This document shows positions 1 to 64,000 of a stretch of DNA of 64,000 nt, piece after piece. The DNA comes from Eledone cirrhosa (taxonomy: Eukaryota). Under the pieces are notes generated by a model that made no database searches, had not been told where the DNA came from, and saw nothing but the letters and a program-made list of their open reading frames with translations. The translations under genes and the position numbers were made by a program. The stretch spans positions 176,452,001 to 176,516,000 of the forward strand of contig OZ024741.1 of NCBI GenBank assembly GCA_964016885.1, written 5' to 3'. How positions within the stretch are numbered: the stretch's first letter is position 1; each line of letters opens with the position of its first letter.

Positions 1-479
1 GTCTGCCCCTCCCTAACCAGATTAGCGACGACATGCACCAAAACGTCTCTAACAGCAAGGCTAACACTTTGCATTTAGTATAGATGGGTCTAAAATTATG
101 AATATAATTCCTTTTGTTTGTATGCCTTCTCAGCAGTGCCACCGCTCCCCGAGAAAGTGATTTTTCAGCACCCTCTCAAATACCTTAATGATATGAGAGA
201 CGAATGAGATCGGATGTTAATTCACTGCAAAGGAGTTGTTTCCTGTCATATATGTTCACACACACACACACACAAACACATACACACACACATACACACA
301 CACACACGTATATAGGTATGTGTGTATACATACATATAAAAAGAGCGAAAGAGAAGGAGAATCAAAAAAGGATTTTCCTTCATTCTGAATGTTTTCTGCT
401 TAAGATGAATCGCGTATATAAAATATGTTTGTTTGATATCAGTCTTTCAGAATTTATCAAATAATGTATATATGTTTAT

Positions 480-1800
480 TTATACTCTTTACCAAATACC
501 ACCCTATGCTCTGCAATTTGGCACAATCTCTGAACTGGTGATTTATAGCTATCGATTTGTCAATAACTTCTAATATTTTGGTTTGACGTCTATATAGTAT
601 ACAATTTTCCTGGTCTTTGACATCTATCCTTTAACCCATCCCTTTATTTATGAAACATGGTGGATGTTTTAGCGTATTTAGTCAGTGGAAGTCAGTGTGC
701 ATGAACCTTTTCCGGACCAAATGTCTGGGATTTGACCCGAATGTTTGAAAACAGATTTGTAGTAGTTACACATACTCAAATGAAAGGGTTTATTACAATC
801 TTTCATAAAGTTATAGTGACTAAACTCAGGATTTTGTTATTTTGGTTATTCAATTTGCTAACATTGACATAATTATTAAATCATAGGATATCTCCTACGG
901 CTCTCTAAACTTCGTAGTTCCAATTACGCTGATATCATCTTTGTGTTTCATCCTTTTGAAGTCGATTAGGAAATTATTCACGCAGTTCTACTGGGACCAG
1001 TTGAAGAGTCGACCGGGCGTGAGTAATATCATGCAACAACATGGACATATACAACACTTAGCCAAAGCAAAGTACATACTGCTTAGTCATTGTGAGAGAT
1101 GACTGTAGTTTTAGTTGCCTGAATATATCATATGAATTCATGAAGAATACACTTGTTGCCTATTTTATGTATAGAGATTTCCAACTTGTAATCAACTTTT
1201 AAGTGTGCTAACATTGATATCTAATGCTTGAAAGTTACGCTTTGTTTATCAACCTATGATGCATAATTGCTTCAATATCAAATATCTTTATTGATTTCGT
1301 ATGAACATTGAAGTGATATCATAATGCGAACAAAATGGCAGATTTGTCATTAAATTGAATTTAGTTTTATTACCTTTTCCAATCCTACTTGGGTTGATGA
1401 TGTTGTTCATTCGTCTATTCCATAGTTGATAAAGGTATGTACCGGTAATGTAGTGGATTAAATATAGTTGAAGCACTGTCTTGCCTAGAAATTGGCTAAA
1501 CAATTAAACGTTGCACAATAACACAATGATCTGCTTATTCGTGTGGCGCATTAATATTATATTACTTAATGTTTCAATTTCAACAGATGTCCAGGGTATT
1601 TGTGGTAGATCCATTAAATTTAGACATTAAATATAATGATATCTTTATAAACGGTATTACATATAACCAATGCTCCATAAAGTTTATTAAAAATTTCCTT
1701 GTTCAATATAGTGGCTGATAGATTTTAGAGCTCTTGGATCAACAATAATAGTAAATCCCAATGCTACCCGCTGTTCTAATGGATAGTTATAGATTATAAT
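480..1800 (-). mobile_element. Highly decayed Penelope-like element (RT / GIY-YIG remnant)
   Basis: Minus-strand fragments in the expected order resemble PLE motifs: LEQRVALG (~YEQxxGVAMG, ~1760), RFIKDIII (~RYVDDIF, ~1640), ITGTYL (~KPTxTGxYL, ~1440) and RKRFMH (~GIY-YIG RxRFxEH, ~700). Many stops; boundaries approximate. Confidence 0.4.
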
Positions 1801-2456
1801 ATATAGTAAATTATATGTAATGTTGCTGTTTTCCTTTCTCTGGGAATATCTTTCTTATTGGATTCAGAGGAAATATATTCTCACAAGTGTGAATGTCAAC
1901 AAACTGGTCCATCCATCCAATCCCAGTTATGCCTTATTACAAAAGATAAGTGGTGGCAAACGAGATGGGGTGCACAAAGAGCAATATTAAATGGTGTGCA
2001 GCGTTCAAAAAAAAAACAACACCATTTCTGTTTTCCATAAAACATACATTTATGAAGGTTTCTATCGGAATACATAAGGTTTATAAAAGTGATAATTGTT
2101 GTGTATCGCTTGTCAAATTCCGATGAATCTAAACCTTATAAGATCGAAGTTTCACCCAGATTCGCAATACATTTAGCCACTGAGATTACTAGGCTATCCC
2201 TGGAGCCCATAACCTGCTCAGTTCATAGCAGAGAAAACTGAAGTAATGTGAAATTAAATGAGTGCCATAAAGAAGGGCACAATGGGCATGAAGGATACTA
2301 TATGAAAAAAAAATTAACAACGTCAGCTGAAAGTCATCAATACATGACGTTTCACATATGGCAGTAAATAACCAAAATCCATACCTAAGGAGCAGAGTGC
2401 TGTTGATGAACGAAACTATTTCAACTATACTATGTGATTTAAAGATTCCCTGTGAA

Positions 2457-2559
2457 ATAATTGTTTCTACTTTAGGCACAAGGCCAGCAATTATCCAGTG
2501 CATTACTGGTACTTTATTTTATCGACCCCGTAAGGATGAAAGGCAAAGTCAACCTCGGC
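2457..2559 (-). mobile_element. tRNA-derived SINE, 3' half
   Basis: Reverse complement of GCCGAGGTTGACTTTGCCTTTCATCCTTACGGGGTCGATAAAATAAAGTACCAG...GTAGAAACAATT, near-identical to the full copy at 54858-55050. Confidence 0.9.
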
Positions 2560-2613
2560 CCTGTGAAATAATATTGTTCAGCGGGTTGAACAAAAAATCA
2601 TCTCTCTCTCTAT

Positions 2614-2673
<60 letters not shown>

Positions 2674-2722
2674 AGCAAATTATAAACGTAAACATGTAAG
2701 TATGTTTTTGAAACGGTGCGCG

Positions 2723-2877
2723 ATAAGCTTTCACCGTATTTTAGACTAAAGACATTTCTAGCTTGATAGTGGGGTTTATATGTACGGCAACACTCATCTT
2801 TTTCCATTTCTCCGAGGGTTATAAACCCCACTATCAGGCTAGAAATTTCTTTAGTCTAAAATACGGTGAAAGCTTAT
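2723..2877. repeat. Long inverted repeat / MITE-like hairpin (58-bp arms, 39-nt loop)
   Basis: 2723-2780 is the reverse complement of 2820-2877 with 2 mismatches; it lies between two (TA)n tracts. Confidence 0.9.
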
Positions 2878-2879
2878 AA

Positions 2880-2881
<2 letters not shown>

Positions 2882-2968
<87 letters not shown>

Positions 2969-3195
2969 AGTTTATGAATCTGTGTCTGCCTAAAACTAAC
3001 AAACTACTGGACCAAACCCCACAAAATTACAGATACCTATTCACTAGGCACTTGGACAGGTAATGGTACACAATAATTTACTTTGCAAAGTAAGGAATTA
3101 TTTTAAATTCAATTTATCTTAATTTCTAATGAATATCGAAAGAAATCATACATTTTGTTCTCCATTCTGTAGGTGAGAGAGAGATGGGGGGAGGA

Positions 3196-3226
<31 letters not shown>

Positions 3227-3230
3227 ATGC

Positions 3231-3301
<71 letters not shown>

Positions 3302-5897
3302 TATTAGGCAATATTAGGACAACATGACCCTCTCCAAATATAACAATAACTCCAAAAATCCTATAGTCGGATAAATTTGTGCATTATTTTTTTCCAATGT
3401 TATTTGACTTAGGTCTGACAATAGACAATCGATGGGTAGTCCCACAAAACAAAATGTTGTGTAAACTTCTAACAGCTCATATCAATGTTGAGTATTGCAG
3501 CTCTGTCAAAGCAATACTATATGCCACACAATATATCAACAAGATTAGTGACATGGTTACCTTTGTTTCTGACAAGGAATTCAATTATGGTGGGCTGGTT
3601 GATATCCAACAATATCCGACAGGTCGATACATCTCCAGGAATCAAATCTATCTGGCAGATCTTTGAATTTGATATCCAGCAACGCCATCCAACAGTGGTC
3701 AACCTTGCAATCCATCTAGAATATGGACATAGAGTGTACGTCACTGATACCACTGCTCATCAGTTGGCATAAGGACCACCTGACACTACTCTAACTGCTT
3801 TTTAGAAACTCTGCCAGAATGATGAATTTGTTAGATCCCTCCTATATGCTGACATCACAAAATACTAAACTTGGACCAATAGTAAGACTTGGAATCGAAG
3901 GAAGCAGGGTCACTTACTGGAAGCTCATAAAGTGAAGGCAAGTGGTACTATTGGGTATGTTTACAATAATCACCCCAACAACAGAGAGAGTTTATTTTAC
4001 GATAATTTCATATTGTTAAAGGACCATCGAAATTTGAGGATCTCATGTGATTTGGAGGAGGTGTGTGCGCAACATACCAAGAAGCATGAAAAGAGCATAG
4101 TCACCTGCATGACAATGGACATTGGAAGAAGAACCCAGAAGCAGCAGCATTCACTTGAGTAACCAGTCAAGTAAGACAGCTGCTCGCTACTATACTCACA
4201 GCATATGGAATCAATAGATTTCGTCTACTCTGGCAGGAGTACAAAAACAATCTGTCGGACGACTATCTACACCGACATAATGGCAACATGTATAGTCAAT
4301 ACACCGCCAAGATTTACTATCAGGCTCTCTGCAACCTGTCCCATTGAGTTCAGGCAATGAATGGGAATCCCGACTCAGATAAACAAATTGAGGTAGCACA
4401 ATAAGTGTTTCAGGAGACAAACCAAAATATTGAAGCACTTCGTACGTTTGTGGATGAAAATGAACATCGATAGGTGGCTGATCAGAAATACGCCTACCAA
4501 ACACCAAGGAAAACATTCAAAATGACAGGGGAGGACTCTTCTTCATCGATGCTCCTGCTGACACGGGTAAGACATTCCTCATAAACCTCCTGCTTGCAAA
4601 TGTTCGCCCAAAACAACATATTTCCCTTGCCGTGGCTTCAGGTAGCATTGCAGAAACACTTCTGGATGGAGGAAGAACTGCACACTCCATTTTTAAGCGG
4701 CCCATAGACCTCAAACGGCATGGACAATCTTTTTCAACATCAAGAACTAACTCAAGTTAGTAAGCTTCTGCAAACATGCAAGATGATAACTTGGATTGGA
4801 GCCACCATGAGCCATAAACGAGCAATTAATGCTTTGGACTGGACAAGCAGGGATCTGAGAGAAAATATTTGTGACGATGGTTCTTGTTGGTGATTTCATA
4901 AAAACTCATACAAACTCAGCCTGTAATTTCCCGTGGGACCCAAGATGATCAGGTCAATGGCTGCCTGAAAACATCCTATCTCTGGCCCCACTTTGAGTAA
5001 TTGAGCCTTATAACCAATATGCAAGTGCACTTGACTGGTGATGAAGGTGTCAGTGAGTTTGGCATCCAACTACTTAAATTTGCAAATAGGCTTGTCATTT
5101 AGCTATGTAATTGACACAGATCAAGAACTGATTGCTAGAGTATTTCCAAACATTCAGATCAGACAATGGGATGCCTAATGGCTCTGGGAACGAACAATCT
5201 TAGAACTGAACAATGTTGATGTGACAGAAATCAACATAAGGCTGCTGGACATGTTACTAGGAGAGAAAAGATGCTACAAATCAGTTGACACAATCATTTG
5301 CCTAGACAAGGTTTGTAAACTATCCAATTGTATTTTCTTAAATAATCTAGCAGGAATTCCCCCATACAACCTGATATTGAAGCTTGGAGCATCAATTTAT
5401 GTTACTTCATAATCTCAATCCTCCAAAACTTTGCAATGGCAAAAGACTCATCAATAACTATATGATGCCCAATGTCCTAGAAATTGCTATCAGGTCAAGA
5501 ACATTTGCTGGTGACAATTGTATCATTCCCCGCAGCTGATTTGCTATTTGAATTTCAAAAGCTTCAATTTCCTATCAGACTCAGTTTTGCCATGATCATC
5601 AATAAATCTCAAGGGCAATCACTGAATGCCGTTGGGCTGAACCTGGCAGATCCTGTCTTTTCACATGGTCAGCTCTATTTTGGTACAACAAAGGTTGATT
5701 TTCTCTTCTTCATTGTAGCACCACAGAGTAAAACCAAGAATGTTGCTTATCCAGAGGCTTTGGAATGAGAAATATCGTAATTCTTCATGTAATGACAGAT
5801 TGCTTAGTCATATAGTTTGAAAGGAATTTTGAAGTTGCAGCTTCCCTCATAACGTTAGTTTGGAAGAATATACAGACATTCCTCGGTACGTCTGCTA
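2882..5897 (+). mobile_element. Helitron, internally deleted and pseudogenised (Rep/PIF1 helicase)
   Basis: Rep-region peptide IDNRWVVP...AHINVEYCSSVKAI..Y.NK (3379-3666) and HPTVVNLAIHLE. Helicase motifs FFIDAPADTGKTFL (~4540), ASGSIAETLLDGGRTAHS, QFPIRLSFAMIINKSQGQSL, FSHGQLY and TKNVAYPEALE. 5' TC followed by (TA)n. The 3' end has a short hairpin CAGAC..GTCTG followed by CTAT (decayed CTAG). Termini are less certain than the coding remnants. Confidence 0.9.
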
Positions 5898-7199
5898 TAT
5901 AAAGTATTTTAAGTGAAATTTTAATGGCAGCTAGCTCGACCTGTTAGAAATATCAGCCACATTTCTTTCAAATCCCAGTCTACTGACTCATGTATGTATA
6001 TATGTATGAAGTAAAAAGGAATGGTTCTATGTGACACTTCAATCTACTAGAAATATTAGCAAAATACATTTCAAATAAAAGCCAACAGTCTTACACACAC
6101 ACTCACACACATATATGTGTGTGTATGTAGTATGTATGTATGTATGTCATGGGAGCCACCATAACAAACCCATGGGTATTGAATCGTGTACCTAAAAAAG
6201 TAGAAAACAAATCTCCCCGAAACAAAATCCTACTGCCATAGAGTCAAAAGATGCTGAAAGTTACAGTGTAAACATTGAATTAACCCAGGCTTTACCGAAC
6301 TTCGAGCAAAGGAAGGTAATCTCTCCAAATACCGGTCACTCTCCGATAGGTTTGTGGTCAAGCCCGTAGCAGTGGAGACTACTGGTGTCCTTGTACCTAG
6401 GGCCACCCCACAACTCACCACCATCGGCACACAGTTGGCTACTCGCAGGTGTGAGCCTTGAAAGGCGGAATGGATTTTTCAGCGCGTCTCCCTCACCATC
6501 CTCCTGGGAAACGCCTCTATTCTGATCGCAACGTGTGGTCCCCGATTTGCTCATAATAGCGAGTGATGGGGGTGAAGGGAGAGATGGAGGCAGTGACAGT
6601 GAGAGTATGGTTCCTGGTGTATATGTATATATTTATTTACCTCATTTACACACATTTAAATAAACATTCCTAAATGAGTAAGTAAATGATTCATTCATTC
6701 ATAAACCAATGCTAAATTTATTTATGTACTTTATTTTATTTATCCATGCTTTTTAAAATAGCCTTTACATGTTGTTTGAATGTCAGCGGTTCGATTGTGC
6801 AAAAGAAAAAAAAGAAAACGGGATAAGGAAAAATCTAAACACTGACAACAAACTTAATGATTCTTCCAGGTATATATGCTGACGGTAATACGGAATAGTA
6901 TTTAAAAATTCACCGCTGGAAAATAATAATATTTTTATCTAGAAGATTTGCTTTCAACAAACGGCAATAAATATTCTGCTATAATTCCTACTTTAGTTAA
7001 AATTCAGCAATCATATTTCAATGGTCAAATATTTTGATATATGTGCCAAATATATTGTAACTTAAATAAAATCCCAGGTAATCACCGGATAGCTCAGGTA
7101 CTAAAAATACATAATGAAAAAATGTTGATAAGGGCATCAGAGCAATGTTAATCACAACACAAGTCATAAGACTTGCGGGTAAATTACTTGGATAAGATT

Positions 7200-8280
7200 A
7201 CTTAGCATTGTACAATTTTATAGTTTGCTGGTTTTAGTGATTTCATTCTAGATGTTAGAGCTAGATTAAACATTGTGTTTAACCTTATTTCTTGCTTCGT
7301 TATTATATAAAATTGAATTAACAGTAAACCAGAAAGTAGATGATATTATAGGTGAATCTGATTTATAAGTTAAAGAACGTTTTCATAACAAACCCATGGG
7401 TATTGAAGTCGAGAAAGATCCAACTTGGAATATTGTTTTTATTTAGTAAGGGAAACTACTGTTTGATTAAAAGTGATAATGCTGGTTATATCTTCCTTTG
7501 ATATCGTGCGATTGCAAGGATGCCAGAAGACAATAATTTACCAGTTGCTTATTTCGAAATGACCTAAAACGTGAGATTACTTATTGGATTGAAGATAGAC
7601 GAAATGTAATTATCTGTTCCAGAGTGTATCAAACTACGGCCATCACCATCACTTTCTATCTAGTTTGACTTACTTGTGTGTACAATCCGTTCGCAAAGTG
7701 CTTTAACCGTATGTTCAATAGACACGGCTATCCTACTGACCCCTCCTTCATCCAGTAGAACATCGAAAATGTGGCACCCCCAATACTGAACTAGTACTTT
7801 CAGTATATTGGTATATAAAAATAGACGTCTGACCAAAAACATATTATATATATATATATATATATAGGGACGAAACATAAGTCAATTGCATGAACTCATA
7901 ATCCTTTATTTACTGCTATATATATTTTGATGATAGCCATTGAATGGTTATGACCTCATCAGGCAGTTAGTCAGTTCTTAGATTTGCCAGCTCTGTGTTT
8001 ATAGTGTTGATGGTATCAGAGCCTTGGGACCTATGAGCTTGTTAGGAATAATTTAATGTTGTCAGCAGGAATAGTCTTGATTCTCATTGGTCAGTTTGTA
8101 GATGCTAGTAGGGTTGGTATTTGACTTCAAAGAGGCAGGGGTGTTGTAAAGTTCAAACCATCAAGCAAGATGACAATAGTTCCATATGACTGATTTTCAC
8201 AAATAGCATTCCTGGTCAGATATATTAAGGTTAATAGTATGAAATAGATACTACAGGTTATTCTTAACTTGAGGAATTTA
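7200..8280 (-). mobile_element. Decayed Penelope-like RT remnant
   Basis: Minus-strand fragments QSYGTIVILLD (~ADKGxxIVILD, ~8170), LFLYTNI (~SLYTNI, ~7810), SIPMG (~7395) and RFTYNII (~RYVDDI, ~7345) in colinear order. Confidence 0.45.
7912..7967 (-). ncRNA. Minimal type I hammerhead ribozyme, probably inactive (G12->A)
   Basis: Minus strand reads ACTGC CTGATGA GGTCATAACCAT TCA ATGGCTATCATC AAAA TATATATA GCAGT: 5-bp stem I, intact CUGAUGA core, 12-position stem II (2 mismatches), GAAA mutated to AAAA at a CpG, palindromic stem III. Confidence 0.7.
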
Positions 8281-8555
8281 TGTGGAGTGGTGCTACTGAC
8301 ATTTATGGTTAGAGTAGAAAATGTACAAATAAAAAGACTTATGTAGGTTGGCTTGCACGTACACTCACACCCACCTCTACAGACACACACACACATCCAC
8401 ACATACACAATGTGGGGTGGTAATACTGAAAATATTGGTTAGAGTCCAGTACTTAGATAGTTTAGAAAAATTTAGAAATAAAAGGTTTATACTAGTTGAC
8501 TTGTACATACACTCACACCTACCCCCTCAGACACTCACACAACTACACACACGAA

Positions 8556-8560
<5 letters not shown>
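8281..8560. repeat. Degenerate two-unit tandem repeat (~130-150 bp)
   Basis: TGTGGAGTGGTGCTACTGAC..GGTTAGAGT..GTTGGCTTGCACGTACACTCACACC recurs as TGTGGGGTGGTAATACTGAA..GGTTAGAGT..GTTGACTTGTACATACACTCACACC. Confidence 0.7.
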
Positions 8561-8620
<60 letters not shown>

Positions 8621-8920
8621 ACACAGTTCAAGAGTAACCAATCTTAAACAGAGAAATGGAGATAGGTGAGGAGATAGGAGAGGAGAGATTGGTGAATTAG
8701 TTAGAAGCCAAAGCGTAAAGGCATATGCTCAATGTGCAATATGCAGAGGAAAGCAGCTAGGTGGCTGGGTTCATGCAGAAGTTAAGCGCGCAGAGCTGGA
8801 AATATTCATTAGTTAAGCAAAACAAGACCACACATTTCACAAGGAAGACATTATTAAAAGATTGTCAACATATTTTAGTTTGATGTAAGGAATGTAGAGA
8901 ATAATAATAATATTAATAAT

Positions 8921-9100
8921 AATTGTTTCTACTTTTGGCAGCAATTATCCTAGTGTATTACTGGTACTTTATTTTATCGACCCCGTAAGGATGAAAGGCA
9001 AAGTTAACCTCGGCGGGAGTTGAACTTAGACCATAAAGGGCTGTAACTCTTTGCTGTAAAGCATGTCCGACCCTCTACTGATACTGCCAATGCACCGCCC
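8921..9100 (-). mobile_element. tRNA-derived SINE, full length
   Basis: A box TGGCAGTATCAG, B box-like GTTCAACTCC, shared central and tail sequence; flanked by duplicated TAATAATATTAATAATAAT. Confidence 0.9.
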
Positions 9101-9545
9101 AATCCACCCATTAATAATATTAATAATAATAATGTCCGTTTACAATTGTTTCGCTACTCCATATAATATTTCTGGGTAAAATGATTATATATCATTATTG
9201 ATCTGGTTCAGTTGAAAATAATTAACATAATTAAAGATAGAGCGGCTCATTGGAACTTCAAAGGAATATAAATTTAAATAAGGAAAGAATGTTACATAAT
9301 GTAATGTTCCATATATTGGTATTTGACTATGGTGTCCTGGGTGTGTCAATTGTCTGCCATAATCAAGCAGTATTCTTCTGTCGAGACTGCATTGTGTGAG
9401 ATCTGCCTTGGGGTAACAAGATGGACACCAATGGACATATTTACCTTAATAATTAGAGGGTGGTTTCAGGGGAAGTAACTCCTCGAGAGGTTAGAAATTG
9501 TGGGTAGTTTATAGTTAAGTAGCGAAACAATTGTAAACGGACATT

Positions 9546-9720
9546 CAGTATCAGTAGAGGGTCGCACGCCATGCTTTCCAGCATAGTTACGTCCCTTTAC
9601 GATCTGAGTTCAAATCCCGCCGAGGTTGACTTTGCCTTTCATCCTTACGGGCTCGATAAAATAAAGTACCAGTAATGCACTGGATAATTGCTGGCCTTGT
9701 GCCTAAAGTAGAAACAATTA
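9546..9720 (+). mobile_element. tRNA-derived SINE, slightly 5' truncated
   Basis: B box GAGTTCAAATCC, same body as 54858-55050, (ATT)n tail. Confidence 0.9.
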
Positions 9721-9836
9721 TTATTATTAATATTATTATTATTATTCTCTACATTCCTTACATCAAACTAAAATATGTTGACAATCTTTTAATAATGTCT
9801 TCCTTGTGAAAGTTGTGGTCTTGTTTTGCTTAACTA

Positions 9837-9996
<160 letters not shown>

Positions 9997-10933
9997 TTAA
10001 GGATACTATTTATGGTTATGTATATAGTAAAACATTTTATAGTTATATATATTTTAAACCCTAAACAGTGAAAGACAGTAATTTATTACTACCTTATTAC
10101 CAGTAAGATAAATAGCTCAATGTAATAACATCAGTTGTTCTACAGAGCAGTTATATAGAAATTACATGAATCAAAGTTCTGTTCAAACCATTTATTCGCT
10201 TACAATTGTTTCTTCCAATCCGAGGTTTGGAGTCTTCGGAGCAATTTTTCAATGATTATTTACATACATGACCTCCTTTCCAACACAAGAGACATACAGA
10301 AACATATGTATATATTGATGCACAGTGGGTTGACATCCATTATAATATTTTAGCATGGCAATTTACATTCAAAGATTAAAGTCATATTAAAAGAAAACAA
10401 ATTTAAAGTTAAAATACAACATTGGCAGTTTACGAAGATAATGCAAGAGGATAGCTATTTCCTTTCTATGAGACATACGTCCCACGGTCCGCAAATATAA
10501 TGCCAACTACTAGCTCGTATGAGTTATAGCCGTTAAAGTGACCCACGCGTGACCCGGCCGCTAGCGCAAGCGGGAATATTACAGACTTGTTGATGGCTTG
10601 GCTGCTAACAAAAATAGAAGTAAGCAAAAACGAATTTTTTTCTCTACATAGATTGGAGAATGTATAAAAATGAGGTAAATATCTCACTGAGTACTAAGTA
10701 CCCATAGAGATATATAGGGTGTCTATAATATAATTGTTGTTCTATGGTACTAATTCGAGATACCATAACTATGGAAATTGATGAGCAGAACAAACAAACA
10801 TTAAACAATCCTTTAAATAAATTAAAAAATGATTTTTGTAGATGGAAATCGCCGGTAATAGCATTATGAACAGGTAGATATTTAAATCATTTTTATATAT
10901 ATGTGTGTGTGTGTGTGTGTTTATATATATATG

Positions 10934-10966
<33 letters not shown>

Positions 10967-11027
10967 GTACACATATATATGTATATACATACATATATAT
11001 ACACATATATATATATAGGTACACATA

Positions 11028-11071
<44 letters not shown>

Positions 11072-11112
11072 ATTATAAGAAGAAATTAAAAGATGGTTAA
11101 AAAGTTCCATGT

Positions 11113-11159
<47 letters not shown>

Positions 11160-11160
11160 C

Positions 11161-11272
<112 letters not shown>

Positions 11273-11371
11273 GTTTTTTCACAAAAAAGTATTCTGACTC
11301 TTATATATTCCATGTGCCATTACCAACCTCAATTTTCTCTATAACCTTCGTTTTGCGTAGTAAATTACACT

Positions 11372-11442
<71 letters not shown>

Positions 11443-11451
11443 AAGCAAATA

Positions 11452-11842
11452 AAACCTCCAGGGGTAGAACATGATTTGGTATCTTTATGTACATTTTTTC
11501 TTCTGACTTTGATTTTGGACCTAATTGTGTATGGTTAACTATATGTCTAGTCAATTTCTAGGGGCTATACAAAATACTAGGTAAATCTTCTGTGGCTGTG
11601 GATCGCGGATAAAATAGCTCACATTTATTTATCTATTGTTTCTTCATAGATGCCTTTTAATCTTTTAGCCTTGTTTAATTGATTTTTTTATGTGGTTGAT
11701 TATGCTGATTTGGAGAGGAAATACTGTATATATTTTATCAAATGATTCTATGGACTTACTTTCTTATATATTGCTCTGATTGTTGATTATTTAATTAATT
11801 AATTCGTCATTGAGCCCACCGTGAATGGTTGCCAAAAACATA

Positions 11843-11897
<55 letters not shown>

Positions 11898-12504
11898 TCT
11901 ATCTAGTGTATGTATATGTAAACCTCTATATTTTATATACTCCCGTAAGGTTGAGTAAAACTTTAGGCAATAATCGGCTGCGCTTTCTAGCAACTACCCT
12001 TACTCGCCGTCAGGCACCAATCACAAGCTGTCTGACTTTACCACTGGCCATGTGACAATTCTTAGCCATTTTGAATTTGTTTCTGGCGAGGATCATTTAA
12101 GAAAGATCTTTGTCCAATTGAGTTTGTTTCCTGATGATTTCGAAACTCGTTGATTTATCCATGATTGGATATTTCCCAAAAGAGAATGAAACCTGCGGGG
12201 TAGAAACATGATTTTGGTATTTTATGTGCATTTTTTCTTCTAACTTTGATTCTGTACATAATTGTGTATGGTTAACTATATGTCTAGTCAATTTCTACGG
12301 GCTATTAGAAATACTTAGTAAATCTTCTGTGGCTGTGGATCCCGGATAAAATAGCTATCATTTATTTATCTATTGTTTCTTCATAGCTACACTTTAAACT
12401 TATAGTCTCGTTTAATTGATTTTTCATGTGGTTGATTATGCTGATTGGGAGAGGAAATACTATATATTTTATCAAATGATTCTATGGACTTACTTTCTTA
12501 TATA
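11452..12504. repeat. Direct repeat, two ~315-bp copies (11452-11770 and 12189-12504)
   Basis: Colinear blocks AAACCT..GGGGTAGAA(A)CATGATTT, TAATTGTGTATGGTTAACTATATGTCTAGTCAATTTCTA, GTAAATCTTCTGTGGCTGTGGATC and TTTTATCAAATGATTCTATGGACTTACTTTCTTATATA in both copies. Confidence 0.95.
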
Positions 12505-12533
12505 TACATATATATACATATTAATATATATAT

Positions 12534-12602
<69 letters not shown>

Positions 12603-12646
12603 CAATGATATTGAATAAATGGAAACTATATTTATAAAACCATGTT

Positions 12647-12710
12647 TATTTTATTATATATATTTCAAGGGTACCAAGACAACATTGGTACGCTTTCATC
12701 AGATAAAATA
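12647..12710 (-). ncRNA. Minimal type I hammerhead ribozyme (Penelope-type), core intact
   Basis: Minus strand reads TATTTTAT CTGATGA AAGCGTACCAA TGTTGTC TTGGTACCCTT GAAA TATATATA ATAAAATA: 8-bp stem I, CUGAUGA, stem II with 10/11 pairs, GAAA, palindromic stem III, AUA cleavage triplet. Confidence 0.85.
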
Positions 12711-12719
12711 CAAAGTTTG

Positions 12720-13700
12720 TTTTATAAATAGAGACATACCCATGAAAATCATACCTTATCGGTTGGAAATTCACTGGATAGTGGAAATATATTAGGGATT
12801 ATTCAAACTTATGTGTGAATATGCAAATTAATATGTAAATAATTGAAAAACAACCATGTATTTAAACGACATTGGAGAAAGAGATAGAGAGAAGATATAA
12901 GAGGACAAAGATAAAAACAGTACGAGAGAGAGTGAGAGAGAGAGAAGAAATAAACAAGAGAAGATAAATAAAACTCATATAACGTTAATTTGGGGGAAAT
13001 ATATTCTAAGTATATATCTTAATATTACGTGTATTTACGATTATTAGTTGTTTAAAATTCGTTTATAATATAATATTTTCTGTTATAACTAGATAAATAA
13101 ATAAATAGATGGGTATGTCATGTTATACATAATTGTTTTAATCAGTTATGAGGGATATTGGTTCAGTATTTAATGTAAGTACATATTAAGTTAAATTATA
13201 TTAAATTAACTGAGTTAATAAGAATATTTATATTTATATATTTTAAAATGGGAAGATACGGAAAAACTCCAGTTTAATTTATTTATTCGTTAGTATGAGA
13301 CTATTTAGTCAAAATAAGTATAAATGTTGAAATATATATTTAGCCAGATTCAGTTAGCGCTTAAAAACCTAATAACAAATATTGAAAAAATATTAGAAAA
13401 TTGAGAAATTGAAAAAGAAAATAATTTATGAGAGATAAGTAATTTTTAAAAGAAAAATTAAAGAAATAAAAATAAAGAATTAAAAATTATTGAGATTAAA
13501 ATTACAATTAAAATTAAAATAAAAAAAAATTAGAATTATATATGTATATATTTTGTGAAACTTTAAGAAGTGGAATTATAGCAAATGTTATAGATATTAT
13601 GACTTAGAGATATCAATATATTAAAACCAAGTGGATAAGATTGTTATGGAAATAAGTAGAAATATTATAAGTATAATTATAATTTATATATAGTTCTGAA
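12720..13700 (-). mobile_element. Highly decayed Penelope-like element
   Basis: Minus-strand fragments GVFPYLPILK (~GxFYxLPKIHK, ~13260) and TNIPH (~13155). The hammerhead at 12647-12710 lies directly downstream on the same strand. Confidence 0.4.
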
Positions 13701-13837
13701 TGTAGAATTCAGGCGATGTCTACAAGAATTAAATAAATTCGTCCTTAGATTAATAGAGGTCATACATTTAAGTATGAAAAAACATTTCCTCAACTTGCAA
13801 AATCTAGATAAAGCTGTGTTTCGGTACGCGGATGCTT

Positions 13838-13974
<137 letters not shown>

Positions 13975-14289
13975 TTGAGAAGTGACACACATATATAGGA
14001 AAATATGAAAAATAGAAAATGCAAATAGGAGTTTATCATATTAAAACAGAAAAATATTTTTTAAAATTAATTCATAGTACCGTTTTAGACGACAACAATT
14101 TTGACTTCATACTACAGGAAATGTGATTAGAAGAGTATATTAGAGAACATAGTTTACATATATATCAACAATTCACATGTTCGTGTTTAACTTCTTTGGT
14201 GGTGTGATGGTAGTAGCAGCTAGAGTAGCAGTTGCCTTGTCCCATGTTACTGTCTAGCCGTATATATGGTATATAATGGTGGTACCGAA

Positions 14290-14870
14290 GCGTACACTCG
14301 ATGCATAAGCAGAGTGTATTCATTAAAAAAAACGGTGAAGTTTTCTTTACATGTATTTATTTTTTTATTGCGATTTGCAGACGATTGGCTCCGGGTCACC
14401 CATAGAAGTTATGGACCCGAATCCTTTTTCCATCCTTTCTTCAGTTTAGTGGTCAGACAAAAAAAAATCTATTTCAAGCATTAAAATTACCTGCACTGAT
14501 ACACGTTGCTATCAGTAGAAGCCAACATGTATACCATTTCTAGCCGCAAAGTTTTAACTGATAAAAACATTAGTCTTATAATCATTTCGTAAGTTGTTTT
14601 CAACATGTTCTTTTTTACATTGCTAATTCATAAAATCTCTCTCTATAACGTGGTTATTGTTCATATTAGCTGTAACTCAAGAGAAGTTTCATTTCATTTA
14701 TTATTAATTCCCTGCGCTTAGAAATGCTTTAGTTCACTGTCAGTTTGTGTCATTCCCATGCCATGTACAATTTTATAAGAAATATATGCGCCTGTCGGAC
14801 GAGATATTCAAAGTCTCATCTGTCTGTTCCTAACATATATTGTAAGTGTATAACCAGGCTTCCATGTTAT
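14290..14870 (-). mobile_element. Possible mariner-like transposase remnant
   Basis: Frameshifted fragments resemble WVHxF-DPExxRQS (~14390-14420) and an N-terminal HTH region. No convincing TIR pair. Confidence 0.25.
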
Positions 14871-16999
14871 TGAGATGAATAGTTTAAAAAATAATAATGA
14901 TAATAATAATGATACTACTAATAATAATAACAATGATTTTGCTAGCTCATATCAGCAGAACCCTTTTGTTATGAGCCGATATAAAACTGCTTTTAATGTA
15001 ATCTGATCTATACCATAATTTCTGTTCAAATTTTTATATTTTCAGTCTTGCAGGTTTACTATATTTTTTATGCTTCTCCTCAATCTTCTGTTTCCACAGG
15101 TGGTCCATTAGCAGAACATTAAAAGAAGACAATAGAACATTGTAAGCTGCTTCCTCTCTTCTTACTCTACAGATTCACCACCAACAAGTAATTAGATGCA
15201 ATATGAAGACAAAATATATTATAAAAATCTTTTCTCATTCATCAAACATAATTCACATAATTCCTTTTCAATTCAAGAATTTTATGTAAATGAAATTAAT
15301 TTTCTTGAAATTTTATTTAACATAACGCTGCACACGTGAGTTAGAGAGTAAGCGAAAAAAAGAAGAGAGATACAGAACGAGAGAAAGAAATTGAGAGAGA
15401 TAAAGCATAACTCTTTTTTCGAAAATGTTTAATTTCTGTGTGTAATGCAAGAAGTTATAAAGCTTTTATGAGGACTACAGTTCAATTTCTGACTGAGATT
15501 GTGTAATACATATTAAGTAGTAAAATTCACAATCAAAACTAAAATTAAAAAGAATAGAGAAAACAAAATACTGAGCTATTGAATTTTGTAGAATTTCATA
15601 ACATAATTTGAGAAAATAATGAAATGAAAAGCCACCAGCAAAGAACATTAGGTAAAATAAAATTTAAAACACAAAGCAATTTATGAAGATTTCAGGCTAG
15701 AAATAAAAAATAAAAGCAAATTGATTTTTTGGGGTTAAAAGAAATTAAATAAGCTATTTAAATATAATGCTACATGTGCAAATATGGATGTTATCCTATG
15801 AATATTTACTTAGCAAATTCAAAACCACTTAAGGAATCCATTGAAAAGCTAATTAAAAAAATCTTGAGTTCTCCCATTCTCATTTTTCACAGCATGCTGG
15901 ATCTGTCATATGTTGATGAAATAATGAAGCAATTTATAAATTAACTCTGTTGACTTACCCGCCAGTAGAAACAGTCATGCATTTATACTTCTCGTCATAA
16001 ACTAAGGGATCCATCGATCGACCAGACTATTCATTTATTCATTTATTGACCAATCCACCTGTCCATATTTTACTTGATTGATTTATACATACGCGGGGGC
16101 ATTTATTGCAATAGTCATCCACGCAAACATACTTATCTACACATCTGTATAGATCTGTTCATAAAATCATCCACAAAAGCATTTATATGAACATATATCG
16201 ATATTTTTATGGATTAATTCACACCTTAATTATATTCATTCATCACTTCAATCTTTACATCCACTCAGTCATCGATCCATGTTCGTCTCATGAAACAGGT
16301 TTCCTTTTAATATACGTTATTTCTCAAATGTACACCAATTCTAGAACGAGCAAATCAGTTCTGTACAGATCATTGCTTCATATTTCAGCCTCAGACAGAA
16401 AACGTCCTATTAAGCTAGGAATGAAGCATGGTGTATGCATGATGGGTTTAATGTTGCAGTTAACATTGCACGATGTCAACTGGATAAAAGAAGTAACTGT
16501 TCGTAAAAATAAAATGTAAATGACTGAGCGTCCGCCAACGCGTGCACACTTAACATTGTTCTCCAGACGGTTTACAGTGACACGGTTGATCCCCTGAATT
16601 AGATATACAACTCAATTTGACAGGTGGTTGCACTAGAACAACGTGAAAAAAGTGTCTTTTTCAGGGGTACAATGCGTCACCGGTTCAGCAATCGATATCA
16701 AGCGCTTCAACCGAACACATTAACCATGATGTCATGGGCCTTCATAGTTAAATTGAAACACTAAGGTAAATAAATACAGCGTTTTTATAATCATTTACGT
16801 ATGTTAGTCGTTTAGACAGCTATCAATGCGTCTCATAAATTGAACTCAAGCTCTCAGTCAAATATGCTTTAACAGCACATTCTGCTAGCAGTAACCAGGT
16901 CCTAACAGGCGCGTCCTATCTATGTCAACCAAGCAGATCACGAACTTCAGATCTGAATAGGCTACCGTTTTAAAGGCTACATCCTACACTGTTCCTATT

Positions 17000-18420
17000 A
17001 TACTGACCTAATGAAGAACTTATCTATATACGATCTAGACGACTCTATGCGATTGGTGAAGATCCACACTGGCACATTAGGGAAATCTAGTCGGTACCTG
17101 TCAGGCAGTTGTAAATGGCTGAGCAGGGGCTTGAGGACTGTCCACTCCCTGCTTCTATCTGCTTCTACCACACGATTCTAGCGAATATCTGATACTCGTT
17201 GAATATGGGGCTAGTGCGCGCGTGCCGGAAATTCTGGTTTCGCTGACGTTAACCTCATCCATATCTAGTGACCTGAAGTCGTTCAGCAAGCGACAGTGCT
17301 TCCAGGACGACCACATGCCACGAACATTTAAACATCCCACACTTAAGATGATCATGTTGGCAGGCTCCCTTCCTTCCTGGTGCTTGTGGAGGTCAAGTGG
17401 TACTACCTCCATGATTGATGTGGTTTCCTTTGGGAACCTCCTTAAAAGCCGACACTATGCTTTCACACCAAGGAGTCCCATGTCTTCTTGGAAGCTTTCG
17501 CTAACTTTTTTATGTGACTACTGGCATCCAAACCATCAGCAGTGTTTGTGCACGTTGAAGGTGCAGATGCCAAAAATTCCCTCTCTTTCTCAATATATTG
17601 ACTTCCATTTACTAAGGCCATCATCTTTTTCTGCCCATTTTAGTAACACGAAATTGGATTCTTTTGTTCTTATTAGTGCCTCAATATGTTTCATTTTGTG
17701 TGGTATGAGTTGCAGTTGTGTCTGTGTTGTTGTTGGAGGGCGTGGTTTTGTTGTCGCTCGTGGTGTTGGTTTTGACGTTGAAGTGTCTGTGTTTACTGTT
17801 TGAATGTTTCATGTGCTTGTAGTTGTGTGTGTATTTTTCTTTGGTTATATCGTTGCTGGTGATGCCGCTGCTGTCGGTGCTGGTATTGGTTATTTTGTGC
17901 TTGCTTGTCTGCGCTCCGGTGCTAGTGGCAATAGAGATTTGCGGCCCCCAACTCGACGACGTTGGGGACCGCAAATCTCAAAAGGCTCGGAGATGTGTGG
18001 TTTCCCCGCAGACAAAACAATATGGACTGTTGTTCTCAGTGATTACTTGTATGGCTGTCCCATCCTGTAGGCGGACGTGATGTGGGATGCTTTTTATATC
18101 TTCTGGTTTGATATATAGAGATGCACCCCAGACCTGCCCTCTCCAGATGTTTTTTGTGACTGCAGCAGTCAACGCATCCGTACCCTTCTCGATCACACTT
18201 CCCAGGAGCCACCACAAGTCCAATCCTGGTAGAATTCTTGGAATGCGGACCCTGGCTGTCCTTCTGTGTATGTGGGACGGATACTTCAACACTTGGCCCG
18301 TTCTACAGGGTGCCACTGAACGTTTAAGAGCAAGGGCTTCAGAATTAAACAGCACCGAGATGGTCCAGGTTTTTCACTTTTGGTTATCTTCCATGCCTGG
18401 GCCAAACATTGTTCTTCATT
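17000..18420 (-). mobile_element. Tx1/L1-clade LINE remnant (ORF1 and start of APE domain), deleted
   Basis: ARVRIPRILPGLDLWWLLG and CFVCGETTHLRAF match ORF1 at 24504. LSVGCLNVRG..LLNDFRSLDMD..SETRI and RYRLDFPNVPVW..TNRI..SRSYID match ORF2 at 26444. Confidence 0.9.
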
Positions 18421-18526
18421 AGTACCATGTGGTTCATGGATAATCATAGTATTTTCTTAGCTGGCGCGATAGCAAATGTGTTGCTGTTGTCGCTGCTGTG
18501 TCGTTGTTAATGTTGTTGTTATTGTT

Positions 18527-18527
18527 C

Positions 18528-18573
<46 letters not shown>

Positions 18574-18667
18574 AGAAGAAGAAGAAGAAGAAGAAGAAGA
18601 AGAAGACGACGACGACGACGACGACGACGACGAAGAAGAAGAAGAAGAAGAAGAAGAAGAAGAAGAC
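18527..18667. repeat. Compound (GAA)n(GAC)n(GAA)n microsatellite
   Basis: Directly visible. Confidence 0.95.
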
Positions 18668-19064
18668 AGACAGATACACCCAGCCACCATCACCAACAAC
18701 AAAAAGCCATAGTAGTAATATTAATTTCTTACTTTGCAAGATAAATGAAATTATTTTCTTGATAAATTAATAAGGGAAAGAGGTATTTCTTGATTAATGC
18801 AACGATAAAATACCTTTGACTGGGTTTTAGATCTAGAACTATGACATCTGATCTCTAATGTTAGCACAATAGCAATATTTGTCCCTTTTACTATGAAAAT
18901 ATTCCCTTTTTACATACAAAGGGAAAGAATAGACGAGAAGCTAGCGATTGGCATCGAGTGAATGGTATTCTTGAAATAGTGCCATAGAATTGTGTAAGAG
19001 GGTGACATCACAAAGAAAATATTTCGAATTATTATTTATCCGAACAAATCAAAATCACGCCGAA

Positions 19065-19065
19065 T

Positions 19066-19153
<88 letters not shown>
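19065..19153. repeat. (CTA)n(TTA)n microsatellite, left edge of the LINE array
   Basis: Directly visible. Confidence 0.95.
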
Positions 19154-19155
<2 letters not shown>

Positions 19156-19156
19156 A

Positions 19157-19344
19157 GGAGGTGGATTGGCAGTATCGGTAGATAGTCGAACGCCATGATT
19201 TAACCCATAGAGTTACGGCCTTTGCCATTCTGAGTTCAAATCCCGCCGAGGTTAACTTTGCCTTTCATCCTTACGGGGTCTATACAATAAAGTACCAGTA
19301 ATGCACTGGTTAATTGCTGGCCTTGTGCCAAAAGTAGAAACAAT
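19157..19344 (+). mobile_element. tRNA-derived SINE, full length
   Basis: A box TGGCAGTATCGG, B box GAGTTCAAATCC, (TTA)n on both sides. Confidence 0.92.
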
Positions 19345-19363
19345 TATTATTATTATTATTATT

Positions 19364-22300
19364 TGCATTTATCTTGCTTTATGTTTATACGAGTTATCAC
19401 CAAGTCACAACCAGTGACCTCAAGAGACAACAAGGTCCGCCATGTTGAAGAAAGAACACACATATTCACACATGCATCCTTAGTGTTTAGACTTGTGATG
19501 TACTTATATTGACAGGATCTTCCTTAGTATATGGGCAGTTCCCATTAGTACTATCTTTTGTATTTCTCCTATACGCGGGTTTCCTGGGATTTGCGATAAG
19601 TAGTCGTTAGACCCCTTAGGTATCATTCCCAGAGCGCCTACAACCACTGGTATTGTTTTAGTTCTCAATTTCCACATTTTTCCAATTTCTATCTCCAGGT
19701 CCTTATACTTGCTCAATTTTTCAAATGTTTTTATAGATACATTCTTGTCTATTGGAACAGACATATCAATTAGCAGGCATACCCTCCTTTGAAAGTCCTT
19801 CAATATTATATCAGGTCTATTTGCATCTATTTTTCGGTCTGTTTGGATGCTAAAGTTCCACAAGATTGAGATGTGATCTTTTTCAAGTATGGGAGGTGGT
19901 TGATGCTCCCACCAATTCTTTTGATGGGGCAGGTCAAAATGCTTGCACATTATCCAATGTATGTATTGTGCAGCTCTGTCATGCCTGTTTAGGTATTCGG
20001 TTGGAGCTATAGGACTGCACATTGAAATTATATGGTCAATGGTCTCTGGTTGTTTTTTGCATACACGGCATAATGGGCTGCACCCATTTTTTATTATGTT
20101 GGCTTGGTAATTTTTTGTTGGCAGACACTGATCTTGTGCGGATATAATCAGTCCTTCAGTCTCCGATTTCAGTCCAGAGGATGCCAACCACTGATGGGTT
20201 AAAGTTTTGTCAACATCAGGATTGTTAGCTCGCTCTGGGTATTTTCCATACAGAGGCTTTTCTTGCCATTTCTTAGCCAGTTTCTGTAGCAGTTCTTTCT
20301 TTGCAGTTACTTTTACCTGCTTTGCTTTTTCTGTGTTTTCCATTTCAGCAGTAAATGGGACTTCTGAAATTTGTAGTCCATTACTGTATCTTTGTGCATC
20401 TTTTGTAATGGAATATGATCTTTTGGTGCTTTCGTGTTTCAAAACGAGTTTGATCATCCAATCATGTGATTCCCTTAGATATGTGGATAATCCAATTGTT
20501 GCAGTTTTCAACGCAATGTCTAACTGGATTAACCCACGTCCTCCTTCTTTCCTAGGGAGATATATTCTATCTATGTCTGCCTTAGGGTGATGCATTCTGT
20601 GCATGGTTAAGAATTTTCGGATTTTTGTATCGAGCCTACGGATCTCTGTGCTTGACCAGTTGATGACATTGTAACTGTAGGTTACTACTGGTATGGCAAG
20701 CGTGTTTATGGCATCGATCCTATTCCTTGCATTCAATTCCGTTCTTAAGATTGCTCTGACTCTGCGGTAACATTCCTTCCTTATCCTTTCCCTCATTGTC
20801 GAGTGCTTGATTCCGTCTCCTTCACAAACACCTAGATATTTGTAAGTTTGTTCTTGATCAAGCTCTCTTATCACGTTCCCCCGATCAAGATTAATGTCTG
20901 AACTCTTCAGCAGCTTTCCTCTGGTGAACGTTGCTTTGGCGCATTTATCCAGTCCAAACTCCATTTTAATGTCATCACTGAACTGCTTCACAGTGGATAA
21001 TAGCCCTTGCAATTGTTCATCATTTTTTGCAAATAGTTTCAGGTCATCCATGTAGAACAGGTGATTAATGGTTTTGTCATAGACTCTATATCCATGTTTT
21101 GTTTCATTGAGCATTTTACTTAATGGTATAAGTGCGATGCAGAATAAAAGCGGTGATAAAGAGTCACCCTGAAAAATTCCACAATTAATGTTAACTTCTC
21201 CAGCTTCCAGTGATTTTGTTTCACTATTCAAAAGGAGTGTCGTTCTCCATGTCCTCATACTGAATGACAAAAACCTCCTGATAACGGGGGATATTTTGAA
21301 AATCTCTAAACATTTTTCAATCCAACTGTGTGGCAAACTATCAAATGCTTTTTTATAATCTATCCAAGCAATCGATAGATTTTTGTGTCTATTATGACAA
21401 TCTTCCAGTATCATTTTGTTAACCAGAAGCTGATCCTTACAGCCATATGAGCCTCGTTTACACCCTTTCTGCTCAATGGGAAATAGGTCATTTGTTATCA
21501 GGTGGTCATATGTGTATTCAGTTAGGACTGATGTTAAAATGTTATACATTGTGGTCAAGCAGGTTATCGGTCTGTAATTTTTGGGATTGTTTGTCTCATC
21601 ATTCTTCGGTAGCAGGAATGTAATGCCGTTAACTAGCCATGATGGTATCTTTTCTGGCTCCTTAACTATTTCATTGTAAAGTTGGGCTAACAGCTCATGA
21701 GACTCTGTGAAGGCATTTATCCAAAAGTTTTGTATTTTGTCTTTTCCTGGGGATTTCCATTTGCTGGTTTTTCTTAGAGCCAAGCGCAGCTGTTCAACTG
21801 TTATATTTTCCCATGTTTGTTCTTCAAGGTGAGCTGTTTCTTTCATTTGTCTGTCTATCCATGGGGCATGTATGTTATGAACTTTTTCTTCGGCCCAGAT
21901 CTTTTCCCAGAATTCTTGCACTTCCTCCTTGGGTGGTATTGATTTAGCAGTTATTGTTGACTTACCAATTTTTCTGTAGAAGTTTCTTTGGTTGTTTTTG
22001 AACATATTATTGTCCTTATAGAATCTAGATCGTTTTTCAAAGCGCCTTATACGAGCAGCTTTGGCCGACACTTTTTGCTTGATTGTTTCTATCAGCATGT
22101 CTATGTCACATGTTGATCTTATACTGTATTTTTTTTTCAATTTTCTAAGTTTAGTTTGTTTAACATGTTCACCTACTTTATAGTTTGTTAAAATTTCTAT
22201 GTCAGATCGGAGAAGGTTTATTTGGCGATTGATGTTATCTTGCCAAGTAGATTTCTTGTGGGAATTCCTTTGTTTTTTCATCTTCACTCCACATAAGTGA

Positions 22301-23340
22301 GTGGTGACTTTAGCCGATGCATAATAGAGATGATTTAAGTCAGTAATGCTTAGTTTGTTTGTGATGATAATGTTTTTGAGAATTATGTTTGTCTTGTGTA
22401 TTATCTTTTGGTTCTGTTTGGAGTTCTGGATCTTAGGGAGGGTGTCTCGTTCCCCCATGTCAGATTCTTTCATTTTCATCCATTCGATCATAATTTCATC
22501 CTTCAAGTTGGCAAGTTCATTCTCATTCATTTCTTTATCATTTACGATCTCATTATTTTCATTTGGAGTTTCATCCTGAGCATGCACTCCCTCCACTTTT
22601 TCGCTCCTTTCTTTAATTTGTTCTGTTGCCAGTGATTCCGCCCCAACTCTGGGATTCGAAGTGTTACAGTTTACCTCGTTTTCACTGACACATGCTTCAT
22701 TTTCCCTTCGCTGACTTTGTGCTACTAGCTTGATCTGATCAATTTCTACATCAGTTAGTAACTTTTTTCTTACAATATTTCTTCGTATATTGGCTAGTTT
22801 GTTACTGTCAATATAGCCTCTGTTTTCGGGATGTTTCTTTTTCCAGTTGATATATGTTTGCTCTGTATTCGATGTATTTGATGGGTAGTACATGGCAGTG
22901 TAGAAAGCCTCAAGGACTTCTTTATTATCTTCCCTTGACCATTTTTCTCTCTTTTTCTTTGGATTTCTTGGTGGTGAGCATGGAGGGCCAACAGTAGGAG
23001 TATTCCGGTTATGGGAGGTCTCCAGCTCCGAAGTGATGGGAAGGTTTGAACCATTAGCTGATTTTTCGACCCCAGTCTGGTTCCTCTCTGAGGGACGCGG
23101 CCCTTTTTTACCCGGGTGACGGCCGATCCGGTATGAGATTTCATCATTAGACATCTACTTTATTTTGTCGCATTTTATCCTTATCCGCCAAGGGGTAATC
23201 TTTTCGTGTTACCACTTCTAGAACGAGTGTCAACCAAGACTAGAGGGGTCGTTCTCCCCTAGAGACATGGCTATTCCCCGCCGGCCGCCATCCCGGTATT
23301 TCTTGGTCACGGGGTTTTCTTTTTGTTGTTTTTTTTAAAT
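19364..23340 (-). mobile_element. R4/Dong-clade non-LTR retrotransposon, full-length copy 1 (5' region may extend to 24250)
   Basis: Single intact RT-RLE ORF, ~140-nt 3'UTR ending in (TAA)n, structured 5'UTR. Confidence 0.9.
19504..23154 (-). CDS. Reverse transcriptase / restriction-like endonuclease polyprotein, 1216 aa, intact
   Basis: [52 protein letters not shown]; CCHC CRVCKKQPETIDHIISMC; RHD, NRPDII, LIDMSVP and KLSKYKDL (PD-(D/E)xK RLE). No APE domain. Confidence 0.95.
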   Translation of the reverse strand: MSNDEISYRIGRHPGKKGPRPSERNQTGVEKSANGSNLPITSELETSHNRNTPTVGPPCSPPRNPKKKREKWSREDNKEVLEAFYTAMYYPSNTSNTEQTYINWKKKHPENRGYIDSNKLANIRRNIVRKKLLTDVEIDQIKLVAQSQRRENEACVSENEVNCNTSNPRVGAESLATEQIKERSEKVEGVHAQDETPNENNEIVNDKEMNENELANLKDEIMIEWMKMKESDMGERDTLPKIQNSKQNQKIIHKTNIILKNIIITNKLSITDLNHLYYASAKVTTHLCGVKMKKQRNSHKKSTWQDNINRQINLLRSDIEILTNYKVGEHVKQTKLRKLKKKYSIRSTCDIDMLIETIKQKVSAKAARIRRFEKRSRFYKDNNMFKNNQRNFYRKIGKSTITAKSIPPKEEVQEFWEKIWAEEKVHNIHAPWIDRQMKETAHLEEQTWENITVEQLRLALRKTSKWKSPGKDKIQNFWINAFTESHELLAQLYNEIVKEPEKIPSWLVNGITFLLPKNDETNNPKNYRPITCLTTMYNILTSVLTEYTYDHLITNDLFPIEQKGCKRGSYGCKDQLLVNKMILEDCHNRHKNLSIAWIDYKKAFDSLPHSWIEKCLEIFKISPVIRRFLSFSMRTWRTTLLLNSETKSLEAGEVNINCGIFQGDSLSPLLFCIALIPLSKMLNETKHGYRVYDKTINHLFYMDDLKLFAKNDEQLQGLLSTVKQFSDDIKMEFGLDKCAKATFTRGKLLKSSDINLDRGNVIRELDQEQTYKYLGVCEGDGIKHSTMRERIRKECYRRVRAILRTELNARNRIDAINTLAIPVVTYSYNVINWSSTEIRRLDTKIRKFLTMHRMHHPKADIDRIYLPRKEGGRGLIQLDIALKTATIGLSTYLRESHDWMIKLVLKHESTKRSYSITKDAQRYSNGLQISEVPFTAEMENTEKAKQVKVTAKKELLQKLAKKWQEKPLYGKYPERANNPDVDKTLTHQWLASSGLKSETEGLIISAQDQCLPTKNYQANIIKNGCSPLCRVCKKQPETIDHIISMCSPIAPTEYLNRHDRAAQYIHWIMCKHFDLPHQKNWWEHQPPPILEKDHISILWNFSIQTDRKIDANRPDIILKDFQRRVCLLIDMSVPIDKNVSIKTFEKLSKYKDLEIEIGKMWKLRTKTIPVVVGALGMIPKGSNDYLSQIPGNPRIGEIQKIVLMGTAHILRKILSI

Positions 23341-23699
23341 TGTTATTATCATGAGTGGTTCCTTAATGTGAGCATTGCGTGGCTTAAGAATGAAATTATT
23401 AATAATTGTCTCCACTCCAGGCCAGCAATCACCCAGTGCATTACAATAATATAATATACTTTTTGTTGTAGTTGGCTGTTATTGCTGCTGGCTATGTCGG
23501 TGGTGGTGCCGGGGCTTTTTATATTGTTGGTGAGGAAGGGGTGAGCCAGCAGTCCCATAATTGTTGATGTAGACATTTGTCCGTGGCAAGGTTACCAAGT
23601 CAATCTATTTATATCTTTTGCTAGCCTCTCTCTTGTCTAGTGCTACCACCACCTTCCCTTTTCTCTCTCAAGTTAACAGGGGAATAGTGTCAGTAGCAT

Positions 23700-24250
23700 T
23701 GAATGAGTGGTGGCGGCGATGATGGATGTGGTGGTGTTGTGGTTACTGATATAGTATCTATGAGTTTGTGTTCGTATGTTTAATATATATTTTCATTATA
23801 TTTTGTGTTGACATATTCCCGTAAAATTTGAATTAAACATTTTTTTAAATTTGAGACAATAATAATAGTAATTATTATTATGATGCCGGTGAAGTTGCCA
23901 TTATATTTAGTGTGATGGGATAGGTAGTGTATCAAGTTTCTGGTGTTGGTGAAATTGAAATTGCCGCTGTTCTATATAGTGTAGACAGAGGGTGTTTTGT
24001 TCCATTTATAACCATTTTTTTTTTTTTTTTTTTTTTTTTTTGAATACAAAATATATAATACAAAATTGAATATTTGAGCGATACAACAATATAATATGGA
24101 TCCGAAACTTTATGGGACCTCATTCGGTGCCTTTATGCAACATTTGTGCTAAGAATTGTTCTTTCACAATTGATTTAAATATGTTAAAAATCAAAAAACT
24201 TACGGGAGCAATTTCGTGACGTTCTACCACCTCGTGCGTCTTCTTCCCTT
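23700..24250 (-). promoter_or_regulatory. 5' leader module shared with 42860-43290 (putative internal promoter / 5'UTR)
   Basis: Shared blocks: GTTTCTGGTGTTGGTGA, CTATATAGTGTAGACAGAGG, CCATTTATA.CCATTTT, TTGAATATTTGAGC, TTTCACAA.TGATTTAAATATGTTAAAAAT, AAAACTTACGGGAGC and CACCTCGTGCGTCTTCTTCCCTT. The homology is certain; the function is inferred. Confidence 0.6.
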
Positions 24251-24503
24251 CTTCTTCTTCTTCTTCTTCTTATTATTATTATTATTATTATTATTGACGA
24301 AAGTGGATGTACGTTTTTTGAAGCTCCGTGAGTAAGCAATTTTTGAGGATTAATTGTAGAGAATTGTTTATTTTTTGTACCGCTGAAGCATTATAAGACA
24401 TTAATTTGTATCCTGTGAAGGAATAACTCATAATATTTGGGCCTTTTGGCCCAAATATTTGAACTTTATTTTGAAAAAAAAATAATTTTTTTCTCAAAAA
24501 AAC

Positions 24504-26414
24504 ATGGCGGAGCCACGCCCCCTAGAGGCGGGTCTGCTGTCGTGCAACGGCGACTTGAGCGTTGAGAGGAGAGGTGAGGCGAGGAGCGCCACCAGCACGA
24601 ATGTGAGCAGCGACAGTGCCAGCACCAACGGGCCGAGCGGCGCGGAAGGTGGTAACAGCGACAACACCAACACCAACAAGCCGAACAGCGCAGAAGGTGG
24701 TAATAGCGAGAGCACCAACAAAACGAACAGCACAGAGAGTAATAGTAGCGACAGCAACAGCACCAACAAGGCCAACAACACAGAGGGTAACCACGACACA
24801 GGGGAGAACAACAACAGCAATAGCAGCAGCAACACCAACAAGAACAACAACAGTGACAACACCAACAAGAACACCTTCGCTGCTGTGGCAGCGGCTAAAA
24901 GGAGACCATGCTACAGCATCGACTTAACCAACAGAGAGGAAAAGTTGGCCCAGGCCTGGAAAATCATAAATCAAGAGCAGACCTGGGCAAACTTAACTGT
25001 CCCGGCAGAAGCCATTGAGGCAGTGGAAAAAAGAACGGTGCATTTCAGATGCATCTCAGTAGAGACAAAGAGGGCAGCGATAATCGCCCAAGCTGACATA
25101 GAAGCCGCACTGAAATACATCAGAGAGGACACAGACTTCATAGAGAGGGGCAGGCAATACGGCACCGTTTCGGTGCTGTTCAAGTCTGAAGCCCTCGCTG
25201 TGAAGCATTCAATGACCCCTTGCAAAACCAGCAAGGTCATAATGTACCCCTCCCACATGGGAAAACGAATAGCACGTGTGCGCATTCCCAGGATTCCACC
25301 AGGACTTGATATGTGGTGGCTCCTGGGTTGCGTAATCGTGGAAGGAACGGATACAGTCCCGGTAGAGGCAACGAGAACTGCCAGGGACGACTGGTCCGGG
25401 GTTGATCTGGAGATACTGCTCCAAATCAGACCCGAAAACGTAAAAACAATCCCGGACCACATCCGCCTCCAAAACGGGAGGGTGTTGCATATAATGACTG
25501 AGGGCAAAAGGCCGCATTGTTTCCTTTGTGGGGAAACGACACACTTGCGAGCCTTCTGCCCTCAACTGCCGAAAAGCGCAAGGGGTCGAAAGATTCCACT
25601 GCTGGCGACGCCGGGACAAGGACCACCAGCAACACCGTCAACAATGGAACCACCAAAATTGCACACCCAGGGGGGAAACGAGGAAAGCTCTCCCATTCCC
25701 CCTCCCCCCCAAAATACACACACGAACAAGAACATAAACACTCACTCAGACACAAACACGCTCACAGCCACAGACCCCTCATCCTCCAGCAGTGAAGATG
25801 AGGGAAAACCAAAGTCCCCCAAAATACAAAAAACAAAACACAAAAAAAAAAGAAATCCACAAAGCACAAACACCCCCACAAAAAAAAATACACACACCAC
25901 CCACACAAACATTTTCCCCACAGCATCACCAACACAACCACCAAAATCCCCCAAACGCAAACAAGCTAAACAGACACAAGAACAAATAGACACACAAACA
26001 TCAGAAACTACAGACACCCCACCCACAACAAACGCAGACACAATAGAAATAACACTAACAAAGCTATCACCACCACAATCACACGAACAAATAAAACCCG
26101 AGCAACAAAACATTAAAAACTTCGTGCTTGCCAGAAGGGCCAACAAGGAATTGATGGCCCATGTAGCACGAAGCACAAACATCGAAAAAGACGGGGAAAC
26201 ATTTGAAGCGAGCACATTTCGCGTACCAGATAATTTGCTTCTGATGCGAATGTCGCTCGCTTCATACAAAGAAATTCGAAAGAGCTTTCCTCGGGATGTG
26301 GGAACCCCGAACGTAAAACCCACGTCAAGACTATTAAAGGGGTTCCCAAAAGAAACCCCACAAACCATGGAGGTCGAACCACCCAACCTTCACAAGACCC
26401 CGGAAGGTAAGTAA
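24504..26414 (+). CDS. Tx1-like ORF1 (gag-like nucleic-acid binding protein), 636 aa
   Basis: N/S/T low-complexity N-terminus, RRM-like middle, CX2CX4HX4C knuckle CFLCGETTHLRAFC, K/T/P-rich linker. Lies directly upstream of ORF2. Confidence 0.9.
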   Translation: MAEPRPLEAGLLSCNGDLSVERRGEARSATSTNVSSDSASTNGPSGAEGGNSDNTNTNKPNSAEGGNSESTNKTNSTESNSSDSNSTNKANNTEGNHDTGENNNSNSSSNTNKNNNSDNTNKNTFAAVAAAKRRPCYSIDLTNREEKLAQAWKIINQEQTWANLTVPAEAIEAVEKRTVHFRCISVETKRAAIIAQADIEAALKYIREDTDFIERGRQYGTVSVLFKSEALAVKHSMTPCKTSKVIMYPSHMGKRIARVRIPRIPPGLDMWWLLGCVIVEGTDTVPVEATRTARDDWSGVDLEILLQIRPENVKTIPDHIRLQNGRVLHIMTEGKRPHCFLCGETTHLRAFCPQLPKSARGRKIPLLATPGQGPPATPSTMEPPKLHTQGGNEESSPIPPPPQNTHTNKNINTHSDTNTLTATDPSSSSSEDEGKPKSPKIQKTKHKKKRNPQSTNTPTKKNTHTTHTNIFPTASPTQPPKSPKRKQAKQTQEQIDTQTSETTDTPPTTNADTIEITLTKLSPPQSHEQIKPEQQNIKNFVLARRANKELMAHVARSTNIEKDGETFEASTFRVPDNLLLMRMSLASYKEIRKSFPRDVGTPNVKPTSRLLKGFPKETPQTMEVEPPNLHKTPEGK

Positions 26415-26443
26415 ACCTTTCCTCTCCCATTCATCCTGCCAGC

Positions 26444-29400
26444 ATGGCCATAAGAGTAGGAAGTTTAAATGTTCGTGGCCTGGGGTCGCCCTGGAAGCAA
26501 GGTCACTTGCTCAACGACCTCAGGTCACTAGGAATGGATGTAATTGCCATCAGCGAGACCAGAATTTCCGACACACGCGCACTGGCGCCGATTTTCGACG
26601 ATTATCAGATCTTTGCATCTGTTAGTCGGCCGGGAATGGGAGGTGGAGTGGCTGTGCTGTTTAGGAAATGTCTGGATCTCGAGGTAAGGTCAATCTTCCG
26701 GGATCCTGACGGAAAGTTGGTGGTCCTGGACGTGAGCAATAGCGAAGGTGGTGCCTTTAGACTGGTGGCCGTCTACGCCCCTACTGGGGCCGGTCGGCCG
26801 GACTTCTTTAGGCGCCTGGAAAACTTTCTGCTTACGTCTCGCCCTTTACTGTTAATAGGGGATTGGAATGGCATCTTAGAAGCACGCTGGGATTGTGTGG
26901 GAGTATCTGATAGGAGCGGGGGGTGCAAAAGCCTCAAGTACCTGATCAGCCAGTTTCAACTGTCTGACAGGTACCGACTAGATTTCCCTAATGCGCCAGT
27001 ATGGACCTGGACCAATCGCATAGGGTCATCTAGATCGTACATAGATAGGATTTTCATTAGGAAAAGAGATAGAAATAGTGTAGGATGTCCACATTTTAAA
27101 ACGGTTGCCTATTCAGATCACAAGCTTGTGATCTGTATGGTCGACCTAGATAAGACACGTAGGTTAGGACCTAGCTACTGGAAGCTAAACATGTCGTTTC
27201 CGGCACGTAAAGCTTACAGGGACCGGGTCAACAACTTAGTTAAGCAAAAGTTGACAGGGGGGGTTGTCAACAACAGGTGGTGGGGGGCACTCAAAAGAGA
27301 GATTAGAGCAACCTCGATAGGATTTAGCAAAGAAGTAGCAATAGAGAAAAATAGAAAGGAGGAGGGGCTGATAGCTAAGTTAGACGAGGCTATTTGTAGT
27401 GGCATTGCAACAGACGTGCTAGCGGCGAGAATGGCACTAGACCATTTCTTCAATGCGAAACACGAAGGTTGCATTGTCAGAGCTAAGGCGCGTGCTCTGA
27501 GGAACGAGGGAACCAAAGCTGCCCGATGGGCTCGCTTTGCAGAGACGCAGCGTGGAAATAAAACCACAATTCGGTCTTTGACGGATCGAGATGGACACGA
27601 ACTGAGCGATTCCAAGCAGATGTGTGAGGTTTTCGCCAGCACTTTGCTCGATTGTTCGGGAGGATGGGTGAGTCGGAGACGGCGGCGGACTTCAGTCCCT
27701 ACCTCGACGGCTTGCCACGCCTCTCGACGGCCGACGCTGAGCGCTGCGAAGAGCCGATAACATCAGTCGAAATTCAGGACGCCCTTGTCGGCTGCTCGAG
27801 TCGCAAGTCACCCGGTTTGGATGGTCTGCCCTACGAGCTTTACGTAAATATGCCAGACTTGTTCTCCGATCTCCTCGAAGCGCTCTACTGCAACTGGCAG
27901 CAGAACGGGAGCATTCCCAGTTCTGTGAGCCGTGGCGTAGTGACGCTGATAAGGAAAGACGAGAACAAGAGGGACACACTAGATAATTTCAGGCCCATAA
28001 CCCTGCTCAACACAGAGTTTAAGATTTTGGCCAAGGTGTTAGCGAAAAGGTTGGCGCTTGTCGTCAAAGATTTGGTTGGGGAGGCGCAAACTTGCGCAAT
28101 CCCGACCAGGTCCATACACGACAACCTCCACCTCATGCGATACATCATAGAGAGGGTTGGGTGCAAACCTGGCTTCGGTGGGGCTCTGATCAATTTAGAT
28201 CAATCGAAAGCATTCGATAGGGTCGACCATCGGTACTTGGAGGCTGTCCTCGAGGCGGCTGGCTTCGGCCCCGTCTTCAGAAGCTGGATCGCTGCAATGT
28301 ACAGCGGCATCTGCTCGGTGGTCAAAGTTAATGGCCACCTCTCGGAACCGTTTCAGATCTCTCGATCGGTCCGTCAAGGGTGCCCTCTCTCCTCACTTCT
28401 GTACGTATTGACTCTTGAGCCTCTACTGCGGAAGCTGGAGTTGTTGCAGGGCATCCCGCTCGAACCGGGACGCAGAAAGGCTGCGTCCGCTTATGCGGAC
28501 GACATCACCGTGATGGTGTCGGACACCTCGGAAATCGAGGTGATCCGCACCCATTTGGAGGAATATGAAAGGTTGACGGGAGCAAAACTTAACCCGGAAA
28601 AGTCGGTGGGCTTGCAGCTCGGCACCTGGAGAGGCAAGTCCATGCCGTCCAACAGCGTCGTTGGGCGCTGGACAGACGGACCGGTAAAGTTGCTCGGGGT
28701 TTGGTTCGGACCAGACCTCCAGGTGGATAAGAATTGGGACGAGGTGACGAGCAGGATAGCCAACCTCACCCAGAAATGGGCTGAGAGAAAGCTATCACTG
28801 AAAGGGCGGGCGGAGGTGGCGAACGCGTACATCGCGTCCGTCATCTACTACCGCCTGACCGTCGTGCCTTGCCCCCGTCCACGCCTCGCCAATTTGGAAC
28901 GGCTCCTTTTCAAATTTTTGTGGAGGGGACGGGTCCCGTTGGTGAGGCGGTCCATCTGCTGCCAGCACCCTCTTCGTGGAGGGCTGGGCATGCCGTGGCT
29001 AATGATGCGCAGACATGCGCTGAGGCTGCGACATCTCCAGATATTTTGCCTAAACGGTGAACAGGTGTGGTCGCCGTTTGTTAGACGGGCCTTTCCGCAG
29101 CTCATCTCTTTGACTGAGCTGCAGTCCTGGGTCAAGAAGAGACCGAGACTGGGCGACTGGCATCTGGAATGTTGCCAGGCGCTCACTGCACTCTGCAAGG
29201 TGGGCAATGCGGTCAGTGGAACTTCCACTCAAGATTTCTATAGAGGATTAGTGGAGGGCAAGTGCGATGACGTACTAGGAGAGGCTCTGGGCGTCAACGA
29301 AGTAGAACTGACCAGTATGTTCCGGAGGACTTTCGAGCCGGGGACGATGGATAACTTCCAGAAATCCCTCGCTTGGCAGTGCTACCGGGGGGCGCTGCCG

Positions 29401-29862
29401 GTTCGGGATAAACTCTACAGGCACGGAAGTGCTGTCAGACGAACCTGCCCGAGATGCGCGCAGAGCGACGAAACCGTTCTGCACGCACTCGTCCAGTGTC
29501 CGTGCATTGCTGACTTGTGGGGTTATGTCGAACAGCTATTGTCGCGTGTAGAACGGATCCGGCTATCGTCCGAGTCCATAGTGAAGATTGACCCGCCGCC
29601 TTCTTTTGGTCAGGAAGGGCAGGCAATTTTCCTCTGCCTGGTGGCAGTAGCGAAAGAGGTTGCATGGTGGACCAGGTTGAAAGGACTGAAGACAGACACT
29701 TTTCTCTTCGGCCAATCCCTCATCAACTTCTTCAAGTTTCACTTGGAAAGGAAGGTGAGGGTGGAGAGAGAAGTGCTGCCCCCCAGTACATTTACTGAAA
29801 GGTGGGTGAATGTGGCGAGAATGGCCCGCGTGAGTGGGCCTACTCTGATCATGCGCCTGTAG
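26444..29862 (+). pseudogene. Tx1-like ORF2 (APE endonuclease - RT - zf-RVT) with one frameshift at ~27630
   Basis: SLNVRGL, ISETR, VYAP, IGDWN, SYIDRIF and SDH (APE); KSPGLDGLP, NFRPITLLN, LDQSKAFDRV, VRQGCPLS and YADD (RT); CPRC..ETVLHALVQC. Adding one T at 27630-27633 joins the 438-aa and 736-aa ORFs. Confidence 0.93.
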
Positions 29863-30136
29863 GCTGGTGAATTCGAGAAGGAGAGGGGTGCCCTTCCCGG
29901 GTGCCCTAGGAGCGTCGGGTGGTTCAGGACTGGTGGGGTGCTTGAGTCAACCCTGGGTGGTGATCCCTCTTATTGGGGAACTTTCATTGTTGTATTTTTA
30001 TTGTTATTTTGTTTTTTTGTTATTTATACTTACTCGATCTCTATGTAAACCCCCACTGTCCCTGTCTATTGTGTTGTCCCCTATATGTCGGCCCTTGTGG
30101 CCAATAAATGAAATCATTATTATTATTATTATTACT

Positions 30137-32924
30137 GTTCTTTGAATCTCAGTCATTGGTGTTATTTAACTGGAAAGTTTGTTGAAATGAATATCAAGCC
30201 ACTGCCTGCAACCTCAGATATTCAGGACGTATCGGAGGGTTCTTGCTGTTCCCAGCAAGCATGCCTTTGAAGTGTTCCAAAAAGCGGGGCGGAACCAATT
30301 TTCTTTAACCATCCTTGGAAACTCTTTGAGATAGTACCTAGTGCGCATATGACAGTCGGGTCCACTTTGACCCATGGCAGTTCCAAATCCTTTCTACCTC
30401 CCACATTAAGTCCTGGTATCGGTTAATTTCCCCCCTCTCCTTCTCTTGCCCTGTCATGTCGAATGGGCAGACTACATCCACAATCAGGCATGATCTTTTT
30501 CCCTTGTACAAAAACACCAGGTCAGGTCTATTGTGTTCCAGTTTCTTGTCCGTCTGTATCCTAAAATCCCACAGTACCTTTACCTGGCCTATGCTCATAC
30601 CACTTCTCAGAATGTGGTAAATTGTTTACTTTGCATAGGTGCCAGTGGATCACCCTGCCCGTCATGTCTCCAGCCTTTATAGTGAGTCTGGACTATGTGT
30701 TTACACTCGGATACAATGTGAGCCACAGTCTCCTATCTCTCTCCACAGATCCTACACAGTGGGCTAGCCTCCTTGTAATTATGGTGTTTGAGCCACTTCG
30801 TTTTGAGGGCCTGCTCTTGCGTAGCCATTAGCATTCCTTCTGTAGCCATTTTAAGATCTCTTTTCAACCAGTTCCATGTCTGTGGATCTCTAAATTCAGT
30901 TTTCTCAAAGAAGGCACTATGAAGGTTGCTCTTTCTCCTTGTTGTTATTTTGTTATTTCCTCCTTGCACAATCCCTGGTCTATTGTCCGCTCCTTCAGTA
31001 CAATTCTGAGCATTGTCTCCCTACTATCAGTCACGTATTTGCGTAGGTTGTTTTTCTCCATCTGAACACATTCCTCTATGCTGATAAGACCTCTTCCACC
31101 TTCAGATCTCCTTAAGTAGAGTCTATCAACATCACTACTTTTGTGGAACATGTTGTAGATAGTCAATAGCTTCCTAGTCTTCCTATCCATTTCGTTTTGT
31201 TCAGTAACATTCCATCTCAGAATCCCCGCACTGTACCTAATAATAGACACAGCTCGGGAATTTACTGCACTTATGGCATTCCTACTGTTCAGATGTGACT
31301 TTAGTACGCTCCTTACGCTCCGAATGTATTCAGATCTTAACAATTCCCTCATTTTTTTTGTCATTGATGCCATCAGCCTCCAGAACACCTAAATATCTGT
31401 ATCCCACTTCAGTATCAATTTCCTTTATCATCTCACCTGTTGGTACCTGGATTCCCTTGGTTCTGCTCAATTTACCCCTCTTCATCACAAGGACTCCACA
31501 CTTACTAATACGAAATTGCATACATATATCATTGCGCAAAATTCGGACAGTGTCAACAAGCACACCCAACTCCCTCTCACTCTTCCCGAAGAGCTTAAGA
31601 TCGTCCATGAATAGGAGTTGATTGATGGTAAGCTCTCCCTTTCCCAAATTGTATTCTGCTCTCACTTTTCGCAGTATAATAGTCAGGGAGATCAGGGCAA
31701 GGACAAACAACAGAGGGAAAAAACTATCTCCTTGGAAGATACCTCTCTTGATCCTCACGCCTCCCAAGGATTCTCCGCCCGATGTTAACTCTGTTTTCCA
31801 GGACTTCATACTCTTGCTCAACAACGGTCTGATGTTATCTGCTACCCTGAAGATCTCTAGGCTTTTGGTTATCCAAGAATGAGGTACCATGTCGAATGCC
31901 TTTTTGTAGTCTATCCATCCCATGGCAAGACCAATGTGTCTCCTTCTGCAATTCCTCATTACCATCTTATCAATAAGTAACTGGTCCTTTGTACCACGGG
32001 ACTTCTTTCAGCATCATTTCTGTTCGTCCGGTAACAAGTTGTTTATGTGGAGGTGATGGTAGATTTCCTTAGACACAATGCTTGTTAACAGTTTCCACAT
32101 TACGGACAGACATGTAATAGCTCTATAGTTGGTAACATCATTACCCTTGGTTCGGTCTTTCATCACCAGAACCGTGGTACCTTTTGTCAACCACTCTGGT
32201 ACCTCACCTGACATCAAGCAGTCATTGAACATGGTTGTCAGTTTCGGGTGGAGGGATGTTATATTTTTAATCCAATACCCCTGAACACCATCTGGGCCTG
32301 GTGATTTCCAGTTGGTTAGTTTTCTGGCCTGCCCCTTAAGAGTTTCAACTGTGATACTCAAATCAGTTTGTTGGTGTGCTTGTTCACTAAACTCCTTTTG
32401 TACTGTCTCAATCCACACTGCCTGATCATTATGTTCAACATCCTGCTCCCATATTCCTCTCCAGAATGTCTTAGTTTGTTCCGCCTCACGGATCAAGGCT
32501 TTGCCTCTTTCTTTCCCTTCAAGCTGTCCAAACAACATCTTCTGGTTGTTGTCAAACATGCGGTTCTGTCTATACTGACTGGTATCGCCTAATCTTTGCG
32601 CTCTTTGCTACAATGCGTTGCTTTAGTTCCTTTATGATAATATTTATCTTTTTCCTCCTAGTTTTATACTTTATTTCCAGTCTATTTTTACTGTCTATGT
32701 TCTGTAGGGTCCCATTCAGTAGGGACTTAAGCTTTCCAATGTCATTTCTCATTTCCCTGATTTGACCATTCAGTCGTTTCTTCCACCAATGTTCTGATCT
32801 TTCTTGTTTGTTGTTTCCTCTCGCTTTTATCCAAGTAATTTGCTCACCGTATTTAATGTTGCTTTGAGGATATTGTTGCGCTGGTGAAGGTTCCTCGCCT
32901 CAAGGTATGGGATGATTTTGTTTA
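30137..32924 (-). mobile_element. R4/Dong-clade LINE copy 2, 5' truncated and frameshifted
   Basis: [36 protein letters not shown] and HNRPDLV; closely similar to 38771-41610; truncated at a TTTA microhomology into (TTA)n. Confidence 0.95.
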
Positions 32925-32933
32925 TTATTATTA

Positions 32934-32965
<32 letters not shown>

Positions 32966-35900
32966 GGCGACCTACGTAGTAAATCGTATCATCGTGAGCT
33001 CCGCAAAGGTTTGTTATTTTCAGTTGTTTAAAATTGCCAGTCATGGAAAATTTTTATTGTTAACTATATATAAGTGCACATACATTTTTATCTGAAAAGG
33101 ACACCCAAAAAGATTGGGGCCTTGAGCCCAAAATTTAAACTTTTATAATTATCAAACAAAAATTGTTCTTTGAAAAATCATGGATGACTCAGAGTCACTC
33201 CTTCCTCACAGACTAAAACCTCACACCGCCACCACCATTGTAAATATTACTACGTTTGCCAACACTAAAAATATAAGCAGTACCAATATTTTAAATTTGT
33301 CTCAGGCAGACATTCATTCCCGCCATTACCAATGACTGCAGGTGTTAAAGCCACCACCACCGCGACAACAGAAACAAAAGAAAAAAATAAATTAACTCGT
33401 GATATCGAAATGAATTCAACCAAAATGAACTCTTCCACACCGAACACCACTGACGCCACCACCACCACAACTGAAACTAAAATTAATAATAACAAAAATA
33501 ACGATAACAACAACAGCAACAATGACATTAAGAAAACCACCCTGAGTTTTGCCAGAGTAGCAAAACAGTGCGAAGCATTTCAGGTAACTGAGGAGGAATT
33601 AGAAGAAGCTAAAAAGATGCTAAAGAAAGATGGGTACAGGGTCAGATCACACACCTAATAAAATGGAGCATCGGCGCCTATGCACCGTGTCTTATCGAAC
33701 AATTAATAAACAATCGCGCCGAGTGGAACGGGCATCCGAGTCCCAAATCGTAAAAGCTTTGGGACATGCGTGGGCAAAAAAAAACCCACATCAGACGTGG
33801 GCAGAAATATGGCACCGTGGACCTGTTCTTTGAAACACCACAGGAAGCTAGAGAACACTCCATGGCCCCATTAAGAAGTGACGACTTCACACTCGTCCCA
33901 AGCTATTGTGGTCTGAGACTCGTAAAGATCAGGTTGACCCACGTTCCACCGGCCATCGAAATTCCCTGGCTAATAGCTGCCGTTCAAGCCGGCATCGAAG
34001 CCAACACCAAGATAATCGAAATAGCGAAAGAAAAGCAGGCGAACTGGTCCGGATCAGGGATGGAGCTCCTGATCCAAGCGGACCAAAGAAGCATTGAGGA
34101 GATCCCAGAGGTTTAGACCTCACTGACGGCAGCGACCTCACCGTAATCGTCGAGGGCAGAAGGCCTAGGTGTGTCGTTTGTGGTGAAGGAACCCACCTAA
34201 GGGCTTTCTGCCCTCAGGCTAAAAGGTTGAGACCACCTCTATTATCCACTCCAGTGACTCAACCATCAACACCACCAGCAGCAGAGATGGCAGCAACAAC
34301 TGTAGCAGCAACAATAGAAGCAACTGTAACAGCAACAACCCCAGCAACAGTAGCAAAACCACCACCACCACCACGCAACGCTCCAGAACTAGCACCAGCG
34401 CTTACGCCATCCACCACGCCTCAACCAAAACCAACGCCTGTTGTGTATTTTCCACTCCCCGGCCTATCAAAACTGAAGACAGATTGTGACGACGAGGAGT
34501 GGGAAACTGTATCAGAAAAAATGGTAAAAAAGAAACCAAAAAAGAAAAAAATTCTCTCCCCCCCCCAAAAAAAAACAAACAAAAAAAAACAACAAAATAC
34601 AGAGGGAAACAAATAAACTATCAAACAAAAAAGTTAGGAGAGATATGCCACCAGCCACACCAGCATCACCAACCCTATCACCACAAACACCAACACCATT
34701 ACCATCATTAACCCCAACACCACCAACACCAACACCACAAAAGTCACCAAAAAGCGAAACAGAAACAAACACACAACAAACGCAAACAAAACAAAACGAT
34801 ACACACTACACAGCATTAAATTTGAACAACAATCAATTATTACACTACATCCAACAATACACCAGCATCACAGAAAAAGACTACACAACAACCCGAAAAT
34901 TCACACCACATCCACACATACAAATCACTCGCATCACACAGAAAACGTACATGACACTAAAACAAAAATTCCCCAAAGACATCGGAGACTTCCGACAAGC
35001 GCCCTCAATGAGAATTTATAAGGACATCCTTCATGAGGAGGCCACAAGCAGTGAAAAGGATTGAAAAAACGTCCTTCCTCTACGAGAAGTAAGGTAAGTG
35101 GTCTTTCCCATCTTTTCCACTCCTTTTCAACATGACCTCACTCAGAATAGGCAGCATAAATGCGCGTGGCTTGGGGTCGTCATGGAAGCAGGGCCACCTG
35201 CTCAACGACCTCAGGTCACTAAACATAGATGTAGTGGCCATCAGCGAGACCAGAATCTCCGAAGCACGGGCCTTCGCACTGATCTTCGGCGGATACGATG
35301 TGTACGCATCTCCCAGCCGTCCGGGATCGGGGGGTGGAGATTATGTGCTTTTTCGGAGAGGTTTGCCATACGGGCCATCTCCATGACCCAGAAGGTAAGT
35401 TGGTGGTGCTGGACGTGACCAGGTTAGTGGCCGCCTATGCCCCGACAGGAGCAGGGCGGCCTGATTTCTTCTGGCGTCAGGGGACCTTTCTTGGAACGTC
35501 CCGCTCTTTAGTGTTAGTGGGCGACTGGAACGGGATCTTAGATGCACGCTAGGATTGTGTGGGATTAGTGGATAGGGGAGGAGGGTGCAAGAGTCTCACC
35601 AACCTGCTCAGGCGTTTTGAACTGTCTGACAGGTACCGATTGGATTTCCCGAATGTTTAATGTGGACTTGGACAAATCGCATAGGGTCATCCAGATCATA
35701 TCTAGATAGAGTATTTTGTAGGGAAATAAATAGGTCTAGCATAGGCTGTCCACAATTCAAGATAGTCAGCTACACGGACCACAAATTCGTGATCTGTGTG
35801 CTTGACTTAGATAGGCTTCATAGTCGAGGACCCGGCTACTGGAAGCTAAACGCGTCCTTACCAGTGCGCAAGGCCTACAGAGACCGGATTAGCGAACTAG

Positions 35901-38741
35901 TTAAGCGGGCGTTGACGGCGGCTATCGTCAACAACAAGTGGTGGTTTGCTCTGAAAAGAGCAATTAGAATAGAGTCCATTAGGTTTAGTAAGGCTTTAGC
36001 AATAGAGAAAAATAGAGCAGAGGGAGAATTAGTTAGAAAATTAGACGAGGCGCTTTGCAAAGGCATCGCGGCCGACGTACTTGCGGCGAAATTGGCCCTC
36101 GACAAGGCTGCTTTGTCAGAACTAGGGTGCTTGCTCTCAGACACGAGGGGACGAAAGCCGTTCAATGGGCCTGAGTGGCGGAGGCGCGTCTTGGCAACAA
36201 AGCCACGATCCGGTCTTTGGTGGACCGCGACGGGCGCATGCTACTAGATCCCGGGCAAATGTGTGAAGCTTTTCAGCGACACTTCGCTCAACTGTTCGGG
36301 GGCAGTGGCGGGCCGGATCGAGGGATGGACTTTAGTGTCTACATCGACGGACTGCCGCGGCTCTCGGTCACTGAGGCGGAGTGTTGCGAAAAGCCGATAT
36401 CAGCCGCTGAAGACGGGAGGCAATGACTGGCTGCACAAGGGGTAAATCGCCTGGTTTGGATGGTCTGCCCTATGAACTTTACGTACAAATGCCAGACTTG
36501 TTCGGAGGCCTCTTAGCGGGCGTCTACTGCAACTGGCAACAGAACGGGAGAATTCCAGCTCTGTGAGCCGAGGAGCGGTGGCGCTGCTGAGAAAGGATCC
36601 GAACAAGGGGGATAACATAGATAATTTCCGGCCCATAACTCTGCTAAACACAGAGTTCAAGATTTTGGTCAAGGTGCTAGCAAAGAGTTTGGCGCTTGTC
36701 GTTGGTGGTCTGGTGGGAGAGGCGCAGAAATGCGCCATTCCCGACAGATCCATCCACGACAACCTCCACCTCATGCGATACATCGTAGAGAGGGTAGCTA
36801 GGGAACCTTGGACGTGTGGGTCTTTGATAAATTTAGATCAGTCGAAAGCCTTCGGTAGGGTCGACCATCGTTACCTAGCGGCAGTCCTGAGGGCGGCTGG
36901 CTTTGGGCCCGTCTTCAGAGGCTGGATCGCTGCCATGCACAGCGACATCTACTCTGTGGTGAGAGTGAACGGTCACCATTCGGAACCGTTCAACATCATG
37001 CGCTCGGTCCGCCAAGGATGTCCCCTCTCGTCCCTCTTGTACGTATTGACTCTCGAGACATTACTGCACAAACTGGAGACATTGAGGGGGGTCCCGCGCG
37101 AACTAGGATGCGGAAGATCCGTGTCAGCATATGCGGACGATGTCACCGTAGTGGTGTCGAACGCCAAACACATCGAGGCGATCGGCACTACACTAAGAGA
37201 ATACAAAGCGGTGACAGGAGCAATGATCAACCAGGAAAAGTCAGTGGGCCTGCAGCTCGGCACCTGGAGAGGCAGGTCCATGACGTCCAACAGCGTCGTC
37301 GAACGCTGGACGGACCGACCGGTTAAACTGCTAGGGGTCTGGTTCGGTCCGGACCTCCACACGGACACAAACCGGGACGAGGTGACGAGCAGGATGGCTT
37401 CTCTCACCCAGAAATGGGCTGAGAGGAAGCTATCCCTGAAAGGTCGAGCGGAGGTGGCTAACGCGTACATCGCGTCCGTCATCTACTACTGCCTGACCGT
37501 CGTACCTTGTCCTAAGCCCCGCCTGACTGCGCTGGAGCGTTTGCTCTTTCGCTTTTTGTGGAAGGGACGCGCTCCGATGGTCTGGCGGTCCATCTGCTGT
37601 CAACACCCGCTACGTGGAGGGCTGGGCATGACATGGCTGATGATGTGCAGACACGCGCTCAGGCTACAACATCTACACCTCTTCCTCGACGGTGATCAGG
37701 TGTGGTCGCCGTTTGCTAGACACGTTTTTCCCCAGCTCGTCTCCTTGACGGAGCTGCAGTCCTGGGTCAAGCGAAGACCGAGAGGGAGCACTTGGGGACT
37801 GGAATGTCTTCAGGCGCTCACAGCCCTTGACCAATCGGGCAATGTGGTCGGTGGAAACTCCACCTCGGCGTTCTATAGAGGATTAGTGGTGGGGAAGAGT
37901 GACGACGTACTTGGGGAAACTCTAGGCGTCGACGAAAATCAACTAGCCAATCTCTTCGGAAGAACTTTCGGGCCAGGGCCTATGGACAACTTCCAGAAAT
38001 CCCTGGCCTGGCAGTGCTACCGAGGAGCCTTGCCAGTTCGGGATAAACTCTACAGGCATGTAGGTGCCGTCAGCCGGGCATGTCCGAGATGCGCACAGGG
38101 CGACGAAACCGTCCTGCACGCACTCGTCCAGTGTCCGAGCATTGCTGACTTGTGGGTTTATGTCGAACACCTGCAGTCACGTGTAGGACGGATCCAGCTA
38201 TCAGCTGAGTCCATCGTGAGGATTGCCCCGCCCTCTTCCTTTAGCCGGGAAGGGCAGGCAGTTTTTATCTGTCTGGTGGCCATGGCGAAAGAGATAGTAT
38301 GGTGGACACGTTTGAAAGGGCTGAAGACGAGCACTTACCTCTTCGGTGATGCCCTGATTAACTTTTTCAAATTTCATTTGAAAAGGAAAATCAGGGTAGA
38401 GAGGGAAGTGCTCTCTTCCCAGCATTTTGTTGAAAGATGGGTGAGAGAAGCAAGTATGGCCCGAATGAATGGGCCTTCTCTGAGTATGTGTCTGTAAATT
38501 AAAGGTGGAAAACTGGGAGAGGGCACTTGCCCTGGTGGTCAGGGCCACTGTGGTCTTTTAATGGGCTTTCTCCACAAATGTCCCTTGGAAGTCTCCCCCC
38601 TATTGGGGAATTTTTCTTTGTTATTTTATTTCAACCTCTGTTTTTTTACACGCAGAAATGCCCATTTGTACCGTCCTGAATTGTCCTGTACTGTCCTTAA
38701 TGTCTACTTTATGTGAACCCTTGTGGTTAATAAAGAAAACA
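32966..38741 (+). mobile_element. Tx1/L1-clade LINE, full-length copy 2, degenerate
   Basis: Broken ORF1 (RGQKYGTVDLFF; CVVCGEGTHLRAFC ~34170) and broken ORF2 35132-38497; AATAAA and (ATT)n tail. Confidence 0.95.
35132..38497 (+). pseudogene. Tx1-like ORF2 with several frameshifts and stops
   Basis: SINARGL/ISETR, VGDWN, SYLDRVF/TDH, and a 644-aa RT-zf segment with NFRPITLLN, RQGCPLS, YADD and CPRC..H..C. Confidence 0.93.
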
Positions 38742-38770
38742 TTATTATTATTATTATTATTGTTGTTATT

Positions 38771-41700
38771 CCTTGAATCTCAGTCATTGATGTTGGTTAA
38801 CTGGAAAGTCCGTTGGATTGAATATCAAGCCACTACCTGCAGCCTCAGATATTCAGGACGTATCGGAGGGTTCTTGCTGTTCCAAGCAAGCATGCCTTTT
38901 GAAGCGTTCCAAAAAGCGTGAAGGGGCCACTTTTCTTTAACCAGCCCTGGAAACTTTTGGAGATAGTCCCCAGTGCGCCTATGACAATCGGGATCACTTT
39001 GACTTCATGGCAGTTCAAAATCCGTTTTACCTCCCACTTTAGGTCCTGGTATCGGTTAATTTTCTCCCTCTCCTTCTCTTGCACTCTCGTGTCGAACGGG
39101 CAGGACACATCCACAATCAGACACGATCTTTTTTCTTTGTCCACAACCACCAGGTCAGGTCTATTGTGTTCCAGTTTTTTGTCCGTCTGTATCCTAAAAT
39201 CCCACAGCACCTTCACCTGACTGTTCTCCATCACCGCCTCTGGCCTATGCTCATACCATTTCTCAGAATGTGGTAAATTGTTTACTTTGCACAGGTGCCA
39301 GTGGATCACCCTGCCCATCACATCGTGTCTCCAGCCCTTATAGTGGGTCTGGGCTAGGTGTTTACACTCGGACACAATGTGAGCCACAGTCTCCTCTCTC
39401 TCTCCACAGATCCTGCACAGTGGGCTAGCCTCTCCCTTGTAGATATGGTGCTTCAACCACTTCGTTTTGAGGGCCTGCTCCTGCGCAGCCATTAGCATTC
39501 CTTCTGTAGCCTTTTTGAGGTCTCCTCTTCTCAACCAGTTCCATGTCTGTGGATCTCTAAATTCAGTTTTCTCAAAGAAGGTACTATGAAGGGATTTTCC
39601 CTTAAGGCTGCTCTTCCTCCTTGATGTTATTTCCTCCTTGGACATCCCCTGGCCTACTGTCCCCTCCTTCAGTACAGTTCTGAGCATTGGCTCCTTACTA
39701 TAGGTCACGTATTTGTATAGGTTGTTTTTCTCCATCTGAACACAGTCCTCTATGCTGATAAGACCTCTTCCACCCTCAGATCTCCTTAGGTAGAGTCTAT
39801 CGACATCACTCCTCTTGTGGAACATGTTGTAGATAGTCAATAGCTTCCTAGTCTTCCTATCCATTTCTTTTTGTTCAGCAACATTCCATCTCAGAATTCC
39901 CGCACTGTACCTAATAATAGACACAGCTCGGGAATTTACTGCGCTTATGGTATTTCTGCTGTTCAGATGTGACTTCAATACGCTCCTTACTCTCCGAATG
40001 TATTCAGTTCTTAACAATTCCTTCATTTTTTTGTTCTTTATGCCATCAGCCTCCAGAACGCCCAAATACTTGTATCCTTCCTCAGAGTCAATTTCCTTTA
40101 TCATCTCACCTGTTGGTATCTGGATCCCGTTACTTCTGCTCAACCTACCCCTCTTCATCACAATGACTCCACATTTACCAATACGAAACTGCATACATAT
40201 ATCACTGCTGAAAATACGGACAGTGTCAACAAGCACATCCAACTCCTTCTCACTTTTCCCGAAGAGCTTAAGATCGTCCATGAAGAGGAGGTGATTGATG
40301 GTAAGCTCTCCCCTTCCCAGCTTGTATCCTGCTCTCACTTTTCGCAGCATAATGGTCAAGGGCATCAGGGCAAGGACAAACAACAGAGGGGACAGGCTAT
40401 CTCCCTGGAATATACCTCTCTTGATCTTCACGTTTCCCAAGGATACTCTAGTTGATGTCAACTCTGTCTCCCAGGACCCCATACTCCTGCCTAGCAACTG
40501 TCTGATGTTATCCGCCACCCTGAAGATCTCCAGGCTTTTGGTGATCCAGGAATGAGGCACCATGTCAAATGCCTTTCTGTAGTCTATCCATCCCATGGCA
40601 AGATCAGTGTGTCTCCTCCTGCAATTCCCCATTACCATCTTATCAATAAGCAACTGGTCCTTTGTACCACGTGACTTCTTTCGGCATCCTTTCTGTTCGT
40701 CCGGTAACAAGTTGTTTGTGTGGAGGTGATGGTAGATTTCCTCAGACACAATGCTCGTCAACAGTTTCCACATTACGGACAGACATGTGATAGGTCTATA
40801 GTTGGTAACATCATTACCCTTGATTCGGTCTTTCATTATCAGAACTGTGGTACCTTTTGTCAACCACTCTGGCACCTCACCCGACACCAAGCAGTCATTG
40901 AACATGGCCGTCAGCTTCGGGTGGAGGGATGTTAAATGTTTAATCCAATACCCCTGCACACCATCTGGGCCTGGTGATTTCCAGTTGGTTAGTTTTTTGG
41001 CCTGCCCCTTAAGAGTTTCAACTGTGATACTCAAATCAGTTTGTTGTTGTGCCTGCTCACCGATCTCCCTCTGTACTGTCTCAATCCACCCTGCCTGGGC
41101 ATTGTGTCTAACATCCTGCTCCCATATTCCTCTCCAGAATGTTTTAGTTTGCTCCGCCCCAGGGATCAAGTCGTTGCCTCTTTCTTTCCCCTCAAGCTGT
41201 CCAAACAGCATCTTCTGGTTGTTGTCGAACATGCGGTTCTGTTTATACTGACTGACTCTGTTCTCGTATCGCCTGATTTTTGCACTCTTTGCTACAATGC
41301 GTTGCTTCAGTTCCTCTATGATAATATTTAGCTTTTTCCTCCTAGTTTTGTATTTTATTTCCAGTCTATTTTTAGTGCCTATGTTTTTTAGTGTCCCATT
41401 CAGTAGTGACTCAAGCTTTCCTATGTCATTTCTCATTTCCCCGATTTGCCCACTTAGTCGCTTCTTCCACCACGGCTCTGCTCTTTCTTGTCTGTTGTTT
41501 CCTCTCGCTTTTATACCAAGTAGTTTCCTCACCGTATTTGCTGTTGCTTTGAGGATATTGTTGCACTGGTGAAGGCTCCTCGCCTCAAGGTATGGGATGA
41601 CTTTGTTTACCTTAGCTGTTGTTTCTTTTAACTTTTTCCTGTCTACAAATCTTAGGTTCATAGGTCTCCCACTATCATTGTTCAATTCATCTACCACTAA

Positions 41701-42450
41701 ATTTAGGATGTCAACCGAATCTTGTCCTAGCCCGTCAGCATTCATCTCCTCAGTGCCGTATCTCTGTTCCAGGTATTATTTATCTCAGTATTCAGATCAT
41801 TGTCTGCTTCGGCTGGTTCCTCCGTTCTCAGGACCTCTTCACCTTCATTTCCCACTGGCTCGCTTGTCTGGCATACTACACCCGCCATCTCCAAGCCATT
41901 CTCTCTGCTCAGTTCCTCCAGTTCCAGCTCGCTTATCCATCCATTAGTTCTTATTACCCGGGCCTGCCCGGCCAATTTTTGTTCATCTAATTTAAATAAA
42001 CCAATCTCGTTCCAGATGTTATGCATCCGTCTCCTGTAGCCCCTCTCCTTTGGGGTTACTTTTCAGGTAACATTGCATAACAGTTCTATTCAATTCTTTC
42101 GTCCAGTTGGTTCTGGCCCCTTTCCTTCTTCTCCTTCCTCCAACATCAGCAGTATTTGGTTGACAGTCAGGTTCCTGCTGCTGAGCCAGGGGGCACCTGT
42201 TGGGTGAGAGTCTGTCTCCATTTCACCGTTATTCGAACTGTTTATGTTCGATATTTAAACACTCTTATCGAGGATTGGCGAATGTATGGTTACATATCCA
42301 TCTGTGGATCCGCCATTCCCCTTGGCCCTTGTGTGGCATTATCACCACGCTGTATACGAACACACATAAACAAACAAACACACAGGCAGAAAGGGCCCCA
42401 AAAATGAATAAGCATAAGTTTCATTGTAATGTAGTGTTCGAATGTCTGAC
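38771..42450 (-). mobile_element. R4/Dong-clade LINE copy 3, near full length (5' region may extend to 43290)
   Basis: 966-aa RT-RLE ORF plus upstream frameshifted N-terminal pieces; 3'UTR shared with copy 2; (TAA)n tail. Confidence 0.93.
38845..42221 (-). pseudogene. RT / RLE polyprotein: 966-aa open segment plus N-terminus split by two apparent 1-bp frameshifts (~41773, ~42050)
   Basis: NYRPITCL, WIDYRKAFD, GIFQGDSLSPLLF, LFMDD, CRICGEREETVAHIVSEC, RHD, NRPDLV and KINRYQDL. Upstream pieces NWTKELNRTVMQCY and MHNIW..EQKLAGQARVI. Confidence 0.9.
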
Positions 42451-42859
42451 TTAGTTTTTGTTTTTTAAGTTTTAGTTTTTCCCCCCTCTTCTCTGTCCGT
42501 CCGCCTGCTTCTCTCTTCATTCTTATTTTCTTTACGTTTTTGGGGTTTCTTTTTTTGTTTTTGTTTTTCTCTGTTTGTTTTTCTCGTTTTTGCTGTTGTT
42601 GCTGTGCTGCTTTGGTTTTGTTGTTTGTTTTTTCTTTTTTCTTTTGAGTCTATCTATATATTTTGATGCCTTCCTCTTTGTTAGTAGTAGGAATTCTATA
42701 ATGTGGAAGTAGCAGCCAGCAGGGAGAAGTGGGAGACTGGCGGCGGTAGCGATACTGAGACAGTGGTGGTGGTGATGTCGATACCGAGGCAGTGGTGGCG
42801 GTGATGTGACCGTATTACTGTAGTGATGGTGCTGTAGCGGTGGCAGCAGTGAAGGAGTG

Positions 42860-43290
42860 AAGGGGTGGTGGCGGCGGTGATGGGATAATGGTGGTAATGA
42901 TGGCCGTAGTGAACGGTTGAAAATGCCGTTATCTGGCTGTTGTGTTTAGTGTACACAGATGATGGGGTGGGTGGTGTATCTAGTTTCTGGTGTTGGTGAG
43001 TTTGGCTGTCCTATATAGTGTAGACAGAGGAGAGGAGGGGGGGTTCTTCTTCCATTTATAGCCATTTTCTTTTTTGGATATACAGTGTACAATACAAAGT
43101 TGAATATTTGAATATTTGAGCCTTATAACAATATATTTGGGGTCCGAATTTTTTGGGGCTCAAGCCGGGTGCTTTACGTAGCATTTGTACTAAGAGTTGT
43201 TATTTCACAAATGATTTAAATATGTTAAAAATTCAAAACTTACGGGAGCGATTTCATGACCTCCGTCACCTCGTGCGTCTTCTTCCCTTA
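42860..43290 (-). promoter_or_regulatory. 5' leader module homologous to 23700-24250
   Basis: Same blocks as listed for 23700-24250; ends at the (TTA)n tract 43300-43393. Confidence 0.6.
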
Positions 43291-43296
43291 TATATA

Positions 43297-43391
<95 letters not shown>

Positions 43392-44599
43392 TTAATGGGA
43401 TTATTATTAATAATAACACCATTAATATGTTCTTTTGTTGGTTGTTCTTGTTTTCAGTATTTGATCTATTATATATAATTCATTTTATTGCTGTCTGCAA
43501 TCAACACCATCGCCATCATCACTATCAGCTTCATGATCATCAACATGATTATCACCATCTTAATATCCACCATCAAAATACTATCAGTAGATATTATCTT
43601 AACAACTCTCACCAACATCATCATCGCGACCATCATTATAACCTCAATCATTATCATCGTCATCCTCTAGCATTCCCTTCCGTCAGTAACTGTACATTTT
43701 TGACTCTGTGGTCACTGCAATGACAAAACACATTTCTAAACAGATTTGGCAAAATATCACATTGGTATCCGGCTGCTAAACAATCTGTTTATCCTCCCAC
43801 ACCTATCAATATTCTTCAAAATTAATATACTCCCCCTTCTACATATCATCACCGTATTTCTTACCAACTCTTTCCTACTCCATATTTACCAATCTATCGT
43901 TTTTTATACTCCGCTTGTTACTCCTCTCACGATCTCCTCTTCCATTGTTAAGTGGTGCCCTTCTCAAAGTGTTGGATTCAACCATTAAATCTACCACAAT
44001 TATTAGCCCTACTACCAGTTGTTGTTATAACCCTTAATGAACTTTCATCTCTAAAACATATATGTAATTTAGCTCGATCAATTAATTAATTAAATAAATA
44101 ATCAATTAGTTCGAGCTTTATAAAATGATAAGTGTGAAGAGGAAATAGATATGAATTGACCTAATTTTACTTCAATGTCGCGACTGCAGTTTCGCCAACT
44201 GGTGTGCAGCTAAGGTGCAATTATAGCTCTGAGGCTAACGGATTTTTAAGAGAACCCTCGCAATAAGAAGAAATCCTCGAAGTCAACGTGGCCAGTGAAA
44301 TTTTTTAAAAAGAAATGTATCACGTGGTTTGTGGTTATCCAAAGTGCGAGTAAATGGTGGACGATTGGCGAATAACAGAATTACTAGAAGAAGCAGTTTA
44401 TTTCAGACTATTTCATACATATATATATATATATATATACTGTATATATATATATATATATATACATATATATATACATATATATACATATATATATACA
44501 TAAGTATATAAATATATATAGCACTGGCGACAATCTGTTTGAGGAAATTTTCTTAGTTTCAGGGGTCTCTTGAAAATATGTTATATTATGGTGCGCTCT

Positions 44600-46170
44600 A
44601 CCTCTACGAAACAAAGGAATTGGGAGAGCTTCGTTAATCCTTCTCTACCGTATCCTGCCCTATAACTCCACTAGCCAATGCCAACAACAATATCCGCCAA
44701 CATACAACATCTCGTCACCTCTTCACTCCTACGCCACCACCAACAACCTCAACATCCGCACACCACCCACCTCCACTCACTACTTTCTCCATAAAATCCT
44801 CAAACCAGACATATCCGTCCACTCCTCCGTATCCGTTTACAAATCCATCAACATACCCCTAGTAGCCGCCACACTCCCATTTATCTGACACTAACGACGT
44901 TCTCTACTTCATCTTTCCAACAGCCTAACTCCTCTCCTTTTCACGCTCGATGCAAATCACTCTACACGGTCATCCCCTATGACGATGTCATACATGCTCC
45001 CCCACAATTCTTCGAATACCGCCACTCCTTTCAATACTAGGCATCCACCTTAATTCGTCTTCGTCACTCTCAAATGCCTTTCCTTATCGGGTGAGTTCTA
45101 CTAACACGTGACTGCGGTTGCCATAGGCAAAAATGGGCCCTAAACACGGCAACCTATTGTCATCACCGTTAAGGCTCAAATATTTGCCCAATACACTAGC
45201 TGTATCCCCGAACTATACGGCTATTATACAGACGACTATTTCGACGCTCCCTCACTCAAACGAGGCCCACCTTGACTACGTTCTCTCTTTTCTTGCCTCA
45301 TTCCATTTCGCTCACGATTTCACTACTTCCATCTCTTCCACATCCGTTCACTTTCTAGGCAGCTCCATTTGCATTGAGCTCTTCCAATGTTTCCTCATCA
45401 TACCCGCCTTCTTCAACAACACCGTCTCTCACACATACGTTGATTTAACCTTCTCCCAACCCCTGAATCCAAACACTCCATCCCCTACTCTAAAGTTCTC
45501 TGTCTCAGCCACCTATGCAATCTAACGCATAACATTGAGGCAGAGGCCAATTACATGGCTACAAAATTCCCTCGGTGAAGTTAAGTCCCTCCCTGGTTCA
45601 AGCCGCCCACATTCGTGGACTTCGCCCTCACCGACACACCCTCGGCCTCACACTACGTGACTCCCATTCCTTCTTATCTATCAACCTTTCTTTTTGCCCC
45701 TCCAGAGAACGATTCTCCGGCTCTTCTACCACCTTCACCTCCACCATCGTCTCATGTTCACCTCTCCCCCTTAAGGGCGCACCCAACTCCGAAAATCTCC
45801 TCGTCCGCAGCTCTCTAACTTCAACAAATCTTTCCTCCGACCCCACTCTTGCGTGCCAACACCGCTGCCAACCATGCACCTACATCCCCACCCAAGGTGA
45901 GCCCAACCACCAATCCTTCCAAGTCAGGGACTACTTCCGTAGCACATTATGCGATTTCGTCTACATTCGATAAACCGGTCGTCGACTAGTACATAGATTT
46001 GTGGAGGAACTTCATAACATCTATCTCGGCAACCAATCTCCGGTTGCTCCACATTACCGCTCCACGAGACAATTCACCCACCATCTACAGCAGAGCAGCA
46101 GACTATTCTTTTTTTCTCAATCCAACCAAGGAGAGGGAACGGACATAACACCTCACTAACTTCTAATTTA
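44600..46170 (+). mobile_element. Penelope-like element (RT + GIY-YIG), decayed
   Basis: YFLHKILKP (~44780), TLDA/SLYTVIP (~44945-44980), AVAIG/KMGPKHGN (~45115-45155), YTDD, SISSTSVHFL, IPYSKVL (~IPYSQFL), CQHRCQPC, and YIR*TGRRLVHRFVEE (GIY-YIG, ~45960-46010). Confidence 0.8.
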
Positions 46171-46884
46171 AACTTTCCTAGCAACCACCTTCCACCCACT
46201 CTCACACACACTAACACATGTGCTCTACTACTTCACCAATGCACTTACTCACACGCACCCACATATATATTAACACACATAGATATGAAACATACACATA
46301 CACCAACACAACTAAATAATTGATTACACCTGTACGACCACGGTACACGTTTATTCCTACTAACGTTTCTAATTAAATAATCAATTATAATTACAGATCA
46401 CTCTCACACCTACACACATGCACTATACAGGGACACACCATCACAATCATAGATAAATAAACATAGATAAATATACATAGTTCCTAACGCTATCAATTAA
46501 CTAACTAACACACCCGAACTTACTACACGTCCCACCAAAATATTCACACTGCACTTCTTTACTATGAATACATACACACACGTGCGCGCGTGCGTACAAA
46601 CTCTGCCACCATGCAACTTCCGTTTTACGGGCGCCACACACAACCTCCTCACTGCTCACTTCCTGAAATAACCTCACTCCGGCCACAACATGCTCGACTG
46701 ACCAGGACCATTACGAGAACTGCATTCACTTACATAGACCAACTATCAAATAGAAAAATCTCGACGGCAAACGCTCTCCTATTTCCTCTTAACCCGTGGT
46801 AAAACTTTGTGCTTTTGCGTCTTTGTTTTTGCCTTTTGATTTCTTGAACATATATAGTTCAAGTAATGAGAATACCCCCACCCC

Positions 46885-46951
<67 letters not shown>

Positions 46952-47122
46952 GATATATATAATATAATAAGTTTAAATCTCTACATATACAATGTACACC
47001 GATTAAGTTACTCAACGAAGGAAGCACAGTGAACATAAGTACAGAGCATAAGTTATACAGATTCAAACGATATACAAACAGTCTCTTACATATACCTAGT
47101 TGAGAAACAACTAGTATCATGT

Positions 47123-47317
47123 AGTGCTTAAGTTCACTACATATATCGCACACTATACATTAACTAGTTATCTGCCAAAGTTACACGATCGAATAAAAGC
47201 AAGAGGATTCTAAAATAACATGTCTCTGAAGGTAGATGTGGTTTTATTCGATCGTCTCACTTAGGTAGTTAAATAGTTAATGTAGAGTGTGAGATATATT
47301 TAGTAAACTTAAGCACT
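47123..47317. repeat. Long imperfect inverted repeat (76-bp arms, 43-nt loop)
   Basis: 47123-47198 vs the reverse complement of 47242-47317: ungapped, 10 mismatches. Confidence 0.85.
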
Positions 47318-47551
47318 TATAGGAGAAGTTTGGATAATGTTTGTTAATAAGAACGATGATTGGTTATTGAACCCAATTGTATTTTCGAAATCAACATAAA
47401 ATGGCCATAAATGAACATTAGACATCTTGAGTTGATTCTTTCTATGAGTGAGTTAATTTATTACCATATTATATGTACATGATATTAGTTGTTTCTCAAC
47501 TACATACATACATTCATACATACATACATAGTTACATATAAACATACATAT

Positions 47552-47627
<76 letters not shown>

Positions 47628-47768
47628 GTACGTGTGAATTAGGATACGGTGGCGATTTGGAGATATTGAGAATAGTAAAAGAACATATCGTATATTGACT
47701 ATAGAAAATAGTCTATTATTAGGGCATATGTACCCCACTAGCTGACAAATGTCCACATACATACATAT

Positions 47769-47865
<97 letters not shown>

Positions 47866-48399
47866 TATATAATTTCAGAGAGATCATTTTGATCTGAACC
47901 TGCCAACTTCAGGAAAAGTCTTATATGAAAAAAGTATATATACTGGCTATGATGATGATATGTATGATAATGATGGTGACGATCAATCAAATTGTCTCCC
48001 TCAATAGATAATTAATCTCAGAAGATCAAAGGAAAGTGCCTTAAGAAGATGATGTCGTAGTTTGCCAAACCGCCATGAAATCATCATATCAATATTACAT
48101 TAGAAGTGCTATTTAACCCATTAAGAACATTTTCTCACCCTTTCTGTCTATTCATCTCATTCTCTCACTCTCTCCCCCCAGCCTCTCTCTTTGTTATTCA
48201 TTTTTTATGTGTCTCTCTCTGTCTCTCTCTACTATTCACTTTTTATTCATCACCACTGATTGTTTCTTTTTACTTCATTAACTATATATAATGTTGTTAT
48301 TCTTCTTCATGTTAATTATTTTATTTATTTCAATATCGATATTATTGGTGGAGTTTTTGTTCTGAGTTCTTCCTATTTCTATGTTAGAGCATAATAAAC

Positions 48400-49500
48400 A
48401 TTTACAGCTGTCTGAGATTTTAAATTACCAATTTAAAAGTGAAGTAAATTAATATTAAATATTGAATGACTTAGTAGATATCGTTAGAACGGAAGGATAC
48501 AACGATCCTTTTGTTCACTTGTGAAAAACAACCGTTTTCATCTCTGTCTGGATATTGAGGTAATTAGCATGCGAGGAGCTACTTATTAGGAAATTATGTT
48601 TTCTGACGTTTACAAATTTCAATTTTATTTTCTGCTTTTCAAATGTAAAATGGAAATCAAATCATTACAATTATTATTTGGCAGAACTGATAGAGCAGCA
48701 GAAAAAATACATCGCAGAATTAATTCAGGTTGTTTACTTTCTGAATTCAACAACCTTATATGTTCACGTTCTTCAGTTGTGAATATAAGCTGTGTCATTA
48801 TAGATTTTTTGTTTTGTATTGTTTCGTTTTGTTTCTTATCGAAAGTGTTCTATCTTGCAAGAATTAAATTCAAATCATTCGTTCCTCAGGTATTGCGACA
48901 CATTACATATTTCTTCCCTGTTCGATTGTCTCAATTATTGCCAAACGTTCATAAGGACTGGCTGACGATTTGTTTTCTAGTACAAACAATTTCATTTCAC
49001 GTTACTCCAGTTCACTCAGCTGAAATAAATAAGTAGGACAGGCCCTGTGATGGACGTCCATTTAAGGCTATTGACATCAAGATAAAGCTCCGATCTGGTG
49101 AGCTTCTAGGCTTGTGGTAGTCTTAAAGAAGGATGTTTTCGTTCCGCTATTTGCTTACCTGTTTGCTTTTAATAGTTTTCTCAGCATAATGGTTTGTCAT
49201 TTCATTCTGGGTATGTTTTATTGGACACTATTCTTTGTTTGTATATTGTAACTATTTCTGATAGTTTCTGATAGTTTCCAAAGGTTCTGAATAGATAATT
49301 GATAAATCCTACAAGGAATATTTCATAATAGTTTTATAAGGCATCTTATTGTCTGTTTCGGTACTAAACGTAATATTTCTTTTTAAGATTTTGTGTGGTC
49401 TTATCTAATTCTAAATACAGCAATTAGTTATACTGCTTTTTGTCTTCTAGATGTGTTAATTTGTCTTCTAGAATATGCTTTTTTTAAACATATTTACAAT
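48400..49500 (-). mobile_element. Possible decayed Penelope-like RT remnant, interrupted by a second SINE family fragment (~48960-49035)
   Basis: Minus-strand DFHFTFEKQKIKLKFVNV (~IxFTxExE...LxFLDV) followed by SHANYLN; SINE-like TTCATTTCACGTTACTCCAGTTCACTCAGCTG. Confidence 0.35.
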
Positions 49501-50257
49501 TCATTTCGGTTTTATATAAATTTCTTTTTTCTATCCTACGTGTTTGTAACCAGTACGCATAATTATTTACGTTTGTATTCTGAATGCACCAGTAGTGATG
49601 CATTGTGTTCTGAAGTCAAATCCTGCTGAGGACAGATTTGCATACAGCTTGCAAGGTTTTAAAAAAATGTTCATCTAGTTGCCTTAATATAATCGACTGC
49701 TCGTCATAATCCACATCTCTAACATTGTACTTGTGTAAGAAAAAAGTATTGTTTCTGGTATGAAAATATGCTGTTTTTCTAGCCATAGGGCCAACATATA
49801 TGGTCATTAGATGCGATACGATTGAGCTCCTTCTGGACGAGTAAGTAACCCTGGACCCACAGTGATAAACTACTAGGGAAGGTGAGGCAATTGGTGACAA
49901 TTTAGCTCCCAAGAAAACTCTTACAGCCCAGTGATGTATCTACGAAGAAGCGAGTAAAGGCCGCCTCTAGAAAATCTAGTCTACGCGGGTCTGAGAAAAG
50001 TATGAGATTGGTGACTGCACTATAATTAGCGGGAGTAAAAAGCATCATACCGCATCATCATTCGTGTGGATGGTTCTGACTAAGGTTTTTCCGTTTGATG
50101 TCGACCTCGACATATTGTCATATTCATTCACTATGTGTCACATCTGACAACCTTTCTCTACCTACATGACCGATGCTGCTTGTTGATGTAGGCTCGTTAG
50201 TGACACACACCGATTGGAAACTTGCTATTAGTGTCGACTTTCCCAGTTCACCTTTTA

Positions 50258-50829
50258 CAATGAATAAAAAAAGAACGGGGCCTGCGTACATTTCGTGTCA
50301 CTTTATGTTAATTTTCTAATCGCTTTACCTTAAATTTCAGGACATTGCAAATACGTCTGAAACGACACCATAACTCCAAAGTAAGCTCTAGCTCTGGATG
50401 TTCTGTGAGAAATACACGCATAAGTGTAACCCATACAAGCATTTCCAAGAGCAATGTCATGCAATTTTTGGAACGGAAATGTCGCCCTGCCACCAATACG
50501 CAAAGCCAAGTAAAGAAATTTGAGACCTATGAGACAGTGAATATAATCTATTATAAAATCAGGCTGGATTTCAGGGTCGCCGATAAGTCTGTTTCTTAAG
50601 GAGTTATGCTAAACATCCCGATGCGCCTCAAAGCGTGCATGGATTCAGATGGGTATCACTTGGAACATGTGTTGTAATTTAGCATGGAAACATTAGAAGA
50701 TAGTGTCTTTTTATCTGCTGTTTTGCATTGTATGAACTAAGGATGTTCAGAATTCCATCAGTTTTTGTCAAAAAATGAATAATCTAGACAAAAATAATTA
50801 TAGGGCCAGTTTCTTTTTTTTATTCACAG
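50258..50829 (+). mobile_element. Tc1/mariner internal-deletion derivative with TIRs and TA target duplication
   Basis: Left TA|CAATGAATAAAAAAAGAACGGGGCC vs right (reverse complement) TA|CTGTGAATAAAAAAAAGAAACTGGCC. C-terminal transposase peptide NIPMRLKACMDSDGYHLEHVL* at ~50612-50677. Confidence 0.8.
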
Positions 50830-51199
50830 TAAATAATTTGTTTAGTTTGAGCTAATTCAGAGTAATTATTTTTCAGTGTTAGTGTAAACATTTCTTTCTG
50901 CGTACTTCCAAGGGTTGACATTGTTTTCGTTGTATTGTTGTTGTTTCTGTCAATGTTGTTCTTATTATTGATGTGGTTGCTTGTGATACTGCTGTCGTTA
51001 ATTTTGTTTTTCATGTTGTATTTGGTGTTGTTCTTGTAGGTTATAAAATAAATAATATTTCTGTTAATGGTTTTGTAAGTTGTTGTTATGATTGTAGTGG
51101 TAGGCGATGCTAGTTCCGTTGTTGATTTCGACTGTATTAGGTGTTTTGTTGTTACTGTTGTGGAGAGAAATCAATTTATAAGTTGTTGCTTCTTGTGTT

Positions 51200-51237
51200 T
51201 AGTAGTAGTAGTAGTAATAGTAGTGGTAGTTGTTGTT

Positions 51238-51274
<37 letters not shown>

Positions 51275-51312
51275 CAGTAGTAGTAGTAGTAGTAGTGGTA
51301 GTAGTAGTAGTG

Positions 51313-51349
<37 letters not shown>

Positions 51350-51375
51350 CGGCGACGGTGGTGATGATGGTAGTA

Positions 51376-51448
<73 letters not shown>

Positions 51449-51545
51449 GATGAGGAGGAGGGGGTGGGGGAGGAGAAGTAGAGCAGGAGCAGCAGGAGTA
51501 GTAGTGTTAGTAGGAGCAGTAGTAGTAGTAGTAGTAATATAGTAG
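51200..51545. repeat. (GTA)n microsatellite
   Basis: Directly visible. Confidence 0.95.
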
Positions 51546-51885
51546 TTATTGTTGCTCACCGTGTCACCGTCAACGTGTTGAGTGGTGGTGGCGGTGACGG
51601 TATTTGCAAGTGCGTCCGTCGCAGGCATTGGAAGGAAATAAATGGAGAGTTAGGTAAAAACATTTTTGTCAGACGCCATATTGTTTTGTAGAGAGAAGAA
51701 ATGAATGTGTAGAGATAGGAATACGCAACAACATTTTTGCGATATAGCAAGTTCTAAGGAAGCAATCGAAAAAGGATTGCATGATTTCGAAGGCTCGAAA
51801 TAGCGTAAAATATATAAAGATTGTGACTTCGATGGAGCGAAGTAAACACGGGTATTCAATTCTAAAGTCAATAATAACAATAATG

Positions 51886-52040
51886 ATTTCTGATTCAGGC
51901 AAACGCCCAGCGATTTTAGGGAGGTGTAGGGGAAAGTCGGTTGAATCGATCCTAGTGCGTTACCTGCACTTTCTGGAACCCATAAGGATGAAAATCAAAG
52001 CAAACCGTGGCAGGATTTGACCTCAGAATGCTAAAAGACG
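51886..52040 (-). mobile_element. SINE, older long-tail subtype, degenerate
   Basis: TAAGGATGAAAATCAAAG..GGATTTGACCTCAGA plus the GGGGAAAGTCG..AATCGATC segment. Confidence 0.75.
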
Positions 52041-52042
52041 TA

Positions 52043-52485
52043 CCGTATATACTCGCGTATAGGTCGCACTTTTTAACTATAAATAAGTATACAGTTTTGG
52101 GGTGCGACCTATCCGATCGACATCAGACTGACCAATGATTTTTCATAGACTTAATCAACGATAGGTATTTATAAAAATAACTTTGCTAATATTTTTTTTA
52201 TTATTTAACATAATAATTTCATATATCTACCATATATCTACCTTCAAGTAAGAAAAGTTGATAGTTGAAATTTTTTTAATAATTCACTGAGAAATATGAA
52301 TTCCGGTAAGAGAAAAAGTTATCAAACAGTTTTCAAGTTAAAGGTGGTTGGTTATGCAGAAGAATTTGGAGATAGATCAGCAGAAAGGGAGTGTTGAGTG
52401 TCAGAAAAGGTAGTGAGAGGTTGGAGGAAACAAAAAGACAAGCTAGGACAAATGCCTAAATCAAAGAGAGCAGCAAGGTTTGGAG
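52043..52485 (+). mobile_element. pogo/Tc2-like DNA transposon 5' fragment with Brinker-type DNA-binding domain
   Basis: Terminus TA|CCGTATATACTCGCGTATAGGTCGCAC with subterminal inverted GTGCGACCTA. Peptide from 52296: MNSGKRKSYQTVFKLKVVGYAEEFGDRSAEREC*VSEKVVRGWRKQKDKL. Confidence 0.8.
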
Positions 52486-52835
52486 TAATTCTAATCCACA
52501 AAATTGTTGTTTTGATGCTGCTGTCGTTGAATTTTGAACATTGGATATTCCATTTTGTGATCAATCCGCTGGTCATTTCAGTTGAAGACATTTTATCGTC
52601 CACCATGTCTATTTGAAAAAAAAATGAGGGATGTGTTTGTGAAAAGCAACAGAAAATATTAGGTCTTAAGATCCACAGATATAGGGAAATTGATTTAGCG
52701 GCAAAACAATATATAGTTTTCAGACAAAACTTCTTTAGAGACACGTCCACAAACAAAGAACTTACTCCGTAGTTGTACACCACGTCTCGTGAGACCCAAC
52801 AACATCAACAACAACGGCAATAATAATAATAATAG

Positions 52836-52960
52836 TGCTTTCTACAATAGGCACAAACCCAGCAATTTTGGTGAAGTGGAAAGTCGATTAAATCGATCCC
52901 GGTGCGTTATTAGTACATTATTTTATCCACCCCTTAAGGATGAAAGGGAAAGTTTAACCT
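52836..52960 (-). mobile_element. SINE 3' half, long-tail subtype
   Basis: TAAGGATGAAAGGGAAAGT and AGTCGATTAAATCGATCCC; preceded by (AAT)n. Confidence 0.8.
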
Positions 52961-52964
52961 TCTA

Positions 52965-53800
52965 AGATGGCTTGCGGAGAAAACCCACAAATTGCCACTG
53001 TAATCTTGATTGCTAGGGCAAGTGCCTTTGTCAATTGTCTTCCTCCGATGTATAGGTGCATACTCAGAGCAAATCCATTCACATGGACCATGCTCGCTTC
53101 ACTTACTCACTTTTCAACAAACTGTTTCGAAGGCAGCATTTCCATCTCTACCCTTATTTTTCTCTTCAGATAAAACCCGAAAAAGTTAATTAGGGCTTCG
53201 CCGTAAAGGAAAGTACTTTTCTTCAACTCTTTCAAGCACGTTCATCACCCGTCTACTTTCGCCATGGCCACCAGGTCGATAAAAACTGCCTATCCTTCTC
53301 ATCAAAATGAAAACAGTAGAGTGACCTTCGCAATGGACCCAGTTAATACTTGGATCTATCCCGCACGTTACAGCAGGTGTTCGAAATACACTCACTAGTC
53401 AGTAATGCTCAGACAGTGCATGAATGCGTACAGGAGAGTTTCGTCACACTGTGTGCATCTCAGACAGGCCCGGCTGACAGCACCTCTTTCACTGTAGAGT
53501 TTATATCGAAATGGCAAAGTTCCTCGGTAGCACTTCCAGGGTAGTGATTTGTGCAAGATATCCAAGGGCCCTCGACTGAAGGTCCTTTGCAAAGAGAAAC
53601 TAGTTGATTTTCGTCGACATCTAGAGTCTCTCCAAGAACGCCGTCATTTTCAATCCGCATGAAACCTCTATAGAAAGCTAAGGTAGAGTTTTACCCGATC
53701 ACACTGTCCGATTGGCTGAAGGCGGTGATTGCCTCGAGATATTCGAACTTCCAAACGGTTCCTCTTGGTCTTCACTTGACCCAGGATGCAGCTCTGTCAA
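52965..53800 (-). mobile_element. Tx1-like LINE 3' fragment, degenerate
   Basis: GVLGETLDVDENQL and KSLPWKCYRGTLP...AVSRACLRCTQCDETLLYA match the ORF2 C-terminus. Confidence 0.88.
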
Positions 53801-54539
53801 TAATAATAAAACACTCAGATACATAGCCAAAGCACCATCACTTAGAAATATATATATCATATAAAAAATACCACTACTAAGCACTGCACACATATTAGGA
53901 AGAAATAGCACCGCCAAAAACCATACTGTACAGGCCTAAGATGCAGAGTTGCTTTCTGTTATGCACTGACGATGCGCAATAATAATAATAATAATAATGT
54001 TAATAGTAAAAAGCAAATAACAATTCTTTCTTTGTTTATTATTTACTATAAATTTATGATATATTTCTTTCGTTTGTGGAATATTTTAAAGGAACTGCTT
54101 CAACCTGCACGAATAAGAATACAAGTTTTAATCTCCATCATAAATCTTCCTGTTAATGTACCCTTTTATTCCATCTACCGTACGTACATTTTCTACTATA
54201 AATACACTACGCTTACTCTCATAAAGGGGAGATTATCCGTTATCTCCTATTTCGCTGATTCAATGTTTATTTTCCCTCCAAGTAATCCATGGGGTCGACT
54301 AATACAATGTTTGAAAATTTGACTTTCCCCAGTATGCTAGAGCCTCACTTTTTTTTCTAAATTTATTTATAACGAAAATACTACAAACGAAAATAGTGAA
54401 ATTATTTTCCATAAGATTTAATCTTCTTAAATAAGTTCAATGCAAATTTGACGTGCAAACCTAATATATATGCACTGAGAGCAAGTGTTCATTTCAAAAC
54501 TGCCTTCTATTTATTATGTTTTTTTTTATCCTCATCATT

Positions 54540-55350
54540 ATTATTGCATGCCGTCTCTTTACGTTCCGAGTTCAAATCTGACTTCAAATTCAACTATCAT
54601 TTTACCCTGATTGATAAAATATACTAGCACTAAAGTAATGGGGATGGTGTGATCGATTTTCCACTTTCCTCAAATTAGAATATTATTTTGCTGCTCTTTG
54701 AATTCTGACTTCAAATACGGTTGGAGTTATCTTTAACTTTTATCTTTCCTGGGTCGATAAACATAAAGTACTAATAAAGTACTGAGATCGATGTAAATGA
54801 ATTTCCCAACGTCAAATTGCCACCCTTGGGACTAAAATATTATCATTATTATTTACGAGGGCGGTGGATTGGCAGTATCGGTAGAGTGTCGGACGCCATG
54901 CTTTCCAGCATAGTTACGTCCCTTTACGATCTGAGTTCAAATCCCGCCGAGGTTGACTTTGCCTTTCATCCTTACGGGGTCGATAAAATAAAGTAGCAGT
55001 AATGCATTGGGTAATTGCTGGCCTTGTGCCTAAAGTAGAAACAATTATTATTTACGAGGTCGATAAAATAAAGTACCAGTAATGCACTGGGTAATTGCTG
55101 GCCTTGTGCCAAGAGTAGAAACAATTTATTATTCGTAACGTCGGTGTATTGGCAGTATCGATAGATACGTCATGCTTTGCATCATAGAGTTACGCCCCTT
55201 TACGGTCTGAGTTCAAATCCCCCGCCGAGGTTATCTTTGCCTTTCATCTGTACGGGGTCGACAAAATAAAGCACCAGTAATGCACTGAGATCGATTTAAT
55301 CGACTTCCTCTTTCCCCAAAACTTTGGCATTGTGCCTAAATCAGAAATGA
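54540..55350 (+). mobile_element. Tandem SINE cluster: degenerate copies 54540-54680 and 54700-54840, full copy 54858-55050, tail duplicate 55057-55125, long-tail copy 55140-55350
   Basis: A box TGGCAGTATCGG, B box GAGTTCAAATCC, common body; separated by (ATT)n. Confidence 0.9.
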
Positions 55351-55359
55351 TTATTCATA

Positions 55360-55790
55360 ACGCTTCTTCTCTAAGAGAAGTTATAGCGAGTCTTACGGAA
55401 CGAGTGAGCCATTGTTCATGGCCAAAGGTCCTTTGGGTTCTTACTTCTACAACATTCTAACACCCTCTTTAAAATATCTTCTGTTCCTTGCAAGGCTGTA
55501 TTCTATAAAAAACTCCGTCCGGATGGTAATTACTAACTTTTCAAGCCTTTCGTCCGATCGTATACTAGCTGTTCCATTGCGCCGACCACAACTATTACCA
55601 CTTCTAGGTATCTAATTCTCCATAAACTACTAATTTCCTTCTTCAGCTCCTGATATTTATCACTTTTATTATAATGTTTCACTTTGCTTCTCATTTACCC
55701 TGTGGTCCACTGGTGAAGCAATATCTACAATAATTGCCTCGTTATTCTTCTTTTCTACGGTTTGCAATTTCGTCATGCCTTCCCGTGTAC
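55360..55790 (-). mobile_element. R4-clade LINE 3' fragment (RLE C-terminus and 3'UTR)
   Basis: Minus-strand KYQELKKEI and VVGAMGTA; homologous to 56100-56560 (GGCCAAAGGT, TGTTCCTTGCAAGGCTGT, CCCTGTGGTCCA). Confidence 0.7.
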
Positions 55791-55850
55791 TCTTTCTGTT
55801 TCACTATCTTATATTTATTATTATTATTGTTAATATTATCGTCATTATTG

Positions 55851-56067
55851 AGGGCGGTGGGTTGGCAGTATCCGTAGAGCGTCTGACACCTTGGTTTGCA
55901 GCAAAGAGTTACGGCCGTTTATGGTCTGAGTTCAAATCCCGCCGAGGTTAACTTTGCCTTTCATCGTTACGGGGTCGATAAAATAAAGTACCAGTAAGGG
56001 ACTGGGCCGATTTAATCGATTTTCCCCTCCCCTAAAATTGTTGACCTTGTGCCTAAATCAGAAAGCA
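55851..56067 (+). mobile_element. SINE, full length, long-tail subtype
   Basis: A and B boxes; tail CGATTTAATCGATTTTCCCCTCCCCTAAAATTGTTGACCTTGTGCC. Confidence 0.9.
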
Positions 56068-56099
56068 TTTTGTCATTATTATCATTTCTCGTAATGCTT

Positions 56100-57210
56100 T
56101 TGTTCTGACAGATGTTAAACCCACACTATACCAAAAGAGCGAACCATATATGATGGCCAAAGGTAATTCATTTTCCTTCAACTTTCCACCCTTAGAATTC
56201 TTCCTGTTCCTTGCAAGGCTGTTTTCTCCAACAATCTTGTCCTGATGGTAATTGCTAGCTTCTCAAGCCATGCATTCAACATTCTACTAACTGCTCCCAG
56301 TGAACTAACCACAATCGGTACCACTTCTACGAATATGATTCTCTACAGTTTCGTTATTTCTCTTTTCAGCTCCTGGTATTTCTCAACTATCTCACTTTCC
56401 CTCTCATTCCCCCTGTGGTCCAGGGTGAAACAATATCCACAACACTTGCATTTACATTTCCCGTCTTCTTTTTTTTTTCTTTTCAAATATTTGGTAAAAC
56501 ACTTCCTTACCAACCATTTCATCTGCATTTATATTCATATCTTCTGCTACATATTACATAACTCTTTGTCATTGTTTACATAACATTCTACTTTTGACAC
56601 AAGACCAGCAATTATCGCAGTGCATTACTGAAAGACAAAGTTAACCTCGGTGGGATTTGAACTCAGACCGTAAGGGGACGTAAATCTATGAAGCAACGCA
56701 TGTTGTCCGACCCTCTACCGATAATGTCAATCCACCATCCTTATACAATATTACATACTGATGAGGAATTTCTCATCATTTTTTAGCATCATGTACAATC
56801 TGTTTGTATTAGCTTCGTACAATATAATTAACTTTCTTTTCTTTTTATCCAACTTGTATATGTTTTCTTCTGCAAACCTGAAAATGGAAGTACTATATCT
56901 ATGTGACGACTGCGTCTGCCCAGATATTCAATGCAGTGACTAAATTGTTCGTATTCAGGTAGTATTTTATAATCATTTTTACTCCCTTTAAATATCTCTC
57001 TAACCCTTTCATTTATCTCTGCATATATAATGTCACCACGTTTAAAATCCCCAAATACTTGTATCATATACCATCCTGTTCCCCTATGGTTTCTGGCAAT
57101 GACATCCATAATCCACTACAGTTTGCATAATTTCCGCTAATATATTGAGCACAAAGCATTTGGAGATCCCAAATTCAATACTGATATCATTGCCACACAT
57201 CTGGACTGTT
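56100..57210 (-). mobile_element. R4-clade LINE fragments interrupted by a minus-strand SINE (56590-56740)
   Basis: EKYQELKREITKL (RLE end); YLKGVKMIIKYYLNTNNLVTALNIWA (post-RT region) and YKYLGIL. Confidence 0.7.
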
Positions 57211-57244
57211 TTAACATATTATTTTTATCATTATTATTAATTTT

Positions 57245-58617
57245 TGAAGTTGCTCGGGGTTTGGTTCGGACGGGACCCCCAGGGACGAAATAACCGGCAG
57301 AGTTTGTAATCTTACCTAGATATGGGCTGAGAGGAAGCTATCCCTGAATGGTCGGGTGGAGGTGGTGAACGCGTGCATCGCGTCCTTTATCTACTACCGC
57401 CTGACCATAGTGCCTTGCCTCCTTTTGCGACTCGCCAAATTGGAGCGGCTTCTCTTCAAATCTTGTAGAGGGGACAGGTTACGTTGGCGAGGCAGTCGAT
57501 CTACTGCGAGCACCCTCTAAGTGGAGGGCTAGGCATGACGTAGCTAATGATGCACAAACATACGCTAAGCTGCGGCATCGCCAGATTTTCTGCCAAAATG
57601 GAGAACAGGTTGGTTCGGCGTTTGTGAGGAACGCCTTTCCGAAGTTCGTCTCTTTGACTATGCTGCAATTCTCGGTCAAGAAAAGCCCAAGTCTGGACGC
57701 GTGACATCTGGAATGCTGGATGCCAGGTGTCCACTGCCCTGTACCAGGCAAGCAATGCGGTGAGTGGAAGTTCCACTCTCGAGTTATATAGAGGATTAGT
57801 GGTGGGCAAGTGCAACGACGCACTCAGAGAGGCCCTGGATGTCAACGAATTCGAACTGACCAGCCGGTTCCGGAGGACTTTCGAGATAGGGGCTGTGTTT
57901 AACTTCCAGAAATCCCTGAAAACTGAACAGGCACGGAGGTCCTGTAAGAAGGACCTGCACGAGATGCGCACAGAGCAACAAAACCGTTCTGCACGCACTA
58001 GTCCAGTGCCGTCAATAGCTGATTTGTGGAATTATGTCAAACAGCTGTTGTCACGTGTAGAATATATTCGTCTATCGACCGAGCCTATGATGAGGATCGA
58101 CTCACCACCTTCGTTTGGCCTGGAAGGGCAGGAAATATTGCTCTGCCTGGTGTCAGTAGCGAACGAGGTTGTGTTGTGGACCAGCTTGAAAGGAATGAAG
58201 ACAGACTATTTCCTCTTCGGGAAATCCCCCATCGACCTTTTCAAGTTTCCCTTGGAATAGAAGGTAAGGGTGGAGAGAGAAGAGCTGTCCCCAAATACAT
58301 TTGCTAAAAGGTGGGGGAATGTGATGATACAGGGGGGTGTGAAAGGGCTTACACTGAGCATGGGTCTGTAGGCTGGTTAATTTGAGCAAGAGAGGGATGC
58401 CCTTCGTGGATGCCCTCGAAGCGTCGGTTGATCAGGATTGGTGGGGTACCTGAGTCACCCTGTGTGGTTATCTCCCCACTATTAGGGAATTGTCATTGTT
58501 GTATTTTTCTTGTTATTTCGTTATTATTATTTATATTATTTATACGTTTATTTATGTAAAACTCTCACTTTCCCTCTCTCGTATATGGCAGCTCTTGTGG
58601 CCAACAAATGAAACAAT
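57245..58617 (+). mobile_element. Tx1-like LINE, 5' truncated 3' portion
   Basis: Colinear with ~28685-30115, including the 3'UTR; (ATT)n on both sides. Confidence 0.92.
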
Positions 58618-58636
58618 TATTATTATCGTTATTATT

Positions 58637-58785
58637 ATGCTTTCGTATAGTTACGTCCCTATACGATCTTAGTTCAAATCCCGCCGAGGTTGACTTTGCC
58701 TTTCATCCTTACGGGGTCGATAAAATAAAGTACCAGTAATGCACTGGTTAATTGCTGGCCTTGTGCCTAAAGTAGAAACAATTAT
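58637..58785 (+). mobile_element. SINE, 5' truncated
   Basis: B box, body and tail near-identical to other copies. Confidence 0.9.
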
Positions 58786-58804
58786 TATTATAATTATAAT
58801 AATT

Positions 58805-61800
58805 TTTTCCTTTATATTCGCTTTTGGTGCAATGACTACCGAGTGACAATAAGATACTTAGGGCAGTAATCGTTGGTTTTGACAGTTTTCGATAGCGTTT
58901 GTTTTTGTTTTGTATTTTGAAGAGTCCACACATATATTTAACAAGTCACATCACAAAAGTTGTTAGGTAAATAATTTAAAAAAAAATATAAAATATAAAA
59001 TGGTTGGAGTATGAGATTTTAGAAAGTAGTTTTAAGGAGAATAAAAGATATGTGTTGATTTTCCCTTCAAGACAATTGAATGGCATTAGATATTAATAAA
59101 ATTTGCTCCAAAAATTAAACAGTAGAGATTGCGTCGATGAATGTTACAAAGTCACGAAGTATGTGGGCGGCACTTGTTACAACTACCTTTTGGATTTAAT
59201 AGATGCTAGGTTTAACATGTATGTTTTCTAGAATGTTTTGAACACCTTTCTTGTTGTTAACTAGAGCTCCTATGTACCGGAATAGATTCTGTTTTAAGGT
59301 GTCACATTCGGTTTATCTCAATTTATTGACCTTTATATTTAGCAGGTTCTCATACACTTTTGCAGACACAATTCTATCAGAGAGTACGGTCATATGAATG
59401 AGTAAGGAGGTCTTCTTTTTAAAATCTTTAAGAATATTATCAGAATGGTTTGCATTAATAGTGCGATCTGTGTAAATGGTAAAGTCCTAAATGATAGTTG
59501 CTATTTCAATCTCAGATACAGATTACGTATTGTGTTCAAACCAGTTTTCTGCATATTTTGCTTTGTATTATCCTGTGAATATATTGCCCCAAACTACCAG
59601 GTCTAATCCTATATTGAGTTGTTGCTAGTGTGGAACAACCGGATATCATATGGTCAATTGTTTCAAGCTGTACGTCGTTCGTATATCCTCCATATGGGGT
59701 CTGTTCCACTTATGAGCATACTTGCTTGATAATTCCTAATAAAGAGGCTCTGGTACTGGGCAGCAAAACTAAAGCGTTCTGTTTTAGCTTTTAAGCCCGA
59801 ACTTCGGAGCCACTGAAGGGTTTGTGCTTGATCTACATCAACATCTGAGATGCGAAGTAGGAATTAGCCGAGGAGAGAGTTTTCTTGCCATCTATCTCTA
59901 AATCTTTTTAAACCTTCTAGCTTCGACCCGCTTCTGTTATTTTTGCTGCCTTAGTTGGAATTATGTCAGCTTCATTATTCAGGTGTATGTTATCAGTTTG
60001 TATTTCATTCCTGCAATTTCTTGCCTCTTTGAGTACTAAATGAAGTTTCTTTTGGTTTTAGTGTTTTCTTAGTAACATCATCATCCAGTCATTGGTACTC
60101 ACTAGTTACGTTTGTAAGTCTATAGTAGTTATTTTGTATGACAGTTCCAGTTGGACTAGTCCTCTTTCTTGTTCTGATGAACAAATATAAGCGATCTACG
60201 CCTGCCTTGGGTGATGCATTTTCTTGGCTGTATAAAACTTTCGAATTTTGGAGTTCATTCTTTGAAGATGAGATAAATTCCAGTTGGTGATGTTATACAT
60301 GTATTGTAGCACTAACGTGTTTATAGCCTGGAAACGGTTTTAAAATGTATGTCAGTTTTCAGGATTAGCCTAACTTTTTTGAAATTATTTACTTATTTTC
60401 TCCTTCATTTGATTGTGTTTCATTCCTTCACCTTCATTTCTGGTAAGATATTTATAGGTAGCTCATAGATCTAACTGCTATGGTTGTATCTGTATCTAGT
60501 TGAACAGATGATGTTTTGTTAGTTTTCCTCTTTTAAATGTTGCTTTGGTACATCTGTCAAGGCAAAATTCCATGAAAATGTTATTACTAAATTGCTTCGC
60601 AGTTTTTAAATGCGTTTCTAACTCGTGGTCGCTTTCAACATACAATTTTAGGTCATCCCTAAAAATGGTTAACGATCACATTGTTGCTGTACATCTAATA
60701 CCCGTATACCATGTTGAGAACACTTGATATTGGAAAGAGATCAAGACAAAAGAAAAGAGTGGACAGGGAGAAATTTACAGCAATTAAATTTATTTTATTT
60801 GCCTTCATGTCTCCTTTGTTATGTTATATTTAGTACGTTTCTAGAGCTTCCAATATCCATTCATGTCACACCGTCGTAGCCTTTTCTTTAATCAATCCAA
60901 TCAGTGCGTAGATTTTTGACAATTTTCTAGAATCATTTCATTAATCAATAGCAATTCGTTGCAACCATACGTTCTGTGTTCCTCTTTTTCGTTCTTGTCG
61001 AATGATTTTATGGTATTTGTATAACCGCTCAATTAGTATAGATGTCAGGATTTTGTAGGTCGTATTGAGACAAGGTATTGGCCTATATATTTGGGGACTT
61101 TTGTCTCAGAAGCATGTTCTGCCTTCTGTCAAACAGTTTGGTGTTTGGCTCGGATTTTGTATTTAACCAAAAATGAAGTTTTTTGTCTATCCCAGGCGAT
61201 TTCCATTTATGCGTTTTACTTAGCACTACTTCTTGCCATTTCTGATGGTTAATATCTCTTATGCTATCTATTTCTCTATTGCTCTTTTCAGCTTATTTAT
61301 TATATTGATTTTATAGCTCCATATATTTTCCCAGAATGGTTGAACCCTATTTATGTTAGGGAGATCCTTATTCTCCACTGGATATTCACCTATTTCCCAG
61401 TAAAATTTATTTGCATCGATTTGAAAAATGTTTGTTTTGTTTGTAGAACTTGCCTGTCTTATCGCATTCTCTAATTGTTTGTGCTTTGACTTGGATACGT
61501 TGTCTCAGCGTCTCTTTGGTGCTCAATAGACTCTCCTTATATGCGTATCTGATAATTAAAAAAAAAAACTTTTCATGATTTTCTAGTATTTACATTCAGG
61601 CCCCAGATTATCTCTTTGACCATTGAGAATTCACCTCTCATGTTATTAATTTATTTTGTATTTTTTCTTTCCATCTAGGTTGCTTATGAACCTGTCTTGT
61701 TTTCTTTGTATTGATTTAAAGACCAGCTTTAGCTGTAGAGTATACGAGGTAGTTAAGAGAGGTGAAATCTTGTTCCCCTTCTGCTAAAATATCCTTCATT

Positions 61801-62720
61801 GCAGCATTGTAAATTTTAATCTCATGAGTTTTCATTTTGTTCTCCTGAAACTTTGTCTGTGTTTTTCACTTCGTTGCATAAGATTTTATTTAATTCGATG
61901 ACACTATCTTCTTTAGCTTCTGCAATGTCTTGTGAATCGCCTTGTAGAATCATGTTATCGTTTTCGTTACACTTAGTAGCTGGTTCTCTAAGTTAGTTGT
62001 CACCAAAATTTCTATTCTGTCCGATTTCGTCACTTTTCTCGGTGACTTCTTCTTCCGACATGATATCAATTGTTACTGTCAGTGTCCTGGTGTTGTTAAG
62101 CTATATTGGTATTTCTGGTTCTCTGTTATTACATTGTGTTCTTATTTCTTCTAATTCAATCAAGTCAATTTGTTATCTACGTGTGTTTCCTAGTTTATTG
62201 ACATCTCTGTTTCCTCCATTCAGTGTATGCTTGTTTTGTAACATTTGATTTGTGATTGGTTAACGCTGTATAGAATTCTGTCACAACATATTTATATTCC
62301 TCCCTAGACCATTTTCGTTTTTTTTTCGAATTTGGATTATTCTTTGTTAGTGTTTGTACTACTGATTCAATGTTGTGGATTTTCCAATTTTGGTAACCTG
62401 TTGAACTGTTGGATGGAAAGGTTGCTCCAGTTGTCGACTTTTCAACCCCAGCCTGGTAAATCACAGGGAGATGCGTCTCTTAATGAACGAATCGCTACAA
62501 TTTTGGGAGTTTACGCATCTTGCACTTATAAATTCAGTTTTATCCCTACTGTACCCAACTAGACAGGTTTGCTTAAAGAAGCTTAGAGCGGCCTACCTGC
62601 CCTCAATGAGTTGGGTTTACCTGCGCTGGGCGCCATCCCAGTATTTCTGAATTTAACAGCTTCCAAACTAAAAATAGAACTGTGTAAGGGTTGAGAGCCA
62701 AAGGCAAGATACTACACTTA
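58805..62720 (-). mobile_element. R4/Dong-clade LINE copy 4, full length but heavily decayed
   Basis: GVEKSTTGATFP and KKKRKWSREEYKYVVTEFYTAL match the copy 1 N-terminus; KWKSPG (~61200), RPIPCL (~61075), DDL (~60655) and MHHP (~60215). Confidence 0.85.
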
Positions 62721-62960
62721 AGTGATTATTATTATCATTATAAATAAACATTATCATTATAAACATTAAAGGAATTATGATTCACATGATTTCAGTGATG
62801 TTTTGATGTTTGCTTTCACTGTATGAGTGATGGTGGCTGTTGAGTTGTTATGCTAGTTGTTCTTGTTACGTAAATAATCATGACTAGCGTGGATAGTAGA
62901 AGTTGCAACAGTTTCTCCATGTTTTTCCTCCTTGTATTACTATTATTATTAATATTTTGT

Positions 62961-63128
62961 GGGGCGGTGGATTGGCAGTATCGGTGGAGGGTTTAGACGC
63001 CATGCTTTCCAGCATAGTTACGTCCCTTTACGATCTGAATTCAAATCCCGCCGAGGTTGACTTTGCCTTTCATCCTTACGGTAATGCATTGGGTAATTGC
63101 TGGCCTTGTGCCTAAAGTAGAAACAATT
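62961..63128 (+). mobile_element. SINE with internal deletion
   Basis: A box, B box-like GAATTCAAATCC and tail; lacks the GGTCGATAAAATAAAGTACCA segment. Confidence 0.9.
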
Positions 63129-63159
63129 ATTATTAATATTTTTTTCATTATTATTATTG

Positions 63160-64000
63160 GTTATCGTGCTGTGAAGACGTGTTTTTGTGGTGGTTTTTCA
63201 AGTTTTTGCATTGAATTAATCGTTGTATTTTTGTGACAAAGGGGTCATTACTCACCCGTCTTTGCCCTGTGTAAGGGCCACCTCATAATATCTGAGCCTT
63301 TGGGCCCAAATATTTCAACTCTTTTTTAAAAATCGTTTTTCAAAAAATAAAAAAACCAATCAAGGTAGAGACACAACTCTCAACCTTGCGTTTGCTGTCG
63401 TGTGGCAGCGGTGCAGGCATTGAACCTTGTAAAACTGCTTCTAACATAAATTTAGGAAGCAGTGTCGTCAAAGAAGAAACCCATAAAACAGCAACACTAG
63501 CACCAGCCTTCAACAACAAACATACACACAAGCACAGATACAGACACATCATCTCCCTGTAGCGAAGACGAGACAAAAGCTATACCCCCCAAAAAATAAG
63601 GTGCACAAAGACACATCACAAAAATACCCACAACAGAATATGTCGGACCTCACCGACAAAAAAAAACTCAAACACTTCCAACAAAAGCAACACTACCACC
63701 ACAATCCTCCAAACACCAAAAAAAAAAAAACAAGAAACACCAGAACAAAAGAAGACACAAACAACTGAAATTGCAGCCAACACGCCAACGTCACCACTCA
63801 CGCAAGCAAATAAAACCACAAGTAATGCGAAGCACACAAAGCTTCGTGGTTGTAAGAAGAGGCAAGAAGGAATTGGTGGCTCTCATAGCACGAAGACCAG
63901 ATACCGAGAATGTGGGATGGATTTTTGTATGAGCATATTTCGCGTTCCAGAAGATTTGGTTCTGGTACAAATGTCGCTCGACATCAACAAATGAATTAGA
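63160..64000 (+). mobile_element. Tx1-like LINE 5' portion with internally deleted ORF1 (runs off the window)
   Basis: 5'UTR motif CTCATAATATCTGAGCCTTTGGGCCCAAATATTTCAAC matches 24428-24465. SFVVVRRGKKELVALIAR and SIFRVPEDLVLVQMSL match the ORF1 C-terminus. The knuckle region is absent. Confidence 0.85.

Follow-up and report, generated by a model that had tools for sequence, protein, structure and literature searches.

Recruitment of new 5′UTRs by LINE retrotransposons is known from mouse L1, in which families with similar 5′UTRs are not monophyletic and 5′UTRs have been replaced repeatedly, also from extinct families, with DNA recombination, annealing at insertion and strand switching by the reverse transcriptase (RT) as candidate mechanisms (Sookdeo et al., 2013, PMC3600994). 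Replacement of LINE promoters is on record within L1, its source often obscure. L1-group elements use internal Pol II promoters, and a conserved promoter-proximal splice donor in the LINE 5′UTR has been described for the L1 SpIREs (Larson et al., 2018, PMC5860796). Chimerism across LINE clades is represented by cattle L1-BovB, formed when an active element inserted into another (Ivancevic et al., 2018, PMC6036668). A different way of starting an element is found in Bombyx Dong and Ascaris R4, in which an HDV-like ribozyme at the 5′ end cuts the element out of a co-transcript (Eickbush et al., 2013, PMC3774820).

Here we describe R4/Dong elements in a 64,000-nucleotide stretch (hereafter the window) of a 3.0 Gb animal genome, that of Eledone cirrhosa. 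We consider it likely that four or more deep lineages of R4/Dong have as their fixed, exchanged 5′ end the 5′UTR and ORF1 start of an extinct Tx1 lineage, and that these sequences probably act there as an internal Pol II promoter. As in mouse L1, similar 5′UTRs are shared by families that are not monophyletic, and the same candidate mechanisms come into question; in mouse L1, however, exchange took place inside L1 or from an obscure source, whereas in the present case the donor can be named, an APE-type Tx1, and is of a different clade from its restriction-like-endonuclease R4 recipients, which among themselves differ by about 60% in protein. The case adds a cross-clade form to the LINE 5′UTR recruitment already known (PMC3600994). 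With Bombyx Dong and Ascaris R4 our elements share a single ORF encoding RT and a restriction-like endonuclease and, with Dong, a location in TAA repeats, but those elements start with a ribozyme, and ours with Tx1-started leaders of about 1.1 kb in which no ribozyme was detected (PMC3774820). Like cattle L1-BovB they are cross-clade chimeras that would go back to insertion of an active element into another; L1-BovB, however, is described as a rearranged copy for whose transcription there is little evidence, whereas here the chimera has become the norm in several families (over 1,600 marked copies; PMC6036668). The leader has a conserved splice-donor-like site near its start, comparable to the promoter-proximal donor of L1 SpIREs (PMC5860796), although at most one copy (L310) looks spliced. 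Active Dong-R4 elements have been listed for octopus (PMC13282606, PMC9115989), as has L1-Tx1 (PMC13282606), and the available portions of these reports contain no such analysis of leaders. We found no report of Tx1-to-R4 leader capture in the literature; supplements or Repbase/Dfam entries might annotate it.

Elements of the window

The window is an array of elements seated in (AAT)n runs, with R4-type elements on the minus strand and Tx1-type elements on the plus strand. The R4-1 element has an intact ORF of 1216 aa (19504..23154; RT, CCHC knuckle, restriction-like endonuclease), a 3′UTR with the (AAT)n target run (19343..19503) and a leader of about 1.1 kb in total. This leader consists of the element's own leader (23155..23319), with an GGATGGCG stem-loop motif common to R4-3 and R4-4; a stretch of CAC/AAC-rich low complexity (23320..23912), which holds a SINE fragment (23444-23404) and an AAT/TAT run (23857..23885); and a Tx1-derived module (23913..24250), composed of a Tx1 5′UTR of about 245 nt and a decayed Tx1 ORF1 start. 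Beyond the module lies an (AAG)n(AAT)n target microsatellite (24251..24295), on which R4-1 stands head-to-head with Tx1-A (24294..30114; 5′UTR, ORF1, APE endonuclease and RT), a distant relative of the donor. There follow R4 copy 2 (30137..32921), which belongs to the R4-3 family (88% identity) and is older and 5′-truncated; Tx1-B (32964..38739); and R4-3, with its ORF and 3′UTR at 38762..42221 (ORF 42221-38845, the frame broken near its start in the window copy), the rest of its leader (42222..42959), in which a U-rich, acceptor-like tract with its CAG (end at 42350) lies before the element's own structured leader, and its Tx1-derived module (42960..43289). The old R4 copy 4 (58805..62935) is 5′-truncated within its leader, and the decayed 5′ part of Tx1-C occupies 63157..64000.

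The R4 hosts have RVT_1 as their sole Pfam domain and lack an APE domain, and R2 proteins align to their residues 449-1162, including CRVC..H..C and RPD..D..K. The single ORF, with RT followed by a CCHC knuckle and then a restriction-like endonuclease, is the layout of R4/Dong, and the elements are inserted in (TAA)n, with (AAT)3+ at 83 of 89 junctions on the 5′ side and 74 of 76 on the 3′ side. From domain layout, target and the general classification of such elements, we take them to be members of the R4/Dong clade. Their database homologues are nearly all unnamed, and several of these (P0001, P0121-P0124) are 66-69% identical to R4-1 or R4-3 across the RT-endonuclease region. Tx1-A carries Exo_endo_phos and RVT_1 (Pfam). 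The Tx1 families are abundant (6,006 copies of one ORF1 motif) and use the same (AAT)n runs as R4 in the opposite orientation, the run being present at all 54 of 54 Tx1-B/D 5′ junctions.

Other repeats occur in the array. A SINE-like repeat of about 200 bp, with neither a tRNA nor an Rfam match, lies in (AAT)n antiparallel to R4 (19135-19360, 54836-55052 and others), and it is a fragment of this repeat that is fixed in the young R4-1 leader. The stem-loop of the R4 own leaders contains (G)GATGGCG or GAATGGCG (minus strand; R4-1 23294-23285, R4-3 42319-42309, R4-4 62640-62628), a motif that resembles a YY1 site. A long MITE-like inverted repeat at 2736-2864 surfaced only as a chance Rfam match.

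A module integral to divergent R4 elements

The original prediction was that two R4 copies with divergent proteins and unrelated 3′UTRs share a 5′ module resembling a Tx1 5′UTR. R4-1 and R4-3 have 38.8% identity in a protein alignment of 956 aa, and no relationship is apparent between their 3′UTRs. On the minus strand, AAGGGAAGAAGACGCACGAGGTG opens both modules (24250 in R4-1, 43289 in R4-3), directly behind a run of (AAT)n or of (AAG)n(AAT)n, and their first 23 bases are identical. The predicted common start and long aligned blocks are borne out, although the span of 23700-24250 was slightly generous, as the main block of about 340 nt (about 75% identical; roughly 24250-23913 against 43289-42960) ends near 23913 and only short low-complexity matches (e.g. 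about 42 nt at 85-90%) lie outside it. The motifs quoted for the module are present in R4-1, GCTCCCGTAAG at 24209-24199 and GCTCAAATATTCAA.TTTGTATT at 24079-24057. An ATG about 235 nt from the start is also found, at 24015-24013, but it is the second ATG that is homologous to the ORF1 start of extinct Tx1, at 24005-24003 in R4-1 (with an ACAAATGG context, and heading only a short frame there) and at 43055-43053 in R4-3.

Genome-wide, the best matches to each window module, among the matches listed, pass through the family-specific leader into the matching R4 ORF; such lists lean towards close copies, and we therefore used the first 30 copies by position. A 16-mer from the module has 1,271 exact copies (control, 0), the first 30 of which lead into an R4-3 ORF (19), an R4-1 ORF (10) or neither within 1.5 kb (1), and none into a Tx1 ORF. 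For an older variant of the module (370 copies) the first 30 lead into an older R4-3 body (25), an older R4-1 body (1) or no ORF within 1.5 kb (4), again with no Tx1 ORF. Approached from the R4 side, the own-leader motif of R4-1/R4-4 has 1,206 copies, the first 30 of which are all R4-1; 24 of these carry the module and the remaining six bodies stop within the leader, and no alternative 5′ end occurs in these 30. Samples of this kind represent the first 30 or best 40 out of thousands of copies. Searches with Rfam and ARAGORN gave no match to a tRNA-, 5S- or snRNA-derived head at the module. In two young R4/Dong families, with proteins 39% identical, the module forms the 5′ end as an integral part of the element. 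Behind the module there is no intact ORF1 but a decayed ORF1 start of about 100 nt followed by R4 sequence: the module is Tx1-derived and no Tx1 element itself.

The lineage of R4 copy 4 had been thought to lack the module, which proved mistaken. The window copy is 5′-truncated, with an AAT-rich remnant ahead of the R4-4 own leader, and the family is old, its copies being about 70% identical to each other (29 matches); its longer relatives (L190, L193, L195, L196, L197) carry an older module in which the Tx1 hairpin region is retained.

Homology to Tx1 5′ ends

The predicted likeness to Tx1 5′UTRs exceeds chance. It is weak against the three Tx1 copies of the window (z 1.8-5.9, 100 dinucleotide shuffles) and strong against extinct Tx1 copies (z up to 11.6 and 15.7). 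A profile from 20 Tx1-borne leaders finds the two window modules with E values of 6.9e-14 and 1.2e-6, and a profile from eight active-family Tx1 leaders, chosen without reference to the module, with 0.0011 and 0.0099, as against 7.8 and 2 for controls on the reversed window. The homology of the module to the leaders of Tx1 elements, which have ORF1 and APE-RT, is significant and colinear.

Extinct Tx1 copies were sought with an old R4-borne module as query (32 matches, 30 fetched), and the choice of an R4-borne query biases those found towards close ones. Four of the fetched copies (L212, L213, L229, L236) continue into Tx1 ORF1 and a fifth (L227) into the 3′ part of ORF1 and EN, and a search with L229 added L277, L278, L279 and others. 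In L212, L213, L229, L236, L277, L278 and L279 Tx1 ORF1 lies downstream, in most also EN and/or RT. The extinct copies have T-rich flanks, in contrast to the (AAT)n at R4. One of them, L277, is a complete though decayed Tx1 (ORF1, EN, RT); its opening bases are similar to those of the R4 module. The best blastn alignments to old R4-borne modules are 76-82% identical over 148-185 nt, one of them extending to +325, beyond the ATG, and the homology continues for about 100 nt downstream of the ORF1 ATG. Within the aligned core, the old R4-borne modules (L210, L228, L214, L217, L218) are 63-76% identical to extinct Tx1 leaders, whereas for the young modules of the window identity is 52-59% to these and 40-50% to active Tx1 families. 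Because blastn of the young modules against 30 Tx1 ORF1-motif loci (24 seen in full) gave no match, the active Tx1 families are ruled out as the donor.

Exchange of leaders among R4 lineages

In a leader tree rooted on active Tx1 families, 38 R4-borne rows and L277 form one starred clade (97/95) within a grade of Tx1 leaders, surrounded by those of extinct copies. A single origin of the 38 R4-borne leaders is not rejected (p-AU 0.49), and the base of the R4-borne clade would support one capture, or several from the same Tx1 subfamily, equally. R4-1 and R4-3 leaders are intermixed, and clades of R4-1 only and of R4-3 only are rejected (p-AU 1e-8 and 5e-56); the AU tests were rerun without L230, L284, L067 and the chimeras L062 and L064. 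Two rows labelled R1 in this tree (L230, L284) have bodies without an ORF start, through nested truncated insertion or deletion, and the long or odd rows TxD, TxB, L283 and L281 were excluded from the leader tree and AU tests and placed in a separate tree that includes them. The protein tree, a quick tree with several partial rows, distributes the module-bearing bodies over four lineages (R1; R4; R3/R5/R6; R7/R10) on both sides of its deepest split, the labels R5 and R6 each standing for one contiguous copy and the R7 lineage being backed by two independent copies. Each of these lineages has closer relatives among outside proteins, the bodies being 57-69% identical to them. Leader and protein phylogenies are incongruent.

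Individual copies preserve the exchange itself. L064 and L125 have the same junction between an R4-3 leader and an R4-1 body, and since the junction is common but the flanks differ, this chimera has itself been copied. L062 likewise joins an R4-3 leader to an R4-1 body, at a distinct junction, and L079, an R4-3 body with an R4-1-type segment, looks intermediate. Tree incongruence and chimeric copies establish leader swapping among R4 lineages; the direction of the changes suggests that R4-3 acquired a leader of the R4-1 lineage twice. For three pairs, net divergence in the leader and in the first 360 ORF bases is 0.045/0.009, 0.231/0.042 and 0.287/0.058, about a fivefold difference, and the raw fourfold-site distances for the same pairs are 0, 0.11 and 0.09; these values come from few sites, the second pair being one copy and the third a replacement, and accelerated evolution of the leader is only suggested by them.

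Probable capture of a Tx1 promoter

The Tx1-leader homology, the integral position on R4 bodies, the tree incongruence and the chimeric copies all support the capture. Of the two explanations first offered for the shared module, exchange of 5′ ends between co-targeting clades is the one that stands: the cross-clade capture is real, and swaps are still continuing. As for its route, both clades target (AAT)n, and Tx1 ORF1 starts hold Asn/Thr-coding, AAT-like runs. It is plausible that the Tx1 promoter would drive transcription of an R4 seated in sense within such an ORF1 start, and that the R4 RT would copy this transcript up to its 5′ end. Later swaps may have been favoured by the head-to-tail stacking of R4 families in common microsatellites, where homologous CAC-rich leaders would permit RT template switches or deletions between neighbours, and truncated R4s might also insert into the AAT run of the leader. 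Insertions into this run are observed, as SINEs (L007, L008) and as a truncated R4 of another lineage (L301). The benefit to R4 would be transcription without need for read-through or a 5′ ribozyme.

Tx1 elements, like the L1 group, use internal Pol II promoters, and a promoter role for the module is likely. Its first 120 nt or so persist, with the GTAAG of a splice-donor-like GTAAGT site at +48 (24198..24203, minus strand, in R4-1), while the remains of ORF1 and of the Tx1 hairpin decay; in Tx1 leaders this hairpin lies directly 5′ of the A-run and ORF1 ATG (z -5.9 in Tx1-A, 24410-24480, plus strand), and in the R4-1 and R4-3 modules its 5′ arm is eroded and the 3′ arm left (24057..24079, minus strand, in R4-1). 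Proximal retention of this kind fits transcription rather than ORF1 translation.

One genome here holds donor, recipients, intermediate ages and fresh chimeras, spanning the divide between APE and restriction-like-endonuclease elements. A bolder reading, which we hold about as readily as we doubt, is that the whole R4 clade here changed its transcription strategy by means of the promoter of an unrelated clade using the same microsatellite, and that this promoter outlived its donor and is now a replicator in its own right among R4 lineages, outpacing the synonymous sites of its ORF as in a host-repressor arms race. How ribozyme-type, co-transcribed retrotransposons gain transcriptional independence, and whether common target sites serve as exchange sites for regulatory modules, are questions that can now be put to the test. 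Repeat libraries are prone to mis-splitting or mislabelling these R4/Tx1 families.

Alternative explanations

The module might have a Tx1 origin and be truly swapped, yet be a passenger, with R4 RNA arising from read-through and the 5′ boundary being set by annealing at (AAT)n or by cleavage. We regard this as unlikely, though it is the best of the alternatives. A fixed 5′ junction can also be obtained if read-through RNA anneals to the target via (AAT)n; numerous copies follow the 3′ end of another R4 or face a Tx1 head-to-head, and most R2 elements take upstream target sequence into their RNA (PMC3774820). Module-like extra bases at the junctions point both ways, being found at 23 of 89 R4 5′ junctions (3 from a neighbour's 3′ end), 3 of 44 3′ junctions and 8 of 38 Tx1 5′ junctions, an excess at R4 5′ ends that holds against the 3′ junctions and fails against the Tx1 5′ junctions. 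A passenger would, however, be unexpected on four deep lineages and in 24 of 30 R4-1 copies, and would not call for retention of the proximal part while the hairpin erodes. The first bases of the module are moreover repeated at 5 of 89 junctions (L009, L014, L043, L046, L077), and the first 150 nt of the module do not appear to fold as a ribozyme would, showing no excess folding (z 0.01, 0.89). The Rfam scan of the window gave sub-threshold matches only, mostly microsatellite-driven, and our own strict descriptor of HDV-like ribozymes, run without a positive control, had 0 matches in 16 regions.

More doubtful still is a role in RNA processing, in which the GTAAG donor would remove the ATG-rich leader for translation of the R4 ORF, or bind U1 and protect the transcript. 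The R4 ORF is preceded by some 1.1 kb of ATG-containing leader, 42 of the 62 Tx1 and R4 leaders in the alignment retain GT at the site (11 have AT, a CpG-type decay), and acceptor-like sites lie immediately ahead of the R4-3 and older R4-1 leaders. One R4-1 copy, L310 (1500-1640), joins GCTCCC at the GTAAG position to an antisense SINE end in an acceptor-like position and might be a spliced RNA that was retrotransposed; a deletion at one base of microhomology would also explain it. Among ten non-GT matches genome-wide, none joins the site to an R4 acceptor and nine are point mutants, with a search pattern blind to junctions beginning with A or T. In human L1 a donor owes its conservation to overlap with a RUNX3 promoter site (PMC5860796).

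Capture from Tx1 and subsequent swapping also account better for the trees than do vertical inheritance of the module by all R4 lineages here or transfer from R4 to Tx1, both very improbable and largely refuted by the trees. Every R4 family examined here carries the module, and L277, a Tx1, sits within the R4-borne clade. Modules that are 78% identical nevertheless stand on bodies 39% identical in protein, these bodies each have outside relatives at 57-69% identity, the module includes the Tx1 ORF1 start, and the sequence of L277 downstream of the leader corresponds up to +437 to that of extinct Tx1 copies. The other explanation first offered, a separate non-autonomous element docking at R4 5′ ends, would suit two copies that break into unrelated DNA (L106, L119) but is refuted by the copy counts, as 55 of the 60 position-ordered copies (29/30 and 26/30) have an R4 ORF no more than 1.5 kb downstream, another three stay in R4-3 leader sequence, family-specific leaders go with family-specific bodies, and no copy among the 60 shows a separate 3′ end.

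Two features of the Tx1 elements may be added. In Tx1 family D (seen at L009) there are two hairpins before the ORF1 ATG, one of which includes G-U pairs and has UUCG as its loop; this suggests a role at the RNA level. In Tx1-A (26404-26445) and Tx1-B (35089-35135), both on the plus strand, the end of ORF1 overlaps a GGTAAG donor-like site, and a pyrimidine tract lies between this site and the ORF2 ATG.
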